Program-made: the position numbers and the translations under genes
Virus record (IMG/VR): IMGVR_UViG_3300007747_000074
Coordinates: 1 to 21,308 of that record
Source of the DNA: a virus
Taxonomy: Duplodnaviria; Heunggongvirae; Uroviricota; Caudoviricetes
Reading direction: 5' to 3' (one strand)
Length of the DNA stretch: 21,308 nucleotides
Notes under the pieces: generated by a model
Told to the model about the DNA's origin: nothing
The model's input: the letters and a program-made list of their open reading frames with translations, nothing else
Databases searched by the model: none
Part shown: in pieces, positions 1 to 21,308 of the stretch
Position numbering within the stretch: the first letter of the stretch is position 1
Layout of the letters: every line of letters starts with the position of its first letter

Positions 1-86
1 AAAAAGCTTATTATGCTTCCATCGGAAACGATGATCTGGCAGCCTGAGTTCACAGATAAAATACTCTCCAGGAAACCCGGGGCGGT

Positions 87-701
87 TCACACCGTGTGAC
101 GTTCTGCCGCACACAGGAGGAATTTCTCAATATCAGGCTCAAGGGACGCCGAACGTATCCGGCTGATCAGCTCCTGAGTTTTCGTATCGTCGTACAGTTC
201 ACTGATATCCGGTTTACCGCCCGACGGCTCATAAACAGGCGTATCAATTTTCGTCGTATACGGCTCCTCCTCATTTCCTGTACCGGGCAAAACATCCGTC
301 AACAGTTCATCAATTTCTGTCGGGATGAAGCCTGTCAGGGAGACATCAAAATCAGCATTGATTAGGTCCGACAGCTCCATCCGCAACAGATCTTCATCCC
401 AGCCAGCATTCATCGGCAGGCGATTATCTGCCAGGCGGTACGCCTTTTTCTGCTCATCCGTCAGGCCAGACAGAACAATGACCGGAACAGAATCCATTTT
501 GAGCATTTCAGCCGCCATAACACGACCGTGACCCGCAATAATTTCGCCCTTTTCGTCAATCAGCACCGGATTAGTCCAGCCGAATTGCTTAATACTTTCT
601 ACCAGTTGTGCCACCTGCTCAGTACTGTGCGTCCTGGCGTTGTGCGCATACGGTGACAATTCTTGTAATGGGCGATAGACTATCTTTAATTTCTCGCTCA
701 T
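87..701 (-). CDS. ParB-like nuclease domain protein (positional equivalent of the Rac gene downstream of trkG)
   Basis: 204-aa ORF; N-terminal half has ParB/sulfiredoxin-like motifs (..VLIDEKGEIIAGHGRVMAA.. and ..YRLADNRL..); weak SD (aagg) upstream of ATG at 701; sits directly downstream of trkG on the same strand. Confidence 0.65.
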   Translation of the reverse strand: MSEKLKIVYRPLQELSPYAHNARTHSTEQVAQLVESIKQFGWTNPVLIDEKGEIIAGHGRVMAAEMLKMDSVPVIVLSGLTDEQKKAYRLADNRLPMNAGWDEDLLRMELSDLINADFDVSLTGFIPTEIDELLTDVLPGTGNEEEPYTTKIDTPVYEPSGGKPDISELYDDTKTQELISRIRSASLEPDIEKFLLCAAERHTV

Positions 702-838
702 ACAGCCTTGCTTTATGAATAAAACGCACCCCAGCAGCCAGTGCTACTGGGGACGGAGGTGTTGCTGGTAAAGTTAGGTATTGGATCAATGAGTGAGTCA
801 ACATAATATTAAACTCACAATTATAAATCAGCCATATA

Positions 839-2296
839 TTAGGAGCGCCAAAAAAAACCTGAAAACAATATAATAACAGGATAAATTTCAAGGCGACCAA
901 GAATCATAGCTATGCACATTAAACATTTTGCAATGTCATTAAGCACTCCGAATGACGATGCAGTAGCCCCAAAACCTAATCCCATATTATTAATACATGC
1001 AGCCACTGTTGCAAATGATGTAAGAAAATCATATCCCATACCATTTAACACCAGTATAAAAAACACCGTGAAGAGAGTATAAAGAAAAAAGAAACTCCAT
1101 ACAGACCTCATTACACGATCTGTAACTATCTTCCCTCCTACATTTACACTCAACAACGCTCTGGGATGAGAAAGCTGATTTATCTCGTGTTTGCTTTGTT
1201 TGAAAAGTATAAGAAATCGAAGTGACTTAATTCCACCACAAGTTGAACCTATACATCCCCCAAAGAAACTTGACAACAGCAAAAACACTATCGTGTGCGT
1301 GGGCCAACTTGCATAATCCTGCGTAGCTAAACCATTATCAGTGAGCATGGAGCTGGCAAGAAAAAACGAATGAATAAAACTTCCATGCAAGTCATACATA
1401 CCTATATGCCAGACCTGGAAAGAGGTAACAATGATCACCCCTAAGGCTATTAACAGAAAGAAACGAAGTTCAATATCTCTGATTAAAGGTTTTATCGTTT
1501 TCCTGCTAATAACAATATACCAAAGAGTGAAGTTGAAAGCCGATAGCAGGGAAAAAGAACCAGCCACCAGCTCAACCAAATAGTTATTAAAATATCCGAT
1601 ACTCTCGCTATGAGTTGAGAAACCACCAAGCGAAACTGTGGAAATCCCGTGACAAATAGCATCAAACAAAGGCATTCCTGCAAGTCTATAACAGACAATA
1701 CAAGCAATACCTAATAAAGAATAAGTTATCCACAGTGTCCGTGACGTATCGGCCAGGCGGGGAGTGAGTTTGTCATCCTTAAATGGCCCCGGCATTTCTG
1801 ACTGATAAAGCTTTGCACCACCAATACCCAATAATGGCAATACAGCAACCGCCAGAACAATAACTCCTAAACCACCTATAAAATTTAACTGTGACCGATA
1901 GTACAAATATGCCCGAGGTAATGAACTAACATCATCAATTACAGTTGCTCCTGTTGTTGTTATTCCAGAAACCCCTTCAAACAGAGCATCAATGAACGTT
2001 AAATTAAGTTCTGAGTCAATCCATAAAGGGAATGCACTAATAACAGAAAACAAAATCCAAAACATTACAATTATAATAAACCCATCACGGGTACGTAATT
2101 GAATGCCAGATTTCTTAGTTGTATACCACGCTCCGCCACCAATGCAAAAAAATATAACGAAAGTTATAAAGAAAACGAACAGGCTTTTTTCTTTATAAAA
2201 CAATGCTACAACCATTGGTGGCAACATTGAAAGACTATAGAGCCAAACCAGGAACCCACACATATGAGTAACAACTCTTACATGAGATGTATTCAT
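839..2296 (-). CDS. trkG: Trk-system K+ uptake membrane protein TrkG
   Basis: Long polytopic hydrophobic ORF; translation from Met7 of the 491-aa ORF (MNTSHVRVVTHMCGFLVWLYSL...) matches my recollection of TrkG (485 aa); markedly AT-rich relative to flanks; ORF first ATG is at 2314. Confidence 0.85.
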   Translation of the reverse strand: MNTSHVRVVTHMCGFLVWLYSLSMLPPMVVALFYKEKSLFVFFITFVIFFCIGGGAWYTTKKSGIQLRTRDGFIIIVMFWILFSVISAFPLWIDSELNLTFIDALFEGVSGITTTGATVIDDVSSLPRAYLYYRSQLNFIGGLGVIVLAVAVLPLLGIGGAKLYQSEMPGPFKDDKLTPRLADTSRTLWITYSLLGIACIVCYRLAGMPLFDAICHGISTVSLGGFSTHSESIGYFNNYLVELVAGSFSLLSAFNFTLWYIVISRKTIKPLIRDIELRFFLLIALGVIIVTSFQVWHIGMYDLHGSFIHSFFLASSMLTDNGLATQDYASWPTHTIVFLLLSSFFGGCIGSTCGGIKSLRFLILFKQSKHEINQLSHPRALLSVNVGGKIVTDRVMRSVWSFFFLYTLFTVFFILVLNGMGYDFLTSFATVAACINNMGLGFGATASSFGVLNDIAKCLMCIAMILGRLEIYPVIILFSGFFWRS

Positions 2297-2492
2297 ATCT
2301 AAATATTCTTTCAATTATAACCACCTTGCTGCAATATTATGATTATACTGTATAAAATTTAACTCCTCTTAGATCTTACTTCACTGTTCCTTATGAAACA
2401 ATCATCAAAATGAATCATATTGTAGTTAAGATTTTACTTTAAACACTGCTCGGTTATGTATTGCTGAGCACCTTCAAGTTGGGCCTGCATCA

Positions 2493-2795
2493 TTACCAGT
2501 CGTTCCCGGAGGGTGAAATAATCCCGTTCAGCGGTGTCTGCCAGTCGGGGGGAGGCTGCATTATCCACGCCGGAGGCGGTGGTGGCTTCACGCACTGACC
2601 ATCGAGCGCAGCAACATCACGCTGACGCATCTGCATGTCAGTAATTGCCGCGTTCGCCAGCTTCAGTTCTCTGGCATTTTTGTCGCGCTGTTCTTTGTAG
2701 GCGATGGCGTTATCACGGTAATGATTAACACCCCATGACAGGCAGACGACGATGCAGATAACCAGAGCGGAGATAATCGCGGTTACTCTGCTCAT
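2493..2795 (-). pseudogene. Rz/Rz1 spanin remnant: Rz N-terminus fused in frame to Rz1 C-terminus (rzpR-like)
   Basis: First ~65 aa ([33 protein letters not shown]) resemble lambda Rz, then the frame continues into the proline-rich Rz1-type C-terminus ([30 protein letters not shown]); Rz coiled-coil/C-terminal domain and Rz1 signal peptide/lipobox are absent; 4-nt overlap with the endolysin stop. Confidence 0.7.
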
Positions 2796-3268
2796 ACCTC
2801 AATCTCTCTGACCGTTCCGCCAGCTTCTTTGAATTTTGCAATCAGACTGTCAGCCTTATGCTCGAACTGACCATAACCAGCGCCCGGCAGTGAAGCCCAT
2901 ATATTGCTGCAACGGTCGATAGTCTGACGGATATCACCGCGATCAATCATCGGCAAAGCGCCACGCTCTTTAATCTGCTGCAGCGCTACAGCATCCTGAC
3001 TTTCTGGAGAAAAATCTTTCAGGCCAAGTTGCTTGCGGTAGGCATCCCACCAGCGTGAAAGAAGCTGGTAACGTCCAGCGGCTGTTGATTTGAGTTTCGG
3101 ATTTAGCGTGACAAGTTTGCGGGGGTGATCGGAGTAATCAGTGAACAGTTCGCCACCGACAATAACATCATAACCGTGATTTCTGGTTTTCTGCCGTCCG
3201 TTATCTGTTCCTTCTGACCATGCCACCATATCAAGGAAAGCTTTACGCTGGGAATTAAGTGTCTGCAT
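2792..3268 (-). CDS. Endolysin, lambda R-like lytic transglycosylase
   Basis: 158 aa, near-colinear with lambda R as I recall it (..[81 protein letters not shown]..), including the catalytic-glutamate SEGT context; immediately follows the holin. Confidence 0.85.
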
Positions 3269-3271
3269 TAA

Positions 3272-3622
3272 TTACTCCTTATGGGCACCGAACTTGTTAC
3301 CGATGACCCTCATTGCCGCACCACGAATAGCATCAACACCAATCAGCCCCACCCCACCACCAATGGCAACAGAAAGTGATTTAGGCCATCCGACATACTC
3401 AAGCGCGGATGCAAAGGTCAGCGTCAGAGCACCACAAAGCAGAATCTCAAGCGTTTTTCGTTTCCAGCCGCCGCCACCGCCAAAATAGGCAATGCGCAAA
3501 CCAGCCATAATAATTGACATAACCACTGCACCCAGCGGCGTATCTCCACGCCACCAACTTTGTAAGAGTTCCAGTAAGTCAGGCCAGGAATGAGGGGCAT
3601 TGTGCATTTTCATAAGCCTCAC
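3272..3622 (-). CDS. Holin (lambdoid S-like, possible dual start)
   Basis: 116-aa ORF with hydrophobic helices (AVVMSIIMAGLRIAYF; ILLCGALTLTFASALEYV; VAIGGGVGLIGV) and charged C-terminal tail; N-terminus MRLMKM offers closely spaced Met codons like the lambda S107/S105 dual-start motif; sits directly upstream of the endolysin. Confidence 0.65.
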   Translation of the reverse strand: MRLMKMHNAPHSWPDLLELLQSWWRGDTPLGAVVMSIIMAGLRIAYFGGGGGWKRKTLEILLCGALTLTFASALEYVGWPKSLSVAIGGGVGLIGVDAIRGAAMRVIGNKFGAHKE

Positions 3623-3710
3623 CTCCGAGAGTTCGGATGGTGCTAAGTGTAAGATTCAGGCTCTCAGGCTTGCTAACAAGAAGTCGAGGATGTTTCCAGA
3701 GCCTAACAAC

Positions 3711-3737
3711 GAAAAAGCCCCGGGACATGCCGGGGCC
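3711..3737 (-). terminator. Intrinsic terminator on the - strand, downstream of the moron gene
   Basis: GC stem gccccgg (3717-3723) / ccggggc (3730-3736) with 6-nt loop; on the - strand the stem is followed by TTTTTC (complement of 3711-3716); no T-run on the + strand side. Confidence 0.5.
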
Positions 3738-3830
3738 AGATGGAGTGCCAGATTAAGCTTCTGGCGGTATATACTCGTGTTTGATATCGTTAAATCGCCA
3801 AAAGTAACAATTCAAACAAAGAGGATTTTT

Positions 3831-3992
3831 ATGTCTGAAAAAAACAAACCACAAGGTGAAAATAAACCTCAGCAACCCGTGGCACCAAAACCAACTCCAA
3901 CACAAAGTACTACAGACTTTGCTACACGTCGTGTTTTTGTTGGAGATTCTGCCGACTCAGTCATTGAACATATAAAAAAACAGCCGAGATAA
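3831..3992 (+). CDS. Hypothetical small Pro/Gln-rich protein (53 aa)
   Basis: ATG at 3831 preceded by agagga SD with about 7-nt spacing; translation MSEKNKPQGENKPQQPVAPKPTPTQSTTDFATRRVFVGDSADSVIEHIKKQPR; its 3' end overlaps the convergent moron CDS by 32 nt; low-complexity composition makes coding status uncertain. Confidence 0.25.
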   Translation: MSEKNKPQGENKPQQPVAPKPTPTQSTTDFATRRVFVGDSADSVIEHIKKQPR

Positions 3993-4530
3993 ACATCGCC
4001 GCTACCGGAGCAAGGATGGTATACATCCTTGCTTTATCGAGACTCGTGCGGATTTTCTCATTTTCCAACAGTAACTCTCTTGCTGTATCACTCAAGTCAA
4101 CAAGGCGATACCTTCGTATAAGCGGCAATAACTTATCAGGTCCTAAATATCCTGCATCAGCGAATATTTTAAAGCTCGAGGGCTCCATATCCTTATATTT
4201 TTCATGATATAGATGATCAGGAGGGGCATTGATCAGGCCCCTAACCTTCACAGATAAATCAGTACATACCAAGTAAATGGCGCACCATGTCCATAGTAAT
4301 GTAAATGTGGTAATTCCGGCGGTGAGAAAATCGAAATTAGTTTTCTGTGTCAGCAATAAAAAAGATGAACCAATTCCAACAATCTGAATGTTCAGAAGTT
4401 TGTATCCATTCTCAACATTGGTTTTGTTAGAAAGATGAATCTCTCGTATCGTCTCTTCCCCTTGTTTTTCAAGATAATCGACGAGCTCATCATCTACTCC
4501 TAAAAAATAATCTTTAGGTAGTTCTCTCAT
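3961..4530 (-). CDS. Hypothetical membrane protein, AT-rich moron between Q/tR' and holin
   Basis: 189-aa ORF with strong SD (tggaggtgag) before ATG at 4530; acidic N-terminal ~40 aa, then hydrophobic segments (LLNIQIVGIGSSFLLL; FDFLTAGITTFTLLWTWCAIYLVCT; C-terminal MYTILAPVAAMFISAVFLYVQ); AT-rich versus neighbours; no family recognised. Confidence 0.6.
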   Translation of the reverse strand: MRELPKDYFLGVDDELVDYLEKQGEETIREIHLSNKTNVENGYKLLNIQIVGIGSSFLLLTQKTNFDFLTAGITTFTLLWTWCAIYLVCTDLSVKVRGLINAPPDHLYHEKYKDMEPSSFKIFADAGYLGPDKLLPLIRRYRLVDLSDTARELLLENEKIRTSLDKARMYTILAPVAAMFISAVFLYVQ

Positions 4531-4635
4531 CTCACCTCCACATCCTGTACTGAAAACAATTTTACCAGAATGTCTCGATTCTAGGTATTCCGCCAGGAAT
4601 CGCGCTCCAGAAATGAAACATCAGGTTCACCAGTA

Positions 4636-4668
4636 CCAGAAACAACAAAACCCGCTCAATGGCGGGTT
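4636..4668 (-). terminator. Intrinsic terminator on the - strand, candidate tR' (target of Q antitermination)
   Basis: Stem cccgc (4651-4655) / gcggg (4662-4666), extendable by A-T pairs, loop tcaatg; on the - strand followed by TTTTGTTGTTTCT; lies about 85-115 nt downstream of the Q-like stop, the expected geometry for pR'-tR'. Confidence 0.45.
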
Positions 4669-4751
4669 CTGGTAAAGTTCATGCGCTTGGTTCGCCTCGC
4701 GATACAGCTTTGCGAAGCATACCGGAATTGAAGCAGTTTATGCGTAAAAAA

Positions 4752-5207
4752 TCAAGCTATTTTTTGAGCAAATGATTCTCGCATGGGAATATATAGGGCA
4801 TACTCAGCAACAGCCAACCAATTAGCAATTCGCTTTTCGCATGTGCTAAAACACCACTCAGGATGTGCATCATTTAGCAATTCAGCCATTTTGCGCTTAG
4901 TCATCCCCCGTCCTTCATACCGTTGCCGGAGGACACTAATCAATCCAGGATGCTCTGCCAGCACCTCACTTATGACTCGATCAATACATAACGCCTCTGC
5001 ATCAGTACAATGCGCCAGCCAGCTCTTTTGCTTGCCGTTGATCATCTCTCGCAAAAACGCTTCCAGCTCAGCTTTCTCTATTCCCGCTTTTTTCATTCTG
5101 CGCAGGGCTTCATTGATGGCTGTTTTCGTCAATTTTTTGGATGCCAACAACTGATTGAACATATTTCCTGACCTGCCACCGCCAATATACGACCAGCGCC
5201 CCCACAT
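4752..5207 (-). CDS. Putative late-gene antiterminator (Q-like), start uncertain
   Basis: ORF 4752-5414 (220 aa) overlaps the upstream YbcO-like CDS by 124 nt in another frame, so an internal start (Met70 at 5207, or Met85 at 5162) is more plausible; Cys-containing motifs (HCTDAEALC, EWCFSTCEK); assignment is mainly positional (last gene before tR'/lysis cassette). Confidence 0.4.
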   Translation of the reverse strand: MWGRWSYIGGGRSGNMFNQLLASKKLTKTAINEALRRMKKAGIEKAELEAFLREMINGKQKSWLAHCTDAEALCIDRVISEVLAEHPGLISVLRQRYEGRGMTKRKMAELLNDAHPEWCFSTCEKRIANWLAVAEYALYIPMRESFAQKIA

Positions 5208-5290
5208 ACGCAGTTTGCCCTGAATCCAGACACTTTCCAGCGTGGCGAGACGAAGGTGTTCTCCGCTTTTTCCTGTATTCGTTGGGTAAA

Positions 5291-5581
5291 TCACAAATAT
5301 CCCTCCTTTCTCCAGATTTCTTGTGTGCGAAAAACACCTTCTGCATGCATCAGGCGTAATTCTTCTTTGGTGTAATCGCTGGTTTTTACCCGCCCGTCGA
5401 TTAGATCGTGGCATGAGCTACAGGCAATCGCCGCCTGCATATCGTGTGGTTTTGTCGCTGTTCCGCACGTTCCCGCCAGTCGGTAATGCGCCAGCACAGA
5501 CGTTTCCGGATCGTGATTGCAGTAGCCAGGAATTCTGACGGTGCACATCTGCCCCCGCGCCGCTTTACGTAAATCCACCAT
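5291..5581 (-). CDS. YbcO-like (DUF1364) putative Zn-binding nuclease, nin region
   Basis: 96 aa; MVDLRKAARGQMCTVRIPGYCNHDPETSVLAHYRLAG.CGT.TKP..ACSSCHD resembles DLP12 YbcO as I recall it (same length, conserved Cys/His); start overlaps the upstream gene stop (TAATG). Confidence 0.7.
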   Translation of the reverse strand: MVDLRKAARGQMCTVRIPGYCNHDPETSVLAHYRLAGTCGTATKPHDMQAAIACSSCHDLIDGRVKTSDYTKEELRLMHAEGVFRTQEIWRKEGYL

Positions 5582-6180
5582 TACGCAAACTCCAGCAGCT
5601 GCGCGGTCACATTTTCGACTTGTTCCGGAGAGGAAAATTTACGGAACAGAATCCAGTTCCACAGCACATTCAGAACAGATTTATAAACCTGCTGAAACTC
5701 GGTTTCGTCCATATTCGCAAAAGCGATGGATTTCGCCCGACGCCCATGGCTACCATCAGGATAAAGATGCTCGGTGTAAAATCCGGCCTGAATGGTTACC
5801 CACTCGCGGAAAGCCTCAAACGACTTTAGCAATGCCGTATCCCGGGTTCTGCGTGTCGCAACTGTATTCAGATATTGCTCTGCGGCTTCGCTCAGAGCTG
5901 GCGTATGTTCCCGGCCTACTGATTCACATAGGTAATCAACGAATCCTGAAACCAGCTTTCGTTCGCGAGGCGTGATCGCCCCACCGACCGGAGTCCAGTA
6001 ATCGAATCCCAGTTGCAGGAGTTTGAAAAAACGCTTGTGGAATGCGTAGTTACGCACACGCTTAAAGTCTGCGTGTATCCACTCGCCTATTTTGATTTGA
6101 TGCAAAAAATCGCAACTCTCCGGCGTCGCCGGGAGAAGTAGTCCAGAAGAGGTTTGTTTGACCAGTTGTATATGCGCCAT
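5581..6180 (-). CDS. Phage nin-region protein (DUF1367-like), function unknown
   Basis: 199-aa ORF translationally coupled to the YbcO-like gene; family name recalled from lambdoid prophage nin regions, not verified. Confidence 0.55.
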   Translation of the reverse strand: MAHIQLVKQTSSGLLLPATPESCDFLHQIKIGEWIHADFKRVRNYAFHKRFFKLLQLGFDYWTPVGGAITPRERKLVSGFVDYLCESVGREHTPALSEAAEQYLNTVATRRTRDTALLKSFEAFREWVTIQAGFYTEHLYPDGSHGRRAKSIAFANMDETEFQQVYKSVLNVLWNWILFRKFSSPEQVENVTAQLLEFA

Positions 6181-6458
6181 TTCTCAATCTCTCGATGGCG
6201 CAGTGCAGCAGATGCCAGTTGTTCAGGCTGACGAATAAAGTATAAATAAACTGGCTATGGTGTAAAGCTCCACATAACATGAACAAACACTACATATCAA
6301 ATAGCTGATACAAGGATAGAAATACAACACTTATTATTAAAAACGATTAGATAAATTACATTTTAATGTTATGAAAAAGTTCTTTTTTATCATAACATTT
6401 CAACAAAAGCATTACAGATGCACATCCCGTCATCATCAATTATTTAAGGTGGTTAAAC

Positions 6459-6545
6459 ATGGAAAATAACAACTATGCACATCTCGCTCCTTTTTTATCC
6501 GTAATCCTTTTCGCTGGCTGTTTTATATGGGCATTATTTTTATAA
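6459..6545 (+). CDS. Candidate small hydrophobic peptide (28 aa)
   Basis: ATG at 6459 preceded by strong SD aaggtgg (6446-6452); hand translation MENNNYAHLAPFLSVILFAGCFIWALFL, stop TAA 6543-6545; single predicted TM helix; in an AT-rich non-coding island; upstream hairpin (6365-6399). Confidence 0.35.
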   Translation: MENNNYAHLAPFLSVILFAGCFIWALFL

Positions 6546-6992
6546 AGTAGCCGCATGATTAGTTTCTGGAATCATGTTTCCCACTCAAATCATTAACATT
6601 TGATAAGATATATCTAAAAGGATGCCTTTACATTATTTGATGCGTATATGATTTATTTATATGCACAGTAAAGGCATCCTGGAAATAATCAAGATTAATG
6701 ATATATTGCTTATCTCATCCCCCACTGTCTTTCACCCGGAAAACATTTATCGTTAAAAATATATCATAAGTAATTAAATTGAAATTTCAGAACACAACTA
6801 ATGCACACAATAAGATTCAGTAACAGTAATCTATGCGGACTATATCGAGATTTTTTAGTTAAACTTTAATAAGTTATTCCTAACACACAGAATGCACAAA
6901 CTAAAAGTAAAACAAATAGTTATACGAAAAACAACCATATTGATTCTATCTTCTCCTCTAATCAACATATCAATTATGTGTTTCATAACAGC

Positions 6993-7028
6993 TTGACATA
7001 ACCCTCAAAAAGGTGCATTTATAATGCA
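6993..7028 (+). promoter_or_regulatory. Candidate promoter with NsrR-like inverted repeat overlapping the -10, upstream of the YeaR-like gene
   Basis: Perfect TTGACA (6993-6998) and TATAAT (7020-7025) but 21-bp spacer; inverted repeat TGCATT-tat-AATGCA (7014-7028) resembles the core of the NsrR site (ATGCATTT-N-AAATGCAT) as I recall it. Confidence 0.4.
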
Positions 7029-7047
7029 TGTTTTATGGGAGGTGGTT

Positions 7048-7389
7048 ATGACACACAAGAGAATTCCTAAAGACTGGGTAATCAAACGCTCAACTCCGTT
7101 CTTCACAAAAGAGAACGTACCTTCAGCGTTATTAACACATCATAATACAGCAGCAGGTGTTTTTGGACAGTTATGCGTGATGGAAGGTACTGTAACATAT
7201 TATGGTTTTGCTGATGAGAATGCTACTGAACCGGAGATAAAAGTAGTCATTAATGCTGGCGCTTTTGCAACAAGCCCACCACAATACTGGCACCGTGTTG
7301 AACTAAGCGATGATGCTCAGTTTAATATTAACTTTTGGGTAGCTCCAGACTTCTCAGGCGAAAAAGTCTATACCGCAAAAAAAGAATAG
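7048..7389 (+). CDS. YeaR-like DUF1971 protein (cargo gene)
   Basis: 113 aa from ATG 7048 (SD gggaggtgg at 7037-7045); RSTPFFTKENVPSALL...CVMEGTVTYYGFADENATEP...INAGAFATSPPQYWHRVE..DDAQFNINFWVAPDF parallels E. coli YeaR as I recall it; ORF first ATG is 7024. Confidence 0.7.
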   Translation: MTHKRIPKDWVIKRSTPFFTKENVPSALLTHHNTAAGVFGQLCVMEGTVTYYGFADENATEPEIKVVINAGAFATSPPQYWHRVELSDDAQFNINFWVAPDFSGEKVYTAKKE

Positions 7390-7471
7390 CCACGCTATAA
7401 ATATCTTATTAACTAGTCCCGGCGTGGTTCTTTCCCCGCTGGGTCTTTTACTCAGATTAGTAGTCTACGAA

Positions 7472-7579
7472 TCAGAGCCTCCGTCTGCCAGTTCGGATTC
7501 GTACCTCGCAGAGGTCTTTCCTCGTTACCAGTGCCGTCACTATGACGGTTAAACAGATGACGATCAGGGCGATTAACAT
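7472..7579 (-). pseudogene. hok-family toxin remnant (HokD/RelF-like), degenerate at both ends
   Basis: Hand translation from ATG (complement of 7577-7579): MLIALIVICLTVIVTALVTRKDLCEVRIRTG matches the HokD core, then diverges (GRRRL-stop); the +1 frame continues QTE... suggesting an indel; no HokD-type MKQQKA N-terminus (in-frame stop upstream). Confidence 0.5.
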
Positions 7580-8026
7580 CGTTAAACGTCTTGCAGGACG
7601 CGTAATGTTAACTGGGGCTTTTCTCTATCTACCTTTGGTGTTCATGCCCGAGGCAGATAGCCTCAAGCACCCACAGCAATTCTAACTATCCAATACATCA
7701 CTGCCAACACTTTAAACTCTTACCCTTTAAAACAAGAACAAAATTCAACCAATCAGCATTGGGCGTATACTCATATCCTAGAGAAAACAACTCTTTCTGT
7801 ACTATTTATATCCATATGATTTATAAGCATTTGCCACTTGCCATAGCCGCACAATGACAGTTTGCCATTTGATGTCAATAGATAAAAATGATCGTTTTCA
7901 ATGAGTTACATACTTGCAAGGCGTTGCACATCAGGCCCGATTACGTCAGTATCAAAAGATTACAGATGGTGCATTACTGCCACCTCGCCTTAATGTTCCA
8001 GAACTCTCCAACTTGAGGAATTTTCA

Positions 8027-8800
8027 ATGACATCCTTTCAATTATCTTTGATTTCTCGTGAAATTGACGGCGAAATAATACATTTACGTGCCAAAGATGG
8101 TTACATAAACGCCACATCAATGTGTAGAACTGCGGGCAAACTGCTCTCTGATTACACTAGACTCAAAACTACTCAAGAGTTTTTTGACGAATTATCACGC
8201 GATATGGGAATTCCCATATCGGAGTTAATTCAATCATTTAAAGGTGGAAGACCTGAAAACCAAGGGACATGGGTGCATCCTGACATCGCTATTAATCTAG
8301 CGCAGTGGCTATCGCCCAAATTTGCAGTCCAGGTTTCAAGATGGGTTCGTGAATGGATGTCAGGGGAAAGAACTACAGCAGAAATGCCTGTACATTTAAA
8401 ACGGTACATGGTTAATCGTAGTAGAATTCCTCACACGCACTTTTCTATTCTTAATGAACTGACATTCAACTTGGTTGCACCTCTTGAACAAGCAGGGTAC
8501 ACACTCCCAGAAAAAATGGTTCCTGACATTTCACAAGGAAGAGTATTTTCACAATGGTTAAGAGATAATAGAAACGTAGAACCCAAAACATTCCCTACCT
8601 ATGACCATGAATATCCCGATGGTCGCGTATACCCTGCAAGGCTGTACCCAAATGAATATTTAGCAGATTTCAAAGAACATTTTAACAATATTTGGTTGCC
8701 GCAATATGCCCCGAAATACTTCGCTGACCGGGACAAAAAGGCTCTCGCCTTGATTGAAAAAATTATGCTACCTAACCTCGATGGCAATGAACAGTTCTAA
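8027..8800 (+). CDS. KilA-N domain protein (antirepressor/Roi-like)
   Basis: 257-aa ORF, SD gagg about 9 nt upstream; N-terminal region (..INATSMCRTAGKLLSDYTRLKTTQEFFDEL..TWVHPDIAINLAQWLSPKFAVQVSRWV..) has the KilA-N/APSES-type signature; opposite strand to surrounding phage genes. Confidence 0.7.
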   Translation: MTSFQLSLISREIDGEIIHLRAKDGYINATSMCRTAGKLLSDYTRLKTTQEFFDELSRDMGIPISELIQSFKGGRPENQGTWVHPDIAINLAQWLSPKFAVQVSRWVREWMSGERTTAEMPVHLKRYMVNRSRIPHTHFSILNELTFNLVAPLEQAGYTLPEKMVPDISQGRVFSQWLRDNRNVEPKTFPTYDHEYPDGRVYPARLYPNEYLADFKEHFNNIWLPQYAPKYFADRDKKALALIEKIMLPNLDGNEQF

Positions 8801-8806
8801 ATGATT

Positions 8807-8832
8807 AGCCAGCCCCATAAGGGCTGGTTATT
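8807..8832 (+). terminator. Intrinsic terminator downstream of the KilA-N gene
   Basis: Stem ccagcc (8809-8814) / ggctgg (8821-8826), loop ccataa, followed by TTATTT (8827-8832). Confidence 0.4.
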
Positions 8833-8920
8833 TAGTATTATCAACCCCAGCGGCAAATCGAATACACCACCAGCGCCACCGCCATCGCAATTCCTACCGT
8901 TGTGAATGCTTCAGGCCAGG

Positions 8921-9424
8921 TCATCGTAAAACATCCTCCACGCTTATAAGTCCGCTTCGCTCCAGGTAGTCCATCACTTTATCCGGCAATTTGCAGCCCG
9001 GTTTCGGTTTCTTCAGTTGACTAACCAATTGTTTAACCAGCATTGTCAATTCGCGAACTTGTTTCCCGGGCTCCCCTTTGCCCTGAAGCAGGGCAGCGCG
9101 GCAAGCGTTCCATCCCTCAGCATATGTTTCAGTTACACCATCGAGATGGCATGTAAGCAAATCCATTTCTTCCGGCACTACGGGCGCTGGAAAAACGGCA
9201 TAGGGTGGCGTCCATTTTGGCGCTTTATCTCCAGCCGAACGCTGATACCAGTCATCCGGTTTGTATTCATAAAAATCACCAACTGGCTCTGCTTCCAGCG
9301 ATGCCAGAGCAATTTTGAATAATTCGCCCTCTACCCGTGCCATCCCTGAATTGGGGTGGCATTTCTCAATCGCTATTTTTAATTTAGCTTCTTCGATTAA
9401 TTGCTTTTTGGTTAATTCAGTCAT
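8921..9424 (-). CDS. Hypothetical phage protein (167 aa)
   Basis: Intact ORF on the same strand as the replication genes; no family recognised. Confidence 0.5.
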   Translation of the reverse strand: MTELTKKQLIEEAKLKIAIEKCHPNSGMARVEGELFKIALASLEAEPVGDFYEYKPDDWYQRSAGDKAPKWTPPYAVFPAPVVPEEMDLLTCHLDGVTETYAEGWNACRAALLQGKGEPGKQVRELTMLVKQLVSQLKKPKPGCKLPDKVMDYLERSGLISVEDVLR

Positions 9425-9585
9425 TTTTCATTACCGCCCTTTCGGGCCGCCTCCTAATATTTTGAGGGTGCAGCCCCCCCCTCCGGTTAAGGATTAAATT
9501 TTATTTACAGTGCTAAATTTAATTATTCAGATTTGGATTATGATTTCTCTTTCAGTTCACGCAGTTCCCTGATTGTTAATTTGGC

Positions 9586-10023
9586 TCACAACAGCACATC
9601 CTGAAAATTACCCTGATAGAACGCCAGTACACGCTGCATGACTTCGCTCTTCCGGCACTCGCGACAGATTATATTCAGACGCCTGTCATAGCGGCGTATT
9701 TCTCCGTCTGGTAATGACCAGATAAGGTCCGGATCAACTACAGCAGGTTTCTTCACCTTTGCCCTCGATAGTTTTTTGCGGGCGTTTTGCCAGTCTTTAC
9801 GCGCCTGCTCAGACGGGAATAATCCGTAGCCTGAATTGTAAACATCACCACTGGCGACCAGTTCTCTGGCGAGAGTGCTTATGTAATACCTTGATGCACC
9901 GGTTTTAGCCTCCAGAGCCCGTAACGTCTCGCGACCGCTCAGACGTACAAGTTCAACAACCTGCCCTTTAATTTTTTCCCGCTCTTCTGGTGTAAATACT
10001 TTTGCCATAGGTGCCTCCGGCAA
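9586..10023 (-). CDS. Hypothetical phage protein (145 aa)
   Basis: ORF abutting the upstream 224-aa gene (stop 10024-10026, start at 10023); possible HTH-like segment (GRETLRALEAKTGASRYYISTLAREL); no family recognised. Confidence 0.5.
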   Translation of the reverse strand: MPEAPMAKVFTPEEREKIKGQVVELVRLSGRETLRALEAKTGASRYYISTLARELVASGDVYNSGYGLFPSEQARKDWQNARKKLSRAKVKKPAVVDPDLIWSLPDGEIRRYDRRLNIICRECRKSEVMQRVLAFYQGNFQDVLL

Positions 10024-10698
10024 TCACTTTTCCGATGCAACATGGCGGGAAGAATCAGTAATCTGTCGTACAATATCCCTGTGCTTGTTCAGCTCCCGCA
10101 GCGCGGCGCAGACACGCTCCCACTTCTGGACATGATTTTTCGCCCGACGCAGTTCGCGGTTTGCCATATGCAGTGATGGTAAAACCAGGTCATCCGCTCG
10201 CGTTTCAGTAAACGATGGCAGCGACTGCACAATGTCCGCCACAGTTTCTGTTTTAATATCTTCCTGTGTTGCAGCCTCCTGTACTGGTAACGCAACACCT
10301 GCGGGCTGAGGAAAGGCCTTACCAGCAGTTTCCGCTACCGATGCTGCTTTCGGCTCTGCTGGTAAATTATCGCCCGGTATGCAGTAACGAAATTTACCGC
10401 CCTGATTTACGCGAAGCAGACGACCTTTGCTGATTGCCATTGCCAGCGTTGAAGCCACTTTGCGTGATGTGGTACCAAACAATGTAGCCAGCTCATCCGC
10501 CGTTTGTGGTCCACGTTGTTCAATCGTCGCAGTTAAATCGCTCTCTGAAATTTTCGCGACTGTTGCCGTGGTAGTTTCTTCCGGCAGTTCTGCCGGCGCT
10601 GGCTGTTCCTGCTGAACGTTGTTATCAGCCACACGCCAGGTGTACGCGCTTTTATCAACGAAACCAGCCTTTTTCAGTTCCCATAGTTCGTTCAGCAC
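10024..10698 (-). CDS. Hypothetical phage protein (224 aa) with possible winged-helix segment
   Basis: ORF downstream of the DnaC-like gene; segment [32 protein letters not shown] resembles a wHTH; acidic/Ala-Pro-rich low-complexity middle. Confidence 0.5.
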
Positions 10699-10784
10699 TT
10701 CTTCACGACTGATATCATGTGGCTTTTCCCATTGCTTTCAGTACGTCAAAAACAGTCTCCATTAAATTTTTCTCCCGGTAAAAA

Positions 10785-11531
10785 TTACTTCGCAATTCCT
10801 GGCTGGACGACATTCGGACGCCAGCTCTCCCAGTTGAAATTCACCCATCGCCCGCCGTTCATGGTCATGCGATCCATAATCCGCTCGCCAAGCAATGTTT
10901 TCATGGCCTCATAGTTCAGGTTTGTCAGCATCCCCACGCTGCGCATCGACGCTGTCCGGCGATCAACAATCTGGTGCAGTACCACCTGCTCGTTTTTCGT
11001 CTCGCGCTGAATGCCAATTTCATCAAGAACCAGCAGATCCACTTCGCACAGTTCCCGCAAAAATTTTTCGCCTGACTGCCCGTCGTCATAGCTGGCGTGC
11101 AGGGCACTCATAACATCAGCCACGGTAACCACAATCACTGTCTGACCGTCTTTCAGCAGGCGATTCCCGATAGCTGCCGCTAAGTGGTTCTTCCCGGTAC
11201 CAGGTTTTCCGCTGAACGCAAAATTTGTACACCCGGTCATCAGTTCATCAGCGATGGATTTCGCCTGACTCAACGCGTATCGCTGCCCTTCGTTCTGCAC
11301 CTGGTAATTCGAAAACGAGCATTTGCGGTGCAATGGCTGGATGCCAGAGTGATTCAGAATTTTTTCCACCCGCAACTGACGATTCTGACGGTTGATCTCC
11401 TCACAACGTTTCTGGCCTTCGGAAAGTTGCCACTCGCGCCACTCCGCTACCGTCTTGAATGGCGCGGTTACATGTGACGGGGCCAGTCTGCGGATACGTT
11501 CAAGAACGTCGCCTGTCGCAATATTTTTCAT
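10785..11531 (-). CDS. DnaC-like replicative helicase loader (YdaV-like AAA+ ATPase)
   Basis: 248 aa; Walker A FSGKPGTGKNHLA and Walker B-like LLVLDEIG; immediately downstream of the O-like initiator gene. Confidence 0.8.
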   Translation of the reverse strand: MKNIATGDVLERIRRLAPSHVTAPFKTVAEWREWQLSEGQKRCEEINRQNRQLRVEKILNHSGIQPLHRKCSFSNYQVQNEGQRYALSQAKSIADELMTGCTNFAFSGKPGTGKNHLAAAIGNRLLKDGQTVIVVTVADVMSALHASYDDGQSGEKFLRELCEVDLLVLDEIGIQRETKNEQVVLHQIVDRRTASMRSVGMLTNLNYEAMKTLLGERIMDRMTMNGGRWVNFNWESWRPNVVQPGIAK

Positions 11532-11537
11532 GGTCAG

Positions 11538-12326
11538 TTACCCCCTGAAGCCTGGCGGGATCGCACTATCCGGTAACGAGACGGTGTTAACCTGTCGGAG
11601 TAACGTCTCAGGTCGAACACCTTTCGGCGCGAACAAGCCCTGGTATTCGTTGGCGATGCTGTGTCGAATCACCTGCTCAGGTGAAAAACCCTGCTGGCGG
11701 AATTTTTCCAGCTCCCGTATCGCCCCGTTAGCGCCCTGCTCCGTTCGAATCGGTTTTCGCAATGCCTGCCTGAACTGAACCCACTCATGCCAGAGTGTTT
11801 CCGGCAACCAGTCAGGCAGCTCGATAGCCTCCGGTTCGAATTTTTTAGACGCTCGTTTTTGGCGAGGGGGATTTAGGGGGAGATAAGTATTTATATCTTC
11901 CTCTTTCTCTTCCTCTGGTAACGCTTTTTGATCCGTTTTTGTAACGCTGGCAGCGTTACCTTTTCGTTTCAGTTCTCGTATTTTTGTTACTCTCTCGTTT
12001 GTAACCGCCCGTTTTTTAGAGCTTTTCCCGTTATGGCGCTCAAAGTTAGGAAGCGACAACACACCATTAGTTTCGACCAGCCATCCAACCTGAATTAACG
12101 CATCAGCAAAACCAGCCATAAAAGTGATGCGATCTATTGCACTTTTTGTAACGCCGCGAGCGTTACACTCTGCGTTACCGTCTATCATTTGTTGATCCGC
12201 CCATGCCCAGAAGCGAATGACTTTCCCTAATGCGGCATCTGGATCAATATTCAGAATCTCAGCAAGCCTGAATATTTCCGGCTTATCCGGCGTAATAACT
12301 TCGAGCTTTATCCAGTTTGAAGCCAT
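11538..12326 (-). CDS. Replication initiator, O-like (YdaU/DUF1376-like)
   Basis: 262-aa ORF upstream of the DnaC-like gene; N-terminal coding region carries palindromes GTAACGC-N5-GCGTTAC, as expected for an origin embedded in an initiator gene. Confidence 0.6.
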   Translation of the reverse strand: MASNWIKLEVITPDKPEIFRLAEILNIDPDAALGKVIRFWAWADQQMIDGNAECNARGVTKSAIDRITFMAGFADALIQVGWLVETNGVLSLPNFERHNGKSSKKRAVTNERVTKIRELKRKGNAASVTKTDQKALPEEEKEEDINTYLPLNPPRQKRASKKFEPEAIELPDWLPETLWHEWVQFRQALRKPIRTEQGANGAIRELEKFRQQGFSPEQVIRHSIANEYQGLFAPKGVRPETLLRQVNTVSLPDSAIPPGFRG

Positions 12327-12358
12327 TTGTTTTCACCTTGTAACGCTCGCAGCGTTAC
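11918..12358. repeat. Three 19-bp palindromes GTAACGC-N5-GCGTTAC plus half-sites (candidate ori or operator sites)
   Basis: Palindromes at 11941-11959 (gtaacgctggcagcgttac), 12148-12166 (gtaacgccgcgagcgttac), 12340-12358 (gtaacgctcgcagcgttac); half-sites gtaacgc at 11918-11924 and gcgttac at 12172-12178; two are preceded by a T-run. Confidence 0.6.
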
Positions 12359-12403
12359 ATTTAACTGATACCGAACAAAACAGTTCGGTACGATTAATTT
12401 CAA

Positions 12404-12826
12404 TCAATGCACTACGACAGAATCGCTAGGAGAACCGCCGCCGCTGAAATGTGCTTTACGGTAAACGGCCTGGACTGCATCATCATGCGCATCAATTGCC
12501 GTACTCAGTGCATCCTGTGCCGCCAGTAATGCACGGCGTTCCAGGGTATCGAAGATGCAGAGTCGGTGACGCAGCTCGCGAGGAAGAATTGCCAGAACCG
12601 CAGGGATCAGTTTCTGAATTTTTTCCCTTTGCGCATTCGTTTCACCTTTCAACCAACGATGATAGATATTCTGCTGATTGTTCCAGTCCTTGCCTGGTAC
12701 CAGGGGCAATTCGCCGCCCCCCTGGCGCAGATATTCTTCAGTAATTGCGTTAGCGACCCACGCCTGCCCTTTTTCGGCTGCCAGGGCTAACAACACTGAT
12801 TCGATGTGCTCATGCTTGATTTTCAT
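12404..12826 (-). CDS. YdaT-like protein (140 aa)
   Basis: ORF overlapping the upstream Cro-like gene stop by 4 nt (ATGA); same size and position as Rac YdaT; function not evident from sequence. Confidence 0.55.
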   Translation of the reverse strand: MKIKHEHIESVLLALAAEKGQAWVANAITEEYLRQGGGELPLVPGKDWNNQQNIYHRWLKGETNAQREKIQKLIPAVLAILPRELRHRLCIFDTLERRALLAAQDALSTAIDAHDDAVQAVYRKAHFSGGGSPSDSVVVH

Positions 12827-13077
12827 GAATCAACTCCCATCAGCTTTTTCGTAGTAGTTTTATTTCTGCCAATAGTTAAAATTGCATCGGCAGAAAATAA
12901 TCCGTTTGATGCATGAGCGATTTTTTCAGCGTAATTTGTTTCGCCGGTATATTCTGTGCGAGGCAATTTTCCGTTATCCATCCATTTGTAGATTGCTCTT
13001 TGGCTGACACCACAAACGTCGGCCACAACAGAAACGCGAACAGTTTTGATTACATCTTCAAGTGTTTTCTGGTTCAT
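12823..13077 (-). CDS. Cro-like HTH regulator (YdaS/DicC position)
   Basis: Start taken at internal Met (MNQKTLEDVIK...) with SD gaggg 5 nt upstream; HTH-like VADVCGVSQRAIYKWM; divergent from the repressor gene; ORF first ATG is at 13149. Confidence 0.55.
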   Translation of the reverse strand: MNQKTLEDVIKTVRVSVVADVCGVSQRAIYKWMDNGKLPRTEYTGETNYAEKIAHASNGLFSADAILTIGRNKTTTKKLMGVDS

Positions 13078-13085
13078 ATCACCCT

Positions 13086-13156
13086 CACAATGTGAACTTT
13101 GAGTACATGCTATAACAGAACTGACAGTACATTCAAGAGCGAATATCATTGAACTT
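13086..13156. promoter_or_regulatory. Divergent immunity-region operator/promoter (OR-like)
   Basis: Near-palindrome cacaatgtg (13086-13094); direct repeats gaactttgagtacat (13094-13108) and gaactgacagtacat (13118-13132); third gaactt at 13151-13156 abutting the repressor ATG. Confidence 0.45.
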
Positions 13157-13576
13157 ATGGTTCATGAAGATAAAGCGCGTAAAGAGTTCGCCAGTAGGCT
13201 TGCGCTAGCCTGTGAAAACGCTGGTTATGAACAACATGGAAGGCAGGCAGAAATTGCCCGTCGAATGAAATTAACACCAAAAGCGGTTAGCAAATGGTTT
13301 AATGGTGAAACAATTCCTCGCCGAGAGAAATTAAGGGAATTAGCAACACTCATTGGAACAACACCAACCTATCTTTTGGGAGAGGATACAGAAGAAAGTG
13401 GACAGATACGTTTCTATCAGGAGTTAAATCCAAGACAAAAAATCATCATTGACCTTCTGGACGAGCTCCCTGACAGTGAGACAGATGAACTTTTAAAAAC
13501 TCTTGAGGAGAAAAAACAGAAGTACAATGCAATTTACGAAGAGTTAGCACGAAAGAAAAAACAAAAAGCCTCTTAA
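13157..13576 (+). CDS. XRE-family HTH repressor, DicA/RacR-like (prophage immunity repressor)
   Basis: 139 aa; N-terminal HTH (RLALACENAGYEQHGRQAEIARRMKLTPKAVSKWFNGETIP) and C-terminal helical region (IIIDLLDELPDSETDELLKTLEEKK...) parallel DicA architecture as I recall it; in-frame stop 57 nt upstream rules out a longer N-terminus. Confidence 0.7.
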   Translation: MVHEDKARKEFASRLALACENAGYEQHGRQAEIARRMKLTPKAVSKWFNGETIPRREKLRELATLIGTTPTYLLGEDTEESGQIRFYQELNPRQKIIIDLLDELPDSETDELLKTLEEKKQKYNAIYEELARKKKQKAS

Positions 13577-13651
13577 ACCAGCATAAATCCGGTAGCGTCC
13601 CCCTCCGGGTTTGTGCTTCACTTTATCCCGTCTCATTTTTTTATACATAAA

Positions 13652-13695
13652 ATGTACTTAAAGTACTTTACAATGATGAACACAAAGTACATTAT
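13652..13695. promoter_or_regulatory. OL-like operator/promoter for the + strand early-left operon
   Basis: 13-bp palindrome gtacttaaagtac (13654-13666); repeat gaacacaaagtacat (13678-13692) matches the OR repeats 12/15; -35-like TTTACA (13667-13672) and -10-like CATTAT (13690-13695) with 17-bp spacer. Confidence 0.4.
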
Positions 13696-13863
13696 ATACC
13701 TACCAACCCACCCCGCCCCACAGAACGCCGGGCAATACTTCGAGTTACCAGGCAGTGGTCAGGGGTTAAGTAGCCAGCCCGAGGCGTATGAACATGACGG
13801 CGGGATTCAAATTTTGCAGTGCAGCAGTTAGTTCCGCCACCCGGCGTTAAGGGGATAGATAAG

Positions 13864-13998
13864 ATGGTGCATTACGAAGTAGTTCAGTATTTGATGGATT
13901 GTTGCGGTATCACTTACAACCAGGCTGTGCAGGCTTTACGCAGCAACGACTGGGATCTCTGGCAGGCAGAAGTCGCTATACGTAGCAACAAGATGTGA
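13864..13998 (+). CDS. ydaG: Small protein, YdaG-like (44 aa)
   Basis: Hand translation MVHYEVVQYLMDCCGITYNQAVQALRSNDWDLWQAEVAIRSNKM; size and position (between repressor and sieB) match Rac ydaG; below the ORF-track length cutoff. Confidence 0.45.
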   Translation: MVHYEVVQYLMDCCGITYNQAVQALRSNDWDLWQAEVAIRSNKM

Positions 13999-14008
13999 GA
14001 TTCGCAAA

Positions 14009-14164
14009 ATGCAAAAAATCGACCTCGGCAACAACGAATCCCTGGTGTGCGGCGTGTTCCCCAACCAGGATGGAACGTTCACTGCCATGACGTATACCAA
14101 AAGCAAAACATTTAAAACCGAAACTGGTGCGCGCCGATGGTTGGAGAAGCACACAGTAAGCTAA
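14009..14164 (+). CDS. ydaF: Small protein, YdaF-like (51 aa)
   Basis: Hand translation MQKIDLGNNESLVCGVFPNQDGTFTAMTYTKSKTFKTETGARRWLEKHTVS; 3' end overlaps the convergent sieB stop by 4 nt; size and position match Rac ydaF. Confidence 0.45.
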   Translation: MQKIDLGNNESLVCGVFPNQDGTFTAMTYTKSKTFKTETGARRWLEKHTVS

Positions 14165-14649
14165 CGATTAAAACGTCTACTCCTGCTGTTCCAGAATAAC
14201 TTCATAAAATGGGAGTATTTTTCGGTGACGAGATAATAAGAACAGTTTGCGCTATCACTCTGATGTTGAATGATGCCCTTCCGTTCTAATTTTTTCATAA
14301 CCGGGTTACGGCAAGGAGAAGTGATAATAAGATTTCCTGTTTTAAGGAAATCTTTAAATACAGCGATTTCTTTCTCAGATAAACGAAGCAATACTCGTTG
14401 CTCTGGTAGTAATGAATAATGCTTTTGAATATGTGCTCGCAATCTTGAGAAGGAAATGGCGACCACGAAAGAAAAGGCAAAAACGATAATCTGAAAGAGC
14501 CAAGGTATTTCAGTATAAGCATTGAATGCGACAGTAAACTCTTTCGGTATCAGCCAGAGAGTGAGACCAAAAATGATAATCGTATACATAAGTCTTTCGA
14601 GTGGCTCGTTAGCAAAAAGTTTCAACAATGGAGTAAATACATCCAACAT
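14161..14649 (-). CDS. sieB: Superinfection exclusion protein B
   Basis: Start taken at internal Met (MLDVFTPLLKLFANEPLE...), giving 162 aa; membrane segments and C-terminus as I recall Rac/lambda SieB; AT-rich; ORF first ATG is at 14772. Confidence 0.8.
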   Translation of the reverse strand: MLDVFTPLLKLFANEPLERLMYTIIIFGLTLWLIPKEFTVAFNAYTEIPWLFQIIVFAFSFVVAISFSRLRAHIQKHYSLLPEQRVLLRLSEKEIAVFKDFLKTGNLIITSPCRNPVMKKLERKGIIQHQSDSANCSYYLVTEKYSHFMKLFWNSRSRRFNR

Positions 14650-15090
14650 ATCAATAACTCTCAACTGTAAGGGTATTGAAATGTTAACACAAGCTCTCGC
14701 TGTAGGGGTATAGCCGAGACCACCGAAGCCCGGAGGTGGTGAAATAAAACCGGGCACAACACGAAGGCGCATTTCCGATATCCATAAAGAGTCGGTCTTG
14801 TCTGTTAAATTTAAATGGTGGGAGTGCGCCTCCGGTTGTAAATAACGACATTGCTGTGTGTAGTCCTGGCGGCATCATTTTTTTTCTTGAAGTTCGGCTG
14901 ATGTCCGCCCTTTTTAAAGTGAATTTTGTGATGCGGTGAATGCGGCTAAGCGCACGTGGCACAGTTAAAAGTCATGTTAGTCCTTATTGGTTTGGGTGGG
15001 AAAGCCGACTGTAATTGTTAACTGGTTGCAGTCACCTGGAGGCACCAGGCACCGCATCAACAAAGTTCATTTGTAAAAATGGAGATAATT

Positions 15091-15312
15091 ATGATTGCAC
15101 ATCACTTCGGAACTGATGAAATACCACGTCAGTGTGTGACTCCTGGCGATTATGTTCTTCATGAAGGCCGGACATATATTGCCTCGGCAAACAATATTAA
15201 AAAGCGAAAACTATATATTCGTAACCTGACCACAAAAACATGCATTACTGACCGCATGATTAAAGTCTTCCTCGGTCGTGATGGTTTACCTGTAAAGGCG
15301 GAGTCATGGTGA
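15091..15312 (+). CDS. kilR: Cell-division (FtsZ) inhibitor KilR
   Basis: 73 aa from [72 protein letters not shown], matching Rac KilR as I recall it; ORF begins 4 codons earlier at 15079. Confidence 0.85.
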
Positions 15313-15482
15313 TGACTAAGAAAATAAAATGTGCTTACCACCTTTGCAAAAAAGACGTTGAAGAAAGCAAAGCTATTGAAAGAATGCTTCACTTCATGCA
15401 CGGGATTTTATCAAAAGACGAACCGAGAAAATATTGCAGTGAAGCTTGTGCCGAAAAAGACCAGATGGCACATGAACTTTAA
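15312..15482 (+). CDS. ydaE: Small Cys-rich protein YdaE-like (56 aa)
   Basis: ATG overlaps the kilR stop (ATGA at 15310-15314); translation [56 protein letters not shown]. Confidence 0.6.
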   Translation: MTKKIKCAYHLCKKDVEESKAIERMLHFMHGILSKDEPRKYCSEACAEKDQMAHEL

Positions 15483-15556
15483 TTAATTGACTATTCGAAA
15501 CTGAATTTATGCCAGAAATGGCAGGTATTCGCTCAACCTTAATTAAGGAGAAAAAC

Positions 15557-15832
15557 ATGATTACCAATTATGAAGCCACTGTTGTAACTACCGATGACAT
15601 TGTTCACGAGGTGAATCTGGAAGGAAAGCGCATTGGCTACGTAATTAAAACAGAAAATAAAGAAACCCCATTCACTGTGGTTGATATCGATGGTCCATCA
15701 GGCAACGTAAAAACACTTGATGAAGGTGTCAAAAAAATGTGCCTGGTGCATATCGGAAAGAATCTGCCCACAGAAAAAAAAGCCGAATTTCTGGCAACTC
15801 TAATTGCAATGAAATTAAAAGGTGAAATCTGA
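15557..15832 (+). CDS. racC: RacC protein
   Basis: 91 aa from internal Met (MITNYEATVVTTDDIVHEVNLEGKRIGYVIKTENKETPFTVVDIDGPSGNVKTLDEG...); matches Rac RacC as I recall it; ORF first ATG is at 15509. Confidence 0.75.
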   Translation: MITNYEATVVTTDDIVHEVNLEGKRIGYVIKTENKETPFTVVDIDGPSGNVKTLDEGVKKMCLVHIGKNLPTEKKAEFLATLIAMKLKGEI

Positions 15833-15839
15833 AAGAAAT

Positions 15840-15860
15840 AGCCTGCGTATGACGCAGGCT
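15840..15860 (+). other. Perfect hairpin between racC and recE
   Basis: agcctgcg (15840-15847) / cgcaggct (15853-15860) with 5-nt loop; no T-run after it, so not a canonical intrinsic terminator. Confidence 0.3.
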
Positions 15861-15933
15861 ATGAACAGTGTGTATCCGGCAAGATCATTCACTGAACAAA
15901 ACGAATTTTAATCTGAGTTGAGGTTAAAAAACA

Positions 15934-18534
15934 ATGAGCACAAAACCACTCTTCCTGTTACGGAAAGCGAAAAAATCATCCGGTGAACCTGACGTCGTCC
16001 TGTGGGCAAGCAACGATTTTGAATCGACCTGTGCCACTCTGGACTACCTGATCGTTAAGTCAGGTAAAAAACTGAGCAGCTATTTTAAAGCTGTTGCCAC
16101 GAATTTTCCTGTCGTTAATGACCTGCCCGCTGAAGGTGAGATCGATTTTACCTGGAGTGAACGCTATCAACTCAGCAAAGACTCCATGACATGGGAACTA
16201 AAACCGGGAGCAGCACCAGACAACGCTCACTATCAAGGCAATACCAACGTCAACGGCGAAGACATGACTGAGATTGAGGAGAATATGCTACTCCCAATTT
16301 CTGGCCAGGAACTGCCCATTCGTTGGCTTGCTCAACACGGCAGCGAAAAACCGGTAACGCACGTTTCACGCGACGGACTCCAGGCATTACACATTGCTCG
16401 GGCTGAAGAACTACCGGCTGTTACTGCCCTGGCTGTTTCCCACAAAACCAGCCTGCTCGACCCGCTGGAAATTCGCGAACTCCACAAACTGGTTCGTGAC
16501 ACTGACAAAGTTTTCCCTAATCCTGGTAATTCAAACCTGGGACTGATAACTGCTTTTTTCGAAGCATACCTGAACGCTGACTACACCGATCGAGGACTGC
16601 TGACAAAAGAGTGGATGAAGGGTAATCGTGTTTCACACATCACTCGCACGGCTTCCGGTGCTAATGCTGGCGGCGGAAACCTCACCGATCGCGGCGAAGG
16701 TTTCGTACACGATCTGACGTCACTGGCGCGCGACGTAGCCACTGGCGTACTGGCCCGTTCAATGGATCTGGACATCTATAACCTTCATCCGGCACACGCT
16801 AAACGCATTGAGGAAATTATCGCTGAAAATAAACCGCCCTTTTCTGTTTTCCGCGACAAATTCATCACCATGCCTGGCGGGCTGGATTATTCCCGCGCCA
16901 TCGTGGTTGCGTCCGTAAAAGAAGCACCAATTGGGATCGAGGTCATCCCCGCGCACGTCACTGAATATCTGAACAAAGTACTGACTGAAACCGATCATGC
17001 CAACCCTGATCCGGAAATCGTGGATATTGCCTGCGGTCGCTCCTCTGCCCCGATGCCGCAGCGAGTAACAGAAGAAGGAAAACAGGATGATGAAGAAAAA
17101 CCGCAACCATCTGGAACAACGGCAGTTGAACAGGGAGAGGCTGAAACAATGGAACCGGACGCAACTGAACATCATCAGGACACGCAGCCGCTGGATGCTC
17201 AGTCACAGGTAAATTCTGTTGATGCGAAATATCAGGAACTGCGGGCAGAACTCCATGAAGCCCGGAAAAACATTCCATCAAAAAATCCTGTCGATGCCGA
17301 TAAATTGCTTGCTGCATCACGTGGTGAATTTGTTGACGGAATTAGCGACCCGAACGATCCGAAATGGGTAAAGGGGATCCAGACTCGCGATTGTGTGTAC
17401 CAGAACCAGCCAGAAACGGAAAAAACCAGCCCGGATATGAATCAACCTGAGCCAGTAGTGCAACAGGAACCGGAAATAGCCTGCAATGCCTGCGGCCAGA
17501 CTGGCGGGGATAACTGCCCTGACTGTGGTGCGGTGATGGGCGACGCAACATACCAGGAAACATTCGATGAAGAGAGTCAGGTTGAAGCTAAGGAAAATGA
17601 TCCGGAGGAAATGGAAGGCGCTGAACATCCGCACAATGAGAATGCTGGCAGCGATCCGCATCGCGATTGCAGTGATGAAACTGGCGAAGTCGCAGATCCC
17701 GTAATCGTAGAAGACATAGAGCCAGGTATTTATTACGGAATTTCGAATGAGAATTACCACGCGGGTCCCGGTGTCAGTAAGTCTCAGCTCGATGACATTG
17801 CTGATACTCCGGCACTGTATTTGTGGCGTAAAAATGCCCCCGTGGACACCACAAAGACAAAAACGCTCGATTTAGGAACCGCTTTCCACTGCCGGGTACT
17901 TGAGCCGGAAGAATTCAGTAACCGCTTTATCGTAGCACCTGAATTTAACCGCCGGACAAACTCCGGAAAAGAAGAAGAGAAAGCGTTTCTGAGGGAATGC
18001 GCAAGCACAGGAAAAACGGTTATCACTGCCGAAGAAGGCCGGAAAATTGAACTCATGTATCAGAGCGTTATGGCTTTGCCGCTGGGGCAATGGCTTGTTG
18101 AAAGCGCCGGACACGCTGAATCATCAATTTACTGGGAAGATCCTGAAACAGCAATTTTGTGTCGGTGCCGTCCGGACAAAATTATCCCTGAATTTCACTG
18201 GATCATGGACGTGAAAACTACGGCGGATATTCAACGATTCAAAACCGCTTATTACGACTACCGCTATCACGTTCAGGATGCATTCTACAGTGACGGTTAT
18301 GAAGCACAGTTTGGAGTGCAGCCAACTTTCGTTTTTCTGGTTGCCAGCACAACTATTGAATGCGGACGTTATCCGGTTGAAATTTTCATGATGGGCGAAG
18401 AAGCAAAACTGGCAGGTCAGCTGGAATATCACCGCAATCTGCGAACCCTGGCTGACTGCCTCAATACCGATGAATGGCCAGCTATTAAGACGTTATCACT
18501 GCCCCGCTGGGCTAAGGAATATGCAAATGACTAA
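15934..18534 (+). CDS. recE: Exodeoxyribonuclease VIII (RecE), full length
   Basis: 866-aa uninterrupted ORF with the large acidic/low-complexity N-terminal region and C-terminal nuclease domain, colinear with K-12 RecE as I recall it; gagg SD about 10 nt upstream. Confidence 0.95.
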
Positions 18535-19336
18535 GCAACCACCAATCGCAAAAGCCGATCTGCAAAAAACTCAGGGAAACCGTGCACCAGCAGCAATTAA
18601 AAATAACGACGTGATTAGTTTTATTAACCAGCCATCAATGAAAGAGCAACTGGCAGCAGCTCTTCCACGCCATATGACGGCTGAACGTATGATCCGTATC
18701 GCCACCACAGAAATTCGTAAAGTTCCGGCGTTAGGAAACTGTGACACTATGAGTTTTGTCAGTGCAATCGTACAGTGTTCACAGCTCGGACTTGAGCCCG
18801 GTAGCGCCCTCGGTCATGCATATTTACTGCCTTTTGGTAATAAAAACGAAAAGAGCGGTAAAAAAAACGTTCAGCTAATCATTGGCTATCGCGGCATGAT
18901 TGATCTGGCTCGCCGTTCAGGTCAAATCGCCAGCTTGTCAGCCCGTGTTGTCCGTGAAGGTGACGAGTTTAATTTCGAATTTGGCCTTGATGAAAAGTTA
19001 ATACACCGCCCAGGAGAAAACGAAGATGCCCCTGTTACCCACGTCTATGCTGTCGCAAGACTGAAAGACGGAGGTACTCAGTTTGAAGTTATGACGCGCA
19101 AACAGATTGAGCTGGTGCGCAGCCAGAGTAAAGCTGGTAATAACGGGCCGTGGGTAACTCACTGGGAAGAAATGGCAAAGAAAACGGCTATTCGTCGCCT
19201 GTTCAAATATCTGCCCGTATCAATTGAGATCCAGCGTGCAGTATCAATGGATGAAAAGGAACCACTGACAATCGATCCTGCAGATTCCTCTGTATTAACC
19301 GGGGAATACAGTGTAATCGATAATTCAGAGGAATAA
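18527..19336 (+). CDS. recT: Single-strand annealing recombinase RecT
   Basis: 269 aa from [35 protein letters not shown]...; ATG 18527 overlaps the recE stop (ATGACTAA); ORF-track N-terminal extension from 18470 lies inside recE and is discounted. Confidence 0.95.
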
Positions 19337-19391
19337 TTCAGCCTGGCGGTGTAATGCACCGCCAACTTGAAATATTTTTATGAGAAAAATT

Positions 19392-19541
19392 ATGAGATAT
19401 GACAATGTTAAACCATGTCCATTTTGTGGTTGTCCATCAGTAACGGTGAAAGCCATTTCAGGATATTACCGAGCGAAGTGTAACGGATGCGAATCCCGAA
19501 CCGGTTATGGTGGAAGTGAAAAAGAAGCACTCGAACGATGA
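19392..19541 (+). CDS. ralR: Restriction-alleviation protein RalR/Lar-like, apparently truncated (49 aa) by an in-frame TGA
   Basis: Hand translation MRYDNVKPCPFCGCPSVTVKAISGYYRAKCNGCESRTGYGGSEKEALER-stop (TGA 19539-19541); downstream in the same frame is NKRTTGNNNGGVHV-stop (to 19586), the C-terminus of the 64-aa protein as I recall it. Confidence 0.55.
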   Translation: MRYDNVKPCPFCGCPSVTVKAISGYYRAKCNGCESRTGYGGSEKEALER

Positions 19542-19578
19542 AATAAACGAACCACTGGAAATAATAATGGAGGTGTTC

Positions 19579-19767
19579 ATGTATAAAATTACCGCCACTA
19601 TTGAAAAGGAAGGTGGCACTCCTACTAACTGGACAAGATATTCAAAATCTAAACTAACGAAATCAGAATGCGAAAAAATGCTCTCAGGTAAAAAAGAAGC
19701 AGGCGTTTCCAGAGAGCAGAAAGTAAAACTGATAAATTTTAATTGCGAGAAACTTCAGTCCTCGTGA
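19579..19767 (+). CDS. ydaC: YdaC-like small protein
   Basis: MYKITATIEKEGGTPTNWTRYSKSKLTKSECEKMLSGKKEAGVSREQKVKLINFNCEKLQSS; alternative upstream starts at 19567 and 19507 exist in the ORF; position between ralR and xis. Confidence 0.5.
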   Translation: MYKITATIEKEGGTPTNWTRYSKSKLTKSECEKMLSGKKEAGVSREQKVKLINFNCEKLQSS

Positions 19768-19866
19768 ATTGCATTGTATTCAAATTAAAACTTCATAGCT
19801 GATTATTAATAATCAACATCGGGCGTCAATTTAAGTCTAACATTGGCGCCTGCCAGAGGTGATGCG

Positions 19867-20082
19867 ATGGCACAAGTAATCTTTAATGAAGAGTGGATGG
19901 TTGAATACGGCCTGATGCTTCGCACTGGTCTGGGGGCCAGACAAATTGAAGCATACCGCCAGAACTGTTGGGTGGAAGGCTTCCACTTCAAACGAGTATC
20001 TCCTTTAGGGAAGCCAGACAGTAAGCGAGGGATTATCTGGTATAACTATCCAAAGATAAATCAGTTTATCAAAGACTCATGA
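19867..20082 (+). CDS. xisR: Excisionase
   Basis: 71 aa from [55 protein letters not shown]...; SD gaggtg upstream; immediately 5' of the integrase; ORF first ATG is at 19843. Confidence 0.8.
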
Positions 20083-20083
20083 T

Positions 20084-21308
20084 ATGTCTAAATTACCAAC
20101 AGGTGTCGAGATTCGAGGTAAATACATTCGCATCTGGTTCATGTTTCGAGGAAAACGATGTCGGGAAACATTGAAAGGCTGGGAGGTTACTAACAGTAAC
20201 ATTAAAAAAGCCGGGAATTTAAGAGCGTTGATAGTTCATGAAATCAATTCCGGTGAGTTTGAGTATTTAAGACGTTTTCCCCAGTCCAGCACTGGGGCAA
20301 AAATGGTGACAACGAGGGTCATAAAAACGTTCGGGGAGCTTTGTGATATCTGGACAAAAATTAAAGAAACAGAGTTAACAACAAACACAATGAAGAAAAC
20401 GAAATCACAATTAAAAACACTCAGGATAATAATTTGTGAGAGTACTCCGATATCGCATATTCGTTATAGCGATATCTTAAACTACCGGAATGAACTGCTG
20501 CATGGAGAAACGCTTTACCTGGATAATCCAAGATCCAACAAAAAAGGAAGAACCGTGCGCACAGTTGATAACTATATCGCCCTGCTCTGTTCGTTGTTAC
20601 GTTTTGCGTATCAGTCGGGATTTATATCAACCAAACCATTTGAAGGAGTAAAGAAATTACAGAGAAACAGAATAAAGCCTGACCCGTTATCTAAAACAGA
20701 ATTCAATGCATTAATGGAAAGTGAAAAAGGACAGAGCCAGAACTTGTGGAAATTTGCCGTATACTCCGGGCTTCGTCACGGGGAACTGGCTGCTCTGGCG
20801 TGGGAGGATGTGGATTTCGAGAAGGGAGTTGTGAATGTCAGAAGAAACCTGACGATACTGGATATGTTCGGTCCCCCAAAAACAAATGCGGGGATCCGGA
20901 CGGTAACACTACTGCAGCCTGCTCTTGAAGCACTGAAGGAGCAATACAAACTGACCGGGCATCATCGCAAAAGCGAAATCACCTTTTATCATCGGGAGTA
21001 CGGCAGAACCGAAAAGCAAAAACTGCATTTTGTTTTCATGCCCAGGGTGTGTAACGGAAAACAAAAACCTTATTACTCGGTAAGCAGTTTGGGGGCAAGG
21101 TGGAATGCAGCAGTAAAACGTGCTGGTATTCGCCGCCGTAATCCGTACCATACGCGGCATACTTTTGCCTGCTGGCTGTTGACGGCAGGAGCGAACCCGG
21201 CATTTATAGCCAGCCAAATGGGGCATGAAACTGCGCAGATGGTGTATGAAATTTACGGTATGTGGATTGATGACATGAACGACGAACAGGTAGCCATGTT
21301 GAATGCGC
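20084..21308 (+). CDS. intR: Tyrosine integrase, 3'-truncated by the window end
   Basis: ATG 20084 one nt after the xis stop; open frame hand-translated to the window end (408 codons, no stop) giving MSKLPTGVEIRGKYIRIWFMFRGKRCRETLKGW... with C-terminal catalytic-region motifs (..NPYHTRHTFACWLLTAGANPAFIASQMGHETAQMVYEIY..); absent from the ORF track presumably because no stop codon lies in the window. Confidence 0.85.
   Translation, partial: MSKLPTGVEIRGKYIRIWFMFRGKRCRETLKGWEVTNSNIKKAGNLRALIVHEINSGEFEYLRRFPQSSTGAKMVTTRVIKTFGELCDIWTKIKETELTTNTMKKTKSQLKTLRIIICESTPISHIRYSDILNYRNELLHGETLYLDNPRSNKKGRTVRTVDNYIALLCSLLRFAYQSGFISTKPFEGVKKLQRNRIKPDPLSKTEFNALMESEKGQSQNLWKFAVYSGLRHGELAALAWEDVDFEKGVVNVRRNLTILDMFGPPKTNAGIRTVTLLQPALEALKEQYKLTGHHRKSEITFYHREYGRTEKQKLHFVFMPRVCNGKQKPYYSVSSLGARWNAAVKRAGIRRRNPYHTRHTFACWLLTAGANPAFIASQMGHETAQMVYEIYGMWIDDMNDEQVAMLNA

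Follow-up and report, generated by a model that had tools for sequence, protein, structure and literature searches.

A probable 103-nt deletion joins the embedded spanin genes Rz and Rz1 into one chimeric reading frame in a Rac-family prophage of E. coli

The stretch of DNA analysed in this study (hereafter the window, meaning the entire 21,308-base sequence) is a Rac-family prophage of E. coli, and about 160 complete E. coli genomes match it at an identity of at least 99.9% over at least 80% of its length. The order of its genes on the minus strand can be read from the annotated equivalent in strain YDC107 (L003): from the right end to the left it comprises intR, xisR, ralR, recT, recE, kilR, sieB, the immunity and replication genes, hok/sok, Q (DUF1133), an ORF of 189 aa, the holin, the endolysin, Rz/Rz1, trkG and a parB-like gene. 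At the position of the spanin genes, however, the window carries one chimeric ORF instead of the two nested genes of the intact allele. The features of the lysis region are as follows:

2493-2795, minus strand: chimeric ORF of 100 aa, made of Rz residues 1-65, one glycine and Rz1 residues 28-61, followed by the stop codon (list of open reading frames; partial Pfam matches to Rz and Rz1; phrog_13 and phrog_3198)
2600-2795, minus strand: retained 5' part of Rz (CDS nt 1-196), encoding the N-terminal transmembrane domain (TMD, aa 1-24) and the proximal part of coiled-coil 1 (alignment to the intact allele and to lambda; hydropathy; domain limits from PMC5295617)
2493-2599, minus strand: retained 3' part of Rz1 (Rz1 nt 80-186), with Cys29, the proline-rich region and the C-terminus, now the tail of the chimera
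between 2599 and 2600: deletion junction, at which Rz CDS nt 197-299 are missing (positions 3221-3323 of L001, the intact allele of ON470614)
2434-2599, minus strand: stranded 3' part of Rz, codons 101-154 (linker, coiled-coil 2 and C-terminus), out of frame with the Rz start (Pfam Phage_lysis positions 76-125; phrog_13 positions 104-154)
2792-3268, minus strand: intact endolysin of the lambda R type, 158 aa, 94% identical to lambda R and 100% identical in DNA to YDC107 (phrog_90, endolysin)
3272-3613, minus strand: intact holin of the lambda family, 113 aa, with an MKM dual-start motif (Pfam Phage_holin_3_1, 2.1e-27; phrog_126, holin/anti-holin), identical to the annotated YDC107 holin
4752-5294, minus strand: intact homologue of the late-gene antiterminator Q (DUF1133 / Phage_antitermQ), upstream of the lysis cassette (Pfam; annotation of the identical YDC107 locus)

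The DNA between positions 2600 and 7581 is 100% identical to that of YDC107, and the neighbouring lysis genes are therefore intact; holin, endolysin and Q are all identical to those of intact relatives. On the other side of the lysis cassette, the Trk K+ transporter gene trkG (Pfam TrkH, 5e-145) is present at full length at positions 839-2314 of the minus strand; it is a moron flanked by the cassette and the parB-like gene, as in the Rac prophage of K-12. The parB-like gene itself (ParB/Srx-like; 87-701, minus strand) is cut to 204 of 263 codons by the end of an IS3-family element, of which positions 1-88 of the window are the terminus (98.9% identical to an IS copy in strain E09). The window ends inside this element and covers the prophage up to that point; any structural genes would lie beyond it.

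The chimera begins as a normal Rz gene. Its start codon overlaps the stop codon of the endolysin (ATGA), it is preceded by a GAGG Shine-Dalgarno sequence, and the mean Kyte-Doolittle hydropathy of its aa 1-25 is 2.1-2.5, in agreement with the N-terminal TMD of a type II inner-membrane protein. The C-terminus, by contrast, is hydrophilic and proline-rich. Both halves are recognized by profile searches, each in part and in collinear order: aa 29-69 match Pfam Phage_lysis (Rz, PF03245; profile positions 1-41 of 126), while aa 67-98 match Pfam Rz1 (PF06085; profile positions 8-40 of 41, E = 1.2e-17). Similarly, PHROGs aligns the chimera with positions 1-67 of 154 of the i-spanin family phrog_13 and with positions 28-61 of 68 of the o-spanin family phrog_3198. 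The proline-rich C-terminal domain of mature Rz1 is thus present in the window solely as the tail of the chimera. A complete i-spanin periplasmic domain, on the other hand, is no longer encoded, codons 66-100 being deleted and codons 101-154 lying out of frame; the only ORF found in the stranded 3' part of Rz is a GTG-started one of 53 aa (2434-2595, minus strand) that has no TMD.

Alignment of the DNA to the intact allele (L001) and to strain YDC107 revealed a single gap of 103 nt, flanked on both sides by sequence that is 100% identical to both references, and alignment to lambda likewise gave one gap of 103 nt. The intact allele encodes an Rz of 154 aa; the start of its 61-aa Rz1, which has the lipobox LVVVGC and ends in ...GNDW, lies at Rz nt 221, in the +1 frame. 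Only the first base of Rz codon 66 is left before the breakpoint, the other end of the deletion falls within Rz1 codon 27, and the hybrid codon at the junction is GGT (Gly). From Rz it removes codons 66-100, that is, the distal part of coiled-coil 1 and a part of the linker. From Rz1 it removes the 24 nt upstream of the gene (the ribosome-binding region) together with Rz1 nt 1-79, so that codons 1-26 and the first base of codon 27 are lost, and with them the start codon, the signal peptide, the lipobox and Cys20. Since 103 equals 3n+1, the Rz reading frame continues in the frame of Rz1 and runs to the Rz1 stop. The ORF is a deletion product that joins the N-terminus of Rz to the C-terminus of Rz1.

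No microhomology was detected at 2599|2600, and a search of the deletion end points returned no flanking direct repeat. The deleted segment forms no hairpin that would join the two ends (DNA fold z-score +1.95). An imperfect 13-nt inverted repeat (L001 3213-3225 / 3360-3372) was considered as a cause and not accepted, as it overlaps only one of the ends.

These results bear on an earlier examination of the same DNA (the sequence-only reading), in which the ORF was taken to begin as Rz and to end as the proline-rich C-terminus of Rz1, with holin and endolysin apparently intact. The collinear profile matches and the identity to YDC107 agree with this on all points. That reading had further postulated a frame-shifting deletion of about 120 nt and had proposed an alignment to the lambda Rz/Rz1 DNA, which has now placed the end points at 2599|2600: the frame-shifting deletion is there, but its size is 103 nt. 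The loss of the Rz1 signal peptide and lipobox was correctly anticipated and in fact extends to the Rz1 start codon. The periplasmic domain of Rz, however, was not removed as a whole, as had been supposed; only codons 66-100 are deleted, and the remainder persists out of frame at 2434-2599.

In order to find any separate Rz1 gene, all six frames of the whole window were scanned for small ORFs in which a basic N-terminus is combined with a hydrophobic core and a lipobox. The scan recovered Rz1/RzoR in all four intact loci that served as positive controls, namely L001, lambda (L002), YDC107 (L003) and K-12 (L005), as well as Bor in lambda. In the window it returned no lipobox ORF and hence no separate intact Rz1, a gene whose discovery would have overturned the sequence-only reading of a chimera. 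An o-spanin with a start codon of its own, a signal peptide and a lipobox with an acylated Cys20 is accordingly not encoded there.

The spanin locus is not the only one at which the window departs from its relatives. Over 21.2 kb, comparison with YDC107 showed 0 substitutions and three private blunt deletions (103, 93 and 23 nt), all of them with at most 1 nt of microhomology. The 93-nt deletion, at about position 7581 (L003 10597-10689), takes away the leader of a Hok/Gef-family toxin gene and the first 5-6 codons of that gene, and the Rfam sok match of YDC107 (L003 10610-10780, 101.5 bits) is absent from the window; the hok/sok module is therefore destroyed. The 23-nt deletion, at 10716|10717 (L003 13825-13847), shifts the frame of a DUF1627 (ydaW-like) gene adjoining ydaV after about 15 codons, and the longest ORF left of this gene is GTG-started and 224 aa long (10024-10698). 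A second type I toxin-antitoxin module of the prophage, ralR/RalA, is preserved, unlike hok/sok: the antitoxin sRNA RalA is intact (Rfam RF02694, 225 bits; 19585-19763, minus strand) and adjoins ralR. Neither the 93-nt and 23-nt deletion junctions nor the junction between the IS3 element and the parB-like gene (88|89) were found in 5,426 complete E. coli genomes.

The Rz-Rz1 junction is equally private. Its 44-mer is absent from the same 5,426 complete E. coli genomes, a 32-mer across it was not found in IMG/VR, the JGI metagenomes or the GTDB representative genomes, and an exact-sequence look-up among about 15 billion proteins returned the 100-aa chimera as a singleton, the sole source of which is the window itself (JGI/IMG). 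A homology search with the chimera, on the other hand, retrieved many proteins with both Pfam domains, and these fall into two classes. The first consists of numerous forms of about 133 aa that are encoded on ENA contigs of about 3.5 kb (about 100 similar contigs). One such contig (L009; ENA ERZ22171710 tig00513872) proved to be the last 3.45 kb at the 3' end of lambda, with an identity of 99.6% and seven 1-nt gaps. The forms of about 133 aa come from noisy long-read assemblies, where the reading frame of Rz passes into that of Rz1 through an indel of 1 nt, and the existence of a real family of fused spanins, which double Pfam matches in databases might seem to indicate, is ruled out for them. 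These contigs are probably nanopore control DNA and resemble the lambda control amplicon. Their spurious Rz-Rz1 'fusion' proteins now fill the protein databases.

The second class comprises forms of 94-117 aa that start as Rz, end as Rz1 and are independent deletion chimeras with other junctions (P0047, P0064, P0034, P0052, P0093 and P0139). Two of them were placed on their contigs:

P0047, at L006 1494-1778 and L007 359-643: Rz residues 1-72 joined to Rz1 residues ~40-61, with 121 nt lost; from two separate samples
P0064, at L008 2643-2945: Rz residues 1-78 joined to Rz1 residues ~40-61, with 103 nt lost at another site; from a third sample

All three loci adjoin trkG, and a parB-like gene is also present in L006 and L008. 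The junctions of P0047 and P0064 show about 2 nt of microhomology, whereas that of the window shows none. The three contigs are trkG-linked prophages from gut-type metagenomes; in L008 trkG is broken as well, with only a fragment of 189 aa called. An Rz-Rz1 fusion ORF is the generic result of every 3n+1 deletion and every +1 slip in the nested gene pair, and such ORFs have arisen repeatedly, some as real lesions and others as artefacts.

What the chimera would do can be judged from the genetics of lambda, in which Rz consists of a TMD (residues 1-24), coiled-coil 1 (27-87), a linker (89-120), coiled-coil 2 (121-150) and then the C-terminus; every nonsense mutation up to residue 152 is lysis-defective, and the stretch most sensitive to mutation is L64-A73 (PMC5295617). 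Translation of the chimera would start at the Rz ATG, slip into the Rz1 frame and end at the Rz1 stop. The predicted product would be anchored in the membrane by its Rz part, continue in the periplasm with about 40 residues of coiled-coil 1 and end in the proline-rich C-terminus of Rz1. From Rz it would lack the rest of coiled-coil 1, the hinge, coiled-coil 2 and the C-terminus; from Rz1 it would lack the signal peptide, the lipobox and the acylated Cys20, which would direct Rz1 to the outer membrane. Broken at residue 65 and without distal Rz and the Rz1 lipid anchor, the chimera should be null for both spanin subunits, being presumably unable to bridge the inner and outer membranes. Upon induction, the intact holin and endolysin would be expected to kill the cell and to degrade its murein, with disruption of the outer membrane failing. 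In lambda, when either spanin subunit is defective, the cells become spherical and stay enclosed in an intact outer membrane (PMC5295617), and spherical cells are also the outcome predicted here in Mg2+-stabilised medium. The suspicion, voiced in the sequence-only reading, that the last step of lysis is defective is thus in line with lambda genetics: the prophage should be a double spanin null, in which lysis stalls at the outer membrane.

The chimera might instead be regarded as a functional protein. As a single ORF at the spanin position, downstream of the endolysin, it could be viewed as a bona fide unimolecular spanin (u-spanin) or as a naturally short spanin variant. Yet a u-spanin combines an N-terminal lipobox with a C-terminal TMD in one polypeptide (PMC5295617), while the chimera has the opposite layout, with its TMD at the N-terminus and the lipobox absent. 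Moreover, its DNA is 100% identical to a two-component allele apart from one 103-nt gap, and the out-of-frame 3' remnant of Rz is still in place. The alignment refutes this interpretation, against which the sequence-only reading had also set its chimera, and we assign it a negligible probability. [quoted passage not shown] The reading frame is open, with the Rz start, the Shine-Dalgarno sequence and the translational coupling to the endolysin all preserved; its product retains the TMD and the region of Rz1 that contacts Rz in lambda, including Cys29 and the proline-rich C-terminus. Against such a role, the allele is a singleton that gives no indication of having spread or been conserved, the junctions of the other chimeras are different, as expected of random 3n+1 deletions rather than of a selected architecture, and none of the features by which o-spanins and u-spanins are defined is present. 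Furthermore, mutant spanin products apparently do not poison hybrid complexes, and the lysis-defective alleles tested appear to be recessive (PMC5295617). That the chimera serves as a dominant-negative 'anti-spanin', which delays or blocks outer-membrane disruption by other lambdoid (pro)phages in the same cell, is therefore a speculation that we consider scarcely credible.

A far more serious alternative is that the organism possesses an intact Rz/Rz1 pair and that the 103-nt gap, together with the two other private deletions, was made during sequencing or assembly of the contig. The route could have been an end-to-end join of sub-contigs over a short coverage gap (gap collapse) or an amplification chimera. 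Three blunt deletions of 23-103 nt, a size on the scale of read lengths, with next to no microhomology and not one substitution against many identical complete genomes, are a warning on the quality of the contig. The lesions lie in unrelated genes (spanin, hok/sok and DUF1627) that share no selective logic, which suggests one common cause, whether technical or mutational. In addition, all four structural junctions are absent from the complete genomes, the protein comes from one JGI/IMG contig, and the Rz-Rz1 chimeras of databases are for the most part products of sequencing errors, namely the lambda 3'-end forms with 1-nt indels. De Bruijn graph assemblers, however, normally need a k-mer that is shared by both ends, and there is none here; the window shows neither the 1-nt indels nor the Ns left by noisy long reads or scaffolding, and the segment excised from Rz is not a hairpin prone to polymerase jumping. 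Comparable deletion alleles are real elsewhere, P0047 having been obtained from two independent samples. On balance, an artefact is the less likely explanation, though a substantial possibility, and a real 103-nt deletion in the embedded spanin pair of a Rac-family prophage, giving a spanin-null chimera, is the probable explanation; it is in this sense that we infer the lesion to exist in the organism and not only in its assembly. A real lesion is supported by the other trkG-linked prophages, in which deletion chimeras arose independently and have different junctions; P0047 and P0064 show that real alleles of this kind do occur. Counting against it are the confinement of junction and protein to this one contig among the collections searched, and a ratio of deletions to substitutions that is unusual for the natural divergence of E. 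coli. If the deletions are real, their common cause could have been an unusual burst of homology-independent illegitimate recombination in vivo in the prophage. Selection does not explain the loss of the spanins, because it brings no obvious advantage to the host while holin and endolysin stay intact.

The locus is a case of ordinary prophage decay, or of contig error, in a well-understood gene pair, and has little importance beyond annotation. If the deletion is real, the prophage would keep a lethal holin-endolysin pair after having lost both spanin subunits in one event, and induced cells would die without efficient release of their contents or of any particles, which would amount to one more step of decay. 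For annotation, Rz-Rz1 fusion ORFs match both Pfam families and look plausible; they should be recorded as pseudogenes and not as a new type of spanin.

Of the known systems, unimolecular spanins of the T1 gp11 type resemble the chimera in being a single polypeptide at the spanin position, but differ in that the TMD is at the opposite end and the lipobox is present, and the chimera matches no family of this kind. The resemblance to lambda Rz/Rz1 is much closer: the position after the R endolysin is the same, the DNA identity is about 93%, and the window has the same TMD at the N-terminus, the same first part of coiled-coil 1 and, embedded in the +1 frame, the same proline-rich end of Rz1. It differs from lambda by the absence of 103 nt (Rz codons 66-100 and Rz1 codons 1-27), by one fused ORF in place of two nested genes, and by the lack of a lipobox and of an in-frame coiled-coil 2 and C-terminus. 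The nearest counterpart is the intact Rac-type allele, which is RzpD/RzoD-like (YDC107, WP_000092309.1; ON470614, prophage vB_EcoS-666R9) and lies in the same context of holin, endolysin, Q and trkG. It encodes a 154-aa Rz and a 61-aa Rz1, each found on more than 1000 contigs, whereas the allele of the window is a singleton. The 'phages' recorded with this intact allele are prophages predicted by PHASTER in clinical isolates (bioRxiv 10.1101/2022.06.29.498070) and, as predictions, do not prove inducibility.

Finally, the Rac prophage of K-12, with its rzpR/rzoR pair, belongs to the same prophage family and likewise has a defective Rz gene at a trkG-adjacent locus, and the sequence-only reading had considered the chimera to mirror its rzpR pseudogene. 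Annotation and alignment lead us to reject such a state for the window and reveal an essentially opposite lesion. The MG1655 rzpR, a pseudogene of 300 nt, follows ydaW directly and starts at about Rz codon 37; it has lost the 5' end of Rz, including the TMD, through a larger upstream deletion and retains the 103 nt that are missing in the window. K-12 keeps an intact gene for the 61-aa RzoR lipoprotein and lacks Q, holin and endolysin, whereas the window has kept the 5' end of Rz along with holin, endolysin and Q, and has lost the 5' end of Rz1.

Follow-up and report, generated by a model that had tools for sequence, protein, structure and literature searches.

SieB of lambda and P22 is an inner-membrane protein of the prophage, and Ranade and Poteete reportedly described in 1993 that P22 SieB is controlled by an antisense RNA (sas) which gives self-immunity. 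Other phage membrane proteins, such as HK97 gp15 and T4 Imm, block the entry of phage DNA. The interval between the antiterminator gene Q and the holin gene S of lambdoid phages holds conversion genes, for example stx and porin genes, and prophage accessory hotspots have repeatedly given new anti-phage and toxin-antitoxin systems. The sRNA genes PasA and PasC of EPEC and EHEC lambdoid prophages lie antisense to the late operon, directly upstream of the holin gene (PMC8550237 table S6; bioRxiv 10.64898/2026.05.13.724894). In phi80 and PICIs, Tai/Ati combine a defence gene at a moron locus with a small counteracting gene whose expression is timed differently; Tai, which lies upstream of the packaging module, blocks the assembly of tails (PMC11364771). 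Here we describe a Q-to-holin cassette that shares features with several of these systems, in which a membrane-protein gene is paired with a convergent peptide gene.

Genomic context of the cassette

The window analysed here is a stretch of 21,308 nucleotides from an IMG/VR record of a tailed phage. It derives from a Rac/lambda-like prophage of E. coli, in which the cassette is the first unit of the late operon. We consider it very likely that the region from ~3706 to 4756 of the window is a real, self-contained and horizontally mobile moron cassette of two genes. On the - strand, a ninB-like gene (5581-6180), ybcO (5291-5581) and a Q-type antiterminator gene with DUF1133 and Phage_antitermQ matches (4752-5294) precede the gene for a 189-aa membrane protein (3961-4530), which is followed by a lambda-family holin gene (3272-3622) and the endolysin gene R (2792-3268). 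Rz/Rz1, trkG and a ParB-like gene come after the endolysin gene in the same orientation, and trkG is itself AT-rich cargo further down the same prophage. The region 3600-4760 matches the chromosome of strain YDC107 at 100% identity and is also carried by four induced phages, for example vB_EcoS-673R7. Among complete E. coli genomes, 223 of 5426 hold this region at a coverage of at least 80%, and most are without it.

The 189-aa membrane protein

The first-pass annotation of this DNA had described an ORF of 189 aa with a strong Shine-Dalgarno sequence, an acidic N-terminus, about three hydrophobic helices and an AT-richness unlike that of its flanks, and all of this was borne out. The frame at 3961-4530 (- strand) opens with an ATG, 4 nt downstream of a GGAGG Shine-Dalgarno sequence (4535-4539, - strand). 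Its first 44 codons specify 11 D/E and 6 K/R residues. Hydrophobic segments lie at residues ~45-62, 69-91 and 169-189 in 19-residue windows. An AlphaFold2 model built from a 42-sequence alignment (mean pLDDT 81) has helices at 14-62, 68-90 and 134-188 with short helices between them. The GC content of the ORF is 38.8% (GC3 35.8%), whereas that of the holin, R, Q, ybcO and ninB genes is 47-52% (GC3 45-54%). The existing annotation of the gene is "hypothetical protein" only.

In the model, helices 14-62 and 134-188 appear to run from the cytoplasm into the membrane, and helix 68-90 would be the second transmembrane (TM) helix. The loop 92-168 contains 14 K/R, the loop 63-68 has only ~6 residues, and no more than one residue protrudes at the C-terminus. 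Because the positive-inside rule assigns the basic 92-168 loop to the cytoplasm and the 63-68 loop is tiny, we infer an N-in/C-out topology in the inner membrane. Almost all of the non-membrane mass (~120 residues), comprising the acidic N-terminal helix and a 77-residue helical loop, is thus predicted to be cytoplasmic, a topology compatible with sensing or acting from inside the cell.

We found 104 homologues of this protein in Enterobacterales (E <= 0.001; 42-98% identity), nearly all of ~189 aa, in Escherichia, Klebsiella, Citrobacter, Serratia, Yersinia, Proteus, Providencia, Morganella, Pantoea and Sodalis. Twenty-three residues are invariant, including the TM1 motif IVGIGSSFLLLTQ, and conservation is strongest in the cytoplasmic N-terminal region, with D13, D14, E21 and E25 in its acidic helix, and in TM1. 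Disrupted copies are also common: truncated proteins of 120-130 aa form clusters on 25-35 contigs, locus L009 carries frameshifts, and IS elements are inserted in L010 and L012. Such frequent disruption is as expected for a costly gene, or the shortened copies may instead reflect mere prophage decay.

The convergent peptide gene

A gene for a Pro/Gln/Lys-rich peptide of 53 aa, MSEKNKPQGENKPQQPVAPKPTPTQSTTDFATRRVFVGDSADSVIEHIKKQPR, lies on the + strand at 3831-3992 (Shine-Dalgarno sequence AGAGGA, ATG at 3831). It converges on the 189-aa gene and overlaps its 3' end by 32 nt; the RefSeq version of the peptide gene encodes 71 aa from a GTG start at 3777. In the product, which is probably disordered, a DF..RRVxVGDSA(D/E) motif is conserved and the tail is basic. 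The first-pass annotation had the 189-aa ORF followed by its own terminator. That terminator exists, but it lies 224 nt past the stop codon, and this conserved + strand gene occupies the space between.

Among the loci inspected, the partner was found beside every membrane-protein gene with an undisrupted 3' end. For example, L002 and L004-L009, which were found via the membrane protein, have a small PQK-rich convergent ORF that adjoins the 3' end or overlaps it, and 53 of 80 IMG/VR contigs that were found via a nearby non-coding motif carry the partner. It also adjoins homologues of only 21-34% identity, in L094, L096, L097, L099, L102, L105, L108 and L110 (Pasteurella), where the peptides include MSNQKPSQPQPTPSKPQQPAYKKPEPVFVGDSVDIPKKK, MTNEKPNSPPSAPKP... 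and others. The differences among 20 distinct enterobacterial copies of the peptide gene fall on codon positions 1, 2 and 3 in numbers of 2770, 2073 and 4182, a pattern which indicates that the gene is translated and under coding selection. Since the partner is kept across the whole family, the functional unit is the convergent gene pair. A search with the 53-aa peptide itself returned close relatives only, probably because such small ORFs are rarely called. Because the partner is encoded convergently, the transcripts of both genes would have to overlap, and with a - strand terminator located beyond the peptide gene overlapping transcripts are likely.

Family assignment

The 189-aa protein matches PHROG 11870 over its full length (E = 2.7e-107; residues 1-189 against profile positions 1-189 of 189), and the peptide matches PHROG 14506 (E = 1.8e-31; profile positions 20-71 of 71); both PHROGs are labelled "unknown". 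A whole-library profile search with the 189-aa family gave 101 clusters. Nearly all of these are stand-alone proteins no longer than ~260 aa, many of them 160-200 aa long, and the search revealed no connection with a larger family. Neither protein had a match in Pfam or NCBIfam (for the 189-aa protein, none in Pfam at E <= 0.1), nor did any defence or candidate-defence model of PADLOC-DB 2.0 match either of them at E <= 1. The Pfam and NCBIfam searches recognised no toxin, pore or enzymatic domain and no transporter signature in the 189-aa protein. No PDB sequence profile scored better than E = 0.13, and fold searches with the model returned only generic long helical bundles. The first-pass annotation had likewise recognised no family, and it had named a match to a known phage structural or lysis family as evidence against its reading; no such match was found, PHROG 11870 being the only family retrieved.

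Several candidate identities were tried and rejected. When 70 members of the family were scanned one by one against Pfam at E <= 5, DUF2207_C, 8xMP, YLATT, PycTM and STING_TM were each hit by at most 5 of the 70 members with best E values of 0.002-0.33, which we regard as compositional noise. SieB (PF14163) was absent from the 25 most-matched Pfam families in the same scan and reached an hhalign probability of 0.3%, and RexB of lambda reached 0.2%. No phage holin or antiholin family matched the 189-aa protein, Phage_holin_3_6 being touched by 2 of the 70 members at E = 0.21. Type I toxins are hydrophobic peptides of <60 aa, and the membrane protein has 189 aa. The published descriptions of svsR, HepS and Tai/Ati show them to be unrelated to the 189-aa gene. 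In addition, gp31 of L002 was rejected as a paralogue because tblastn matched L002 once and because its N-terminus, read by eye, looks Bro-N/antirepressor-type.

The family has therefore been seen already and is uncharacterised; what is new is the convergent peptide partner, which is conserved, and the shared leader described below. Apart from its "hypothetical protein" label, nothing speaks for ORF 3961-4530 as a chance or decaying frame without function. The length of ~189 aa kept across genera at 42-98% identity and the 23 invariant residues indicate that the gene is real, and this conservation, together with the full-length PHROG match and the confident structure model, reduces the probability of a meaningless frame to almost nothing.

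Terminators, promoter-like motifs and the shared leader

A terminator scan of the - strand between 3200 and 5500 identified exactly two sites, one on each side of the cassette. The upstream, tR'-like intrinsic terminator (4640-4671, - strand) has a 10-bp stem followed by TTTTGTTGTTT. The closing intrinsic terminator (3706-3737, - strand) has an 8-bp stem with 7 GC pairs and then a T run, and lies ~95 nt before the holin start. Both of the flanking terminators that had been noted at 4636-4668 and 3711-3737 are thus there, although the scan places them at 4671-4646 and 3737-3716. Two sites are what shuffled sequence is expected to give, so the terminator count alone proves nothing. Same-sense terminators are, in addition, found at the same relative positions in other genera, 85-110 nt before the gene (L002, L004, L005, L006 and L008) and 220-240 nt after it (L002, L004, L005 and L008). 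The upstream terminator of L002 has exactly the sequence of that in the window but stands behind another gene and a separate promoter-terminator pair, and the homology between the window and L002 begins at the stop codon of the window's Q gene. Since this identical terminator is found behind a different gene, the upstream terminator belongs to the cassette and travels with it; the tR'-like element of the first-pass annotation is present, but as a part of the mobile unit.

We also found promoter-like sequences on the - strand. A candidate promoter region at the Q end, at the left edge of the cassette (4727-4817), includes TTGGCT-18-TATATT (4817-4788; 9/12 match in the scan) and a weaker candidate, TTGATT-17-TTCAAT (4756-4727; 8/12), which was read by eye and falls below the scan threshold. 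Closer to the gene, the motif GACATTCTGGTAAAAT (4559-4574) contains a TGn-TAAAAT extended -10-like element whose hexamer ends ~30 nt before the ATG. The sequence GACATTC(A/T)GGTAAAAT is kept in 7 of 9 loci, while the remaining spacer between terminator and ATG has diverged. IMG/VR contains 38 exact copies of the consensus 16-mer; 22 of these precede the start codon of a family member by 44-50 nt, across subfamilies that are only 50-85% identical in protein, and the remaining occurrences look like chance. We infer that this 16-nt motif is a candidate promoter or operator of the 189-aa gene's own. The promoter scan scored no canonical sigma-70 promoter for either gene.

A conserved leader with an inverted repeat, TTTGATATCGTTAAATCGCCAAAAGTAACAATTCAAAC (3780-3817, + strand), stands immediately before the Shine-Dalgarno sequence of the peptide gene. 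Its conserved block TGATATCGTTAAATCGCCAAAAGTAAC, inside the inverted repeat, is better conserved than the 16-nt motif. The leader 18-mer is present in at least 80 IMG/VR contigs; in ~26 of these the leader precedes unrelated small cargo genes, ending a few nt before their ribosome-binding site, and adjoins a holin-proximal terminator or a tRNA gene. Wherever a contig extends far enough, the leader is on the holin-proximal side of the slot. Pfam and PADLOC scans of the other cargo genes behind it gave no informative annotation. One arm pair of the leader covaries (T-A 7, C-G 14, C-A 5, T-G 0; Fisher p = 0.0012, uncorrected for relatedness), and its predicted RNA fold is unexceptional (z = -1.5). 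Rfam covariance models gave no match at gathering score in the cassette, the matches at E ~1 or more being noise. Alignment and folding revealed a second small hairpin, GCCAGA...TCTGGC (3747-3765, strand not assigned), between the leader and the terminator, in whose place L004 and L005 have GCCGC/GCGGC. We read the conserved block before the peptide gene as a shared leader or operator of reverse-oriented cargo, which may act as an RNA hairpin or as a protein-binding DNA site. Judged from these elements, expression of the cassette looks insulated and autonomous.

Mobility and distribution

Q genes of three families are found upstream of the cassette. That of the window has DUF1133 and Phage_antitermQ matches, those of L004 and L008 belong to PF03589, and that of L006 belongs to PF06530 and is separated from the cassette by other cargo genes. 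Four holin families occur downstream of it: Phage_holin_3_1, Phage_holin_8, Phage_holin_2_1 and Phage_holin_3_3. Conversely, L030, L033, L040, L042, L050 and others carry different cargo at the site, while their holin (96-100% identity) and Q (82-89%) are the same. A survey of the Q-to-S interval in related prophages had been suggested by the first-pass annotation, and it is in L030, L033, L040 and L042 that the same Q and holin flanks were seen to enclose other cargo.

The distant pairs occupy other accessory sites, and their hosts and contexts include Mu-like and P2-like phages. That of L094 shares its prophage region with SocA_Panacea, KilA-N, SSB and integrase genes, that of L096 adjoins an HsdR_N-like gene, and that of L097 has a P2 gpD-like gene on one side and a PAAR gene on the other. 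In L105 the pair is found between HicB and terminase genes, in L108 beside a Mu-type portal gene, and in L110 (Pasteurella) adjoining RelE/ParE within an immunity region. Every locus inspected places the family in a phage context. As in other morons, the cassette is present or absent between homologous phage genes, also in phages that are otherwise near-identical, and has a base composition unlike its flanks. The proposal of a moron in the Q-to-holin slot therefore stands as regards AT-richness, bracketing by terminators and presence or absence, but the unit consists of two convergent genes. Its varied Q and holin flanks and its other accessory sites are moron behaviour, which speaks against a role tied to one lysis system.

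Proposed function

The reading that we favour, while rating it somewhat short of probable, is a toxin/antidote-like module of phage conflict, in which the peptide and/or an antisense RNA restrains a membrane effector that serves exclusion, abortive infection or prophage stabilisation. The 189-aa protein would be the effector, either perturbing the membrane or blocking a step at the inner membrane. In the lysogen, the peptide and/or the antisense transcript of the peptide gene would hold down its level or its activity, and both terminators would keep cassette transcripts out of the lysis genes. Infection by another phage or loss of the prophage would upset this balance, so that the effector acts. 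In the late phase of the phage's own cycle, Q read-through would transcribe the effector along with the lysis genes. A restrained effector is favoured because of the cytoplasm-facing conserved domain, the convergent obligate partner, the insulation, the moron distribution, in some cases near toxin-antitoxin genes, and the frequent disruption.

Other functions have to be weighed against this one. The 189-aa protein might be a late-phase accessory for lysis timing or envelope preparation, for example antiholin-like, that is co-transcribed with S-R-Rz by Q read-through. In the large majority of the inspected lambdoid loci, namely 53 IMG/VR contigs and most genome loci, the gene lies upstream of the holin gene and behind the late terminator, and its product is a predicted inner-membrane protein. 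A place directly behind pR'/tR' is compatible with purely late expression, and L105 and L094 have a promoter and then a terminator directly before the gene. However, the holin families downstream are four and unrelated, no holin Pfam family rises above noise, and distant homologues with the same partner are found far from lysis genes. Phages with the same holin and endolysin carry other cargo in place of the gene, and most E. coli genomes are without the region (223 of 5426 have it). We regard a late function as improbable, and a lysis modulator, which the first-pass annotation had listed among its options, is disfavoured by the four holin families and by the distance of the remote homologues from lysis genes.

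Classical superinfection exclusion, in which a non-toxic 189-aa protein blocks DNA entry at the inner membrane and the peptide is a separate regulator, would suit an inner-membrane protein encoded by a prophage moron with a conserved promoter-like motif of its own, and the family also occurs in immunity-region contexts, which are the typical place of exclusion genes. On the other hand, periplasmic exposure is minimal (a ~6-residue loop and no C-terminal tail), the conserved residues are in the cytoplasmic N-terminal region and TM1, and the obligate convergent partner is left unexplained, so we judge pure exclusion to be just as doubtful as the lysis accessory. A lysogenic-conversion or host-fitness factor outside phage conflict, such as a stress or transport modulator, seems unlikely too, if slightly less so. 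Such a role has a precedent in trkG, the AT-rich cargo of the same prophage, and in the stx and porin conversion genes of the Q-to-S slot. It is opposed by the lack of a transporter or enzyme signature, by the restriction of the family to phage contexts in the loci inspected, and by the convergent overlapping partner and tight insulation, which suggest a product that needs restraint. The likeness to Stx cargo drawn by the first-pass annotation holds for the position in the slot, but nothing else ties the cassette to Stx-like toxins.

The two-gene module would be of interest beyond this prophage. It spans Escherichia to Pasteurella and lambdoid, Mu-like and P2-like phages, and no described family fits it. 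Its architecture, in which the gene for a probably disordered peptide converges on that of a membrane protein and overlaps it, is unusual and strictly conserved, and predicts toxicity and phage exclusion that are relieved by the partner. About 4% of the complete E. coli genomes in the collection carry the cassette, and many of these are human isolates. Through its varied cargo, the shared leader identifies the holin-proximal end of the Q-to-S interval as a site of cassette exchange, and it could be used for mining further uncharacterised cargo. As a more tentative extension, the pair may represent a new and widespread family of conflict modules in temperate phages that works in abortive infection or addiction and has no relation to the toxin-antitoxin or defence families described so far, with an effector made of three TM helices and a cytoplasmic helical bundle and an antidote made of a disordered, convergently encoded PQK-rich peptide and its antisense RNA. 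Enterobacterial lambdoid phages would install this family through a shared "plug-in" leader that also drives other uncharacterised reverse-oriented cargo between Q and the holin gene.

Comparison with known systems

Among the known occupants of the same slot, stx, the nmpC/lc porin genes and the nanS-p esterase genes lie, as the cassette does, with the late promoter and terminator upstream and the holin gene downstream. These morons and the cassette also have in common a foreign base composition and presence or absence among related phages. Their products are, however, unrelated, and the cassette consists of two convergent genes that are bracketed by terminators of its own. The PasA unit is similar in position, but PasA is a non-coding Hfq-dependent sRNA whereas the cassette unit encodes a peptide. 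On reading the E2348/69 region we found no similarity between PasA/PasC and the holin-proximal non-coding block, and the conserved leader is absent from the PasA region of that strain, which leaves a positional analogy only.

Lambda RexA/RexB is, like the proposed module, a two-component prophage system with a membrane component, and acts in exclusion. RexB has four TM helices, RexA is a large soluble protein and their genes are co-directional, unlike the convergent cassette. Tai/Ati shares only the logic of a pair with the cassette, with no homology; tblastn of the 189-aa protein found only 5 phage records, and phi80 was not among them. The txpA/RatA and bsrG/SR4 loci of B. subtilis prophages are closer in layout, being convergent units that overlap at their 3' ends with a membrane protein encoded on one strand. 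Their type I toxins are nevertheless shorter than 60 aa, as against 189 aa with a large cytoplasmic part here, and the antisense unit of the cassette encodes a conserved peptide.

SieB of lambda and P22 resembles the 189-aa protein in its prophage origin, its inner-membrane location and its length (184 aa in lambda), and also in that its gene is transcribed against a neighbouring operon, lambda sieB converging on N. It differs in topology, with N-terminal TM helices and a C-terminal soluble domain, and in location. In addition, SieB/Esc relies on an internal start, whereas the cassette has a separate conserved peptide gene. By analogy, the logic of the cassette would resemble that of SieB/sas of P22 or of 3'-overlapping type I toxin-antitoxin loci, while the cassette appears to be a member of neither.

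A leader shared by different cargo genes

The leader/inverted repeat at window positions 3780-3817 (plus strand), which precedes the ribosome-binding site of the 53-aa peptide gene, is strongly conserved and contains TGATATCGTTAAATCGCCAAAAGTAAC. We also found this leader, with TGATATCGTTAAATCGCCAAAAGTAAC, in L014, L016, L018, L022, L028-L033, L046, L051 and other loci, where its 3' end lies a few nucleotides upstream of the ribosome-binding site of differing uncharacterised cargo genes oriented opposite to the late operon. This cargo includes a Zn-ribbon protein of 67 residues and proteins of 92, 148, 165, 170 and 177 aa. The leader is adjoined by a terminator or a tRNA gene and, where flanks are visible, is located on the holin-proximal side of the slot. 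One arm pair of the inverted repeat shows covariation, and the leader had no match in Rfam.

Promoter-plus-terminator units were found at two loci carrying distant homologues. In L094, two near-identical units (3429-3490 and 4270-4329) stand as direct repeats on both sides of the gene pair. In each, no more than about 12 nt separate TTGACA-17/18-TAAGAT from a downstream terminator, made up of the hairpin AAGCCGTA..TACGGCTT with its T run. A comparable promoter-then-terminator unit lies immediately 5' of the gene in L105.

Disruption of the gene pair and host attribution

Shortened or broken copies of the membrane-protein gene are common (P0035, P0087, P0097 and P0100; L009-L012). Versions of 120-130 aa occur in 25-35 contigs, copies in Leclercia carry frameshifts, and IS insertions break the gene in Symbiopectobacterium and in an Enterobacter MAG. 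The peptide gene opens ATG TCT GAA AAA AAC, which includes an A7 run (window 3838-3844, plus strand). Two IMG/VR copies (L036 and L077) are frameshifted directly after MSEK, which may reflect sequencing error or slippage; the membrane-protein gene is nevertheless intact in both.

One compared locus, L002, is recorded as "Actinobacillus phage vB_Apl-pPE4" (PP818812). The NinB, YbcO and Q proteins that it encodes match their E. coli prophage counterparts at 96%, 99% and 86% identity, respectively. By tblastn, CP100067, a 47.7-kb E. coli "plasmid" record, equalled pPE4 in identity (52.9%) with a nearly equal E-value. Actinobacillus looks doubtful as the host of pPE4.

Other AT-rich and toxin-like loci in the window

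A second AT-rich cargo gene, the potassium transporter gene trkG (839-2314, minus strand; 37.8% GC, GC3 32%), is flanked by Rz on one side and ParB-like/terminase genes on the other. A further AT-rich stretch of about 0.85 kb (~6180-7020, 29-33% GC) runs from a ninB-like gene to a DUF1971 gene; RefSeq annotates no gene within it, and the sole frame in the ORF list is short (43 aa).

The RefSeq annotation of the identical YDC107 prophage places a Hok/Gef family toxin gene at L001 12873-12998, corresponding to window ~7472-7597 (minus strand); it is a third toxin-like small membrane gene of the window. At 19585-19763 (minus strand), the RalA antitoxin sRNA family RF02694 is matched at full length (225 bits), and the prophage therefore carries a Rac-type ralR/ralA type I toxin-antitoxin locus.

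Follow-up and report, generated by a model that had tools for sequence, protein, structure and literature searches.

The region between positions 4,752 and 5,581 of the window, the 21,308-nt stretch of virus record IMGVR_UViG_3300007747_000074 analysed here, very probably carries ybcO and a DUF1133 gene, both of which are intact and translationally coupled. In this lambdoid prophage of the Rac family, the DUF1133 gene would encode a late antiterminator related to the Q protein of phage 21 (Q21). Comparisons of DNA and protein sequences locate the start of the DUF1133 gene and show that it is intact. Antitermination as its mechanism is suggested by homology and by the layout of the downstream cassette. 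The prophage lies at ttcA, and the window covers its left part. On the minus strand, in the direction of the late genes, the order is ydaT, ydaV, a NinB-like DUF1367 gene, ybcO, the DUF1133 gene, a 189-aa ORF, holin, endolysin, Rz and trkG. The other end of the window contains intR, xisR, ralR, recT, recE, kilR and sieB. The antitoxin sRNA RalA (Rfam RF02694, 225 bits) was detected beside ralR at 19585-19763 (-), as expected for a Rac prophage; Rfam and tRNA scans detected nothing within the ybcO-DUF1133 region. In NZ_CM143881.1 and similar sequences, which are otherwise 99.9% identical, the window is spread over ~27 kb in four pieces. The ~5.7 kb of extra DNA in this prophage stretch are possibly insertion sequences.

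The ORF list of the window confirmed all ORF coordinates of the initial annotation. Three minus-strand ORFs share the region: a YbcO ORF of 96 aa (5581..5291), the longest ATG-initiated Q-like ORF of 220 aa (5414..4752) and an ORF of 78 aa in a third frame (5346..5110). Reading of the sequence located Met codons of the Q frame at 5207 and 5162. The annotated overlap of 124 nt (5414-5291) holds for the longest ATG-initiated ORF, but the actual gene overlaps ybcO by 4 nt only. The long overlap and the third-frame ORF appeared because the longest ATG-initiated ORFs were taken, and the overlap seemed puzzling because ATG starts alone were considered and a GTG at 5294 was missed. If codons are used uniformly, 41 consecutive codons of an alternative frame are free of stops with a probability of ~0.14. 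The six frames of the window contain 44 ORFs of at least 78 aa, compared with ~35 annotated genes in the matching RefSeq stretch. The overlap and the third-frame ORF do not exceed chance.

The ybcO-like gene (DUF1364/YbcO, 5291..5581 (-), RefSeq WP_000228032.1) is intact. Its 96-aa protein matched positions 2-91 of the 92 positions of PF07102 (E 2.9e-45, 152.7 bits against a cut-off of 29.9). The ATG of ybcO overlaps the stop codon of the upstream NinB-like DUF1367 gene as TAATG. With the GTGA junction between ybcO and the DUF1133 gene, all three genes look translationally coupled.

Comparative evidence places the start of the DUF1133 gene at GTG 5294..5292 (-), which is codon 41 of the long ORF. 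The gene ends with TGA at 4754..4752 (-) and thereby comprises 543 nt (5294..4752 (-)) for a protein of 180 aa. Around the start, the minus strand reads tggagaaAGGAGGgatatttGTGa. A consensus Shine-Dalgarno sequence, AGGAGG (5302..5307 (-)), is located 7 nt upstream of the GTG within the 3' end of ybcO. It is followed by GTGA (5291..5294 (-)), the 4-nt overlap of the GTG start and the TGA stop of ybcO. The ATGs at 5414, 5207 and 5162 have no ribosome-binding site comparable to AGGAGG; the closest is an AGGA 3 nt before 5162. The Pfam profile of DUF1133, PF06576, matched the long ORF with an E value of 1e-106 (354.4 bits against a cut-off of 23.1). Its positions 1-175 of 176 correspond to residues 41-215 of the long ORF, that is, to residues 1-175 of the 180-aa protein. 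RefSeq annotates the same coding sequence of 180 aa, WP_000640106.1, in 100%-identical E. coli chromosomes.

Homologues start at the same position. A homologue search found 906 proteins. The best 120 of these and further full-length relatives have 176-192 aa, with the exception of a few entries that are shorter or partial. All 17 aligned homologues have the N-terminus MIYP at the position of the window's GTG. On the DNA, the position of the start codon was confirmed in 14 other loci, and 12 diverged loci have an ATG there. In two E. coli prophages and in Klebsiella, Providencia and Edwardsiella phages, the upstream gene is not ybcO but RusA, an adenine methylase or another gene. These loci have an ATG at the shared start and an in-frame stop 0-4 codons upstream. 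The Providencia phage is the exception: it has a GTG directly after the stop, independently of the lineage of the window. In ybcO-linked relatives, nine diverged E. coli loci and phage Rac-SA53, the start is an ATG within ATGA. Among the E. coli loci, the GTG start is limited to the window's own lineage (L016, L019 and L020, at least 97.4% identity), and the more distant E. coli relatives all have ATG at this codon. The GTG allele is read as a lineage-specific change from ATG to GTG. Possibly, this change lowers the Q dosage and delays lysis.

Translation from ATG 5414 would yield a 220-aa protein with the first 40 residues encoded in the 124-nt out-of-frame overlap with ybcO. The ORF is indeed open from 5414, and nine of ten ybcO-linked loci keep 41 open codons in the extension frame. 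Nevertheless, this start is extremely unlikely. Reading of the sequence revealed no Shine-Dalgarno motif before ATG 5414, the extension has an in-frame stop in the relative L011, and the ATG is replaced by GTG in three loci. Variable sites in the extension number 19, 9 and 6 at the first, second and third codon position of its own frame and 9, 6 and 19 in the frame of ybcO. The variation is concentrated on the first codon position of the extension frame, which is the third position of ybcO. Homologues behind RusA, methylase or other genes have their stops in the place of an extension, which also lies outside the DUF1133 profile and outside Q21. The 40-codon N-terminal extension (5295..5414 (-)) is ybcO read in another frame and is non-coding. 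Substitutions upstream of 5294 fit the ybcO frame better, and those downstream fit the Q frame better. Reading the longest ATG-initiated ORF misplaces starts where the true start is a GTG coupled to an upstream stop.

The initial annotation had also considered an internal start of Q. The gene does start inside the longest ORF, but not at Met 5207 or Met 5162: GTG 5294 results in 180 aa, not ~150. Initiation at one of these methionines would produce ~151 or 136 aa and turn 5294-5207 into non-coding DNA or a remnant. Both ATGs exist, 5162 has the AGGA mentioned above, and one database entry has 150 aa (P0040, labelled partial). A start there is nonetheless very unlikely. Codons 2-29, from 5294 to Met 5207, have 7, 6 and 19 variable sites at the three codon positions. 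In every comparison, more codon differences are synonymous than non-synonymous (12 against 4 in the relative L002, for example), a pattern of purifying selection. Since these codons are conserved with mostly synonymous changes, a 150-aa protein from 5207 is not the full-length product. The segment is present in all full-length homologues, and residues 14-52 align to residues 6-46 of Q21. A minor truncated isoform may be initiated at an internal Met of the DUF1133 gene.

A frameshifted N-terminal part of Q, the other explanation offered for the overlap, would make the gene an inactivated pseudogene and the late and lysis operon not inducible. Three ORFs in three frames across 5110-5581 are in line with this scenario, and Rac prophages are often defective. 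The comparisons make it hardly credible. A single frame carries the whole DUF1133 profile, positions 1-175 of 176, and the same 180-aa protein is present in RefSeq; the other two frames lack a family match and are not conserved. The length of the gene equals that of its homologues in five genera. Conserved positions are unchanged: no residue of the window departs from a residue common to at least 90% of 23 other family members. An identical gene occurs in ~98 complete E. coli genomes at an identity of at least 99%. In the third frame, the 78-aa ORF had no match in Pfam or PHROG. Stops interrupt it in each of the nine diverged relatives examined, and its variation falls on its own first codon position (37, 12 and 10 sites at the three positions). 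It is best explained as a chance ORF. By these comparisons, the DUF1133 gene is intact, with no frameshift and no sign of inactivation, which refutes the supposed inactive Q behind an uninducible operon.

DUF1133 proteins are common in E. coli prophages; a query of ybcO and the DUF1133 gene was matched in 1648 of 5426 complete genomes. A gene of 100% identity in "Escherichia phage vB_EcoS-673R7" was considered as proof of a viable phage and dropped. Such records are prophages predicted by PHASTER, not isolated phages, and therefore say nothing about inducibility. The family is narrow. An exhaustive search of representative sequences retrieved only 69 proteins, mostly fragments with about four full-length diverged members, and the homologue from the Edwardsiella phage, used as a new seed, brought in just four more. 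Alignments for structure prediction stayed shallow.

The relation to Q21 is remote. The 180-aa protein matched phrog_753, "anti-termination protein Q-like", with an E value of 4e-79. The match to PF06530, the Q21/Q933W family (10.1101/651190), was marginal with 26.8 bits against a cut-off of 26. A single-sequence phmmer search against the PDB gave only chance-level matches, with Q21 at an E value of 0.87, and a family profile was needed. The profile of 16 DUF1133 members matched the Q21 chains of 6P18 and 6JNX with an E value of 6.6e-9. The match consists of two segments in collinear order, pairing residues 14-52 with Q21 6-46 and residues 95-177 with Q21 57-152. Hhalign with Q21 from the phage 21 genome yielded a probability of 96.7% and an E value of 4e-10 for residues 14-179 against Q21 6-154. 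A W..G.L..WG.W helix lies within residues 14-52, the part aligned to Q21 6-46. This alignment to the Q family, proposed as a check in the initial annotation, revealed the N-terminal Q21-like helix in the same frame as the remaining protein.

Structural models were used as supporting evidence only. Confidence was low in both AlphaFold models (pLDDT 60.6 and 62.4) and fell below 50 in the N-terminal third. Foldseek searches with these low-confidence models returned Q21 structures for all of the top 11 and top 12 matches, respectively (Q21 is represented by PDB 6P18, 6P19, 6P1A, 6JNX and 6JNY). The best E value was 3.6e-4, and TM scores normalised by target were 0.55-0.73 and, in the second run, 0.64-0.73. 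Matches other than Q21 had E values above 1 throughout for both models. Q21 is the top structural match of these low-confidence models, with ~15-21% identity and homology over nearly the full length. Profile search and hhalign identify the DUF1133 protein as a distant homologue of the antiterminator Q21 along its whole length, and this remote homology supports the label "Q-like". A survey of Stx phages, some of which carry DUF1133 proteins, labelled them "Q antiterminator (HHPred)" (PMC8136144).

Two differences to Q21 stand out in the hhalign alignment. The DUF1133 protein is longer by ~30 residues, between roughly 42 and 93, in the region of the Q21 torus. By rearranging into this torus, the region constricts the RNA exit channel in Q21 (10.1101/651190). 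No counterpart exists for the Q21 segment PRKMLCRGGGRIQK, which falls into a gap of the DUF1133 profile. Q21 binds DNA by a helix-turn[loop]-helix motif, whose long loop makes contact with the minor groove (10.1101/651190). Located between two helices, PRKMLCRGGGRIQK is presumably this minor-groove loop. The DUF1133 proteins could form a divergent Q21 branch with an enlarged torus segment and no minor-groove loop, recognising a spacer element without repeat, a tentative picture that is less likely than not.

These differences, and the low identity to Q21, would also suit an intact DUF1133 protein that is not of the Q type, being an ordinary helix-turn-helix activator or repressor of the downstream promoter. 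The literature provided no functional study or antitermination test of any DUF1133 protein. Such a regulator is unlikely. The protein is homologous to Q21 from end to end, N-terminal helix included, and the gene occupies the Q slot. The downstream sequence has a promoter, a -10-like element at the start of transcription and a terminator before the lysis genes, a layout that is sensible only for antitermination.

A Q-type antiterminator is expected to act on elements directly downstream of its gene. In Q-dependent cassettes, the Q gene precedes a promoter with a -10-like pause element close to it, and a terminator stands before the late genes (10.1101/651190). In the window, all of these elements are present, followed by holin, endolysin and Rz, as judged from sequence and comparison only. 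After the Q stop, the minus strand reads gcTTGATTttttacgcataaacTGcTTCAATtccggTATGCTtcgcaaagctg..., and then the hairpin CAGAACCCGCCATTGAGCGGGTTTTG with a T-rich tail. Manual reading and comparison suggested a candidate late promoter, pR'-like, at 4727..4755 (-). Its -35 hexamer TTGATT (4755..4750 (-)) overlaps the Q stop. The conserved 17-nt spacer TTTTACGCATAAACTGC (4749..4733 (-)) is a candidate Q-binding element, and the -10 hexamer reads TTCAAT (4732..4727 (-)). A TG at 4735..4734, one base upstream of the -10, resembles extended -10 promoters. The consensus promoter scan did not flag this candidate because the -10 has no A at position 2. Just after the expected transcription start, a -10-like TATGCT (4721..4716 (-)) is a candidate sigma-dependent pause element. 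The terminator scan detected a tR'-like intrinsic terminator at 4671..4636 (-) with a 10-bp stem, a 6-nt loop and a T-rich tail (hairpin 4671..4646). The RNA fold of 4722..4630 had -31.3 kcal/mol and a z score of -2.15.

The cassette is conserved across the 15 DUF1133 loci compared. TAnGCT was found 5-7 nt after the -10 in 12 of these loci, and 14 have a hairpin and T-run terminator. Near-consensus hexamers occur at the same place in the Providencia (TTGACT/TATAGT) and Edwardsiella (TTGACA/TAGTAT) phages. The spacer is matched in 14 of 17 positions by the relative L003, and a related spacer is present in the Providencia and Edwardsiella phages.

Phage 21 shares this order of elements. Its annotated pR' has a -35 TTGACA, a Q binding element in a 17-nt spacer, a -10, the start, a pause element and a terminator. 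The pause element TAAGCTG begins at +2, one base after the start site. In phage 21 as in the window, the promoter -35 is at or just after the Q stop, followed by a conserved spacer, TA(A/T)GCT, a terminator and the lysis genes. Counted from the first base of the -35, the pause element is 34-35 nt away in DUF1133 loci (TAnGCT) and 36 nt away in phage 21. The terminator is located ~50-85 nt from the expected start in the window and immediately after the start in phage 21. A further difference concerns the spacer. No 8-bp direct repeat, that is, two 8-bp subsites of the phage 21 type, is evident in its 17 nt, and the window lacks a ATTGAGCA/AATGAGCA-type repeat. The binding site for the DUF1133 protein may have a different form from the phage 21 element.

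In one relative, locus L015 of E. coli 042 (NC_017626.1), the DUF1133 gene differs at its C-terminus. The promoter spacer of this locus contains ATTGCAAAATGAGCCA, which is similar to the Q binding element of phage 21, ATTGAGCAAATGAGCA; its -10, TACGCT element and terminator are as in the window. This may represent a modular swap of the DNA-binding end together with the binding site. Downstream of the DUF1133 gene, two other loci, L012 and L014 (E. coli OkiPb01686 and O157:H7 TT12B), have genes for tRNA-Met and tRNA-Ile after the terminator. In this they resemble phage 21, where tRNA-Asn and tRNA-Thr follow the pR' terminator.

In the window, an ORF of 189 aa (3961-4530 (-)) is located between the tR'-like terminator and the holin. 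It has a low GC content of 37-42% and looks membrane-associated. It matched phrog_11870 (unknown function) and had no match in PADLOC or Pfam. It occupies the cargo slot in which Rac-SA53 carries pertussis-like toxin genes. A convergent ORF of 71 aa (3777-3992 (+)), annotated in RefSeq, overlaps its 3' end. Another strong hairpin resembling a terminator, GGCCCCGG...CCGGGGCT followed by a T-run, separates the 189-aa ORF from the holin gene at 3716-3737 (-). Late transcription must read through two terminators to the lysis genes. The lambda-family holin ORF (3272-3622 (-)) begins with MRLMKM, and its RefSeq form of 113 aa starts from the second Met. The closely spaced Met codons resemble the dual-start holin/antiholin motif annotated for S of phage 21.

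Close relatives of the region are already annotated. WP_000640106.1, a "DUF1133 family protein" of E. coli Rac-type prophages (for example in NZ_CP023820.1 and NZ_CP025707.1), is encoded by identical DNA with the same GTG start (5294), stop (4752) and 4-nt overlap with DUF1364/ybcO. Phages Rac-SA53 (KU052037, ALP46898.1) and Rac (MN652886) have the same ybcO-q arrangement with a 4-nt overlap. Their q protein is annotated as antitermination protein Q and is 76-77% identical to that of the window. It differs by an ATG start instead of the GTG, and downstream of q by a different promoter region and the toxin genes eplBA in the slot of the 189-aa ORF. The lambda Q (PF03589) and Q82 families have the same regulatory role and genomic slot, and the three Q families were reported to be unrelated in sequence (10.1101/651190). 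A Pfam search revealed no sequence match of the window protein to the lambda Q (PF03589) and Q82 families. The ORF map of the initial annotation was accurate, and its explanation is ordinary and already encoded in public annotation: a GTG start coupled to an upstream stop. The region is already known and holds no novelty; its DUF1133 gene is intact and ordinary.

The DUF1133 protein would be the late-gene antiterminator of the prophage and a divergent relative of phage 21 Q. It would bind the spacer DNA of the promoter beginning at the stop codon of its own gene and load onto a sigma-70 holoenzyme paused at the -10-like TATGCT element. The terminator at 4671..4646 would then no longer stop this polymerase, which would continue into the 189-aa cargo gene and on to holin, endolysin and Rz. 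DUF1133 proteins, common as they are in E. coli prophages, have been called Q-like by remote homology only. For this prophage, a false alarm is removed: the late-gene regulator is not frameshifted, and nothing in the region argues for an uninducible lysis operon.

Follow-up and report, generated by a model that had tools for sequence, protein, structure and literature searches.

Closest described systems

The type I toxins and small membrane proteins of Escherichia coli have been intensively mined, and a new family would be a useful addition to them. Here, we describe a cassette of ca. 220 bp that lies in a stretch of viral DNA of 21,308 nucleotides (the window). The cassette consists of an invariant block (6330-6374), a leader of ca. 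85 nt, a Shine-Dalgarno (SD) sequence, and an ORF of 28 codons. The system that it most readily calls to mind is hok/sok. Both would encode small peptides with a membrane helix, and both reside in the AT-rich accessory DNA of lambdoid prophages. In both, a promoter (here, a candidate one) in the 5′ part of the transcript directs antisense transcription back towards the toxin promoter, and the leader is (here, may be) able to occlude the ribosome-binding site. In many prophages, moreover, the cassette physically adjoins hok. However, the peptide has 28 residues against the ca. 50 of Hok, to which it bears no sequence similarity, and the cassette lacks both an overlapping mok-like frame and the long fold-back (tac/fbi) structure, the leader and ORF together folding no better than shuffled sequences (z = -0.27).

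The short chromosomal toxins of the ShoB/OhsC, IbsC/SibC, ZorO/OrzO, DinQ/AgrB, and TisB/IstR-1 systems fall into the same size class (18 to 29 residues, almost wholly hydrophobic), and in ShoB and Ibs, as here, the hydrophobic residues lie at the C-terminal end. These toxins also share with the cassette an intergenic location, a history of being overlooked by gene callers, and a leader that may limit translation. The cassette differs from them in that it matches no protein or RNA family, lacks any sRNA gene, divergent or overlapping, that ends in a recognizable terminator, and is not tandemly duplicated. A further resemblance is to the small inner-membrane regulators MgrB, AcrZ, MgtS, KdpF, CydX, and PmrR/MgtR, which are single-span proteins of 28 to 49 residues found only by dedicated small-protein searches; like the peptide described here, they have a few conserved polar or aromatic residues in the helix and normal ribosome-binding sites. 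Unlike the cassette, which is mobile, prophage borne, and without sequence similarity to any of them, these regulators are chromosomal and are usually encoded in or beside the operon of their partner. Since the neighbors of the cassette change, no partner can be inferred from its context. Finally, the cassette resembles the lambda morons bor and lom in being an autonomous gene between phage modules, of lower GC content, present in some prophages and absent from others, and oriented independently of the lytic operons. The described morons are far larger, however, and for the present gene we found neither a promoter by consensus scan nor an intrinsic terminator in the window.

A conserved, probable small-protein gene

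The first-pass annotation had proposed that an ATG at 6459, preceded at a spacing of 6 nt by a near-consensus SD sequence, opens a frame for a peptide with a short polar head and one transmembrane helix. The start and the SD sequence are where that annotation placed them:

6459-6545, + strand: ORF of 28 codons (ATG at 6459-6461, TAA at 6543-6545), product MENNNYAHLAPFLSVILFAGCFIWALFL
6446-6452, + strand: SD sequence AAGGTGG, 6 nt 5′ of the ATG, read directly from the sequence

Translation and hydropathy likewise agree with the proposed architecture. The 28-residue peptide MENNNYAHLAPFLSVILFAGCFIWALFL is predicted to comprise a polar head followed by one C-terminal transmembrane helix, and the mean Kyte-Doolittle value over residues 10 to 28 (2.3 for the window's peptide, 2.3 to 2.7 across all clades) fits a single transmembrane helix behind a short polar head. 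As in type I toxins, the ORF is small (<60 aa), hydrophobic, and, by prediction, membrane targeted. The AAGGTG core of the SD sequence is retained in clades A and B and reads AAGGTA in clade D, and in these three clades the SD is strong and the start context A-rich; clade C, the commonest (Qin-type) clade, has a weaker SD, AAAGTG or AAAGCG.

An ORF of such size is unremarkable by itself, since 17 ORFs of at least 20 aa overlap positions 6180-7030. What lifts this one above the chance level is that diverged copies preserve its reading frame and length, its start and stop codons, and its SD region and that its substitutions show three-base periodicity. The ORF is intact at exactly 28 codons, with ATG and TAA kept, in 87/87 loci of a first collection, and it is likewise intact at exactly 28 codons, start and stop codons included, in all of the ca. 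114 cassettes of a second, partly overlapping one; across the ca. 200 copies fetched in total, not one indel was found. The homologue sample is shallow, comprising four clades that all come from Escherichia or Shigella prophages, and within it the ORF occurs as 20 DNA variants encoding 16 peptides. Variable sites are distributed 6/10/17 over the three codon positions (6/12/22 when counted as minimum changes). Altogether, 33 of the 84 sites vary without any indel, while in the leader 69 of 107 columns are variable and 10 contain gaps. Separately from these copies, we saw a single copy of the ORF that had decayed.

Synonymous codons are used freely; Ile16, for example, is encoded by ATC, ATA, or ATT, and Ser14 by TCC, TCT, or TCG. 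The in-frame dN/dS ratio is 0.06 to 0.37, and in all but one of the five other frames it is ca. 1. Low values were also obtained for the antisense frame that shares its wobble positions with the + frame, and the codon-position signal alone therefore cannot exclude that frame. The antisense ORF in that frame (27 aa, 6473-6556) was considered and rejected solely because its start, stop, and length vary among the clades. Under random substitution at the observed density, the 28-codon ORF would have just a 12 to 16% chance per long branch of staying open. Amino acid changes within the helix are conservative (V/I, A/V, L/V, and F/C), and its polar or special residues (P11, S14, C21, and W24) are conserved. 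The check originally suggested for the ORF, namely, conservation of the frame and of its synonymous-substitution pattern in related prophages, thus came out in its favor, with the 28-codon frame unbroken and purifying selection visible. To judge from this substitution pattern, it is very probable that the ORF is a true gene and that it codes for a peptide made up of a polar head and one transmembrane helix. It is likely, in our estimation, that 6459-6545 is a genuine, translated, and so far unannotated gene whose product has a polar N terminus of 8 to 10 residues and a single C-terminal transmembrane helix, and our verdict is that the small membrane-protein gene is real and new.

Its novelty was examined by several routes. 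Searches of Pfam, NCBIfam, PHROG, PADLOC, and PDB sequences with the peptide returned nothing meaningful, and an exact look-up of three peptide variants among 15 billion predicted proteins gave no match. Profile searches yielded just two weak matches, one with an Rz-like spanin PHROG (14 residues, E = 0.0089) and the other with the Lp6.6 lipoprotein family (E = 0.027), and in each case the match covers the hydrophobic stretch plus the Cys. The absence of any match to known small toxins of E. coli, which the first-pass annotation had stated, was borne out by these libraries: no Hok/Gef match appeared in Pfam or NCBIfam at E values up to 10, and none to Ldr, Ibs, TisB, ShoB, DinQ, or ZorO in Pfam, NCBIfam, or PHROG, insofar as these libraries model each family. 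No Rfam antitoxin RNA lies over the cassette, the sole match within 5500-9000 being sok at 7516-7672, ca. 1 kb away. Because the leader has indels, there is no conserved overlapping upstream (mok-like) frame. A literature search with peptide strings found no paper, the Sakai small-gene supplement contains no match to the ORF, and neither the Hok-diversity preprint nor the hokW/sokW and Pro-SMP papers mention the gene.

Genomic context and distribution

The ORF had initially been assigned to a noncoding AT-rich island. The region is indeed AT-rich (GC content of 0.285 to 0.35 over 6200-7000, compared with 0.47 to 0.56 in the left coding flank), but it is not noncoding; it is the accessory-gene slot of a lambdoid prophage, which in the window also carries a DUF1971 gene, a decayed hok/sok locus, and a KilA-N gene. 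The window region corresponds to an undeleted Rac prophage. Strain 50579417 (NZ_CP033884.1) has an identical region, and vB_EcoS-666R9 is an example of an intact phage of the Rac type. In prophages of the Rac and Qin types, the slot is flanked by replication genes and by a DUF1367-DUF1364-Q (or ydfU-Q) module, and the cassette sits at its left edge. The left-hand neighbors vary (DUF1367, a ydfU-type gene, an IS element, or other sequence), as do those on the right, which include a convergent hokD, a DUF1971 gene, an S8 peptidase with an AAA protein, a 752-aa NTPase, and an Sll1717 ATPase. Unlike typical cargo, the cassette keeps its place at the edge of the variable slot even as the adjoining cargo changes. 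Its boundaries are equally well defined: homology to the diverged clades stops at window position 6546, 1 to 2 nt past the stop codon, whatever follows, and in an independent context (locus L044) it begins at the invariant block. In 44 of the 87 loci of the first collection, a convergent hok lies 106 nt away, as measured from stop codon to stop codon.

The cassette shows the hallmarks of a moron, in that it is an accessory gene between phage modules, is of deviant composition, and is present in some and absent from other related prophages. The gene is also oriented against early lytic transcription, as a moron expressed in the lysogen would be. It is present in 1,171 of 5,426 complete E. coli genomes (ca. 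22%), clinical lineages included, and is annotated in none of them. There is usually one copy per genome and two at most, which sets it apart from several multicopy type I loci. A further match, to a GC-rich metagenome-assembled genome (L007), proved spurious. The cassette is absent from K-12, where Qin, Rac, and DLP12 were checked; the K-12 Rac prophage has suffered a clean deletion of the 7.6-kb segment corresponding to window positions 2776-10335, and in Qin the position of the cassette is occupied by rem. Common gene callers apply a minimum length of 90 nt. At 87 nt including its stop codon, the gene falls 3 nt under this cutoff, and this, together with its absence from K-12, accounts for its having been missed. 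If translated, it would be a widespread small-protein gene that has escaped every annotation pipeline. Being short, conserved, single copy, and located beside hok, it would make a convenient test case, from which one could learn how tiny membrane peptides and sense/antisense transcription are put to use by prophages in the accessory hotspot between the replication genes and Q.

Upstream block, leader, and candidate antisense RNA

Two conserved elements precede the SD sequence:

6330-6374, no strand assigned: invariant upstream block, CTTATTATTAAAA..G.TTA...AAATT..ATTTTAATGTTATG, the left edge of the cassette and its most conserved part
6365-6378 and 6386-6399, + strand: arms of an inverted repeat (hairpin I1), 14 nt each and 93% complementary, with a 7-nt loop

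Mean pairwise identity within the block is 0.91 to 0.96, against 0.45 to 0.8 around it, and the block is better conserved than the ORF itself, as would be expected if signals on both strands overlapped there. Its pattern is matched once in the window, with 0 matches expected by chance. From its sequence and position, the block is a candidate promoter or UP region of the small gene, a candidate 3′ end of an antisense RNA, or both.

A near-perfect hairpin in the 5′ leader had been noted at the outset, with arms of 10 nt. The hairpin exists and is longer than was claimed; its placement in a leader is one possible reading, and the arms can equally well be read as the gene's own promoter (−35 ATGAAA at 6372-6377, a spacer of 16 nt, and −10 TAACAT at 6394-6399). 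As an RNA structure, it has an 8-bp core in which 92% of cells over 13 leader variants are standard pairs; this core pairs in all clades, the changes being limited to G-C to G-U and U-A to U-G, with no double-sided change. RNAalifold returned hairpin I1 as the consensus structure (−4.55 kcal/mol), and it is the only fold above the level of shuffled sequences on either strand of the region. The CATAACAT motif occurs a third time at 6273-6283; this copy, not being conserved in the other clades, was dropped from consideration.

The right arm of the hairpin has a second potential partner:

6387-6398 with 6442-6452, + strand: candidate anti-SD helix between the right hairpin arm and a segment that includes the SD AAGGTGG

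Standard pairs are formed in 86% of cells of this helix, against 22 to 55% when the partner is slid, and two pairs are changed on both sides. RNAalifold predicts the helix once the left hairpin arm is removed. The calculated energy is unfavorable in the window's clade, at +3.5 kcal/mol, whereas clade B has −6.8 and clade C −4.6. In the minimum-energy fold of the window, the SD pairs locally with AUCAUC (6431-6436) and not with the anti-SD, and the probability that the SD is unpaired is 0.26 to 0.48.

A consensus scan of the window found no sigma-70 promoter scoring at least 9/12 on the + strand, the best candidate there being ATGAAA-16-TAACAT (8/12). A position-weight scan gave competing candidates on both strands, so that neither scan provided a unique answer, and promoter-like matches turn up in shuffled sequences just as often as in this AT-rich DNA. 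On the opposite strand, two elements deserve mention:

6439-6465, − strand: candidate antisense promoter, −35 TTTCCA (6465->6460), 15-nt spacer, −10 AATAAT (6444->6439)
6318-6345, − strand: weak hairpin with a U-rich tail, CGUUU-UUAAUAAU-AAGUG then UUGUAUUUCU, the only terminator-like candidate for an antisense RNA

Transcription from the former is predicted to start near 6432 and to run leftwards through the leader. Its −35 hexamer, TTTCCA, is the complement of the TG of the start codon plus GAA A. The promoter was not called in the window, because its spacer is 15 nt, but it was called in two relatives (TTTCCA-16-CATAAT in L047 and TTTCCA-16-TATGAT in L004), and a −10-like hexamer with A2 and T6 (TATGAT, CATAAT, AATAAT, TATTCT, or AACAAT) occurs at a spacing of 15 to 16 nt in 22/22 variants of the leader tail. 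A second candidate antisense promoter has its −10 in the right hairpin arm. The terminator-like stem has 5 bp, 3 of them G-C pairs, and was called in L047 and L004. Its variants are CGCTT/AAGCG, CACTT/AAGTG in L044 (both sides changed), and a form with G·U pairs in clade A; in the window's clade the stem is very weak, and L044 lacks the U tail. Beyond the cassette itself, a strong − strand promoter (TTTACA-16-TATACT, 6266->6239) is conserved next door together with its leader, and in L004 a bidirectional terminator follows the ORF.

Possible function of the peptide

The peptide might act as a small toxin or a membrane modulator of a new kind. The explanation that we prefer as a whole, at a probability of about 0.5, is a genuine small membrane-peptide gene whose toxic action is controlled at the RNA level. 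More specifically, and tentatively, since we rate it at a little under even odds, the peptide would be a membrane-perturbing toxin of the Hok/ShoB kind whose synthesis two RNA-level mechanisms keep low. It would insert into the inner membrane and perturb it in the manner of Hok and ShoB. In the transcript, the leader would pair the SD with the upstream anti-SD, and the 5′ arm of the hairpin would compete for that same anti-SD. A cis-antisense RNA would start at the promoter in the start codon region and extend, by way of the leader, into the invariant block. Upon induction, transcription reading through from the early rightward promoter would supply a further antisense transcript, this one of full length. 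Every transcript end in this scheme is a prediction, as is the antisense RNA. Speaking for it are the candidate antisense promoter that every variant has over its start codon, the hairpin core kept in all clades, and the anti-SD helix, in which some covariation is seen. Weighing against the scheme are the lack of a consensus + strand promoter, the shuffle-level z score, the positive energy of the anti-SD helix in the window's clade, the shuffle-level frequency of promoter-like matches and their competing candidates on both strands, the weak terminator, the absence of an Rfam antitoxin, and the low copy number. We regard the type I toxin reading in general as no more than plausible.

An extension of this scheme, which we consider unlikely, is that the cassette represents a previously unrecognized type I toxin-antitoxin family of Escherichia prophages, in which the antitoxin promoter in the start codon region, the tail-to-tail hok, and the lytic read-through antisense transcript together would constitute a two-toxin switch tied to the decision between lysogeny and lysis. 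The transcripts of the small gene and of hok would then overlap at their 3′ ends because of the tail-to-tail placement.

Somewhat unlikely, but the strongest of the competing explanations, is that the gene is a nontoxic moron, expressed in the lysogen, whose product, a small inner-membrane protein, binds a larger membrane protein, be it from the host or from an incoming phage, and modulates it. MgrB, AcrZ, MgtS, and small superinfection exclusion factors are examples of small proteins that modulate larger membrane proteins. No antitoxin RNA would exist in this case; the invariant block would be the promoter or UP region, and the hairpin arms would be the −35 and −10 elements. All of the coding evidence applies equally here. 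The orientation against lytic transcription, the AT-rich accessory slot shared with other cargo, and the single copy in most genomes suit a moron, as do the strong SD and A-rich start in clades A, B, and D and an mRNA with little overall structure. The arms read ATGAAA-16-TAACAT, -TAATAT, or -TAGCAT, with changes at positions 3 and 4 of the −10, which are its least constrained, and the P11, S14, C21, and W24 residues of the helix suggest a specific interaction face. However, no partner can be named, and a block better conserved than the ORF exceeds the usual need of a plain promoter. Such a gene would also leave unexplained the covariation of the anti-SD helix and the retained antisense −10-like hexamers, and the convergent hok found at 106 nt in half or so of the first collection (44/87) speaks against it as well. 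Were the gene an ordinary nontoxic moron, it would be one further entry in the catalogue of small proteins.

It is quite unlikely that the ORF is untranslated, with its frame incidental and the cassette kept for an sRNA on either strand or for regulatory signals of a divergent control region ahead of the DUF1367/ydfU-Q operon. The best-conserved element is certainly noncoding, promoter-like − strand sites lie in the leader and over the start codon, the strong − strand promoter at 6266->6239 and its leader are conserved nearby, and the SD is degraded in clade C. Constraint at the RNA or DNA level, however, produces neither three-base periodicity nor runs of synonymous codons, and it would not explain why 84 nt of ORF are free of indels when the adjoining leader has 10 gap columns or why homology stops right after the stop codon in every context. 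The cassette also has no Rfam match and, the hairpin aside, folds at the shuffle level on both strands.

Finally, it is highly improbable that the ORF is the remnant N-terminal signal or anchor of a longer gene cut by cargo insertion, or a tiny lipoprotein or Rz1-like (o-spanin) precursor processed at the Cys: although the weak spanin and Lp6.6 profile matches and the lipobox-like L-F-A-G-C of the window's clade point that way, the lipobox, defined as [LVI][ASTVI][GAS]C behind a basic n-region and a hydrophobic core, is not conserved. FAGC occurs only in clade A, which lacks a basic n-region, and elsewhere the motif reads VLCC, VFCC, VCCF, or VSCC, position −1 being taken by a forbidden residue. 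Searches of phage, plasmid, viral-contig, and species-representative genomes brought up no homologue of greater length, and the same stop codon is part of the conserved module whatever the context, so that this end was not made by independent truncations.

The small ORF and its proposed role

The small ORF, a 28-codon reading frame, closes a cassette of ~220 bp that also comprises an invariant block (6330-6374), a leader and an SD.

Features of the leader and small ORF as read in the window
6365-6378 / 6386-6399: inverted repeat, 14-nt arms, 93% complementary, 7-nt loop
6446-6452 (+): SD AAGGTGG, read from the sequence, 6 nt before ATG 6459
6459-6545 (+): small ORF, ATG 6459, TAA 6543-6545, encoding MENNNYAHLAPFLSVILFAGCFIWALFL

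The first-pass annotation had described the SD, its spacing, the ATG and the ORF, together with a leader hairpin and an AT-rich island. All are present: the hairpin is real, its 14-nt arms being somewhat longer than first described, and 6200-7000 has a GC content of 28.5-35%, versus 47-56% in the coding DNA leftward.

We propose that the small ORF is a real membrane-peptide gene on a mobile cassette and that its peptide is most likely a Hok/ShoB-like toxin controlled at the RNA level, a combined reading to which we assign a probability of about 0.5; its toxin/antisense component, taken separately, would fall a little short of even odds. In layout, the cassette most resembles short type I toxins and hok/sok, but by sequence and RNA-family comparison it is a member of none of these families, which bears out the earlier impression that it does not match known E. 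coli small toxins such as Hok, Ldr and TisB. By sequence, the small ORF is a family of its own among small hydrophobic prophage proteins, or candidate type I toxins. The cassette also fits a prophage moron by position, composition and patchy distribution, its own promoter being a candidate only and no terminator being found in the window. Alternatively, the same gene might encode a nontoxic membrane modulator or exclusion factor expressed from an ordinary promoter, a possible but less favored explanation. Of the first-pass interpretation, the gene itself holds, and the toxin is a candidate reading only.

Evidence for coding

As many as 17 ORFs of at least 20 aa overlap 6180-7030 in the window, so the length of the small ORF alone is not beyond chance, and shuffled sequences fold as well as the leader plus small ORF (z = -0.27). 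The case must therefore rest on comparing relatives. Two partly overlapping sets were used, one of 87 loci (from complete E. coli genomes, GenBank phages, IMG/VR and one-genome-per-species contigs) and one of ~114 cassettes retrieved with the upstream block; because this bait is noncoding, the second set was not selected on the ORF. In both sets, every copy uncut by a contig end retains an intact small ORF of exactly 28 codons, and the 20 distinct sequences encode 16 peptides. Variation affects 33 of 84 sites in the small ORF, with no indels, and 69 of 107 columns, with 10 gap columns, in the adjacent leader. Variable sites at codon positions 1, 2 and 3 number 6, 10 and 17, and the minimum changes number 6, 12 and 22 (P of ~0.007 by our own chi-square test on the latter). 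Ile16 is encoded by ATC, ATA or ATT and Ser14 by TCC, TCT or TCG; further synonymous variation occurs at Asn3, Asn4, His8, Phe18, Cys21 (which also has one rare Phe variant) and Ala25, and where residues of the hydrophobic stretch are replaced, the replacements are conservative (V/I, A/V, L/V and F/C). The first-pass annotation had pointed to frame conservation and synonymous pattern as a check, and here the frame is kept. Compared pairwise between clades, the ORF's own frame gives dN/dS values of 0.06-0.37, and four of the five others give ~1; the exception is an antisense frame with shared wobble positions. Were substitutions random at the observed density, each long branch would have a chance of just 12-16% of leaving the ORF open. 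From the comparison of four clades of copies, all from Escherichia or Shigella prophages, we conclude that the small ORF is probably a translated gene; we regard the finding as real and worth an experiment.

Homology stops 1-2 nt past the stop codon, and in the E. coli genome search all diverged copies align up to query position 222 of 224 (window 6546). The invariant block is more highly conserved than the small ORF itself. A reading in which the small ORF is untranslated and the cassette is conserved as RNA or DNA signals is nevertheless unlikely, being contradicted by the codon periodicity, the lack of indels and this border at the stop codon. Searches of Pfam, NCBIfam, PHROG, PADLOC and PDB returned no match beyond two weak ones, both to lipoprotein-like hydrophobic stretches; that the ORF is a truncated remnant or lipoprotein signal is highly improbable, since the lipobox is not conserved and the stop codon lies inside the conserved module.

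The ORF in the wobble-sharing antisense frame (6473-6556 in the window) was rejected; it begins in the nonhomologous flank, and its starts, stops and lengths differ in other clades. We found one decayed copy, at 1500-1660 of the related locus L211, where block, leader and SD are intact but the start codon and codons 1-21 have been lost in a deletion of roughly 65 nt; this copy adjoins a truncated hok, annotated without its N terminus.

Among the records listed, not one carries an annotation for the small ORF. Common gene finders apply a minimum length of 90 nt, and at 87 nt including the stop it falls just below this, one reason for its escape. The exact peptides were not found in a collection of 15 billion proteins, nor was the peptide found by full-text literature search or in the Sakai small-gene supplement. 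In K-12, the cassette is absent from Qin (where rem occupies the position), Rac and DLP12, so K-12 small-protein surveys could not have detected it.

The leader and candidate antisense signals

The 8-bp hairpin core pairs in all clades, and its only changes, G-C to G-U and U-A to U-G, are of a kind that suits RNA of the + strand; as the left arm is invariant, true covariation is absent. The SD region (6442-6452) offers the right arm (6387-6398) an alternative partner. In this helix, pairing holds for 86% of cells over 13 leader variants, versus 22-55% in slid controls, and two pairs have changes on both sides; with the left arm taken out, RNAalifold predicts the helix on its own. For clade B its energy is -6.8 kcal/mol, for clade C (the commonest, Qin-type) -4.6 and for the window's own clade +3.5; in the latter, the SD instead pairs locally with AUCAUC (6431-6436).

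Over the start codon lies a - strand promoter-like site with TTTCCA (complement of TGGAAA), a 16-nt spacer (15 in the window's clade) and the -10-like hexamers TATGAT, CATAAT, AATAAT, TATTCT and AACAAT, of which A2 and T6 are kept in 22 of 22 leader-tail variants. The predicted antisense RNA would start near 6432, cross the leader leftward and enter the invariant block, in which the sole terminator-like element consists of a 5-bp stem and a U-rich tail; this stem has one double-sided change (in related locus L044), and its G.U pairs in clade A, the window's own, suit the - strand. Individually weak, the hairpin, the anti-SD pairing and the promoter-like site fit a putative sense/antisense pair like hok/sok, and such overlapping signals would account for the stronger constraint on the block than on the small ORF. 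Promoter-like matches in the cassette region are as frequent as in shuffles, and a weight-matrix scan gave rival sites, among them a second - strand candidate with its -10 in the right hairpin arm and a + strand reading in which the arms would simply be the gene's -35 (ATGAAA) and -10 (TAACAT, TAATAT or TAGCAT), with right-arm changes at the least constrained -10 positions. Rfam placed no known antitoxin RNA over the cassette, its sok match being confined to 7516-7672.

Borders, spread and neighboring features

Between block and SD, the leader is poorly conserved and indel bearing. Cargo to the right was compared in four related loci (L002, L004, L014 and L211), one arrangement being hokD followed by QueH.

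Neighbors of the cassette
Right: DUF1971, in the window and its 94-96% clade
Right: convergent hokD, 106 nt away, in 44 of the 87 loci of the first set
Right: S8 peptidase with FtsH-like AAA protein, in some related prophages
Right: 752-aa NTPase, in some related prophages
Right: Sll1717-family P-loop ATPase, in some related prophages
Left: DUF1367, a ydfU-type gene (as in Qin), an IS element or unrelated DNA

Because both neighbors change, the ~220-bp unit moves, or is retained, as one piece; the slot past the stop codon behaves like a defense/accessory hotspot, with the cassette as its left border. The cassette occurs at a coverage of at least 80% in 1,171 of 5,426 complete E. coli genomes, usually in one copy, and coverage is below 80% in 5 of 1,176 matching genomes. 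In L014, an IS3-family element (~1500-2830; transposase ORFs of 301 and 136 aa) lies between the DUF1367 promoter region and the cassette, which is intact.

Further features near the cassette
6619-6631 / 6668-6680: perfect 13-bp inverted repeat (AGGATGCCTTTAC / GTAAAGGCATCCT), 36 nt between arms
6855-6986 (-): 43-aa hydrophobic ORF, MKHIIDMLIRGEDRINMVVFRITICFTFSLCILCVRNNLLKFN, without an obvious SD
7472-7579 (-): hok-like ORF of only 35 aa, MLIALIVICLTVIVTALVTRKDLCEVRIRTGRRRL
7516-7672 (-): Rfam sok match, 52 bits versus a gathering score of 59

The repeat has TTTTAG after it on the - strand and is retained, with changes, in the 94% clade; possible roles are termination on the - strand or protein binding. 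Most of the 43-aa sequence recurs in L014 beside different cargo; this ORF is perhaps a further small gene missed by annotation, or else due to chance. The hok-like ORF is missing the usual N-terminal MKQQKA and terminates prematurely relative to the 51-aa HokD, apparently through a frameshift, and 7472-7672 looks like a decaying hok/sok locus.

Prophage setting

The prophage in the window is Rac; its flanks share 97-99.9% identity with the Rac prophage in E. coli K-12. In K-12 MG1655, window position 2775 is joined directly to 10336, a clean deletion of 2776-10335 that took with it the lysis genes, the Q-type antiterminator operon, the small-ORF cassette, DUF1971, hok and KilA-N; the Rac of the window is undeleted.

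Gene order from the annotation of the identical region in strain 50579417
(-): trkG, ynaK, lysis genes, DUF1133 (Q-type antiterminator)-DUF1364-DUF1367 operon
Unannotated gap containing the small ORF
DUF1971 (+), Hok/Gef gene (-), KilA-N (+)
(-): replication genes (ydaV, ydaT) and immunity region

The small ORF occupies the left edge of the accessory-gene slot that separates the replication module from the Q module. Given this gene order, early rightward (lytic) transcription runs on the - strand, opposed to the small ORF.

Ahead of the DUF1367 start, a strong - strand promoter-like site (TTTACA-16-TATACT, 6266 to 6239) and leader (together 6181-6266) are almost identical across clades and also precede a different, ydfU-type gene in Qin-like prophages; 6181-6266 looks like a shared Q-operon control region, independent of the first gene. 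In K-12 Qin (L088, 12320-12590, - strand), an unannotated reading frame upstream of ydfU is homologous to a ~92-aa ORF (MAHDTKLHNS...) found ahead of the ydfU-type gene in L047 and similar Qin-like prophages.

Follow-up and report, generated by a model that had tools for sequence, protein, structure and literature searches.

Nitric oxide (NO) destroys the iron-sulfur cluster of the repressor NsrR, whose canonical operators (ytfE, hcp, hmp and ygbA) lie on the core chromosome and take the form of a 23-bp 11-1-11 inverted repeat, AAGATGCATTT-N-AAATGCATCTT, with a ATGCATTT core. Among phages, control of a moron by a host regulator is known from the Fur-repressed stx1 of Stx1 phages, in which the cargo gene sits among lambdoid early and late genes and brings its own promoter with an operator for the host regulator. 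Two chromosomal genes of the DUF1971 family come closest to the locus described here. E. coli yeaR-yoaG encodes a DUF1971 protein (PDB 3bb6) behind a promoter containing an NsrR 11-1-11 site; it has a 46-nt leader, is completed by yoaG, and needs NarL at -43.5, where the published NarL site reads TAACCAATAAATGGTA. Salmonella STM1808, a 113-aa DUF1971 gene fixed in the chromosome after dsbB, is placed in the NsrR regulon and given a role in virulence by papers that cite Karlinsey et al. 2012 (PMC7527575 among them).

Control by NsrR is already known for STM1808-type genes of Salmonella, as are host-regulated morons as a kind; our literature searches turned up neither a prophage-borne DUF1971 or STM1808 gene nor a published NsrR-controlled phage moron. 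Here we describe a prophage gene of the STM1808 type which, judging from its promoter DNA, is likely to be a moron under NsrR control that is derepressed by NO. Like the stx1 moron it is cargo with its own promoter and a putative host-regulator operator among lambdoid early and late genes, but its regulator would be the NO sensor NsrR instead of Fur, and its cargo a stress-tolerance gene instead of a toxin.

The prophage locus

The window, by which we mean the whole 21,308-nt stretch of DNA analysed, is a Rac-like lambdoid prophage. Over positions 6850-7420 it is 100% identical to the prophage that E. coli 7/2 carries at ttcA, and phage vB_EcoS-666R9 matches positions 6600-7700 with 99.9% identity. 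The gene of interest and the phage gene on its upstream side are as follows.

5581-6180, - strand: DUF1367 gene, among the flanking phage genes, with YbcO, Q, the lysis genes and trkG
7048-7389, + strand: DUF1971 gene of the STM1808 type, 113 aa, start ATG at 7048, stop TAG at 7387-7389

Phage replication, nin, Q and lysis genes surround the cassette on the - strand; the DUF1971 gene is on the + strand, opposite to these neighbours, as would be expected of a moron. It is non-essential cargo with a promoter of its own, separate from the phage operons and variable in its presence among related phages. The preliminary description had called the gene prophage-borne and a possible moron; the first is confirmed by the identity to the ttcA prophage and to vB_EcoS-666R9, and the second is supported by the opposition of strands. 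A non-coding stretch of 860 bp with 28-31% GC precedes the gene; on its downstream side come a hok-family gene, convergent with it, and a KilA-N gene, with no + strand ORF directly after, and these 3' neighbours vary between carriers.

A module of DUF1367 gene, AT-rich spacer and DUF1971 gene recurs in lambdoid prophages (loci L084-L087) with differing downstream cargo, namely hok plus KilA-N, a hypothetical gene, QueH or an MFS transporter. This recurring module with changing cargo marks the nin region as a hot spot for the insertion of morons.

The DUF1971 gene and its family

An ORF finder opens the reading frame at 7024, while the ATG at 7048 fits both the Shine-Dalgarno sequence and all homologues. 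The product matches Pfam DUF1971 (PF09313) over profile positions 1-80 of 80 (E = 3e-26), PDB 3dl3 with E = 3e-59 and E. coli YeaR (PDB 3bb6) with E = 5e-25. Identity to YeaR is 44%, as against 77-80% to the Salmonella genes that follow dsbB, and 77-83% to chromosomal genes of Kluyvera, Klebsiella, Citrobacter, Salmonella, Vibrio and Aliivibrio. The term YeaR-like, as first applied to this gene, is thus correct for the family, but the gene is not a copy of yeaR, an identity that we rejected at 44%. Residues H32 and H82, reportedly needed for zinc binding and NO resistance, are invariant columns of the alignment and are kept in the 113-aa STM1808.

In Salmonella arizonae and Klebsiella michiganensis the DUF1971 gene directly follows nhaB-dsbB. 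Since dsbB is STM1807, we infer that the DUF1971 gene next to it in Salmonella is STM1808. In E. coli K-12, umuC comes directly after dsbB and there is no STM1808-type gene.

Promoter elements and the candidate NsrR operator

The elements upstream of the DUF1971 gene, as read from the sequence, are these.

6993-6998, + strand: -35 hexamer TTGACA
7010-7032, no strand assigned: candidate NsrR operator, 11-1-11 inverted repeat AAGGTGCATTT-A-TAATGCATGTT, matrix score 26.6 bits
7016-7021, + strand: ancestral -10 position, reading CATTTA here, operator positions 7-12, 17 bp from the -35
7020-7025, + strand: perfect TATAAT, operator positions 11-16, 21 bp from TTGACA (spacer 6999-7019)
7038-7042, + strand: Shine-Dalgarno GGAGG, separated from the ATG by 5 nt and largely kept among the aligned orthologues

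The preliminary description had noted perfect TTGACA and TATAAT hexamers with a 21-bp spacer, had placed the -10 inside TGCATT-TAT-AATGCA at 7014-7028, and had likened that palindrome to the NsrR core site; it also proposed a scan with an NsrR matrix. The hexamers and the 6-3-6 palindrome are present at these positions. By itself the palindrome is unremarkable (3 matches with at most 2 mismatches in the window, 2.5 expected). It forms, however, the core of a 23-bp candidate NsrR site, 7010-7032 (AAGGTGCATTTATAATGCATGTT), which has the 11-1-11 form of the canonical operators and differs from the NsrR consensus AAGATGCATTTNAAATGCATCTT at three positions. This is the sole such match in the window, and none of 100 shuffles gave one.

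For scoring we used a symmetrised matrix built from 27 E. coli CFT073 sites (Table 4 of PMC5320621), with published sites scored leave-one-out. At 26.6 bits the site takes second rank beside the published sites, falling between ytfE (30.6 bits) and hcp (25.1 bits) and above tehA, yeaR, ygbA and hmp, so that the likeness to an NsrR site is confirmed at the level of the best E. coli operators. The matrix P per position is 1.7e-10 to 5.3e-10. The score is far above background, the second-best in the 21-kb window being 12.5 bits, so that the refuting outcome named in the preliminary description, a score at background level, did not arise, and the site is the top-scoring one of the entire 32-kb prophage locus. 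All 23 positions, core and flanks, fit the matrix, with 14.3 bits in the left half-site and 12.1 bits in the right. The matrix is also specific: in 484 kb of related loci outside these promoters only 7 matches reached 17 bits, and three marine loci account for every one of them.

The candidate operator ends 16 nt before the ATG, and must therefore overlap the -10 and the start site; indeed it covers every candidate -10, while the -35 lies 11 nt upstream of it. The leader would be about 16-20 nt long. Promoter strength is uncertain, since the 21-bp spacing of the perfect hexamers is outside the sigma-70 working range and CATTTA is a poor hexamer. An alternative -35 partner for TATAAT is ATAACC (6998-7003), with a 16-bp spacer and three of six bases matching. 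A consensus promoter scan did not report the DUF1971 promoter, its spacer being out of range.

Conservation of the operator in orthologues

We scanned 80 loci, one genome per species, with the NsrR matrix. All but one of the 56 enterobacterial orthologue loci have, as the best site of the locus, a candidate NsrR site of at least 17 bits (median 29), and the enterobacterial sites are centred 27-39 nt before the ATG. The exception, Leclercia adecarboxylata (L013), has lost one nucleotide from the middle of the operator, some 40 nt ahead of the ATG, and the resulting 11-0-11 repeat scores below 17 bits. Most Vibrionaceae loci are without an NsrR site in the matrix scan. Loci of Neptunomonas and Photobacterium (L056, L064, L077) have strong NsrR-like sites of 18-24 bits, not immediately in front of the DUF1971 gene but at a distance of 0.3-1 kb from it, and these probably serve neighbouring genes.

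In a promoter alignment of 16 species, 10 of the 15 invariant columns are inside the operator. DNA similarity between the window and its chromosomal orthologues begins at 7007-7010, right at the operator, and stops at the stop codon. The occurrence of the operator at the same place in the orthologues, together with similarity running from operator to stop, means that the phage took the DUF1971 gene along with its operator.

Orthologues of the Kluyvera and Klebsiella type also have a hexamer resembling a -35 (such as TTTACA or TTGACG) that precedes the NsrR site by 11 nt, and the mean match of the orthologues to TTGACA peaks at that offset (3.47, against 2.6 or less at other offsets). In the orthologues the -10-like hexamer, TATTTT, TATATT or CATATT, occupies operator positions 7-12, 17-18 bp after the -35-like hexamer and 4 bp upstream of the window's TATAAT. 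At this ancestral position the window's CATTTA matches TATAAT at two of six bases. TATAAT at operator positions 11-16 is found only in the prophage lineage, in which a sister haplotype reads CATTTT followed by TAAT; what sets the window's TATAAT apart from this haplotype is the base at the centre of the operator, which is unconstrained. Both hexamers of the preliminary description are thus real, but by this alignment TTGACA-21 bp-TATAAT is not the ancestral promoter pair, the orthologues having a 17-18 bp register.

In promoter type (short leader, -35 placed 11 nt before the site) the window belongs with the Kluyvera/Leclercia group and not with the dsbB-following group. Salmonella serovar India has a strong NsrR site just upstream of its STM1808-type start codon (26.9 bits), like that of the window. 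In STM1808 the site is centred 39 nt before the ATG, whereas the window gene is prophage cargo with its site 27 nt before the ATG, a Kluyvera/Leclercia-type promoter and a shifted -10.

Orthologues of the Kluyvera/Leclercia type (L005-L025, L035, L082) also have a Fur-box-like palindrome, GATAATGAGATTTATTATC, with 13-17 of 19 matches, located 83-85 nt upstream of the ATG and just upstream of the -35. The window's Fur box is at background level, decayed by substitutions and by a 7-bp deletion around 6972-6990.

Distribution and variation among carriers

By sensitive blastn the prophage allele is present in 457 of 5426 complete E. coli genomes (8%), always with at least 95% nucleotide identity, and in these 5426 genomes the STM1808-type gene occurs only as the prophage allele. 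E. coli 7/2 and ATCC 43896 are examples of carrier strains. Among 50,697 phage records three have a DUF1971 gene of any kind, and all three are of this Rac-like phage type; the gene is kept also in phages deposited as complete phage genomes.

Variation was assessed in 40 sequences of the prophage lineage (28 distinct), which resolve into 13 promoter haplotypes. The three segments compared were the following.

6850-7002, upstream: 19 of 153 columns variable, nucleotide diversity 0.030
7003-7044, promoter core: 17 of 42 columns variable, nucleotide diversity 0.132
7048-7386, coding sequence: 22 of 339 columns variable, nucleotide diversity 0.018

Variation in the promoter core exceeds that of its flanks 4- to 7-fold (Fisher P = 1.4e-7, with columns treated as independent and relatedness and recombination ignored). 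The changes fall on operator positions 3-5, 11-12, 17 and 21, on the spacer that precedes the site and on a block ahead of the Shine-Dalgarno sequence, while TTGACA, its spacing to the site, the Shine-Dalgarno core and the GCATT...TAAT core are constant in the 13 haplotypes. The right half-site is nearly constant (one G/A position) and changes only at positions 17 and 21. The main operator haplotypes are AAGGTG, which is that of the window, AACACG, AAGGAG and AAGATG. The left half-site scores 14.3 bits in the window type, 8.4 bits in the type with AACACG and 5.4 bits in that with AAGGAG, and is weakened to one of the latter two values in about 78% of carrier genomes; the window-type promoter is found in 99 of 458. 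Unlike the canonical NsrR operators of the core chromosome, then, the candidate operator resides on a mobile prophage and its left half-site turns over rapidly among carriers. Full-site scores of the 13 haplotypes run from 17.7 to 28.6 bits, and all lie within the range spanned by proven operators, among them those of hmp, ygbA and yeaR. In the coding sequence the window and the main variant differ by 7 synonymous and 3 non-synonymous codons, and the gene looks constrained, as under purifying selection.

The variability of the core may stem from tuning, decay or recombination. The presence of 13 haplotypes within 42 bp, beside nearly fixed flanks and coding sequence, raises the idea that the promoter/operator core of the moron is under diversifying selection; lysogens may then tune the NO threshold or the basal level of expression through the left half-site and swaps of -10 register. 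More speculatively, the high-affinity site could act as an NsrR decoy, amplified sites in a replicating induced prophage titrating scarce NsrR and derepressing the host NO-defence regulon. We consider this reading unlikely in either form.

Putative mechanism and alternatives

On the view that we favour, an STM1808-type gene, carried with its native promoter and operator, forms a moron cassette within the nin region of a Rac-like lambdoid prophage. Host NsrR, the iron-sulfur repressor, would bind the 7010-7032 repeat and thereby shut out RNA polymerase, since either candidate -10 hexamer and the transcription start are covered by it. Once NO nitrosylates its cluster, NsrR would let go of the DNA and the lysogen would express the gene; by analogy with Salmonella STM1808, the protein would then help growth under nitrosative stress. 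From sequence we infer NsrR binding, repression, the response to NO, expression in the lysogen, the choice of -10 and the benefit to the lysogen; a fitness effect on the lysogen is held with less confidence than NsrR control itself.

The comparison with yeaR bears on an alternative in which NarL or NarP activates the gene in response to nitrate and NsrR represses it, as in that operon. With NarL at the published -43.5, the NsrR site of yeaR falls at about -43 to -21, where it covers the NarL site and the -35 but not the -10; the operator over the -10 noted in the preliminary description thus differs from the chromosomal yeaR arrangement. A shared register of the window's TATAAT with TAAAAT of yeaR was rejected on the same ground, NarL at -43.5 putting the yeaR -10 at TACCCT, downstream of the operator. 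NarL control, which that description gave for the chromosomal yeaR operon, is likewise not borne out at the window promoter, for no NarL 7-2-7 site with three or fewer mismatches exists in 6181-7048, and the window-wide count equals chance; an FNR site is absent near the DUF1971 promoter, again with a window-wide count equal to chance. What speaks for dual control is membership of the YeaR protein family and a weak heptamer pair, TAACCCT-CA-AAAAGGT (6999-7014), which overlaps the operator's left edge in a position similar to that of TAACCAATAAATGGTA in yeaR. The pair is, however, centred near -25 and not at -43.5, and the window gene departs from yeaR-yoaG in its shorter leader, in its operator over the -10 and start site instead of the -35, and in having no yoaG downstream, which makes dual control very improbable. 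The palindrome might instead serve another protein, either a phage repressor or a different Rrf2 regulator, given that short AT-rich palindromes are common repressor targets. Nothing in the analysis points to such a protein, and no similar palindrome occurs elsewhere in the window, immunity region included, a result on which we rejected a phage operator family. With 23 of 23 positions fitting the NsrR matrix, and the 23-bp site kept upstream of non-phage chromosomal orthologues in many genera, this reading is hardly credible.

A different concern is that the operator is a relic, which came with the captured gene into a prophage where the promoter has been crippled or silenced, the gene being not meaningfully expressed or not NsrR-controlled. 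The 21-bp spacing between the perfect hexamers, the poor ancestral -10, the left half-site degraded in most carrier genomes, the promoter core 4-7 times more variable than its flanks and the decayed Fur-like box would all fit such a history, and the 860 bp of AT-rich DNA upstream (28-31% GC) could attract H-NS silencing. Set against this is the apparent purifying selection on the coding sequence. Across 13 haplotypes, moreover, the -35, its distance to the site and the Shine-Dalgarno core do not change, and the right half-site hardly does. No haplotype scores outside the range of proven sites, and the gene persists in 8% of complete E. coli genomes as well as in complete phage genomes. On balance a relic operator seems to us quite improbable, and an NsrR-controlled, NO-derepressed moron remains the reading that we prefer.

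With such control, lysogens probably gain an NO-switched defence gene that is otherwise absent from E. coli. If the cassette works as proposed, about 8% of sequenced E. coli strains owe an additional NO-inducible stress gene to lysogeny, one that answers to the host's own NO sensor from the outset, and nitrosative-stress tolerance would be one more trait that lambdoid phages spread. At least three operator variants occur naturally, a ready series for relating NsrR half-site strength to repression.

Neighbouring features

The remaining features of the window are listed here.

839-2314, - strand: trkG potassium-transporter gene, downstream of the lysis genes and adjoining a ParB-like gene
6619-6680: perfect 13-bp inverted repeat, AGGATGCCTTTAC / GTAAAGGCATCCT, with a 36-nt loop, in the AT-rich spacer
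7418-7450, + strand: possible terminator, hairpin CCCGGCG...CGCTGGG then TCTTTT; RNA fold of a 91-nt stretch, z = -1.9, weak
7475-7579, - strand: Hok/Gef-family toxin ORF, convergent with the DUF1971 gene
19507-19767: RalR/RalA type I toxin-antitoxin pair, with the RalA sRNA at 19585-19763 (- strand; Rfam, 225 bits) opposite the ralR ORF

A consensus terminator scan reported no terminator, and did not flag the hairpin and T-tract at 7418-7450. In the Rfam search the RalA match was the sole one, with nothing near the DUF1971 gene, and no Sok RNA reached the Rfam gathering score beside the hok-family ORF. The Hok/Gef region at 7475-7579 has 93% identity to the hokW/sokW locus of the Stx phages 933W and Sakai, and trkG is a hallmark cargo gene of Rac. 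The 13-bp inverted repeat in the spacer adjoins a second segment that is hypervariable among carriers (6660-6750).

Follow-up and report, generated by a model that had tools for sequence, protein, structure and literature searches.

A hok locus in a Rac-like Escherichia coli prophage is very probably a non-functional relic of a hokW/sokW-type toxin-antitoxin module

Can a prophage locus that still encodes the core of a Hok toxin make either the toxin or its antisense antitoxin? The stretch of DNA analyzed here (the window; 21,308 nt) represents a Rac-like lambdoid prophage of E. coli with trkG, lysis genes, ydaV/ydaT, sieB, kilR, recE/recT, ralR, xisR, and intR, and the hok remnant lies in the nin-like region of this prophage. 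In working systems of the family, the stable hok mRNA is kept inert by pairing between a 5' element (tac) and a 3' element (fbi); trimming of the 3' end allows the mRNA to refold, after which translation of mok permits translation of the Hok membrane toxin (PMC9841398, PMC8621323). Sok, a short and unstable antisense RNA, binds the leader and brings about cleavage by RNase III (PMC9841398, PMC8621323). The hok/sok locus of R1 is a functional plasmid system for post-segregational killing, and its architecture (promoter, tac, mok/hok overlap, Sok, and fbi) is that inferred for the ancestor of the window locus. In contrast, five of seven defining features were lacking in the window copy, namely a complete ORF, an initiation region with mok, a Sok gene, fbi, and a sok match at the Rfam threshold. 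The locus is very probably a non-functional pseudogene relic of a hokW/sokW-type type I toxin-antitoxin module.

Loci related to a 521-nt query around the ORF were detected in 4,714 of 5,426 complete E. coli genomes, where they are annotated as hokD or Hok/Gef, and at least 107 records were 99% or more identical to the query. The number of related hok places per genome had a median of 2 and a maximum of 9. Three reference loci were used for comparison: that of E. coli 7/2, which is in the same type of prophage; that of phage 933W, in which hokW, mokW, and sokW are annotated; and hokD of E. coli K-12, which is in the Qin prophage. The coordinates of the features are collected in Table 1. Positions 1 to 88 of the window did not align in genomes of the YDC107 type and did align in strains E09, E28, and WP7-S18; in these three strains the match is spread over about 27 kb in four pieces, which implies about 5.5 kb of extra DNA inside the prophage.

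Table 1. Features of the hok locus, its neighbors, and the three deletion sites in the window.
Feature	Position	Strand	Description
KilA-N gene	8027..8800	+	
hok mRNA promoter	7679..7707	-	-35 TTGGCA (7707..7702), 17-nt spacer, -10 TAGAAT (7684..7679)
hok mRNA 5' leader, 92 nt	7581..7672	-	5'-terminal hairpin and half of second hairpin retained
sok 3' remnant, 42 nt	7581..7622	+	distal half of terminator hairpin and GGGGCUUUU tail
93-nt deletion (junction)	7580/7581	.	hok start, mok, and 5' part of sok absent relative to otherwise identical genomes; missing DNA is ATTAATCTGAGGCCATATCTATGCGACACATAGAGATTAGCCTCTTACGGACCGAAAGGTCAAGGAGAAGCAGGCTATGAAGCAGCAAAAGGC
Hok-core ORF, 35 codons	7472..7579	-	Hok codons 7-37, then out-of-frame RRRL and stop
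Decayed C-terminal part of hok and proximal 3' UTR	7425..7487	-	-1 frameshift, then -2 indel, GAA to TAA, and -3 indel; same sequence in 7/2 and more than 100 other genomes
DUF1971/TehB-like (YeaR-like) gene	7024..7389	+	convergent with Hok ORF
DUF1367 gene	5581..6180	-	
103-nt deletion	2599/2600		removes SD, start, and signal peptide/lipobox of embedded Rz1 (o-spanin) lipoprotein
23-nt deletion	10716/10717		frameshifts DUF1627 gene about 46 nt past its start; ORF 10024..10698 (-)

The minus-strand ORF was read from the ORF list and re-translated as MLIALIVICLTVIVTALVTRKDLCEVRIRTGRRRL, a peptide of 35 aa. It matched the Pfam family HOK_GEF (PF01848) with E=7.4e-16, which is well outside chance expectation; the score was 57.9 bits (cut-off, 22), and the match extends over only positions 2-34 of the 42-position profile. 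The features of Hok/Gef homology, a transmembrane helix and the conserved R-K-x-L-C-E, were found in the peptide, and the helix and RKDLCEVRIRTG both precede RRRL. At the DNA level, the ORF shared 96.8% identity with hokW of 933W (codons 7-37) and was invariant with respect to K-12 hokD across most of the core, and this homology settles the family identity of the ORF. The original prediction had placed a HokD/RelF core on the minus strand beside a YeaR-like gene and had described it as part of a decaying hok/sok module; the Pfam match, the position of the DUF1971/TehB-like gene, and the alignments to the hokW, hokD, and 7/2 loci all agree with this description. Similarity to the hok loci was strong, and an intact Hok frame was not found. 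A complete Hok frame runs to about 50 aa, from a basic N-terminus to a conserved periplasmic tail, and the ORF in the window has 35 aa and is without codons 1-6. The predicted absence of an MKQQKA-type N-terminus and the predicted loss of the C-terminus through a frameshift, with the QTE motif continuing in the +1 frame, were both borne out: there is no other start codon in the upstream frame, and the +1 frame reads NPNWQTEALIRRLLI followed by a stop codon.

The missing N-terminus appears from the alignments to be due to a single clean deletion of 93 nt rather than to gradual decay, as the sequences on either side of the gap were 100% identical to those of the relatives. The content of the missing DNA was mapped through the annotation of 933W (mokW start, hokW start, and sokW 5' end). 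It contains the mok-like ORF with its ATG, the AAGGAGAAGCAGGCTATG segment, the hok Shine-Dalgarno sequence AAGGAG, the hok ATG, and codons 1-6, together with the 5' 27-29 nt of sok and about 35 nt upstream of the sok start, in which the sok promoter must be located. A Shine-Dalgarno sequence and ATG coupled to an overlapping mok are thus gone from the window locus. In the bases that precede the ATG at 7579, CAAGACGTTTAACG, no Shine-Dalgarno motif was detected, and this ATG is paired with an upstream CAU in the predicted minimum free energy (MFE) fold. An intact Hok reading frame or an alternative start was ruled out, since no ATG, GTG, or TTG occurs in the same frame upstream of 7579 before a stop codon. 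The sequence TTAATC occurs at both ends of the gap; a deletion between these direct repeats was rejected as its origin, since it predicts a junction ending in AACATTAATCGCC and the junction observed ends in AACGATGTTAATCGCC. Microhomology at the junction is 1 nt only.

The C-terminal coding region contains a different set of changes. A -1 frameshift was found at about 7487, where relatives read GGT/CCAG and the window reads GGCAG. In the alignment to 933W this is followed by a deletion of 2 nt, a change of GAA to TAA, and a deletion of 3 nt, so restoration of the frame at 7487 alone would not rescue the C-terminus. The third frame still reads FVDY-stop-SE-stop, a ghost of the HokW ending FVDYESEK-stop. 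This ghost, the indels, and the in-frame TAA together are the signature of a pseudogene and not of a divergent, functional C-terminus. Over the last 60 nt or so (7486..7425) identity to 933W fell to 73.6%, and the alignment has 10 gap columns there. The homology to hok loci stops near 7425, and the stop codon of the DUF1971 gene then follows at 7389.

Both 933W and K-12 hokD have ATCCTCAACGCACCC 47 nt past the stop codon, and this sequence is the fbi element because it is complementary to the 5' end of the mRNA, GGGUGCUUGAGG. No fbi-like complement of the mRNA 5' end was detected within 480 nt downstream in either the window or the 7/2 allele when up to three errors were allowed, and the window locus is thus without the 3' element. 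The C-terminal damage is common, base for base, to 7/2, YDC107, and more than 100 complete E. coli genomes; in genomes with this state, a 41-aa "Hok/Gef family protein" (WP_001445775.1; MKQQKA...RTGRRRL) is annotated. The presence of identical sequence in at least 107 complete genomes means that the C-terminal frameshift is real and that resequencing is unnecessary. WP_001445775.1 was without a pseudogene flag in the two RefSeq records examined (L001, 3397..3522; L005, 7987..8112).

In a promoter scan, the retained hok promoter matched the consensus at 10 of 12 positions, and it places the transcript start at about 7672. E. coli 7/2 has the same site. Position 1 of the Rfam model RF01794 falls 7 nt downstream of the promoter. 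The leader was 95.7% identical to that of 933W, and its 5'-terminal hairpin, which begins GGGUGCUUGAGG, is the tac element by homology. This first hairpin is present in the predicted MFE fold, so that both the hok promoter and the tac hairpin are retained; folding of the retained leader gave z = -2.9. Between the hok promoter and the DUF1971 gene no terminator-like site was predicted.

The original prediction had also suggested that sok-like or mok-like elements could remain in 7580-7700. This was only partly correct. The surviving elements are the hok promoter, the leader, and 42 nt at the 3' end of sok; the start of mok, the hok initiation region, and the sok 5' end with its promoter segment are gone. 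The sok remnant was mapped by alignment from the 71-nt sokW misc_RNA of phage 933W, and 42 of those 71 nt are left, without a promoter of their own. RF01794 (sok), with a gathering score of 59, covers the leader between mRNA +1 and the hok AUG. Its scores were 113.5 bits in 933W, 101.5 bits in 7/2, and 52 bits in the window. At the gathering threshold sok was not matched anywhere in the window, and RalA was the only RNA found. In a permissive run, the sub-threshold match of 52 bits aligned with high posterior probability over leader positions 1-59 and model positions 1 to about 70, and its 3' half is a forced alignment. The loss of the sok promoter is deduced from the annotated 5' end of sokW in 933W, which falls in the deletion, and not from promoter prediction. 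The Sok promoter of the intact 7/2 allele was itself unflagged by the consensus scan; a candidate seen by eye in 7/2 (TTGACC-N18-TAATCT) matches the -10 consensus at 3 of 6 positions, which is under the scan rule.

By descent, the locus is a member of the Hok/Gef family, of the hokW/hokD type. The closest intact homolog is hokW/mokW/sokW of 933W and Sp5 (VT2-Sakai), which is an accessory module of lambdoid phages as the window locus is; experiments have shown that hokW and sokW of Sp5 work together as a type I toxin-antitoxin system (PMC8621323). The 933W locus has a 71-nt sokW, the mokW start, the hokW Shine-Dalgarno sequence and ATG, a 51-aa Hok that ends in QTEVAVFVDYESEK, and an fbi-like element, whereas, of these parts, the window keeps only 42 nt at the 3' end of sok. 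The 41-aa allele of 7/2, YDC107, and other genomes is identical base for base to the window on either side of the gap and has the same frameshifted C-terminus, the same absence of fbi, and the same DUF1971 and KilA-N neighbors. It differs in that it keeps the 93 nt, and with them a 19-codon mok-like ORF, a full Sok equivalent, and the MKQQKA start. In 7/2 the TGA of the mok-like ORF (L001, 3341..3400) overlaps the hok ATG (CUAUGA), whereas the annotation of 933W makes mokW an in-frame extension of hokW at the N-terminus, which means that the mok arrangement varies among very close hok loci.

The K-12 hokD (relF) locus encodes the same Hok protein core in nearly identical DNA and is also a prophage copy that has lost part of its regulation. 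It is damaged at the opposite end: the 51-aa coding region and the fbi-like element are intact, and homology ends just upstream of the Shine-Dalgarno sequence, where relE abuts, so that the leader, mok, and sok are missing by rearrangement. Chromosomal and prophage hok loci that have been inactivated by rearrangement, insertion, or point mutation have long been known in E. coli. The window copy adds one more example beside K-12 hokD, and the locus is an ordinary relic of a known family, neither a working system nor a new one.

The comparisons are consistent with decay in two stages. The first stage, which over 100 E. coli genomes share, would have brought the -1 frameshift, the indels, and the nonsense codon into the last 15 or so codons of hok, leaving a product of 41 aa, and the 3' UTR with fbi would have been replaced by DNA that leads into the convergent DUF1971 gene. 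In the stage confined to the window, the 93-nt deletion would have taken the mok ORF, the hok Shine-Dalgarno sequence, the ATG, codons 1-6, and the 5' recognition end of Sok with its promoter segment. The remaining output would be at most a non-coding transcript that starts at about 7672, carries the 5' hairpin, and runs antisense into the DUF1971 gene.

The literature on R1 mutants bears on what such an allele could do. Premature stops at 18 of the 20 stop-mutable codons of R1 hok abolish toxicity, as do loss of the stop codon, a C-terminal FLAG tag, and the substitutions M46I and Y48N, and mutations of the mok start codon block translation of hok (PMC9841398). These mutants and the anatomy of the locus lead us to infer that toxin activity had already been lost in the 41-aa allele and that neither Hok nor Sok is made from the window copy; the anatomy was observed directly, and transcription and lack of toxicity are expected from it. 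As a counterpoint, when Hok is overexpressed, single alanine substitutions of conserved residues leave toxicity in place (bioRxiv 10.1101/2025.08.07.668861), so that the C-terminal requirements may be looser than the chromosomal screen of R1 suggests. The same recent survey raises the matter of degeneration among chromosomal Hok sequences (bioRxiv 10.1101/2025.08.07.668861). Some transcript is likely, given the intact hok promoter. The toxicity of Hok lies mostly in its transmembrane segment; this segment is intact, and a 35- or 41-aa peptide could therefore harm membranes if it were made.

Two readings would give the remnant a function. The 35-aa ORF might be a Hok-like membrane toxin with a shortened N-terminus, or a small membrane protein, translated from the transcript of the hok promoter. 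The intact transmembrane core, the intact RKDLCEVRIRTG motif, and the intact upstream promoter speak for such a product, and yet its ATG lies in a predicted stem, with neither a Shine-Dalgarno sequence nor a mok for translational coupling. The peptide has also lost the basic N-terminus (MKQQK), and RRRL has replaced the whole periplasmic tail, when R1 hok loses toxicity with nearly every premature stop and with any alteration of the C-terminus (PMC9841398). Remnants of the ancestral C-terminal codons in other frames, among them an in-frame TAA, are further marks of a pseudogene, and we regard a functional 35-aa product as extremely unlikely. It is very improbable, if slightly less so, that the promoter and leader now serve as a regulatory non-coding RNA, either antisense over the DUF1971 gene or as a decoy for the Sok RNAs of other loci. 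In favor are the intact promoter without a terminator-like site before the DUF1971 gene, the stable folding of the leader, the 42 nt of it that are complementary to the 3' part of Sok, and the related hok places of E. coli genomes (median of 2, maximum of 9). However, the proposal is purely inferential, and the deletion has removed the leader segment to which the Sok 5' end pairs, leaving only the stretch opposite the Sok terminator hairpin. In the R1 system, Sok recognition starts at the Sok 5' end. The arrangement is also unconserved, as the junction is unique with respect to the 5,426 complete E. coli genomes. The dead relic of a hokW/sokW-type module accounts for the locus better than either function does.

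A further question is whether the 93-nt gap belongs to the prophage at all. Compared with E. coli YDC107, the window had no mismatches over 21,220 nt and three clean deletions of 103, 93, and 23 nt, which are its only differences from otherwise identical genomes. The 103-nt deletion joins codons 1-65 of Rz in frame to the PPPPP-rich C-terminus of Rz1, which gives a 100-aa ORF (2493..2795, minus strand). All three gaps could be artefacts of assembly or preparation, in which case the real locus would be the common allele, with an intact Sok, an intact leader, and a crippled 41-aa Hok; that allele could possibly act as an orphan-antitoxin or anti-addiction module. We consider an artefact somewhat unlikely, though it has several points in its favor. 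Three clean deletions stand against a background without a single mismatch, and spontaneous deletions do not usually show so little microhomology (0-1 nt at the three junctions). The 40-mers across the three junctions, that of hok included, all went unmatched in the 5,426 complete E. coli genomes. A 30-mer across the hok junction likewise had no match in the contig collections of genomes, viruses, and metagenomes. The novel ORFs created by the deletions, including the Rz-Rz1 fusion, were not on record by exact look-up, and the 35-aa ORF was on record only where the end of a contig cuts the gene. Conversely, private deletions in prophages do occur, all three could be present in a single strain that is not in the databases, and the typical errors of short- and long-read assembly do not produce clean deletions of 23-103 nt in unique sequence.

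If the deletions are instead real and selected, they may represent a very recent, targeted domestication of the Rac-like prophage, in which membrane-damaging genes were disabled without any point substitution. Each of the three deletions strikes a prophage gene near its 5' end; even so, we judge domestication of this kind very improbable. Were it true, the intact hok promoter and leader might persist as a non-coding transcript. The verdict of a dead hok/sok relic for the locus as given holds whether the deletions are private or artefactual, and other features of the window, such as the apparent Rz-Rz1 fusion, need to be read in the light of the three private deletions.

The common allele also has a bearing on annotation. 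Because the 41-aa allele is a frameshifted relic without fbi and is listed as Hok/Gef, counts of hok loci that are based on annotation overstate the number of functional toxins. The window contains a second type I pair that is apparently intact. The RalA sRNA (19585..19763, minus strand) was detected with RF02694 at 225 bits against a gathering score of 170, and it adjoins the ORF of the 49-aa RalR toxin (19392..19541, plus strand), which is annotated as ralR in YDC107.

Follow-up and report, generated by a model that had tools for sequence, protein, structure and literature searches.

A KilA-N gene within the replication region of a Rac-type prophage

What is the role of a KilA-N gene that lies, on the opposite strand, inside the replication region of a lambdoid prophage? 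The question is raised by the open reading frame at 8027–8800 (+) of a Caudoviricetes sequence of 21,308 nucleotides (IMG/VR record IMGVR_UViG_3300007747_000074), the whole of which is here called the window. P1 KilA and many Bro and Ant proteins carry a KilA-N domain, and a first-pass annotation had considered the gene an independently regulated accessory function, possibly an antirepressor or a host-toxic factor. We find that the gene and its domain are real, and we propose that the product is better read as a member of the BstA family of abortive-infection proteins.

The gene encodes a two-domain, BstA-like protein of 257 aa (WP_000200358.1; RefSeq ‘KilA-N domain-containing protein’), in which Pfam KilA-N matches residues 14–112, encoded at 8066–8362 (+), with E = 4.3e-27 and 94.5 bits against a cut-off of 23.8. 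A Shine-Dalgarno sequence, GAGGAA, can be read at 8015–8020 (+), 7–12 nt 5′ of the ATG, and this start is consistent with the N-termini of 29 homologues. The gene itself has a GC content of 40.6%, and the AlphaFold2 model of its product has a mean pLDDT of 90.4. Comparison of the window allele with that of Escherichia phage PhiR5_2 gave a dN/dS of about 0.03 (pN 0.09; pS 0.74, at which synonymous sites are saturated), from which it follows that the gene is under strong purifying selection and functional. Near-identical copies are present in 117 of 5426 complete E. coli genomes (~2%), with the same left flank in all 117. In RefSeq and GenBank the protein is labeled only ‘KilA-N domain-containing protein’ or ‘DNA-binding protein’, and NCBIfam gives no match to it. 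A literature search for the accession WP_000200358.1 and for experimental tests of the short (~250 aa), canonical-KilA-N subfamily found none.

The window is a Rac-type lambdoid prophage with recE/recT, kilR, sieB, ydaS/ydaT-like genes, ydaV, a Q-like DUF1133 gene, lysis genes and trkG, and the gene region is matched at 100% identity in Escherichia phages vB_EcoS-613R10, 666R9 and 673R7 as well as in prophages, for example the one in E. coli 7/2. In the annotations, the gene has the replication genes on one side and the Q-like gene on the other, in line with the earlier placement in the replication/nin block, and it is on the strand opposite the early-right operon that runs from replication to Q. 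The range 87–13077 had been said to hold no other + strand gene, which is incorrect: a DUF1971 gene, TehB N-terminal-like and annotated in RefSeq, is located at 7048–7389 (+) (phrog_34268, E = 8e-81). The match of its product to NCBIfam TehB (E = 1e-12) is far below the cut-off, and a hairpin with a UCUUUU tract at 7417–7444 (−18.9 kcal/mol, z = −3.1) appears to be its own terminator. A functional link between the two genes was rejected, since the DUF1971 gene is absent beside PhiR5_2-type alleles and the hairpin with U-tract at 7417–7444 separates the genes. Between the DUF1367 and DUF1971 genes, 737 bp at 6287–7023 are essentially ORF-free and, with 29% GC, form by far the most AT-rich part of the region; this stretch could be a promoter or an H-NS-bound region.

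A degenerate hok/mok/sok module at 7434–7690 (−), similar to hokW/sokW of phage 933W, belongs to the context and lies outside the system. Relative to phage 613R10 and E. coli 7/2, a 93-bp deletion at 7581 has removed the hok start codon and the sok promoter, together with the mok overlap and the 5′ half of sok, and in undeleted relatives the C-terminus of Hok is frameshifted anyway (41 aa versus 51). The Rfam sok match at this module reaches 52 bits, less than the gathering score of 59; at the gathering threshold Rfam found only RalA in the whole window, and in E-value mode only the sub-threshold sok near the gene. RalA, at 19585–19763 (−), is the sRNA antitoxin of the Rac RalR/RalA type I pair (RF02694; 225 bits, gathering score 170). 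On the far side of the gene, an unannotated hydrophobic ORF of 26 aa (MTWPEAFTTVGIAMAVALVVYSICRWG) at 8845–8925 (−) has a start that overlaps the stop of 8921–9424 (−) in ATGA, and it may be a small membrane protein ending the replication-region operon. The stretch 8845–8900 is kept in about 1300 of the 5426 complete E. coli genomes, far more than the BstA-like gene.

The C-terminal domain and membership of the BstA family

BstA is an abortive-infection system made up of a single protein, which prophages encode and express constitutively (Owen et al., 2021, Cell Host Microbe; PMC8585504). The C-terminal half of the window protein, for which Bro-C, KilA-C or ANT had been the candidates, matches none of these in a Pfam scan at E ≤ 1, which besides KilA-N returned only a non-significant RHH_3; a BstA-like C-terminal domain is found instead at residues ~119–251, encoded at 8381–8779 (+), by PADLOC BstA, PF26567, BLASTP and hhalign. 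The PADLOC BstA model PDLC02356 matches residues 119–238 (E = 3.2e-21). The full-length protein falls in PHROG 6287, ‘BstA abortive infection system, replication inhibitor’ (E = 2.7e-89; residues 1–254 on profile positions 6–303), as does the C-terminal half alone (E = 4.6e-55). In precomputed domain assignments of a large protein database, relatives of the window protein carry PF26567 and PF04383 and relatives of BstA-BTP1 carry PF26567 alone, the UniRef name for PF26567-only proteins being ‘BstA-like C-terminal domain-containing protein’.

Direct comparison with BstA-BTP1 by BLASTP aligned residues 125–251 with 164–302 at 32% identity (E = 3e-16), within the C-terminal domain only, and hhalign of 30-sequence alignments of both subfamilies gave a probability of 97.8% over the same domain region. 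Invariant residues coincide in the two subfamily alignments at R126, N130, P135, F139, S140, E144 and D167, and further at S169, G171, W177, H194, Y207, P208 and F215 (window numbering). Comparison with PDB structures yielded no structural relative of the C-terminal domain. Judged by these matches, the product is very probably a member of the BstA protein family, and its demonstrable homology to experimentally tested BstA proteins is limited to the C-terminal domain. Since PHROGs already places the protein with BstA, a family recognized since 2021, the finding is a re-annotation.

The N-terminal domains of the two subfamilies do differ. That of the window protein has the KilA-N/APSES fold and is a canonical Pfam KilA-N domain, whereas that of BTP1 BstA is ‘KilA-N (-like)’ and detectable by HHpred only (Owen et al., 2021; PMC8585504); the two could be aligned neither pairwise by BLASTP nor, between the subfamilies, by profile–profile comparison. 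With the eukaryotic APSES transcription factors Mbp1, Swi4 and Bqt4, the window protein has only the DNA-binding fold in common. Table S1 of Owen et al. (PMC8585504) holds no E. coli entry of 771 bp, and three of its entries from other taxa, of 747–792 bp, could belong to the subfamily of the window protein.

In its overall design the gene resembles the bstA genes of BTP1, BstA-Kp and BstA-Ec, each being a single gene with a KilA-N-type N-terminal domain and a BstA-like C-terminal domain (PF26567). It shares with BTP1 BstA a prophage location, a Rho-independent terminator of its own, assignment to PHROG 6287 and a PADLOC BstA match, and its closest alleles, like BTP1 bstA, are found immediately downstream of cI. 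Unlike BTP1 BstA, the product has 257 rather than 307 aa, with 32% identity confined to the C-terminal domain, and the gene lies in the nin/hok region of a Rac-type prophage, where it converges with the replication operon; the repressor of this prophage is not of the S24 type. The features that make it a variant of the known BstA are thus the canonical KilA-N domain, the shorter protein and the relocated genomic position.

A mobile cassette outside the cI-downstream slot

The bstA gene of BTP1 has its own Rho-independent terminator, and bstA genes are usually located just downstream of cI, a position that is frequent and not universal (PMC8585504). The window gene does not occupy this slot; its place is in the nin/hok region, on the opposite strand and some 4.4 kb away from the gene for the repressor. 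The slot is occupied by the PhiR5_2 allele, which is 31 bp after cI and shows 86% protein identity and 77% DNA identity (coding region only), and by most ~85% alleles of other lambdoid phages. About 55 loci with such an allele were found in IMG/VR, nearly all having a same-strand gene 31–354 bp away as their nearest upstream gene; 31 of the 37 distinct proteins encoded upstream are HTH + Peptidase_S24 repressors of several immunity types, indicating that the subfamily normally occupies exactly the BstA slot. The 15 IMG/VR loci with the window allele always have the upstream flank of the window, with downstream sequence related to that of the window.

The limits of the transferred unit are given by E. 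coli A30, in which the flanks of the window (7613–7954 and 8845–8924) surround an unrelated insert of 438 bp, so that the cargo is delimited as about 7955–8844 (+), with a left junction that is fuzzy by about 20 bp either way. This cassette of 890 bp comprises a 72-bp leader, the gene and its terminator. The window allele has thus been relocated, as the 890-bp cassette, into the nin/hok region of a Rac-like prophage, and because a different cargo occupies the same slot in A30, the site downstream of hok acts as a hotspot of cargo exchange. The alternative cargo of A30 (L005, 3255–3693) contains an unannotated ORF of 59 aa at 3465–3644 (+) with two CxxC pairs, MFLYRNSFMEKTVNKKICSKCGEPCEILFRRFYRDESGKRVYPVKAKAFPIPKCTKCES, whose sequence suggests a zinc ribbon.

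Transcription signals

That the gene has its own intrinsic terminator, as previously noted, was borne out by a terminator scan and RNA folding. The terminator at 8806–8842 (+) has a 10-bp stem with six G-C pairs and a 5-nt loop, followed by TTATTTAGTATT; its hairpin (8806–8830) begins six bases past the stop codon, with −18.7 kcal/mol and z = −4.0 against shuffles. Read on the − strand, the hairpin has a poor U-tract and z = −2.0, and it therefore terminates mainly the + strand gene. At this position the PhiR5_2 allele carries a different hairpin terminator, not homologous to that of the window.

The AT-richness noted earlier for the DNA upstream of the gene was likewise confirmed (37% GC at 7700–7954 versus 44.9% in the whole window; 37–38% over the 330 bp upstream of the gene). 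The promoter of the gene is inferred to lie somewhere in about 7640–8026, because + strand hairpins with U-tracts are located further upstream (7417–7444; the 3′ remnant of sok). The best sigma-70 candidate, a weak one at 7862–7889 (+), consists of TTGCCA, 16 nt and AAAAAT (9/12 matches), and its −35 hexamer is not kept in E. coli A30. A promoter scan of the upstream region found fewer promoter-like sites than in shuffles and no convincing promoter. An own promoter is nevertheless plausible. The broader proposal, an independently transcribed accessory gene with a KilA-N domain, is retained: its own terminator, low GC and cassette boundaries mark a moron-like unit, although the promoter candidate is weak and such sites are not enriched.

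The direct repeats reported at 7829–7872 do exist as strings but are no better than chance. TTTGCCAYTTG occurs twice at 7830–7871 (+), as TTTGCCACTTG at 7830 and, 31 bp further on, as TTTGCCATTTG at 7861, and a pair of equal quality arises in 13% of dinucleotide shuffles of the region (p about 0.13). The motif is not enriched within the window, and its second copy is not kept in E. coli A30, which was aligned as the sole related prophage whose upstream region has diverged; the repeats are probably fortuitous. An exact 10-mer, TTTTCAATGA, is also repeated, at 7895–7904 and 8021–8030, 126 bp apart, with the second copy spanning the start codon, and TTTCAAT recurs 16 bp into the ORF. This 10-mer is the only repeat touching the region where a self-immunity element would be expected by analogy with BTP1; since an equally long repeat is found in 16% of shuffles (p about 0.16), it too is probably chance. 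Small upstream ORFs at 7888–8016 and 7914–8030, the latter annotated in ON470590, have no family match, are not conserved as proteins in A30 and were rejected as genes.

Search for a self-immunity element

In BTP1 the resident prophage is protected by aba, a 63-bp DNA element that covers bstA positions −29 to +34, has direct repeats of CCCGCC at its ends and acts as DNA and in an allele-specific manner (PMC8585504). An aba-like terminal-repeat element is not recognizable in the window, in which it differs from BTP1: between −40 and +45 around the start, no direct repeat of at least 5 nt spaced 25–75 bp was found, a result to be read in the light of aba being allele-specific and a single one having been mapped. 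Across 78 subfamily loci, the longest such repeat was no different from that in in-gene controls or shuffles. Upstream of the ATG the window allele is not related to the ~85% allele; over +1 to +34 the two are about 65% identical.

Relatives beyond Enterobacterales

Full-length relatives with 50–62% identity are found in many phyla, mostly as stand-alone genes. Proteins of ~250 aa with KilA-N and the BstA C-terminal domain that are more than 50% identical were observed in Gamma-, Beta- and Alphaproteobacteria, Verrucomicrobiota, Bacteroidota, Spirochaetia, Nitrospirota, Armatimonadota and CPR (Gracilibacteria, Peribacteria) MAGs (loci L007–L086). Such conservation across phyla is unusually high for a mobile defense gene, and it could point to a different, conserved target, which would run counter to the BstA-like defense reading.

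The genomic neighborhoods in bacteria of many phyla were also compared. Known defense proteins were matched by roughly 8 of 72 immediate upstream and 12 of 75 immediate downstream neighbors, including HamC, KwaA, dGTPase, dCTPase, AbiTii, type II restriction enzymes, MzaA and several PADLOC candidates; other immediate neighbors are IS1595 transposases, integrases and resolvases. Defense genes make up ~1% or less of a typical genome. The neighbor rate fits residence in defense islands, the yardstick being this general figure and not a matched background. In Stenotrophomonas the homolog has a fixed site adjoining aceK.

A probable function and its alternatives

Taken together with the family assignment, these observations lead us to favor, with moderate confidence and by analogy with BstA, the view that the 8027–8800 product acts as a single-protein abortive-infection defense carried by the prophage. 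BstA of BTP1 co-localizes with the replicating DNA of the infecting phage and prevents its replication, with lysis occurring without progeny (PMC8585504). To judge from the homologous BstA proteins of BTP1, Klebsiella and E. coli (PMC8585504), the window protein would be made in the lysogen, its promoter lying within the AT-rich leader. Upon infection by an unrelated phage, it would gather at the replicating phage DNA via its DNA-binding domain and block phage DNA replication; the infected cell would still lyse, releasing no progeny, and the lysogen population would be protected. The resident prophage, once induced, would probably escape through a cognate, cis-acting, aba-like DNA at the 5′ end of the gene or close to it. 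More speculatively, since the pR-side transcript must cross the gene in antisense on its way to the Q-like gene at 4752–5414 (−), this convergence may lower expression of the gene in lytic growth.

The window protein may instead be a defense protein whose mechanism is unlike that of BstA-BTP1. The polar residues E144, D167, H194 and D198 of the C-terminal domain would then form the active site of an enzyme acting, for example, on DNA or nucleotides, KilA-N would sense a different trigger, and aba-type immunity would not operate. The N-terminal domains that cannot be aligned between the subfamilies, the many invariant polar residues of the C-terminal domain, a domain that also lacks a structural relative that would fix its function, the failure to find an aba-like repeat and the many homologs in non-prophage, defense-island-like contexts are all consistent with such a protein. 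We nevertheless regard it as unlikely, because the part in common with BstA, and so the probable effector, is the C-terminal domain, which is of the same family, because the closest alleles lie exactly in the BstA slot behind cI, and because no catalytic fold was detected. In a further reading, which we consider quite unlikely, the short proteins with canonical KilA-N and BstA C-terminal domains would form a distinct defense subfamily. The identity of more than 50% that links E. coli with Bacteroidota, Spirochaetia and CPR MAGs would then be due to a conserved host or replisome feature being recognized rather than a phage protein, and in this Rac-like prophage self-immunity would be owed to relocation and convergent lytic transcription and not to aba.

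That the protein is a DNA-binding regulator serving the prophage itself, through transcriptional control or maintenance of lysogeny, is decidedly improbable. KilA-N/APSES domains are DNA-binding domains of transcription factors, and the N-terminal domain alone matches phrog_129, ‘transcriptional regulator’. Against this, the stand-alone homologs beside IS elements and defense genes outside prophages, in many phyla, would be unexpected of a prophage-specific regulator, and the gene is swapped as cargo among unrelated immunity regions and lacking in the A30 prophage, which is similar in other respects; it is therefore dispensable for the phage.

Least probable is the original suggestion of an antirepressor or host-killing protein of the KilA/Bro/Ant type, of which the accessory, moron-like nature and the KilA-N domain were retained, with proximity to the hok remnant and the kilR of the Rac family also in its favor, but whose functional part is disfavored by the BstA-like C-terminus in place of KilA-C, Bro-C or ANT, by the closest alleles lying directly behind cI on the same strand, the slot of a lysogen-expressed defense gene and, given that Owen et al. 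presume a gene there to use the promoter of the repressor (PMC8585504), a self-defeating one for an antirepressor, and by the finding that overexpressed BstA-BTP1 is not toxic in the absence of phage (PMC8585504). P1 KilA and the Bro/Roi/Ant-type proteins have an N-terminal KilA-N domain in common with the window protein and differ from it in C-terminal domain and genomic niche. From the non-toxicity of BstA-BTP1 it also follows that the relevant phenotype is resistance to phage challenge and not toxicity.

As lysogen-expressed Abi cargo behind cI, the ~85% alleles, and these only, resemble lambda RexAB and other defense cargo of the cI-N slot; the proteins and mechanism of RexAB are unrelated, and the window copy is outside that slot.

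Implications for Rac-type prophages and the BstA family

The re-annotation as a BstA-like protein adds a probable abortive-infection defense to the Rac-type prophages, which is relevant to the prediction of host range in phage therapy. It also shows that bstA-like cassettes are mobile, being exchanged between the slot behind cI and that in the nin/hok region. With its compact proteins and a confidently modeled structure, the subfamily may offer a way into the role of the BstA C-terminal domain and into the basis of self-immunity.

Follow-up and report, generated by a model that had tools for sequence, protein, structure and literature searches.

What do three perfect 19-bp palindromes do in and just upstream of the gene for a phage replication initiator? 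The question is raised by a Rac-type prophage of E. coli, of which a stretch of 21,308 bp (the window) was analysed. An earlier note on this DNA had left two readings side by side: an unconventional origin of replication, and looped operator sites for a dimeric regulator. We estimate the probability at about 0.78 that the palindromes are iterons recognized by the N-terminal domain (N-domain) of the initiator, which would make the locus a lambda-type phage replication origin located inside its own initiator gene. The origin reading is supported by comparative evidence of several kinds: the sites travel with the N-domain, they bear the marks of selection at the DNA level, their sequence switches in a coordinated manner at separate clusters, and their position resembles that of the lambda iterons.

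Initiator gene and repeated sites in the window

The initiator is encoded by a minus-strand ORF at positions 11538–12326. The 262-amino-acid protein matches PHROG 2509, "replication initiation protein" (4.7e-88), and consists of an N-domain (aa 1–122; window positions 11961–12326), a charged linker (aa 123–175; 11802–11960), and a C-terminal domain (C-domain; aa 176–262; 11538–11801). In an AF2 model, the N-domain is winged-helix-like, with pLDDT >90, and the linker is disordered; a conserved basic segment comes after the winged-helix-like fold. The helix at the recognition position (aa 73–80, FADALIQV) is not basic, which counts against the predicted DNA binding. Four N-domains of the family used as queries matched no Pfam family at E ≤ 1, and a sequence search of PDB chains with the initiator gave no match. 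Directly downstream of the initiator gene and on the same strand lies ydaV (10785–11531), which codes for a DnaC-like helicase loader (NCBIfam PRK12377, 6e-152; DnaC, 2e-91; PHROG 50). The initiator gene is probably part of a cro-ydaT operon. Phages vB_EcoS-673R7 and vB_EcoS-666R9 encode an initiator that is 100% identical to that of the window. A literature search found nothing on the initiator family, including binding, unwinding, or replication experiments. The oriV described in a Pf-5 paper is plasmid-like and unrelated. A 52-kb E. coli "plasmid" that holds a copy of the module (69% identical) was rejected as evidence of autonomous replication, given its mosaic look, its Mu-like transposition genes, and the lack of replicon typing.

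The palindrome GTAACGC-N5-GCGTTAC occurs exactly three times in the window, at 11941–11959 (Site B), 12148–12166 (Site A), and 12340–12358 (Site C), as the earlier note had reported, and no additional copy with two or fewer mismatches is present in the 21,308 bp. In dinucleotide-preserving shuffles, the mean was 0.04 palindromes per window, and none of 100 shuffles reached three. The described spacing of about 192 and 207 bp was confirmed when measured between the centers of neighboring palindromes, and the suspected enrichment of the 7-mer arm at the locus was borne out: counted in both orientations, the arm is found 10 times in the window, eight times inside 11918–12358. These matches include the two extra half-sites that had been proposed at 11918–11924 and 12172–12178. 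Each cluster in the window thus has one palindrome, and sites A and B each have one additional half-site. The Site A palindrome (gene nt 161–179) codes for C-N-A-R-G-V-T, part of a low-confidence loop of the N-domain (pLDDT 57 over aa 51–60 in the AF2 model), and its outer half-site (12172–12178; GTAACGC on the gene strand, gene nt 149–155) is 12 bp from the next half-site. The Site B palindrome (gene nt 368–386) lies in the linker-coding region, and its distal half-site (11918–11924; GCGTTAC on the gene strand, nt 403–409) is 23 bp from the previous one. Site C is noncoding; it lies in the 77-bp gap between the ydaT-like and initiator genes and ends 13 nt from the initiator ATG, with a Shine-Dalgarno sequence, AAGGTG, directly downstream.

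The distal half-site of Site B adjoins a 21-nt polypurine tract on the coding (minus) strand, AGAGGAAGAGAAAGAGGAAGA (11896–11916), which the earlier note had missed. The tract is directly followed by an AT-rich stretch, TATAAATACTTATCT (11881–11895, minus strand). The GC content is 0.37–0.38 over 11840–11929, versus 0.52–0.62 in the adjacent lower windows (11660–11839). Some protein-level constraint on the tract is possible, since it also codes for part of the charged linker.

The second palindrome that had been noted in the same intergenic region, taccgaac/gttcggta, is present at 12369–12390 (minus strand), in the interval from the ydaT-like gene's stop (12404) to Site C, and has an 8-bp stem and a 6-nt loop. 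In relatives, its 5′ arm carries A>G, A>G, and C>U changes, and pairing is kept through G-U. Sense RNA folding energies are −10.1 to −13.9 kcal/mol in all four hairpin variants, while the antisense strand of three variant forms reaches just −1.6 to −3.9. Because the variants pair only via G-U on the sense RNA, the hairpin does not belong with the palindromes as a DNA site; by these folding predictions it is an independent element that forms an RNA stem in the sense mRNA. It was also considered as an intrinsic terminator, and this was rejected: there is no sense-strand U-tract, the stem being followed by UCAGUUAAAU on the minus strand, and the sole terminator-like call at the hairpin is on the plus strand, antisense to the genes.

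Sites and N-domain in relatives

The initiator N-domain belongs to a family of ~6,400 clusters at 50% identity (exhaustive representative search), and (G)GTAACGC half-sites accompany it in phages and prophages from Enterobacteria to Planctomycetes. Across the family, the half-sites occupy two fixed positions in the gene, at nt ~150–200 and ~340–410. Phage relatives whose N-domains are 35–69% identical to that of the window (including BUCT554, TL-2011b, HEMP4, Xanthomonas CP2, Pseudomonas VW-6S, PAN70, CBW1004C, and Ralstonia YL1) have the same palindrome at gene nt ~149–167 and the second cluster at ~344–400. In 78 genome loci, which include complete planctomycete chromosomes as well as Pseudomonas, Burkholderiales, and Akkermansia, TAACG/CGTTA are concentrated exclusively at gene nt 120–210 and 330–420; in each cluster, the four central 30-nt bins have from tens to 94 copies apiece, compared with a background of ~1 per bin. 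The association also holds when the search starts from the DNA. In a sample of IMG/VR stretches with the exact 19-mer, the N-domain was encoded within 800 nt in 100 of 120 stretches, and 165 of the 187 palindromes in these stretches had it within that distance. The sites accompany the N-domain across phyla, whatever regulators, C-domain, or helicase loader adjoin it.

Within each cluster, the half-sites form convergent arrays. The 560 half-sites in 84 distinct loci are spaced by 11/12, 22/23, 33/34, and 45 bp, converge on a central palindrome, and typically number three to five per cluster in relatives. Nearly all relatives have the Site B cluster, which in the family always adjoins a conserved (AGAGA)n tract followed by AT-rich DNA. 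The Site A outer half-site lies within "ECNA", an insertion of four codons (12 bp) that the window's lineage shares with some other enterobacterial relatives and that lengthens the encoded loop by exactly one half-site unit. Site C has a narrower distribution: a noncoding palindrome upstream of the ATG is found in enterobacterial relatives (L068, L070, L073, L077, L082, L086, L089, and L091) whose upstream sequences are otherwise unrelated, and an equivalent is absent in L080, L084, L085, and L098–L100.

The Site A palindrome occupies a homologous position in 84 distinct genes, and its codons are nearly fixed: GGT in 81 of 84, AAC in 79 of 80, and GTT in 78 of 82. Codon entropy at the site is 0.10–0.35 bit, versus 1.6–1.9 bit for the freely varying codons of other conserved Gly and Val residues in these genes. 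The frozen codons hold even in hosts with 60–68% GC. Site B, moreover, is read in different frames in different lineages, and Site C is noncoding. By these measures, the sites are under selection at the DNA level.

The most conserved companion of the GTAACGC sites in relatives is the polypurine tract. In enterobacteria, the family-wide (AGAGA)n takes the form of the window's AGAGGAAGAGAAAGAGGAAGA; a planctomycete relative has a 24-nt form, and AGAGAAGAGAAGAGAAGAGAAGA is identical in epsilon15 and in relatives from Xanthomonas, Pseudomonas, and Hahella. In 67 of 94 distinct loci, no purine run in the entire ~3.4 kb is longer than the one at gene nt 330–520, and the half-site/tract junction, GCGTTACC(T/A)AGAG..., recurs across phyla.

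In two groups of relatives, the site sequence has switched at both clusters together. A Vibrio-phage subfamily (eight loci) has GTCAC-N9-GTGAC at both, and a class comprising epsilon15, SPN1S, phiPSA1, and RPZH3 has GTCCGCA/TGCGGAC at both, with the polypurine tract unchanged. The basic segment of the N-domain at aa 97–122 reads RA-x-T-x-x-RV in the GTAAC class but RA-x-D-A-E-RKR in the GTCAC class, and is the leading candidate for what determines specificity.

Natural domain exchanges point the same way. The initiator had been called YdaU-like, which is correct for its C-terminal 124 residues (81% identity to K-12 YdaU), but not for its N-terminal 138 residues, which are unrelated. The K-12 Rac element is of the same prophage type and has the same gene order (ydaT-like gene, initiator, ydaV), yet YdaU combines the window's type of C-domain with a DUF1376 N-domain (PF07120, 2.7e-26), whereas the window's N-domain has no Pfam family; remote homology between the two was rejected (hhalign probability, 0.1). 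Gifsy-2 O has the window's C-domain type behind a lambda-O-type N-domain. The linker-coding regions of these genes contain other repeats, TGTTCAAAC in K-12 ydaU and ATCCCCGAAAACGGGGAT in Gifsy-2 O, and no GTAACGC. Because K-12 ydaU has another N-domain, other repeats, and no GTAACGC, the exchanged unit is the N-domain together with its sites. These comparisons, the association in both search directions, and the coordinated switches agree that site specificity goes with the N-domain and depends on neither C-domain nor loader. K-12 Rac DNA has been reported to be replication-defective after excision (PMC11879457); this replication-defective element has an N-domain module other than the window's.

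Alternative roles of the palindromes

Could the palindromes instead have no origin function and serve a regulator that loops the DNA to control transcription of the replication genes? Candidates are a cI-like repressor, a Cro-like protein, a YdaT/CII-like protein, or the initiator acting purely as an autorepressor. The full sites have dyad symmetry like the operators of dimeric repressors, Site C lies just upstream of the initiator ribosome-binding site, and a spacing of ~200 bp suits looping. However, the motif is absent from the divergent cI/cro intergenic region (13078–13156), and a consensus scan predicted no σ70-like promoter near sites A, B, or C. In relatives, the neighbors of the initiator change completely (KilAC antirepressor, Roi, methylases, no ydaT), but the sites are kept. 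Published YdaT sites also differ in sequence and lie elsewhere: those of CP-933P have been reported as TTGATT-N6-AATCAA (PMC9986795), and those of K-12 Rac have been reported at the ydaS promoter and the ydaT start (PMC11879457). Nor are operators characterized by arrays of directly repeated half-sites next to a conserved tract that is polypurine and AT-rich. The looped-operator reading of the earlier note thus does not find support, and we consider it quite unlikely. Autorepression by the initiator at Site C is possible as an added role.

The sites might serve some other DNA transaction, as a partition or centromere-like element or a packaging signal, or be recognized by a host factor or by a methylase or nuclease of the phage. 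Centromeres also show phased repeat arrays, a C-5 cytosine methylase gene adjoins the initiator gene in some relatives, and a few IMG/VR stretches have phased TAACG arrays with no N-domain gene detected nearby. Against this, the arrays stay within the initiator gene while flanking genes and annotated taxa differ widely, which speaks against a tie to one specific packaging or partition module. The window's replication region has no par genes next to the sites. A single host factor is implausible, because the hosts span several phyla, and the specificity classes change along with the N-domain lineage. Such a role is very unlikely in our judgment.

That the palindromes act in early mRNA, in translational control, processing, or stability, rather than as double-stranded DNA, we hold to be highly improbable. 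On the transcript, each would fold into a 7-bp stem closed by a 5-nt loop, the Shine-Dalgarno sequence comes immediately 3′ of Site C, and the nearby element at 12369–12390 does behave as an RNA hairpin. Yet the arm sequence is invariant, with no compensatory arm changes in the main class, and the loop sequence varies freely; many half-sites are direct repeats that are unable to pair, and the 11–12 bp phasing points to duplex DNA. Finally, the idea of chance matches, or of a by-product of a repeated peptide motif (G-N-A-x-x-V-T), draws on the shared reading frame and similar peptides of the window's sites A and B, and is refuted, leaving a practically negligible probability, by the expectation of 0.04 per window, the different reading frame of Site B in BUCT554 and TL-2011b, the frozen synonymous positions, and the noncoding Site C.

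Comparison with known origins and a proposed initiation pathway

The reading of the locus as an intragenic origin draws on its resemblance to ori-lambda. The annotated lambda iterons, TCCCTC-N5-GAGGGA, are located at O nt 349–433, in the linker-coding region of the initiator gene, just as Site B occupies nt 368–409. In both cases, the full site is a 7-N5-7 inverted repeat, the sites run directly into a tract that is purine- and AT-rich on the coding strand, a helicase-loader gene comes after the initiator gene, and specificity goes with the N-domain while C-domain and loader are exchangeable. There are also differences. Even at E ≤ 1, the window's N-domain could not be matched to Phage_rep_O or any other Pfam family, and its loader is DnaC-like, not P-like. 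Lambda has four tandem full iterons, whereas the window's family has half-sites phased by 11–12 bp around one palindrome; no run of four or more contiguous tandem full iterons was found in the window, where Site B, with one palindrome and one half-site, is far below lambda's four. The earlier note had contrasted the locus with lambda's tandem iterons; it was right that the full palindromes are dispersed, but each of them is the center of a local phased half-site array and has the 7-N5-7 geometry of lambda. The family further differs in having a second conserved cluster ~200 bp upstream, in sequence coding for a structured domain, a third, noncoding cluster upstream of the gene in enterobacterial lineages, and a tract that is a nearly invariant (AGAGA)n mirror-repeat polypurine. 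A lambda-like layout appears not to have been described for this large, unnamed initiator family.

In iteron plasmids (RepA, RepE, π), an inverted-repeat operator lies upstream of rep and is bound by dimers, which autorepress, while the iterons of the origin bind monomers. Like these plasmids, the window's locus pairs a winged-helix initiator with phased, repeated sites and has, besides the origin repeats, an inverted repeat shortly before the initiator gene (Site C, where the consensus scan found no σ70-like promoter). Its combination of direct half-sites with inverted pairs is reminiscent of the monomer/dimer duality. SPP1 G38P binds repeated boxes within its own gene (oriL) and has more than one separated binding region, the second site being kilobases away. 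Repeated sites within the initiator gene itself and in more than one region are thus common to SPP1 and the window, but the protein family and box sequences of SPP1 are unrelated to those of the window.

From these features we infer the following pathway. The winged-helix-like N-domain would bind (G)GTAACGC half-sites as a 7–8 bp unit; phased by 11–12 bp, the half-sites would therefore lie on one face of the helix. Site B (11918–11959) would be the core origin site, and the duplex would open at the polypurine tract and the AT-rich stretch beside its last half-site. Initiator bound at Site A, and at Site C where present, may join the Site B complex by looping or wrapping; alternatively or additionally, it may throttle read-through into its own gene. 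It is also possible that sites A and C serve regulation alone. At the opened DNA, the C-domain would then bring in host DnaB together with the DnaC-like loader encoded by the adjacent gene.

A bolder version of the intragenic origin, possible but in our view doubtful, is that it constitutes an undescribed pan-bacterial origin module with self-encoded sites, arrays growing in 12-bp steps, and sequence-specific opening at (AGAGA)n. A family of ~6,400 clusters would then write a near-invariant GTAACGC into its own coding sequence, from Planctomycetes to E. coli. With arrays growing and shrinking by 12 bp (four codons), evolution of the DNA sites would dictate the sequence of the protein's loop and linker. 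The opening element would be a sequence-specific (AGAGA)n mirror-repeat polypurine instead of a generic AT-rich DUE, and its retention despite changes in iteron specificity would imply a distinct mechanism, for which H-DNA/triplex-assisted opening or sequence-specific capture of a single strand by the initiator are candidates.

If the origin assignment is confirmed, a simple sequence signature (phased GTAACGC half-sites, then (AGAGA)n, within a recognizable gene) would locate the origin in thousands of temperate phages and prophages that carry this unnamed initiator family. It would also explain the interchangeable front halves of the initiators of E. coli Rac-type prophages, because each N-domain would bring its own origin. 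The locus would furthermore offer a natural system for the study of overlapping codes, in which the coding sequence of a structured domain must also contain that domain's DNA target, and synonymous positions stay fixed across phyla. Beyond the origin assignment itself, the most interesting point is the invariant polypurine tract, whose retention across iteron classes, as seen in the compared sequences, suggests a conserved opening or loading step.

Palindromes, half-site arrays, and adjoining elements

The window is a prophage of the Rac type, located at the E. coli ttcA site, and many sequenced chromosomes are 100% identical to it over 1.8 kb. Its early genes lie on the minus strand in the order Cro-like (12823-13077), YdaT/CII-like (12404-12826), initiator (11538-12326), and ydaV, a DnaC-like loader gene (10785-11531); a DicA/CI-like repressor gene is on the plus strand (13157-13576). 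The 262-aa initiator matches PHROG 2509 "replication initiation protein" (4.7e-88) and no Pfam family, and a 100% identical protein is encoded in phages vB_EcoS-673R7 and vB_EcoS-666R9. The three GTAACGC-N5-GCGTTAC palindromes described in the earlier note are present at 11941-11959, 12148-12166, and 12340-12358. No further copy was found in the window at up to two mismatches, and the shuffled window contained a mean of 0.04. An arm count within the window placed eight of ten 7-mer arms in 11918-12358, the two lone half-sites listed previously among them.

Counting from the initiator start codon (gene nt x is window 12327 - x), site A, a half-site (one GTAACGC arm) followed by the 12148-12166 palindrome, occupies gene nt 149-179, while site B, the 11941-11959 palindrome followed by a half-site 23 bp further, occupies gene nt 368-409. 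Site C, which holds the third palindrome, is non-coding and lies 13-32 nt upstream of the initiator ATG. The half-site consensus, (G)GTAACGC(T), was obtained from 560 half-sites in 84 loci. The arrays are convergent, with forward half-sites first and reverse ones after, typically "> < <" at site A and "> > < <" at site B. Neighboring half-sites are 11/12, 22/23, 33/34, or 45 bp apart; since this is about one helical turn per unit, all of them lie on one helix face.

The last site B half-site abuts a coding-strand polypurine tract, GCGTTACC(T/A)AGAGAAGAGAAGAGAAGA, followed by AT-rich DNA. The tract is the longest purine run of the whole ~3.4-kb locus in 67 of 94 distinct loci. A 23-mer, AGAGAAGAGAAGAGAAGAGAAGA, is identical in Xanthomonas, Pseudomonas, and Hahella relatives and in epsilon15, and a planctomycete relative has the tract in a 24-nt form. 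In the window, the tract is AGAGGAAGAGAAAGAGGAAGA (11896-11916), then TATAAATACTTATCT, and GC content in this region drops to 0.37-0.38. A terminator scan flagged an imperfect inverted repeat, AGGGGGAGATAAG...CTTCCTCT (11875-11904, plus strand), covering the AT-rich stretch and part of the tract. In ori-lambda, an inverted repeat adjoins the AT-rich region; by analogy, the window repeat might be its counterpart, or might reflect chance. In a Mesorhizobium MAG (L163, gene nt ~330-700), the tract is at nt 682, not ~400; the additional intervening codons suggest that a domain has been inserted between N-domain and origin core.

The 8-bp-stem hairpin (taccgaac/gttcggta) noted at 12369-12390 was also confirmed. 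On the sense strand, its 5' arm, UACCGAAC, is replaced by UGCCGGAU, UGCCGGAC, or UGCCGGAG in relatives. These A>G, A>G, and C>U changes preserve pairing via G-U, except that the last base of the UGCCGGAG variant is left unpaired. Sense RNA of all four variants folds at -10.1 to -13.9 kcal/mol, while the antisense strand, and with it the palindrome as DNA, reaches only -1.6 to -3.9 in the three variant forms. Because sense pairing is preserved and antisense folding is weak, we take the hairpin to be an RNA stem in the part of the mRNA that separates the ydaT-like gene from the initiator gene, distinct from the GTAACGC palindromes. No U-tract was found at the hairpin on the minus strand; the stem may serve in processing, stability, or coupling.

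Linkage to the initiator N-domain and selection on DNA

The initiator has a modular build: its residues 1-145 are also found in phages whose C-terminal halves are quite different, and its residues 139-262 in lambda-O-like proteins. N-domain relatives with 35-69% identity were fetched from Enterobacter BUCT554, Escherichia TL-2011b and HEMP4, Xanthomonas CP2, Pseudomonas VW-6S and PAN70, CBW1004C, and Ralstonia YL1. All of them have the palindrome, exact or with one to two arm mismatches, at gene nt ~149-167, and a second cluster at gene nt ~344-400. A profile-guided scan of one genome per species gave 80 loci, including complete planctomycete chromosomes, many Pseudomonas, Xanthomonadales, Burkholderiales, and Akkermansia. 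In the 78 loci with a placeable gene start, TAACG/CGTTA pentamers pile up only at gene nt 120-210 and 330-420, where the four central 30-nt bins of either cluster hold from tens up to 94, over a background of ~1 per bin. In a reverse test, IMG/VR was scanned for the exact 19-mer and 120 stretches were sampled. The N-domain was encoded no more than 800 nt away in 100 of these, which account for 165 of 187 palindromes; most of the remaining palindromes were isolated matches or lay at contig ends. The N-domain family comprises ~6,390 clusters at 50% identity (exhaustive search, E<=1e-3). Judged from co-occurrence, the sites are tied to the initiator's N-terminal domain.

Several observations were made alongside. 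Four IMG/VR loci (L229, L303, L304, and L251) have phased TAACG half-site arrays with no N-domain gene detected within 800 nt; these could be stand-alone secondary sites or partners of initiators too divergent for the profile. At 5642-6412 of locus L186, from a circular 52-kb E. coli "plasmid" (CP088505.1), lies a copy of the initiator/site module with 69% identity. This record also has Mu-like transposase genes and no replicon type, and could be either a phage-plasmid or a prophage that has excised. In several relatives, C-5 cytosine methylase genes directly adjoin the initiator gene and overlap it (342-1511 in epsilon15, L173; 1004-2008 and 3389-4261 in L008), which raises a possible link to the CG-containing iterons.

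In a codon alignment of 84 distinct initiator genes, the site A Gly codon is GGT in 81 of 84, the Asn codon is AAC in 79 of 80, and the Val codon is GTT in 78 of 82. Codon entropy is 0.10-0.35 bit at site A, compared to 1.6-1.9 bit at other conserved Gly/Val codons of the same genes, where all synonyms are used, and the low values persist in hosts of 60-68% GC. The site A peptide is a low-confidence loop between two helices in the AF2 model; in the window's lineage, this loop has a four-codon insertion that is exactly one extra half-site. The reading frame of site B in BUCT554 and TL-2011b differs from the window's, and site C recurs 5' of the ATG in enterobacterial relatives with otherwise unrelated sequence upstream. 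By these lines of evidence, selection on the sites acts on DNA and not on the peptide.

Specificity classes and comparison with lambda

A Vibrio-phage subfamily (8 loci, mutual identity 64-97%) has GTCAC-N9-GTGAC at both clusters, as well as direct GTCAC half-sites phased at 12 bp. In this class (L008, L178-L184), tandem GATAAGAGTAGAGTA-type repeats at gene nt ~390-450 replace the purine tract; they encode (DKSRV)n, and their copy number varies between relatives. The more distantly related epsilon15, SPN1S, phiPSA1, RPZH3, and Carin1 (27-31% identity) have GTCCGCA/TGCGGAC at two clusters, and the (AGAGA)n tract is kept in all of these except Carin1. In SPN1S, epsilon15, phiPSA1, and RPZH3 (L172, L173, L176, and L177), the clusters are at gene nt ~50-110 and ~330-375, and the first is written into N-domain helix 1-2, not the loop.

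YdaU of K-12 Rac (L185; MG1655, NC_000913.3 1421119-1421976) consists of a DUF1376 N-domain and a C-domain 81% identical to the window's. K-12 ydaU has no GTAACGC site but a repeat set of its own (locus 2768-3077): its linker-coding region (gene nt 393-460) contains TGTTCAAAC twice and one inverted copy, and one TGTTCAA occurs at gene nt 149, which matches the offset of site A in relatives of the window's initiator. This set may be the unmapped origin (oriJ?) of K-12 Rac. Gifsy-2 O joins a lambda-type N-domain to the same C-domain type as in the window, with ATCCCCGAAAACGGGGAT iterons in the linker-coding region. One C-domain type thus bears three unrelated N-domains, each with its own repeats at the domain junction, as would be expected if an initiator DNA-binding domain and its cognate origin formed one module.

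The lambda record annotates four iterons at O nt 349-433, each TCCCTC-N5-GAGGGA, directly followed by a purine-rich, AT-rich tract on the coding strand. Site B and its tract share their position, 7-N5-7 geometry, and polarity. Unlike in lambda, the N-domain of the window's family lacks detectable similarity to any Pfam family, Phage_rep_O included, half-site arrays take the place of four full iterons, and the polypurine tract is a nearly invariant mirror repeat. A conserved second cluster, also unlike lambda, is located ~200 bp off, inside structured-domain coding sequence, and enterobacterial lineages add a third, non-coding cluster.

Alternative readings and proposed mechanism

The palindromes could be operators for CI, Cro, or YdaT, but the motif is absent from the immunity intergenic region, the sites stay in relatives while neighboring genes vary, and the YdaT sites published in PMC9986795 and PMC11879457 differ from GTAACGC. 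Packaging, partition, or host-factor sites would not be expected to remain in the initiator gene, as these arrays do, despite widely differing flanking genes, annotated taxa, and host phyla. A role as RNA hairpins is at odds with the invariant arm sequence, the many half-sites that are direct repeats, and a phasing that fits duplex DNA. Chance or a peptide repeat is refuted by the shuffling, the frozen codons, the other frame of site B, and the non-coding site C.

The reading we favor is a lambda-type replication origin inside the initiator gene. The N-domain model is winged-helix-like (helices 16-25, 29-46, 61-68, and 73-80; beta-hairpin 84-91), with a conserved basic segment, 97-122, after this part; its fold matches are generic only. 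Beyond the existence of the sites, their selection as DNA, and their linkage to the N-domain, we infer the following pathway. Phased half-sites would be bound cooperatively by the N-domain, and the site B complex would be reinforced by site A, and by site C if present, through looping or wrapping. That complex would then destabilize the neighboring polypurine, AT-rich DNA, and the C-domain would bring in YdaV with DnaB. Site C may also be a roadblock or an autoregulatory site for initiator expression.

Origins that lie within the initiator gene are a classical arrangement. Within the literature that could be searched, no description of the sites of this N-domain family was found, and the fetched phage records carry no origin annotation at them. 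Of interest here are that a cis-site inside coding sequence stays invariant across phyla, that the sites fall into two or three clusters, and that the (AGAGA)n tract is conserved.

Follow-up and report, generated by a model that had tools for sequence, protein, structure and literature searches.

What are the short repeats that lie on both sides of the repressor gene in this Rac-like prophage? The window, by which is meant the whole 21,308-nt stretch of DNA analysed here, is a Rac-like E. coli prophage at ttcA with a backbone that carries recET, kilR and sieB. A sequence-only reading had described the repeats as a largely direct family, GAAC-N5-AGTACAT, on either side of a DicA-like repressor gene, in a layout analogous to OR and OL of phage lambda. 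It is proposed here, with a probability of roughly 0.9, that the repeats serve as the operators of an HK022-type immunity (lysis/lysogeny) switch in a Rac-like prophage. The operator interpretation is thus retained, as the sites flank the repressor gene in a lambda-like layout, whereas the direct-repeat interpretation is abandoned. The lambda analogy itself was an understatement, since the sites show homology to the characterised operators of HK022, in position as well as sequence, and are laid out like those of 933W.

Five pseudo-palindromic sites

The three 15-mers first noticed are present at 13094-13108 (GAACTTTGAGTACAT), 13118-13132 (GAACTGACAGTACAT) and 13678-13692 (GAACACAAAGTACAT), as are the inverted AGTACAT at 13652-13658 and the palindrome GTACTTAAAGTAC at 13654-13666. 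Their spacer is one nucleotide shorter than had been written, giving GAAC-N4-AGTACAT, and their pairwise identity, given as 12/15 throughout, ranges from 11 to 12 of 15. Each 15-mer makes up the right-hand portion of an imperfect 17-bp palindrome with two-fold symmetry of the usual lambdoid kind. Five such pseudo-palindromes match ATGWAC-N5-GTWCAT with at most two mismatches (Table 1), and 22 of the 30 half-site position pairs in these five sites are two-fold symmetric. G3, A5 and C6, together with the positions that mirror them, are unvarying in all ten half-sites and define the core G-W-A-C.

The repeats look direct because three of the five sites have the same polarity, with a left-hand GAAC and a right-hand GTACAT, and the copies were detected as a direct-repeat family (D1). 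True direct repeats of GAAC-N4-AGTACAT could be read head-to-tail by a protein with asymmetric sites, as the P2 C and mycobacteriophage repressors do. This explanation is highly improbable, as it fails on the symmetry of the 22 half-site pairs and on OL1, which is a perfect symmetric match, while OR3 (TTGAAC..GTTCAT) and OL2 (ATGTAC..GTACTT) break the common polarity. It also conflicts with the HK022 homologue of OR1, which is symmetric (GTGAAC..GTTCAT), with the repressor being a classical HTH_3 protein, and with experiments on the homologous 933W sites, which showed rotational symmetry and protection of two blocks of about 6 bp (PMC3317979).

Enrichment of the 7-mer AGTACAT, suggested as a check in the earlier reading, is weak evidence by itself: the window holds five copies where 1.75 are expected, and at least five arose in 2 of 100 shuffles. 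Likewise, the 17-mer pattern with at most two mismatches has six matches in the whole window against about three expected, which is not significant alone. The distribution of these matches is more telling: five of the six lie within 600 bp and three within 80 bp, and none of 2000 dinucleotide shuffles contained at least four matches in 700 bp or at least three in 80 bp. A weight matrix made solely from phage HK022 sites, and hence independent of the window, gives no other position in the 21.3 kb a score as high as those of the five sites (13.4-19.5 bits), and in 200 shuffles the fifth-best score never exceeded 11.9. A chance origin of the sites is ruled out by the clustering shuffles together with this independent matrix. 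The sixth 17-mer match, at 6279-6295, is taken as chance because the invariant G is broken there.

Table 1 Features of the immunity region in window coordinates
Feature	Position	Strand	Sequence or description
Cro-like gene	12823..13077	-	84 aa; divergent from repressor gene; RefSeq HTH regulator
Exchangeable immunity cassette	12833-13700		868 bp; cro-like gene, OR, repressor gene, OL
OR1 (named by analogy with HK022)	13092..13108		GTGAACTTTGAGTACAT; adjoins cro-like gene
Predicted PR	13107..13136	-	read from sequence; cro-ydaT-replication genes
OR2	13116..13132		CAGAACTGACAGTACAT; 24 bp from OR1
Predicted PRM	13121..13149	+	CTGACA-17-TATCAT; promoter scan
OR3	13149..13165		TTGAACTTATGGTTCAT; 33 bp from OR2; overlooked by the earlier reading
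Repressor gene	13157..13576	+	139 aa; Pfam HTH_3; flanked by OR and OL
OL2	13652..13668		ATGTACTTAAAGTACTT; holds the palindrome and inverted 7-mer of the earlier reading
Predicted PL	13667..13695	+	TTTACA-17-CATTAT; promoter scan
OL1	13676..13692		ATGAACACAAAGTACAT; 24 bp from OL2; perfect ATGWAC-N5-GTWCAT match

Position of the sites relative to predicted promoters

The predicted promoters overlap the sites as the switch model expects. OR1 covers the predicted start region of PR and abuts its predicted -10; it aligns with GTGAACTTATGGTTCAT of HK022 and scores 16.6 bits on the HK022-only matrix. OR2 occupies the spacer of predicted PR and carries the predicted PRM -35 (CTGACA) in its centre. 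Its GAACTGA-AGT is identical in all five phages of alignment A3, and the site is unvarying across 79 related loci. OR3 is centred on the repressor ATG (13157-13159), with its right half-site formed by codons 2-3; it is almost the same as TTGAACTTATGGTTCAA, which lies over the cI ATG of HK022, has the position of the annotated OR3 in a 933W-like record, and attains the best HK022-only matrix score of 19.5 bits. On the other side of the repressor gene, OL2 aligns with HK022 ATGTACTATTGGTACTT and reaches 2 bp into the predicted PL -35, while OL1 aligns with HK022 ATGAACTTTAAGTACAT, occupies the spacer of predicted PL and overlaps its -10.

The -10 of predicted PRM ends 7 nt before the ATG and no Shine-Dalgarno sequence is present, and the repressor mRNA is therefore predicted to be leaderless. 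The homologous HK022 candidate reads CTGATA-17-TATAGT, and a published construct labels a 'PM-10' just before the HK022 cI ATG. Leaderless repressor mRNAs have been demonstrated for K-12 racR (PMC9638921) and for CP-933P paaR2. Predicted PR combines TTGAAT (13136-13131) with either TATAGC (spacer 16) or TAGCAT (spacer 18). This promoter resembles the consensus poorly and falls under the promoter-scan threshold in the window; its HK022 homologue by position, TTGACT-16-CATAAT, matches at 10 of 12 positions. Predicted PL reads into ydaG/ydaF, kilR, recET, xis and int and has a homologous HK022 candidate, TTTACA-17-CATCAT. Homology to K-12 Rac restarts at 13701, approximately at the predicted PL +1. 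Transcription would be expected to begin at 13156-13157 from PRM, around 13100-13103 on the minus strand from PR, and around 13702 from PL. No structured RNA was found in 13700-13865 (z = -1.6) and no Rfam family near the operators, the only sRNA matches being sub-threshold and further right.

As sites overlap predicted elements at PL, PR and PRM, and as PL and PR of CP-933P share identical -35 and -10 elements, the repeats could also be duplicated promoter cores, with PR or PL copied from the other, rather than protein-binding sites. The probability of this is very small. The placement of the sites differs from promoter to promoter (in the spacer, at +1, upstream of the -35, on the start codon), and OR3 extends into coding sequence. 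Conservation is seen in the symmetric G-W-A-C cores and not in the hexamers. Furthermore, the population shows free variation in the spacers that separate half-sites but not in the half-sites, and in K-12 Rac the motif is swapped wholesale along with the repressor, with no change in the host RNA polymerase.

The repressor and the Cro-like protein

The repressor comprises an HK022 CI-like HTH N-terminal domain and a short helical DicA-like C-terminus. The earlier designation as DicA-like is borne out for the architecture and the C-terminus, with 28% identity to DicA over 112 aa. The N-terminal domain is 46% identical to that of HK022 CI (E 9e-32), and 11 of the 12 residues of the recognition helix match (TPKAVSKWFNGE against TPKAISKWFNGE in HK022). 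The alignment stops where the C-terminal domains of the HK022, Kp4864-1, Omnitron and 933W proteins start. The LexA-like (S24) C-terminal domain, which serves RecA-stimulated autocleavage and dimer-dimer cooperativity, is absent, and Pfam gave no Peptidase_S24 match in the 139-aa protein. In lambda and HK022 the CI-type C-terminal domain mediates cooperativity and looping. Because the repressor is devoid of such a domain, cooperative occupancy of the pairs of sites spaced by 24 bp is not assured.

The Cro-like protein is 62% identical to HK022 Cro (E 1e-34), with a recognition helix that differs in its first three residues (SQR versus TPK). YdaT, the CII analogue, was rejected as the binder of the five sites; its published site, TTGATT-N6-AATCAA, is found elsewhere, at 12816-12833.

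An exchangeable cassette and its conservation

The operators and both regulators form a cassette that is non-homologous to K-12 Rac and related to HK022, as judged by blastn of the window against the two genomes; K-12 Rac is collinear with the window up to 12832 and from 13701. The operators co-vary with the repressor, since the collinear K-12 Rac differs in both, with a repressor of unrelated sequence and another palindrome. The cassette is present at a coverage of at least 80% in 1047 of 5426 complete E. coli genomes, and the same prophage type has been deposited as the 37.8-kb phage genome vB_EcoS-673R7. The OR layout is also retained in Klebsiella phage Kp4864-1 and Citrobacter phage Omnitron. 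A scan of genome contigs recovered one locus only, and a second scan of viral contigs, with the protein alignment, recovered the 99-100% identical loci of the first and nothing further.

Among 49 haplotypes, 7 of 60 half-site columns are polymorphic compared with 40 of 152 other non-coding columns (Fisher p = 0.027), a modestly significant reduction of polymorphism in the half-sites, and OR2 and OR3 are without variation. Polymorphisms pile up at 13108-13111, in the predicted PR -10. The repressor gene has 12 synonymous variants and one nonsynonymous variant in the same haplotypes and is under strong purifying selection.

The prophage could be cryptic and its switch non-functional, in which case the sites would be relics of an HK022-like ancestor. 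Features that would fit such decay are the weak-looking PR with the polymorphisms in its predicted -10, the repressor without a cleavage domain, and the lack of a counterpart to two further HK022 candidate sites. These candidates, assigned from sequence, are a weak one upstream in OL (L003, 2209-2225; candidate OL3) and one in the cro-cII gap (1163-1179; candidate far-right operator, OFR); at the corresponding positions of the window there is no match with at most two mismatches, and the only matches to the operator pattern are chance-level ones with three mismatches at 12804 and 12913. Vestigial sites are nevertheless very unlikely given the purifying selection on the repressor, half-sites that are more conserved than their surroundings, the frequency of the cassette in E. 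coli and the deposition of this prophage type as a phage genome. In addition, the analogous repressor of K-12 Rac is reported to be essential because it silences toxic neighbouring genes (PMC5700373).

Proposed switch and its consequences

Under the HK022-type immunity switch, the five sites would be bound by dimers of the cassette's own HTH repressor and, following the lambdoid paradigm, the same sites may be bound by the Cro-like protein. Repressor bound to OR1 and OR2 in a lysogen would occlude the leftward PR and with it cro, ydaT and the replication genes, whereas repressor on OL1 and OL2 would occlude the rightward PL, which is predicted to serve kilR, recET, xis and int. OR3 lies on the PRM -10/+1 and on the start codon of the probably leaderless repressor mRNA; it could mediate negative autoregulation at high repressor concentration or the shut-off of repressor synthesis by Cro. 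With the predicted PRM -35 inside OR2, repressor bound there might either activate or repress PRM. Binding by repressor and Cro, and the regulation of PR, PRM and PL, are extrapolated from HK022, 933W, K-12 Rac and CP-933P, and the promoter positions, transcription starts, order of site occupancy and any cooperativity or looping are likewise predictions. An OL-OR loop would span the 584 bp that separate the centres of OR1 and OL1.

It is conceivable, though on balance doubtful, that the cassette is a natural chimera in which HK022 specificity (N-terminal domain, Cro and operators) is joined to an uncleavable DicA-type C-terminus. If so, the immunity that it confers would be unresponsive to the SOS system, tight repression of the 24-bp-spaced pairs would need a different oligomerisation module, and, as the PRM -35 is embedded in OR2, the autoregulatory logic would be unlike that of lambda. 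If the short repressor occupies HK022-type operators, about one fifth of complete E. coli genomes (1047/5426) would be immune to phages of HK022 immunity. Confirmation of the switch would make superinfection immunity to HK022-like phages predictable in carrier strains, and would imply that the prophage is not inducible by RecA-mediated repressor cleavage. A KilA-N protein encoded upstream is a candidate antirepressor.

For annotation, a common Rac-like prophage can be assigned to the HK022 type of immunity, and its cassette, cleanly bounded at 12833-13700, can be given five operators and three predicted promoters. The cassette also illustrates modular exchange in lambdoid phages, where the operators, cro and the DNA-binding domain of the repressor travel together while the repressor C-terminal domain and the remaining genome are swapped.

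Comparison with known systems

DicA and DicC of prophage Qin form a divergent repressor/Cro pair, and DicA has the same architecture as the window repressor and a homologous C-terminal segment. DicC is not similar to the Cro-like protein of the window and the dicA-dicC intergenic region contains no ATGWAC-N5-GTWCAT sites, and the sites were therefore not assigned to the DicA/DicC operators.

K-12 Rac and CP-933P share the prophage backbone and gene order of the window. Their short non-S24 repressors, RacR and PaaR2, are divergent from YdaS, the Cro analogue, and from YdaT; both have three intergenic operators, the third over the repressor ATG, a downstream OL/PL set and a leaderless mRNA. Their repressor and Cro proteins are unrelated to those of the window (36% identity over 33 aa only). 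The K-12 Rac operators, TTAGGC-N3-GCCTAA, occupy equivalent places with O3 over the ATG (PMC9638921) and those of CP-933P are 18-bp palindromic repeats with the consensus GTTTAGTAA, both motifs being different from that of the window. Assignment of the window sites to the K-12 RacR operator family was rejected on account of the different motif and the unrelated proteins.

Lambda shares with the window the divergent PR and PRM, a tripartite OR, an OL over PL beyond the repressor gene in the same orientation, and pseudo-symmetric sites of 17 bp, the first and second of which are 24 bp apart. The lambda operators have no sequence relation to those of the window, and OR2 and OR3 are 23 bp apart in lambda as opposed to 33 bp. 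Unlike in lambda, OR3 of the window lies on the start codon, the predicted PRM -35 is within OR2 and not beside it, and there are just two OL sites. As in a lambdoid bipartite switch, two operator clusters flank the repressor gene and overlap divergent early promoters, and cro is divergent.

In 933W, a Stx phage, the OR sites are spaced by 24 and 32 bp (24 and 33 bp in the window), OR3 covers the start codon of cI, and OL has two sites only. A 933W-like GenBank record labels such an arrangement of three plus two sites OR1-3 and OL1-2. For the 933W repressor, whose N-terminal domain is about 50% identical to that of the window, the determinants are G-(A/T)-A-C at positions 2-5; K42 and K46 are modelled as contacting bases, and the K46A mutant loses specific binding (PMC3317979). 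This core and both lysines also occur in the window, whereas the outer half-site bases differ (TCGWAC versus ATGWAC). 933W CI has an S24 domain, unlike the window repressor, and the 933W Cro and flanking genes differ. The 933W repressor, with the same layout of sites, has been reported to be non-cooperative.

The cassette is homologous to the immunity region of HK022. The operator coordinates of this phage are deduced from the HK022 sequence and a second-hand citation, and a literature search found no open paper giving the operator sequences. The sites are 17 bp in a 6-5-6 arrangement with the half-site ATGWAC, and are homologous to the window operators. The OR regions align without gaps at 81% identity and with the same 24/33-bp spacing, with starts at 1430, 1454 and 1487 in HK022 corresponding to 13092, 13116 and 13149, and with OR3 on the repressor ATG in both. 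The OL sites at 2262 and 2286 correspond to 13652 and 13676, 24 bp apart and over PL in both, where TTTACA-17-CAT(T/C)AT is common to the two; the promoter candidates lie at homologous positions. The differences lie in the proteins and the remaining genome: HK022 CI is a 235-aa protein that includes an S24 domain for autocleavage and oligomerisation, as against 139 aa with a DicA-like C-terminus, a YdaT-type protein stands in the place of CII, and the backbone of the window is that of Rac. The five window sites are copies of the well-studied operator set of HK022 and belong to an ordinary lambdoid genetic switch, an OR/OL kind already known, and the cassette opens no new mechanism.

Operator sites flanking the repressor gene

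The sites on either side of the repressor gene form an OR/OL operator pair, with OR lying between the cro-like and repressor genes and OL downstream of the repressor gene (site names by analogy with phage HK022). The sequence-only reading had recognised the pair but described it as GAAC-N5-AGTACAT repeats, largely direct rather than palindromic. Its three 15-mers (GAACTTTGAGTACAT, 13094-13108; GAACTGACAGTACAT, 13118-13132; GAACACAAAGTACAT, 13678-13692) are all present, as are its inverted copy of AGTACAT (13652-13658) and its palindrome GTACTTAAAGTAC (13654-13666); the spacer, however, is four bases long and not five. Extending each copy leftward by two bases places it in a 17-bp unit, ATGWAC-N5-GTWCAT, that is its own reverse complement. 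Allowing up to two mismatches, the window holds six matches to this unit, one isolated (6279) and five clustered, including a previously overlooked site centred on the repressor ATG. G, A and C never vary in the ten clustered half-sites, whose consensus is A/T-G-(A/T)-A-C, and two-fold symmetry holds at 22 of 30 mirror positions. What looked like direct repeats are thus pseudo-palindromic operators of the ordinary kind.

Features of the switch region (operator sites match ATGWAC-N5-GTWCAT with at most two mismatches)
Feature	Position	Strand	Sequence	Basis or remark
84-aa HTH (cro-like) protein gene	12823-13077	-		annotation; divergent from repressor gene
HTH repressor gene	13157-13576	+		annotation
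OR1	13092-13108		GTGAACTTTGAGTACAT	
OR2	13116-13132		CAGAACTGACAGTACAT	
OR3	13149-13165		TTGAACTTATGGTTCAT	centre on repressor ATG (13157)
OL2	13652-13668		ATGTACTTAAAGTACTT	
OL1	13676-13692		ATGAACACAAAGTACAT	
Predicted PRM	13121-13126, 13144-13149		CTGACA, spacer 17, TATCAT	promoter scan
Predicted PL	13667-13672, 13690-13695		TTTACA, spacer 17, CATTAT	promoter scan
Predicted PR	13136-13131 (-35)	-	TTGAAT, then TATAGC (spacer 16) or TAGCAT (spacer 18)	sequence

As a check on the claim, motif enrichment is weak in raw counts but decisive in clustering. The counts, 5 copies of AGTACAT in the window for 1.75 expected and 6 matches to the 17-mer pattern for about 3 expected, are unimpressive, but five matches fall within 700 bp, three of them within 80 bp, and none of 2000 dinucleotide-preserving shuffles had at least four matches in 700 bp or at least three in 80 bp. 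A weight matrix made from the HK022 sites alone, to avoid circularity, places the five sites at ranks 1-5 of 21,292 positions (13.4-19.5 bits), whereas the fifth-best score in 200 shuffles was always at or below 11.9 bits. The sixth-best operator-like sequence of the window (ATGAACAAACACTACAT, 6279-6295) falls within an extended AT-rich gap between genes, upstream of the DUF1367/DUF1364/Q-like genes, and is probably a chance match, since its right half-site carries C in place of the invariant G.

Prophage setting and conservation

E. coli chromosomes match the 1.1 kb surrounding the sites at 100% identity, and at least 80% of this region is present in 1047 of 5426 complete E. coli genomes. The element is annotated as a Rac-like prophage inserted at ttcA with the gene order intR, xisR, ralR, recT, recE, kilR, sieB, ydaF, a small 'phage protein', the HTH repressor, the divergent 84-aa HTH protein, ydaT, a replication initiator and ydaV. 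This arrangement recurs in vB_EcoS-673R7, a phage genome on deposit whose repressor is identical. Because kilR, recET, xis and int, the early-left genes, follow the repressor gene on its own strand, the geometry is that of lambda, as had been proposed: PR and OR separate the repressor gene from cro, and PL and OL lie past the far end of the repressor gene. About 5 kb to the left of the repressor gene lies a gene for a KilA-N domain protein. Upstream of kilR, in a region where K-12 Rac is annotated with the small RNA KilS, there are sub-threshold Rfam matches on the plus strand to DicF (30 bits, 14855-14910) and STnc100 (35.5 bits, 14912-15098).

OR2 and OR3 show no variation across 79 near-identical loci, which represent 49 haplotypes. 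Polymorphism affects 7 of 60 half-site columns, mostly as singletons or at the outermost bases, compared with 9 of 25 central spacer columns and 31 of 127 other intergenic columns (half-sites versus all other non-coding columns, Fisher p = 0.027). The repressor gene is under strong purifying selection, with 12 synonymous variants to 1 nonsynonymous, and is thus functional, not a relic left by truncation. All five related repressors aligned begin with an invariant Met-Val followed by His or Gln (13157-13165 in the window), and the right half-site of OR3, GT(T)CA, overlaps repressor codons 2-3. The repressor N-terminus is dictated by this half-site, the operator constraining the coding sequence.

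Predicted promoters

The predicted PRM -10 ends 7 nt before the repressor ATG and no Shine-Dalgarno sequence precedes this codon, so that a leaderless repressor mRNA is predicted. Its -35 forms the centre of OR2, where the segment GAACTGA-AGT does not vary among the five phages compared; repressor bound at OR2 might therefore either activate or repress PRM. In the predicted PL, OL1 occupies the spacer and covers the -10 while OL2 abuts the -35. The predicted PR, below the promoter-scan threshold in the window, has OR2 in its spacer and OR1 over its start. HK022 has stronger promoter candidates at exactly homologous positions, and a published HK022 cI construct carries a 'PM-10' label directly ahead of the ATG. 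The PR -10 in particular is a poor consensus in the window compared with CATAAT or TAATAT in HK022. A polymorphism hot-spot among the near-identical loci (13108-13111, between OR1 and OR2) falls exactly on this -10 and may reflect a weakened lytic promoter in the resident prophage.

Exchange of the immunity cassette

By blastn the window is 92.5% identical to K-12 Rac over 12406-12832 (ydaT) and 99.75% identical over 13701-17320, with no K-12 Rac match over 12833-13700. This 868-bp gap comprises exactly the cro-like gene, OR, the repressor gene and OL, and its right edge (13700/13701) coincides with about +1 of the predicted PL. RacR and YdaS of K-12 show essentially no relationship to the window's repressor and cro-like proteins. 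The K-12 operator motif also differs: the equivalent positions carry TTAGGC-N3-GCCTAA, in three copies each in the racR-ydaS gap and past the end of racR. This motif is the published RacR operator; the third copy covers the racR ATG, and transcripts from the strongest racR promoter are leaderless (PMC9638921). The immunity cassette is exchangeable, and its operators co-vary with the repressor.

A perfect inverted repeat, TTGATT-N6-AATCAA (TTGATTTTCATGAATCAA, 12816-12833), sits exactly on the left edge of the swapped cassette, spans the cro-like stop and the ydaT start, and is the only such sequence at zero mismatches in the window. The YdaT site footprinted in CP-933P is a match, and a single base separates the repeat from the 'YdaT-box' of K-12, an element that activates the PRE-analogous reverse promoter of racR. 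Past the predicted PL, the GC-rich 160-bp leader (ACCCACCCCGCCCC..., 13701-13863) shares 99.75% identity with K-12 Rac, with no unusual predicted folding (z = -1.6) and no Rfam match.

Relationship to HK022 and 933W

By tblastn against phage records the repressor has matches of three classes: some are identical, those in Klebsiella phage Kp4864-1 and Citrobacter phage Omnitron are 60-70% identical, and HK022 CI and 933W-type CI share about 50% identity with its N-terminal domain. In Kp4864-1 and Omnitron, where CI is full-length, the three OR sites are retained at 24/33-bp spacing. The HK022 sites, assigned from its sequence and a secondary source (PMC8053113), are GTGAACTTATGGTTCAT, CGGAACTGATAGTACAG and TTGAACTTATGGTTCAA between cro and cI, the last over the cI ATG, and ATGTACTATTGGTACTT and ATGAACTTTAAGTACAT downstream of cI. 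The window OR aligns to that of HK022 without gaps (81% identity, spacings of 24 and 33 bp in both); downstream of the repressor gene, the alignment likewise pairs both OL sites and the TTTACA -35. The cro-like protein shares 62% identity with Cro of HK022. Between the repressor and HK022 CI the N-terminal domains are 46% identical, and the recognition helix reads TPKAVSKWFNGE in the repressor and TPKAISKWFNGE in CI.

The C-terminal 50-60 residues of the repressor instead resemble DicA of prophage Qin (28% identity over 112 aa, E 8e-15), and it has no S24 peptidase domain. The repressor is therefore chimeric in architecture, an HK022 CI-like N-terminal domain joined to a DicA-like C-terminus, and the label 'DicA-like' suits this architecture but not its DNA-binding specificity, which is HK022-like. 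As the S24 domain is absent, RecA-stimulated autocleavage is not expected. According to the same source (PMC8053113, citing Carlson & Little 1993), HK022 CI occupies neighbouring operators cooperatively, in OR as in OL, and loops OL to OR; both properties depend on the domain missing here.

In a 933W-like GenBank record OR1, OR2 and OR3 are annotated with spacings of 24 and 32 bp and with OR3 covering the cI ATG, whereas OL has just two sites. Its sites, TCGWAC-N5-GTWCxx, align column for column with those of the window. Binding-site selection, mutagenesis and footprinting showed the 933W site to be rotationally symmetric with determinants G, A/T, A and C at positions 2-5, which recognition-helix residues K42 and K46 contact in the authors' model; the K46A mutant loses specific binding (PMC3317979). 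The window system has the same site core and both lysines.

Overall, the switch is a homologue of the long-characterised HK022 system set in a Rac backbone, with 933W as a further relative, and the putatively non-cleavable DicA-type C-terminus is a modest twist.

Follow-up and report, generated by a model that had tools for sequence, protein, structure and literature searches.

The window, by which is meant the whole stretch of 21,308 nucleotides that was analysed, carries the genes racC, recE and recT of a Rac-type prophage located at ttcA (Table 1). The three genes form an intact cassette with ~99% nucleotide identity to the Rac prophage of K-12. As compared to K-12 MG1655, recE shows 17 nucleotide and 7 amino acid differences (859 of the 866 residues are identical), recT shows 13 nucleotide and 4 amino acid differences, and racC differs by 1 nucleotide and 1 amino acid. 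K-12 Rac has the same ATGACTAA overlap between recE and recT and the same 101-nt spacer between racC and recE. The prophage in the window is, however, more complete than K-12 Rac; beyond racR on the right it is mosaic, and its ralR is truncated. The racC-recE region of the window is identical to that of induced phages. A scan of IMG/VR with the RecE N-terminus returned near-identical loci only, and it provided allele counts and no deeper diversity.

Domain searches were in line with this identity. RecE contains the N-terminal Exonuc_VIII domain (PF06630) at residues 2-178 (Pfam, E 6e-98) and a C-terminal PD-(D/E)XK domain, the PDDEXK-like DUF3799, at residues 615-850 (Pfam, E 4.9e-26); residues 605-866 match PDB 3H4R (E 1e-176). 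From its near-identity to the characterised K-12 enzyme, RecE would be expected to act as a 5'-to-3' dsDNA exonuclease. RecT is a member of PF03837 (Pfam, E 7e-57), it matches the RecT structure PDB 7UB2 (E 1e-14), and its gene lies immediately 3' of the exonuclease gene, which it overlaps. A sequence-only reading of this DNA had described recE and recT as full-length genes with an overlapping stop and start, and as a complete recombineering-type module. The sequence and the ORF list confirm the former, and the K-12-like, translationally overlapped genes with their Pfam and PDB matches bear out the latter. The recE-recT pair itself is an ordinary, intact Rac cassette as known from K-12. In that strain the Rac recE-recT genes encode exonuclease VIII and RecT, which are responsible for the sbcA-activated RecE pathway and constitute the RecET system of recombineering. 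The recE gene is silent in wild-type K-12.

Table 1. Features of the racC-recE-recT region, in window coordinates.
Feature	Position	Strand	Remarks
racC	15557-15832	+	91 aa; stop codon TGA at 15830-15832; annotated in K-12; from sequence and ORF list
recE, exonuclease VIII	15934-18534	+	866 aa; full length, without internal stops
recT, single-strand annealing protein	18527-19336	+	269 aa
recE/recT overlap ATGACTAA	18527-18534	+	recT ATG overlaps recE TAA
Terminator hairpin	15838-15862	-	11 bp, 3-nt loop, 6 G-C pairs; minus strand AUAGCCUGCGU-CAU-ACGCAGGCUAU
U-rich terminator tail UUUCUUUC	15830-15837	-	from terminator scan; holds the mapped RNA 3' end at 15834
Weak A-U hairpin (predicted)	15906-15929	+	pairs across the recE SD
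Antisense small RNA (inferred)	~15897 to 15834	-	~64 nt; 5' stem-loop, then terminator hairpin
Candidate -10 TAAAAT (inferred)	15905-15910	-	inside the block invariant in all alleles; aligned with Gifsy-2 TAGAAT
Invariant 41-nt block AATTTTAATCTGAGTTGAGGTTAAAAAACAATGAGCAC	15905-15945		recE SD GAGG at 15920-15923, start codon, candidate promoter on the opposite strand

A hairpin with the form of a minus-strand terminator in the racC-recE spacer

A perfect 8-bp hairpin had been noticed at 15840-15860, between racC and recE. This hairpin is real, it is more than a product of chance, and it is the core of a longer structure. Read on the plus strand, ATAGCCTGCGT-ATG-ACGCAGGCTAT (15838-15862) makes 11 perfect base pairs around a loop of 3 nt, and it was found to be the longest true hairpin, that is one with non-overlapping arms, within the 21.3-kb window. 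The fold of the spacer (116 nt) had a z of -4.2, and none of 200 shuffles was equally stable. The K-12 spacer is the same as that of the window except for one loop base: A15852 of the window is a G in K-12, the stem being 11 bp here as compared to 10 bp in K-12.

The terminator scan called the site on the minus strand only, with 11 pairs, 6 of them G-C, and the tail TTCTTTCAGA. On that strand a G+C-rich stem-loop is followed by the U-rich tract UUUCUUUC. On the plus strand, which is the strand of recE, the stem is followed by GAACAGTGTG (GAACAGUG) without a U-tract, and the tail after the stem reads GAACAGTG. The T-run of the site, TTTCTTTCA, is on the opposite strand, and a T-rich tail is absent from the recE strand. 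Thus, the hairpin looks like an intrinsic terminator for transcription antisense to racC-recE. The stop codon of racC sits in the A-run complementary to the antisense U-tract.

Comparison of Rac alleles revealed two classes of the spacer. Their centres are strongly diverged and the stem is kept in both. The loops vary (AAC, ACT, AGT, TGT) over unchanged stems. In the diverged alleles 92% of cells were paired, as against 14-43% for slid controls, and 3 pairs showed compensatory change on both sides. Both classes acquired the same transition, in alleles L005 and L091, and it gives a U·G pair in the minus-strand RNA and C·A on the plus strand. Class 2 has an additional G·U pair which lengthens the stem in the minus-strand RNA alone. 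The tail also differs between the classes. That of class 1 is short and interrupted (UAUUUCU), and the diverged alleles of class 2 carry a stronger U-tract, TTTCTTTTTTT / UUUCUUUUUUU. Judged by predicted pairing, natural variants preserve the stem only in the minus-strand RNA.

An RNA 3' end in the U-tract in K-12

Published Term-seq data of K-12 list a strong 3' end at 1417486(+), classed as 'antisense' to racC (Adams 2021, Suppl. file 1). Coordinates were converted by the relation K-12 = 1433320 - window position, which places 1417486(+) at window position 15834 on the minus strand. The printed context of this 3' end, ending ...GGCTATTTCT, maps to the same position, inside the U-tract. An in vivo 3' end is therefore present in the U-tract in the K-12 data, which concern the same spacer in a strain other than that of the window. 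The 3' end was detected in at least two growth conditions with average read counts of 185,664 and 146,140 (Adams 2021). On the plus strand of the LB 0.4 sheet the counts are 66,698 for SokC, 103,354 for FtsO (ftsI-internal) and 6,222 for SgrS, so that the reads of the antisense 3' end exceed those of SokC and FtsO on the same strand (Adams 2021). A sense-strand 3' end for racC or recE is not listed in these Term-seq data; the operon is repressed in those cultures.

The antisense RNA is unannotated in the K-12 RefSeq record. A literature search for a named E. coli RNA at the racC-recE spacer found nothing, and the text of the Cappable-seq supplement gave no coordinate in the range of the antisense RNA.

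Candidate promoter and probable 5' end of the RNA

The candidate -10 element of the minus strand aligns with TAGAAT of Gifsy-2, which has the right position for the mapped 5' end of the 94-nt form of IsrB, a small RNA of Salmonella. From the position of the -10 element and the mapped IsrB 5' ends, we infer that the 5' end of the E. coli RNA lies at ~15897. Such an RNA would have its complement in the racC-recE spacer and would not reach the recE Shine-Dalgarno sequence. By consensus the candidate promoter is weak; it has 8 of 12 matches, with TTGTTT at 18-nt spacing, and was below the threshold of the scan and hence uncalled. The RNA of the window is predicted to fold into two hairpins (z = -4.5), the 5' stem-loop and the terminator. 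The same fold is predicted in both E. coli classes (z = -4.5 to -3.7).

The 41-nt block that includes the candidate -10 is identical in 8 of 8 alleles, also where the N-terminus of recE differs. This block could be conserved as the translation-initiation region of recE or as a junction of mosaic recombination. The small RNA could also derive, by processing, from the 3' part of a longer antisense RNA.

Small ORFs on the antisense strand were considered and rejected. Inside the inferred RNA there is just one ORF, of 9 codons and without an SD. An ORF of 23 codons antisense to the start of recE is situated 5' to the inferred RNA and is unconserved where the recE N-terminus differs.

Discussion

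The present analysis suggests that the hairpin is best explained as the Rho-independent terminator of a short minus-strand RNA antisense to the racC-recE mRNA, and we consider this explanation rather probable. Transcription would start ~7 nt downstream of the conserved TAAAAT element, which itself sits a short way past the complement of the recE ribosome-binding site, and would yield a product of ~64 nt, from ~15897 to 15834. The RNA would be made in the lysogen, while the early-left operon is repressed by RacR and off. It would act mainly in cis by pairing with the racC-recE junction of read-through mRNA. The duplex could then be cleaved or destabilised, as for lambda OOP, and/or convergent transcription could interfere with the operon. 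As an outcome, RecE and RecT would be held down relative to RacC. Cis-antisense damping of recE is probably the function of the RNA.

It could be argued that the terminator only keeps spurious antisense transcription of the AT-rich recE off racC, kilR and the immunity region, and that the RNA is a functionless stable by-product. Only the minus-strand terminator and the RNA 3' end have actually been demonstrated, the RNA has no known target or phenotype, and IsrB likewise has no assigned function. If the RNA is functionless, the finding amounts to an ordinary, well-known cassette whose terminator has been assigned to its correct strand. However, so high a read count suggests a promoter of its own and a product that is stable. 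The -10-like element stands at a fixed distance in the invariant block, aligned with the Gifsy element, and the 5' stem-loop is predicted in both of the diverged classes. The same arrangement also recurs in Gifsy in unrelated sequence. An insulating role of this kind is therefore regarded as unlikely.

Another explanation is that the RNA acts in trans, through Hfq or ProQ, on chromosomal mRNAs or on those of incoming phages, for example in superinfection exclusion of Rac-type phages or in the regulation of host genes. In Rfam isrB is given as an RNA that binds Hfq, the tail UUUCUUUUUUU of class 2 would be suited to Hfq, and there is a precedent in STnc6030 of BTP1, an antisense RNA of a prophage which excludes related phages. 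On the other hand, the tail of class 1 is short and interrupted, and the RNA body is almost wholly different between the two E. coli classes, so that a cis target fits better than a conserved trans seed. Also, racC is absent from the RIL-seq-derived sRNA tables that were searched (Bar 2021). A role in trans thus appears distinctly improbable.

The sequence-only reading had suggested that the hairpin may contribute to transcriptional polarity. In such a model it would act in the sense racC-recE mRNA, where attenuation or termination would create polarity and help to silence recE. The stem can form in the plus-strand RNA too and is very stable there, it lies exactly between racC and recE, and it is established that recE is silent in wild-type K-12. 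However, the plus-strand stem lacks a following U-tract, the variants L005 and L091 put C·A mismatches in it, and RacR, which represses the operon as a whole, accounts for silence in the lysogen. It was reported, in qualitative terms, that depletion of RacR derepresses racC, recE, recT, ralR, xisR and intR together, and ydaC, which is downstream of recET, was reported to go up >70-fold. Joint derepression speaks against a strong block in the spacer. The U-tract, the 3' end and the variant pairing all belong to the minus strand, and the proposed addition of the hairpin to sense-strand polarity from racC to recE is not supported; we give it very little probability. Of the interpretation as a whole, the complete cassette stands and a sense-strand structure that limits recE transcription does not. 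The spacer may hold an element that limits recE expression, but via an antisense RNA.

A longer antisense RNA, with a promoter inside recE, that covers the ribosome-binding site and start codon of recE and blocks translation in the manner of P22 sar and ant is hardly credible, for although the invariant block includes the SD and ATG, the RNA 5' end is a predicted one and the ORF of 23 codons opposite the start of recE runs from 15979 to 15908, no promoter-like site was called on the minus strand in 15940-16300, alleles L004-L006 differ in the 5' coding sequence of recE and keep the block and the terminator, and the mapped IsrB 5' ends are downstream of the SD complement.

Recombineering relies heavily on RecET, which also underlies the classic explanation of sbcA suppression. 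RacC is reported to be a blocker of the retron toxin RcaT, and RecE is reported to be the trigger of the retron. An abundant RNA from the opposite strand of the 101-nt spacer would add to this trigger and blocker a regulator that has so far gone unappreciated, and would also give a functional context to IsrB, at present an orphan sRNA of Salmonella. The RNA is visible in public Term-seq data of K-12 and absent from the K-12 annotation. The RNA would be lost or uncoupled in constructs or deletions that affect the racC-recE spacer, sbcA-type rearrangements among them. As a tentative extension, to which only modest weight is given, Rac- and Gifsy-type prophages could share a lysogeny-expressed antisense RNA upstream of recE, which sets the ratio of RacC to RecE and/or silences the recombination module of superinfecting relatives. 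If this is true, unrelated sequences would serve the same layout in the Rac-type and Gifsy-type prophages, and the ratio to be set would be that of the anti-defence protein RacC to the retron trigger RecE. RecET of E. coli K-12 itself would then have a control point that had not been recognised before.

Comparison with IsrB and other prophage RNAs

Antisense RNAs of related design are known from lambdoid phages. OOP of lambda is a 77-nt RNA antisense to the 3' end of cII and acts via RNase III cleavage. The sar RNA of P22 is antisense to the arc-ant junction and covers a ribosome-binding site. Like these, the Rac RNA would be a short, terminator-ended antisense RNA of a lambdoid prophage lying over a gene junction of an early operon. 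It differs from both by its place in a recombination module and by having no sequence relation to them, and from sar in that the inferred RNA does not cover the ribosome-binding site. A comparable antisense terminator was not found in front of the related exonuclease gene of Qin/DicB-type prophages (CFT073, O157).

The closest likeness is to IsrB-1 and IsrB-2 of Gifsy-2 and Gifsy-1 (RF01386), small RNAs that lie opposite the early-left operon, upstream of the recE homologue ('sbcA'). Northern blot and primer extension have confirmed IsrB RNAs of 88 and 94 nt, with sbcA and STM1010 as flanking genes and the strand order '<- -> <-'. The Rfam model of isrB matches Gifsy-2 (locus L019) from 1180 to 1093 on the minus strand with 99.3 bits. 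The matched stretch is flanked by STM1010 and the recE homologue, and the terminator adjoins the upstream stop codon. The E. coli RNA has the same location: it occupies, in antisense, the spacer that separates the upstream gene from the recE homologue, and its intrinsic terminator is at the upstream stop. The 5' end of IsrB is just short of the complement of the recE SD, as that of the E. coli RNA would be, and in both a -10-like hexamer stands at the same offset from CCTCAA. The E. coli RNA, of a predicted ~64 nt, would be shorter than IsrB and is without a detectable match to its model in sequence or structure, as RF01386 (gathering score 35 bits) gave no match at E <= 10 in 15500-16300. At this E value the same interval gave only chance matches to other Rfam families (Leptospira sRNA, Phe leader, snoZ30), and at gathering thresholds the whole window gave RalA only. 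The upstream genes are unrelated between racC of E. coli and its Gifsy counterpart and the RecE proteins of Rac and Gifsy are 41% identical, which indicates that the RNA goes with recE. Thus, the likeness of the E. coli RNA to IsrB is one of position and layout.

Results

The recE-recT cassette and its prophage

The prophage of the window is a Rac-type, lambdoid element inserted beside ttcA, and many E. coli chromosomes (e.g. strain 7/2) are 100% identical to the window over 15400-19600. The sequence-only reading had held that recE and recT are full length with overlapping stop and start and form a complete recombineering-type module, and both points were borne out. The ORF list contains both genes entire, and ATGACTAA (18527-18534) holds the recT ATG while its TAA is the recE stop. 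Pfam domains were found in RecE (Exonuc_VIII and PDDEXK-like) and in RecT (RecT); RecE 605-866 matches 3H4R, the solved RecE nuclease domain, and RecT matches the structure 7UB2. As compared to K-12 MG1655, recE differs by 17 nt (7 aa), recT by 13 nt (4 aa) and racC by 1 nt; the cassette is therefore the intact, familiar one, already known.

Positions of features in the window
Feature	Position	Strand	Product	Basis
Inverted repeat, copy 1	11941-11959
Inverted repeat, copy 2	12339-12359
KilS homologue	14818-14915	+
racC	15557-15832	+		sequence read and ORF list
Spacer hairpin	15838-15862
23-codon ORF	15908-15979	-
recE	15934-18534	+	866 aa	sequence read and ORF list
Terminator-like hairpin in recE	17835-17859	-
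recT	18527-19336	+	269 aa	sequence read and ORF list
Hairpin 3' of recT	19345-19363	+
ralR	19392-19541	+	49 aa
RalA	19585-19763	-

Window positions 1-13700 are mosaic relative to K-12 Rac. Three induced phage genomes of ~38 kb (vB_EcoS-666R9, -673R7 and -613R10) are 100% identical to the window in the racC-recE region and Rac-SA53 is 97% identical; lysis and terminase genes are present on the chromosome matching the window. K-12 Rac is a remnant; this prophage, in contrast, may be inducible.

A number of other elements were observed. In ralR, codon 50 is changed from TGG to TGA (64 aa in K-12), and PGAP still annotates the truncated gene as RalR toxin. Its antitoxin sRNA, RalA, is intact, scoring 225 bits with Rfam. 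This may be a case in which the toxin has been inactivated and the antitoxin kept. The homologue of KilS (b4833, a K-12 sRNA) lies upstream of kilR with 97/98 nt identical, and no Rfam family match was reported for it at gathering thresholds. Among the replication genes, a 9-bp perfect inverted repeat occurs in two copies that share a core (GTAACGCTG/CAGCGTTAC and TGTAACGCT/AGCGTTACA) and lie ~400 bp from each other; they could be protein-binding sites. Directly 3' of the recT stop is a 7-bp G+C-rich hairpin, GGCGGTG-TAATG-CACCGCC, conserved in K-12 and without an adjoining T-run on either strand. The terminator-like hairpin inside recE (tail TTTTTACG, 11 pairs with G-T allowed) may be due to chance.

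The spacer hairpin is a minus-strand terminator

The 8-bp hairpin noticed earlier between racC and recE proved to be part of a longer one: it is the core of an 11-bp stem, perfectly paired and closed by a 3-nt loop, which is the longest true hairpin of the window. The fold of the spacer is much more stable than those of shuffled sequences (z = -4.2). Over the 101 nt between racC and recE the sole difference from K-12, A15852 (G in K-12), extends the stem to 11 bp from 10 bp. What comes after the stem differs between the strands: GAACAGTGTG, without a U-tract, on the recE strand, and on the other strand TTTCTTTCA, a stretch that overlaps the complementary bases of the racC stop codon. A terminator scan called the hairpin on the minus strand only. 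It is thus an intrinsic terminator of the minus strand. The proposal that the hairpin causes sense-strand polarity from racC to recE is not supported: the plus strand lacks a U-tract, natural variants weaken the plus-strand stem, and joint derepression of racC, recE, recT, ralR, xisR and intR on RacR silencing has been reported.

For MG1655, Term-seq gives a 3' end at K-12 position 1417486 (+ strand) that carries the label 'antisense' to racC, with average read counts of 185,664 and 146,140 (Adams et al. 2021, eLife, Supplementary file 1; three condition sheets, with racC named 3 times). Converted by K-12 = 1433320 - window position, the end falls at window 15834 on the minus strand; the printed context stops at ...GGCTATTTCT, within the U-tract. 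An abundant RNA 3' end therefore lies in the minus-strand U-tract in K-12 MG1655. In the LB 0.4 sheet the + strand counts are 66,698 for SokC, 103,354 for FtsO, a validated sRNA, and 6,222 for SgrS. The same data hold no sense-strand 3' end for racC/recE, which is uninformative because the early-left operon was repressed in those cultures.

Comparison of spacer alleles

Two classes were recognised among racC-recE spacers of diverged prophages from E. coli, Shigella and E. ruysiae, and their centres (15863-15904) are almost unalignable. Both classes keep the stem: at 3 pairs the two partners have each changed, and pairing holds in 92% of the cells scored vs 14-43% with slid partners. The minus-strand T-run is present in both classes and stronger in class 2 (TTTCTTTTTTT), and hairpin loops vary freely. 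At one IMG/VR locus (listed under L034/L091, 110 nt upstream of recE) the loop is inverted and the + strand reads GCCTGCG-CCATA-CGCAGGC, which is what inversion between the arms would give. Under the same heading, two loci have a stem transition by which a G·U pair persists in the minus-strand RNA alone. In class 2 a G·U pair lengthens the stem in the minus-strand RNA only; an identical transition arose independently in a class-2 (L005) and a class-1 (L091) allele, giving U·G in the minus-strand RNA and C·A in the plus-strand RNA. These changes tell the two strands apart; with so few sequences, themselves related, the comparative evidence is supportive rather than statistical proof. The 41-nt block 15905-45 (recE SD and start) is invariant in both classes, even in alleles whose RecE begins with another N-terminal sequence.

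K-12-identical spacers were also met in MAG contigs labelled 'Candidatus Nanosynbacter' and 'Proteobacteria bacterium' (L014, L016), and a Rac-like kil-racC-recE region of 92% identity in 'Actinobacillus phage vB_Apl-pPE4' (L020); these labels probably reflect contamination or host mislabelling of public records.

Discussion

A dedicated promoter probably drives a small antisense RNA in lysogens. In E. coli TAAAAT lies 7 nt beyond CCTCAA, which is complementary to the recE SD, and in Salmonella Gifsy-2 TAGAAT lies 6 nt beyond it; by this likeness the 5' end of the RNA would lie near 15897 and its length would be ~64 nt. A 5' stem-loop followed by the terminator is the predicted fold in both E. 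coli classes. The 23-codon ORF, which has a weak SD and runs antisense to the start of recE, is upstream of this putative 5' end; alleles with another recE N-terminus do not conserve it.

Such an RNA would probably act in cis on the racC-recE junction. Pairing with the mRNA could lead to decay by RNase III or RNase E, as with lambda OOP, and convergent transcription could also interfere. Either route would lower RecE/RecT relative to RacC, which would make biological sense because in retron toxin systems RecE is reported as the trigger and RacC as the blocker. It is unlikely that the terminator serves as an insulator and the RNA is just a by-product without function. Action in trans through Hfq or ProQ is rather less probable still: the RNA body diverges almost wholly between classes. 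Such divergence suits a cis target, to which an antisense RNA stays complementary whatever its sequence, better than a conserved trans seed. A longer RNA covering the recE ribosome-binding site is very improbable.

The 3' end of the antisense RNA is already in a public table. The RNA is unannotated in the K-12 RefSeq record, where ralA and kilS are the only ncRNAs of this arm; Rfam has no family for it, and no paper naming it was found within a restricted literature coverage.

A similar layout exists in Gifsy-2, where STM1009 ('sbcA') is a recE homologue (41% identity across the N-terminal half) preceded by an unrelated small gene, STM1010, with a minus-strand terminator directly past its stop. 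The Rfam isrB model matches this region (L019, 1180 to 1093, minus strand, 99.3 bits), and the TAGAAT hexamer is at the right distance for the 5' end of the 94-nt IsrB. IsrB-1 and IsrB-2 were verified by northern blot and primer extension as species of 88 and 94 nt, are induced by starvation, and lie between sbcA and STM1010 (strands '<- -> <-') with cis-antisense overlap to both neighbours (Padalon-Brauch et al. 2008). The Qin/DicB-type prophages of CFT073 and O157 (L021, L022) carry a related 'exonuclease' gene after dicB-ydfD, with DicF upstream; no antisense terminator was found in the spacer upstream of this gene, so the layout is not universal among recE-family genes. As the isrB model has no match in the E. 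coli sequence, the E. coli RNA is an architectural analogue of IsrB and not a demonstrated family member, and it belongs to the familiar class of prophage cis-antisense sRNAs.

Follow-up and report, generated by a model that had tools for sequence, protein, structure and literature searches.

Escherichia coli K-12 MG1655 carries in its Rac prophage the gene ralR (b1348), whose product RalR (Lar; NP_415864.1) is a protein of 64 amino acids. RalR belongs to the Lar family (Pfam PF14354, Lar_restr_allev; TIGR03655, anti_R_Lar). The family takes its name from type I restriction alleviation, and its members combine a CxxC...CxxC zinc-ribbon core and a helix with a C-terminal W-N-x-R motif that is invariant or nearly so. 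DNase toxicity has been reported for the 64-aa K-12 protein, the toxin of the RalR/RalA type I toxin-antitoxin pair, and pairing of the RalA RNA with ralR in K-12 is mediated by a 16-nt repeat (Guo et al. 2014, PMC4041452).

We analysed a stretch of 21,308 nucleotides (positions 1 to 21,308 of the virus record IMGVR_UViG_3300007747_000074, hereafter the window) whose ralR locus shares with K-12 the gene order recE-recT-ralR-ydaC/rcbA-xisR-intR, RalR residues 1–49 at 100% identity, and the RalA gene with its 16-nt pairing site. It differs from K-12 in having an opal codon in place of Trp50, giving a product of 49 amino acids that retains the Lar-family zinc-ribbon core and helix and lacks W-N-K-R and the tail. 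The closest database entry is WP_001443846.1, a 49-aa 'type I toxin-antitoxin system endodeoxyribonuclease toxin RalR' identical to the window's protein, with DNA identical over at least 441 nt. Its carriers include E. coli E2865 and O26, O111 and O103 strains, which share the locus and may differ elsewhere in the prophage. We believe it likely that the window carries a natural nonsense polymorphism of single origin in Rac ralR, and that this allele most likely specifies an inactivated or strongly weakened toxin.

Results and discussion

The ralR locus lies in the integrase-proximal arm of a Rac-type prophage

The window covers ~21 kb at the integrase-proximal end of a Rac-type prophage and carries, in order, trkG, lysis genes, Q, replication and immunity genes, sieB, kilR, ydaE, racC, recE, recT, ralR, a DUF1187 gene, xisR and intR, the last of which runs off the window end. 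On the basis of the open reading frame list and the annotation of identical E. coli E2865 DNA and of the near-identical record ON470616, recE occupies 15934–18534 (+) and recT, directly upstream of ralR on the same strand, ends at 19336. The placement of ralR between recT and ydaC/rcbA, near xisR-intR, is the position expected of the RalR equivalog. At 99.9% identity, the window matches three GenBank 'phage' records (ON470614, ON470616 and ON470590). We rejected the reading of these records as isolated phages: they are PHASTER-predicted prophage regions from assemblies of carbapenemase-producing clinical E. coli, not sequenced virions, and they are no evidence for activity of the element.

The same ralR opal haplotype (441 nt identical) is found in E. 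coli E2865 within a Rac-type prophage that has a different distal half, with an IS3-disrupted ydaU, hokD, a relE/parE (relE-type) pair and tRNA genes in place of the trkG, lysis genes and Q of the window. The int-recE arm seems to be a conserved module that moves among mosaic prophages. Plasmids rather than chromosomes carry 4 of the ~2000 ralR-region matches in complete E. coli genomes. A recT-ralR-ydaC region ~90% identical to that of E. coli Rac is also present in 'Actinobacillus phage vB_Apl-pPE4' (PP818812.1, 142–983), where ralR has TGG at codon 50 and is unannotated, and where the downstream gene is called as a 5'-extended open reading frame; for a Rac-type element, Actinobacillus is a surprising host attribution.

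The intergenic stretch that separates recT from ralR encodes a hairpin (19338–19370, +; core GGCGGTG-TAATG-CACCGCC) with a folding energy of –17.9 kcal/mol (z = –4.56), a stability equalled by none of 200 shuffled sequences. No intrinsic terminator was called here, because the T-run begins ~10 nt past the stem. The hairpin may act on ralR expression from the recET transcript, through RNA stability or attenuation.

A single base change ends the ralR frame after 49 codons

The ralR (lar) coding sequence, 49 codons followed by TGA, occupies 19392–19541 (+), as given by translation, by the PGAP annotation WP_001443846.1 (150 nt) and by the match to the RalR equivalog model NF007260. Read through to 19586, the same frame (19392–19586, +) translates to MRYDNVKPCPFCGCPSVTVKAISGYYRAKCNGCESRTGYGGSEKEALER, a stop, NKRTTGNNNGGVHV and a second stop. 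An alternative ATG upstream, at 19380, would add MRKI at the N-terminus and leaves the finding unaffected. The initial annotation had proposed that the TGA at 19539–19541 truncates ralR, that the frame beyond it encodes exactly the K-12 C-terminus, and that one TGG to TGA change had thereby removed the last 15 of 64 residues; it had also called for an alignment with K-12 ralR. Translation of the window and alignment with MG1655 b1348 bore out each of these points. The orphaned in-frame remnant at 19542–19586 (+), consisting of codons 51–64 (NKRTTGNNNGGVHV) and the original TAA, is identical to K-12. Since these 14 codons and the TAA agree with K-12 base for base, they are not a chance in-frame continuation.

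Across 461 nt, the alignment showed four differences between the window and K-12. The T-run upstream of the ralR start is one T shorter in the window, and the base at 19765, in the DUF1187 gene, is T instead of A. The other two differences are the only ones within the ralR coding sequence: A instead of G at 19541 (+), which turns TGG into TGA and Trp50 into a stop, and C instead of A at 19536 (+), which turns AGA into CGA with Arg49 unchanged. The single-base account given initially thus stood as far as the stop itself is concerned, and it is refined by this second, linked synonymous change at codon 49, which served as a marker in the haplotype counts described below.

The opal codon is the derived state and is not a sequencing artefact

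The A at 19541 is the derived base. Codon 50 is TGG in all seven other Rac-type loci that we aligned (K-12, 683R6, Rac-SA53, pPE4, O145 RM9467, O157 17B6-2 and GN06156), and the Salmonella (…LVRWNKRATENTNGSYHV) and Citrobacter (…LIRWNRRTTDTAPKS) orthologues retain the Trp followed by N-K/R-R. Recorded RalR forms of 64 amino acids include some from E. albertii and E. marmotae. The reverse polarity, in which 49 amino acids would be the original length and the 64-aa RalR of K-12 a stop-to-sense extension, has a precedent next door, where the 69-aa RcbA of K-12 is the outlier and a 62-aa form ended by TGA is common. For ralR itself we rejected it as exceedingly improbable in view of the outgroups just listed and of the wider Lar family, in which 211 of 214 domains have Trp at this position. 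The initial annotation had taken a reference RalR ending at the same position as grounds against truncation. Such a reference does exist in WP_001443846.1, but the entries of this kind are the same derived allele; they are no evidence for 49 amino acids as the native length, as Trp is, judging from the outgroups and the wider family, ancestral.

The possibility of a read error at 19541, which had also been raised initially, was examined by counting exact matches to the 72-mer around the stop in 5426 complete E. coli genomes, of which 1922 have the locus. The window haplotype (CGA-TGA at codons 49–50) was present in 310 complete genomes, sequenced independently in many laboratories, and the same base is found in the three prophage records, leaving an error of sequencing or assembly with next to no probability. 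The K-12 form (AGA-TGG) was present in 1121 genomes, many of them laboratory derivatives, and the intermediate CGA-TGG, exact over 70 of the 72 nt, in 119. A synthetic 72-mer with AGA-TGA matched none of the 5426 genomes, showing no recurrence of the stop on the K-12 background. TGA therefore occurs solely with CGA, and this complete association points to a single origin of the stop. The simplest history consistent with these sequences would be that AGA-TGG or CGA-TGG came first and that one G to A event then took place on a CGA chromosome.

The opal allele accounts for ~16% of ralR-bearing complete E. coli genomes, and the exact 49-aa protein is encoded on at least 1000 public contigs. Among the matches listed, the 441-nt region was 100% identical in all 40 complete genomes, and the carriers ranged from O26, O111 and O103 strains to various clinical isolates from humans. 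PGAP annotates the 49-aa open reading frame as intact ralR (WP_001443846.1). Public databases already contain the allele, listed by a name that conceals the truncation. No paper on a truncated RalR allele came up in a full-text literature search.

Three of the seven invariant Lar-family residues lie beyond the stop

To determine the extent of conservation, 1.84 billion cluster representatives were searched exhaustively with HMMER, which yielded 909 relatives at E ≤ 0.001; conservation was counted over 214 domain alignments from the best 144 of the 909. The residue aligned with W50 was Trp in 211 of the 214 domains, with gaps in the remaining 3. N51 was Asn in 203 and R53 was Arg in 182, a level of conservation comparable to that of the four cysteines (204–212 of 214). 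When 60 diverse single-domain members were aligned with MAFFT, invariance was confined to the columns C9, C12, C30, C33, W50, N51 and R53. The 49-aa product retains the four cysteines of the zinc ribbon and ends at R49, so that W50, N51 and R53, three of the seven invariant residues, are encoded past the TGA together with the rest of the C-terminal W-N-x-R motif. Among 55 single-domain representatives of at most 75 aa, none ended before the Trp, and some stop right after W-N-R-R-V.

Profile scores fell accordingly with the shorter coverage. The PF14354 score dropped from 53.5 to 39.0 bits on loss of profile positions 53–58, remaining above the gathering threshold of 28.6, and the TIGR03655 score dropped from 55.3 to 40.3 bits, a borderline pass at the cut-off of 39.6. 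Against the RalR equivalog NF007260 (curated cut-off 113), the 49-aa product scored 126.9 bits and the read-through 64-aa sequence 166 bits, with the former covering profile positions 1–49 of 64 rather than the full length.

An AlphaFold2 model was built from a 60-sequence alignment with, as query, an E. coli RalR variant of 64 aa that shares 92% identity with K-12. The model (mean pLDDT 78) has a beta-hairpin (17–22/25–30) between the two CxxC knuckles, a helix at 43–52 and a disordered tail at 55–64. In this prediction the stop clips the last turn of the sole helix (W50, N51) and then takes away R53 and the tail, of which residues 55–64 are probably dispensable. Sequence searching for a solved Lar-family structure returned just spurious CbpD matches (E = 0.002 or weaker). 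Foldseek comparison of the model with the PDB gave weak generic zinc-ribbon matches (Elf1/ELOF1, eIF2-beta and Pol III C11, all E > 0.2), which say nothing on whether the fold is that of a nuclease.

Many metagenomic Lar-family proteins (e.g. P0052, P0060 and P0073) have 2–6 tandem Lar domains in a polypeptide of 100–360 aa, and each of the tandem repeats retains the four cysteines and W-N-x-R.

The truncated allele most likely encodes a disarmed toxin

The G to A change at 19541 ends translation after Arg49 and leaves a 49-aa zinc-ribbon fragment with its four Cys ligands, missing the last helix turn and W-N-x-R. We propose that RalR activity, be it DNase toxicity, type I restriction alleviation or both, is most likely lost or strongly attenuated as a result. 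The cryptic prophage would then carry a type I pair with a decayed or disarmed toxin, next to an intact RalA and intact neighbouring genes. The initial annotation had suggested that truncation could alter restriction alleviation or toxicity; with the loss of an invariant motif this suggestion is better grounded than before, and we infer such an effect from the sequence. Other broken ralR alleles are on record, namely that of strain F2_81 (P0005), whose C-terminus is rearranged, and the DUF1187 fusions P0012 and P0015, and they fit relaxed or negative selection on the toxin as an easily lost gene. Two observations speak against inactivation: the 49-aa product still passes the curated thresholds of both the RalR equivalog and the Lar family, and hundreds of genomes carry the allele with no further decay of the 49 codons or of the post-stop remnant. 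This absence of secondary decay is equally compatible with a recent origin, with a functional truncated protein and with constraint from an overlapping feature.

Were the 49-aa zinc ribbon a working RalR, the 15 lost residues would be dispensable and the polymorphism functionally neutral. The thresholds passed, the commonness of the allele without secondary decay, and a tail at residues 55–64 that is predicted to be disordered and is not conserved all favour such a view. The loss nevertheless exceeds the disordered tail by the three invariant positions, a 14.5-bit fall in HMM score over just six profile positions accompanies it, and 0 of the 55 short representatives end earlier, which in our judgement makes a functional truncated RalR unlikely. 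The main caveat to inactivation is leakage at the stop, with near-cognate tRNA-Trp reading the UGA at a low, condition-dependent rate to give the exact 64-aa RalR, so that the allele would specify a low-dose toxin instead of a null. Of the stops in E. coli, UGA is the leakiest, with Trp as the usual misreading (PMC11126739), so that some wild-type RalR may still be made. Readthrough of premature TGA codons ranges from less than 1% to several percent, mostly with Trp inserted, and is higher at low temperature or nutrient scarcity (PMC11126739, PMC7918605). At this particular stop, misreading would restore the native residue, and the frame downstream is fully intact. We found no sign, however, that readthrough has been selected; the intact downstream frame is explained equally well by a recent origin; RF2 is more efficient in non-K-12 strains (PMC11126739); and the region 3' of the UGA showed no stimulatory RNA structure (fold of 19536–19600, –6.2 kcal/mol, z = +0.44). 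A selenocysteine insertion element was likewise absent, with an Rfam scan of the window at gathering thresholds giving RalA alone, and on these grounds selenocysteine incorporation or programmed UGA recoding was rejected. With neither a stimulatory structure nor a recoding element, any readthrough would be basal, and we regard leakage as a poor candidate for what the allele does. If leakage did operate, RalR output would be ~0.1 to a few percent of normal and higher under cold or starvation. It would make a constitutively dangerous toxin stress-conditional and low-dose, and the benefit would carry the haplotype into several E. coli lineages.

About one sixth of ralR-carrying complete E. coli genomes have a 'RalR endodeoxyribonuclease toxin' that is annotated as intact and is without the invariant W-N-x-R. 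The affected strains include O26, O111 and O103 EHEC and carbapenemase-producing clinical isolates, and conclusions drawn in K-12 on RalR toxicity, fosfomycin response and restriction alleviation should not be transferred to such strains without testing. The finding is of value mainly as a caution for annotation and for strain comparison, being otherwise an ordinary nonsense polymorphism of a prophage gene. The natural allele pair also offers a ready-made test of the need for W-N-x-R in Lar/RalR activity.

RalA and the downstream DUF1187 gene

The antitoxin sRNA gene ralA is present at full length at 19585–19763 (–), matching Rfam RF02694 with 225.1 bits (gathering threshold 170) over model positions 1–179 of 179. 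It lies on the strand opposite ydaC, the arrangement expected of this type I toxin-antitoxin pair. The RalA pairing site in ralR (19516–19529, +; codons G-S-E-K-E-A), recognised as a direct repeat of 19688–19701, is unchanged, with 13 of 14 positions identical between the two copies, 11 of them contiguous, and the 14-nt core intact. With 9 nt between the end of the pairing site and the new stop downstream of it, RalA should control translation as before.

The downstream ydaC/rcbA homologue (19579–19767, +) encodes 62 aa and matches the DUF1187 family PF06688 with 132 bits over profile positions 1–61 of 61; PGAP annotates it as 'DUF1187 family protein' (189 nt). The start codon (ATG) of this gene overlaps the TAA that originally ended ralR, and a Shine-Dalgarno sequence of its own, GGAGGT, lies at 19571–19576. 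Any translational coupling of the DUF1187 gene to the old ralR stop would be lost in the opal allele.

The DUF1187 gene ends in TGA (19765–19767) after 62 aa in the window and in every non-K-12 locus that we examined. K-12 RcbA has AGA at that codon and extends to 69 aa (…SSRIALYSN), so that here K-12 is the exception, with a polarity opposite to that in ralR. With the RalA 5' end mapped at 19763, the variable base (19765) falls 2 nt upstream of it, in the promoter-proximal region of RalA.

In some E. coli strains RalR and DUF1187 are fused in one protein, as in P0012 (67 aa) and P0015 (96 aa). The junction in P0012 falls exactly at the common G-S-E-K-E-A / K-K-E-A-G repeat, which suggests a deletion between the direct repeats that form the RalA pairing site; such a deletion would remove most of ralA. 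P0015 shifts into the frame of the downstream gene just past the G-S-E-K-E-A motif and retains nearly all of DUF1187.
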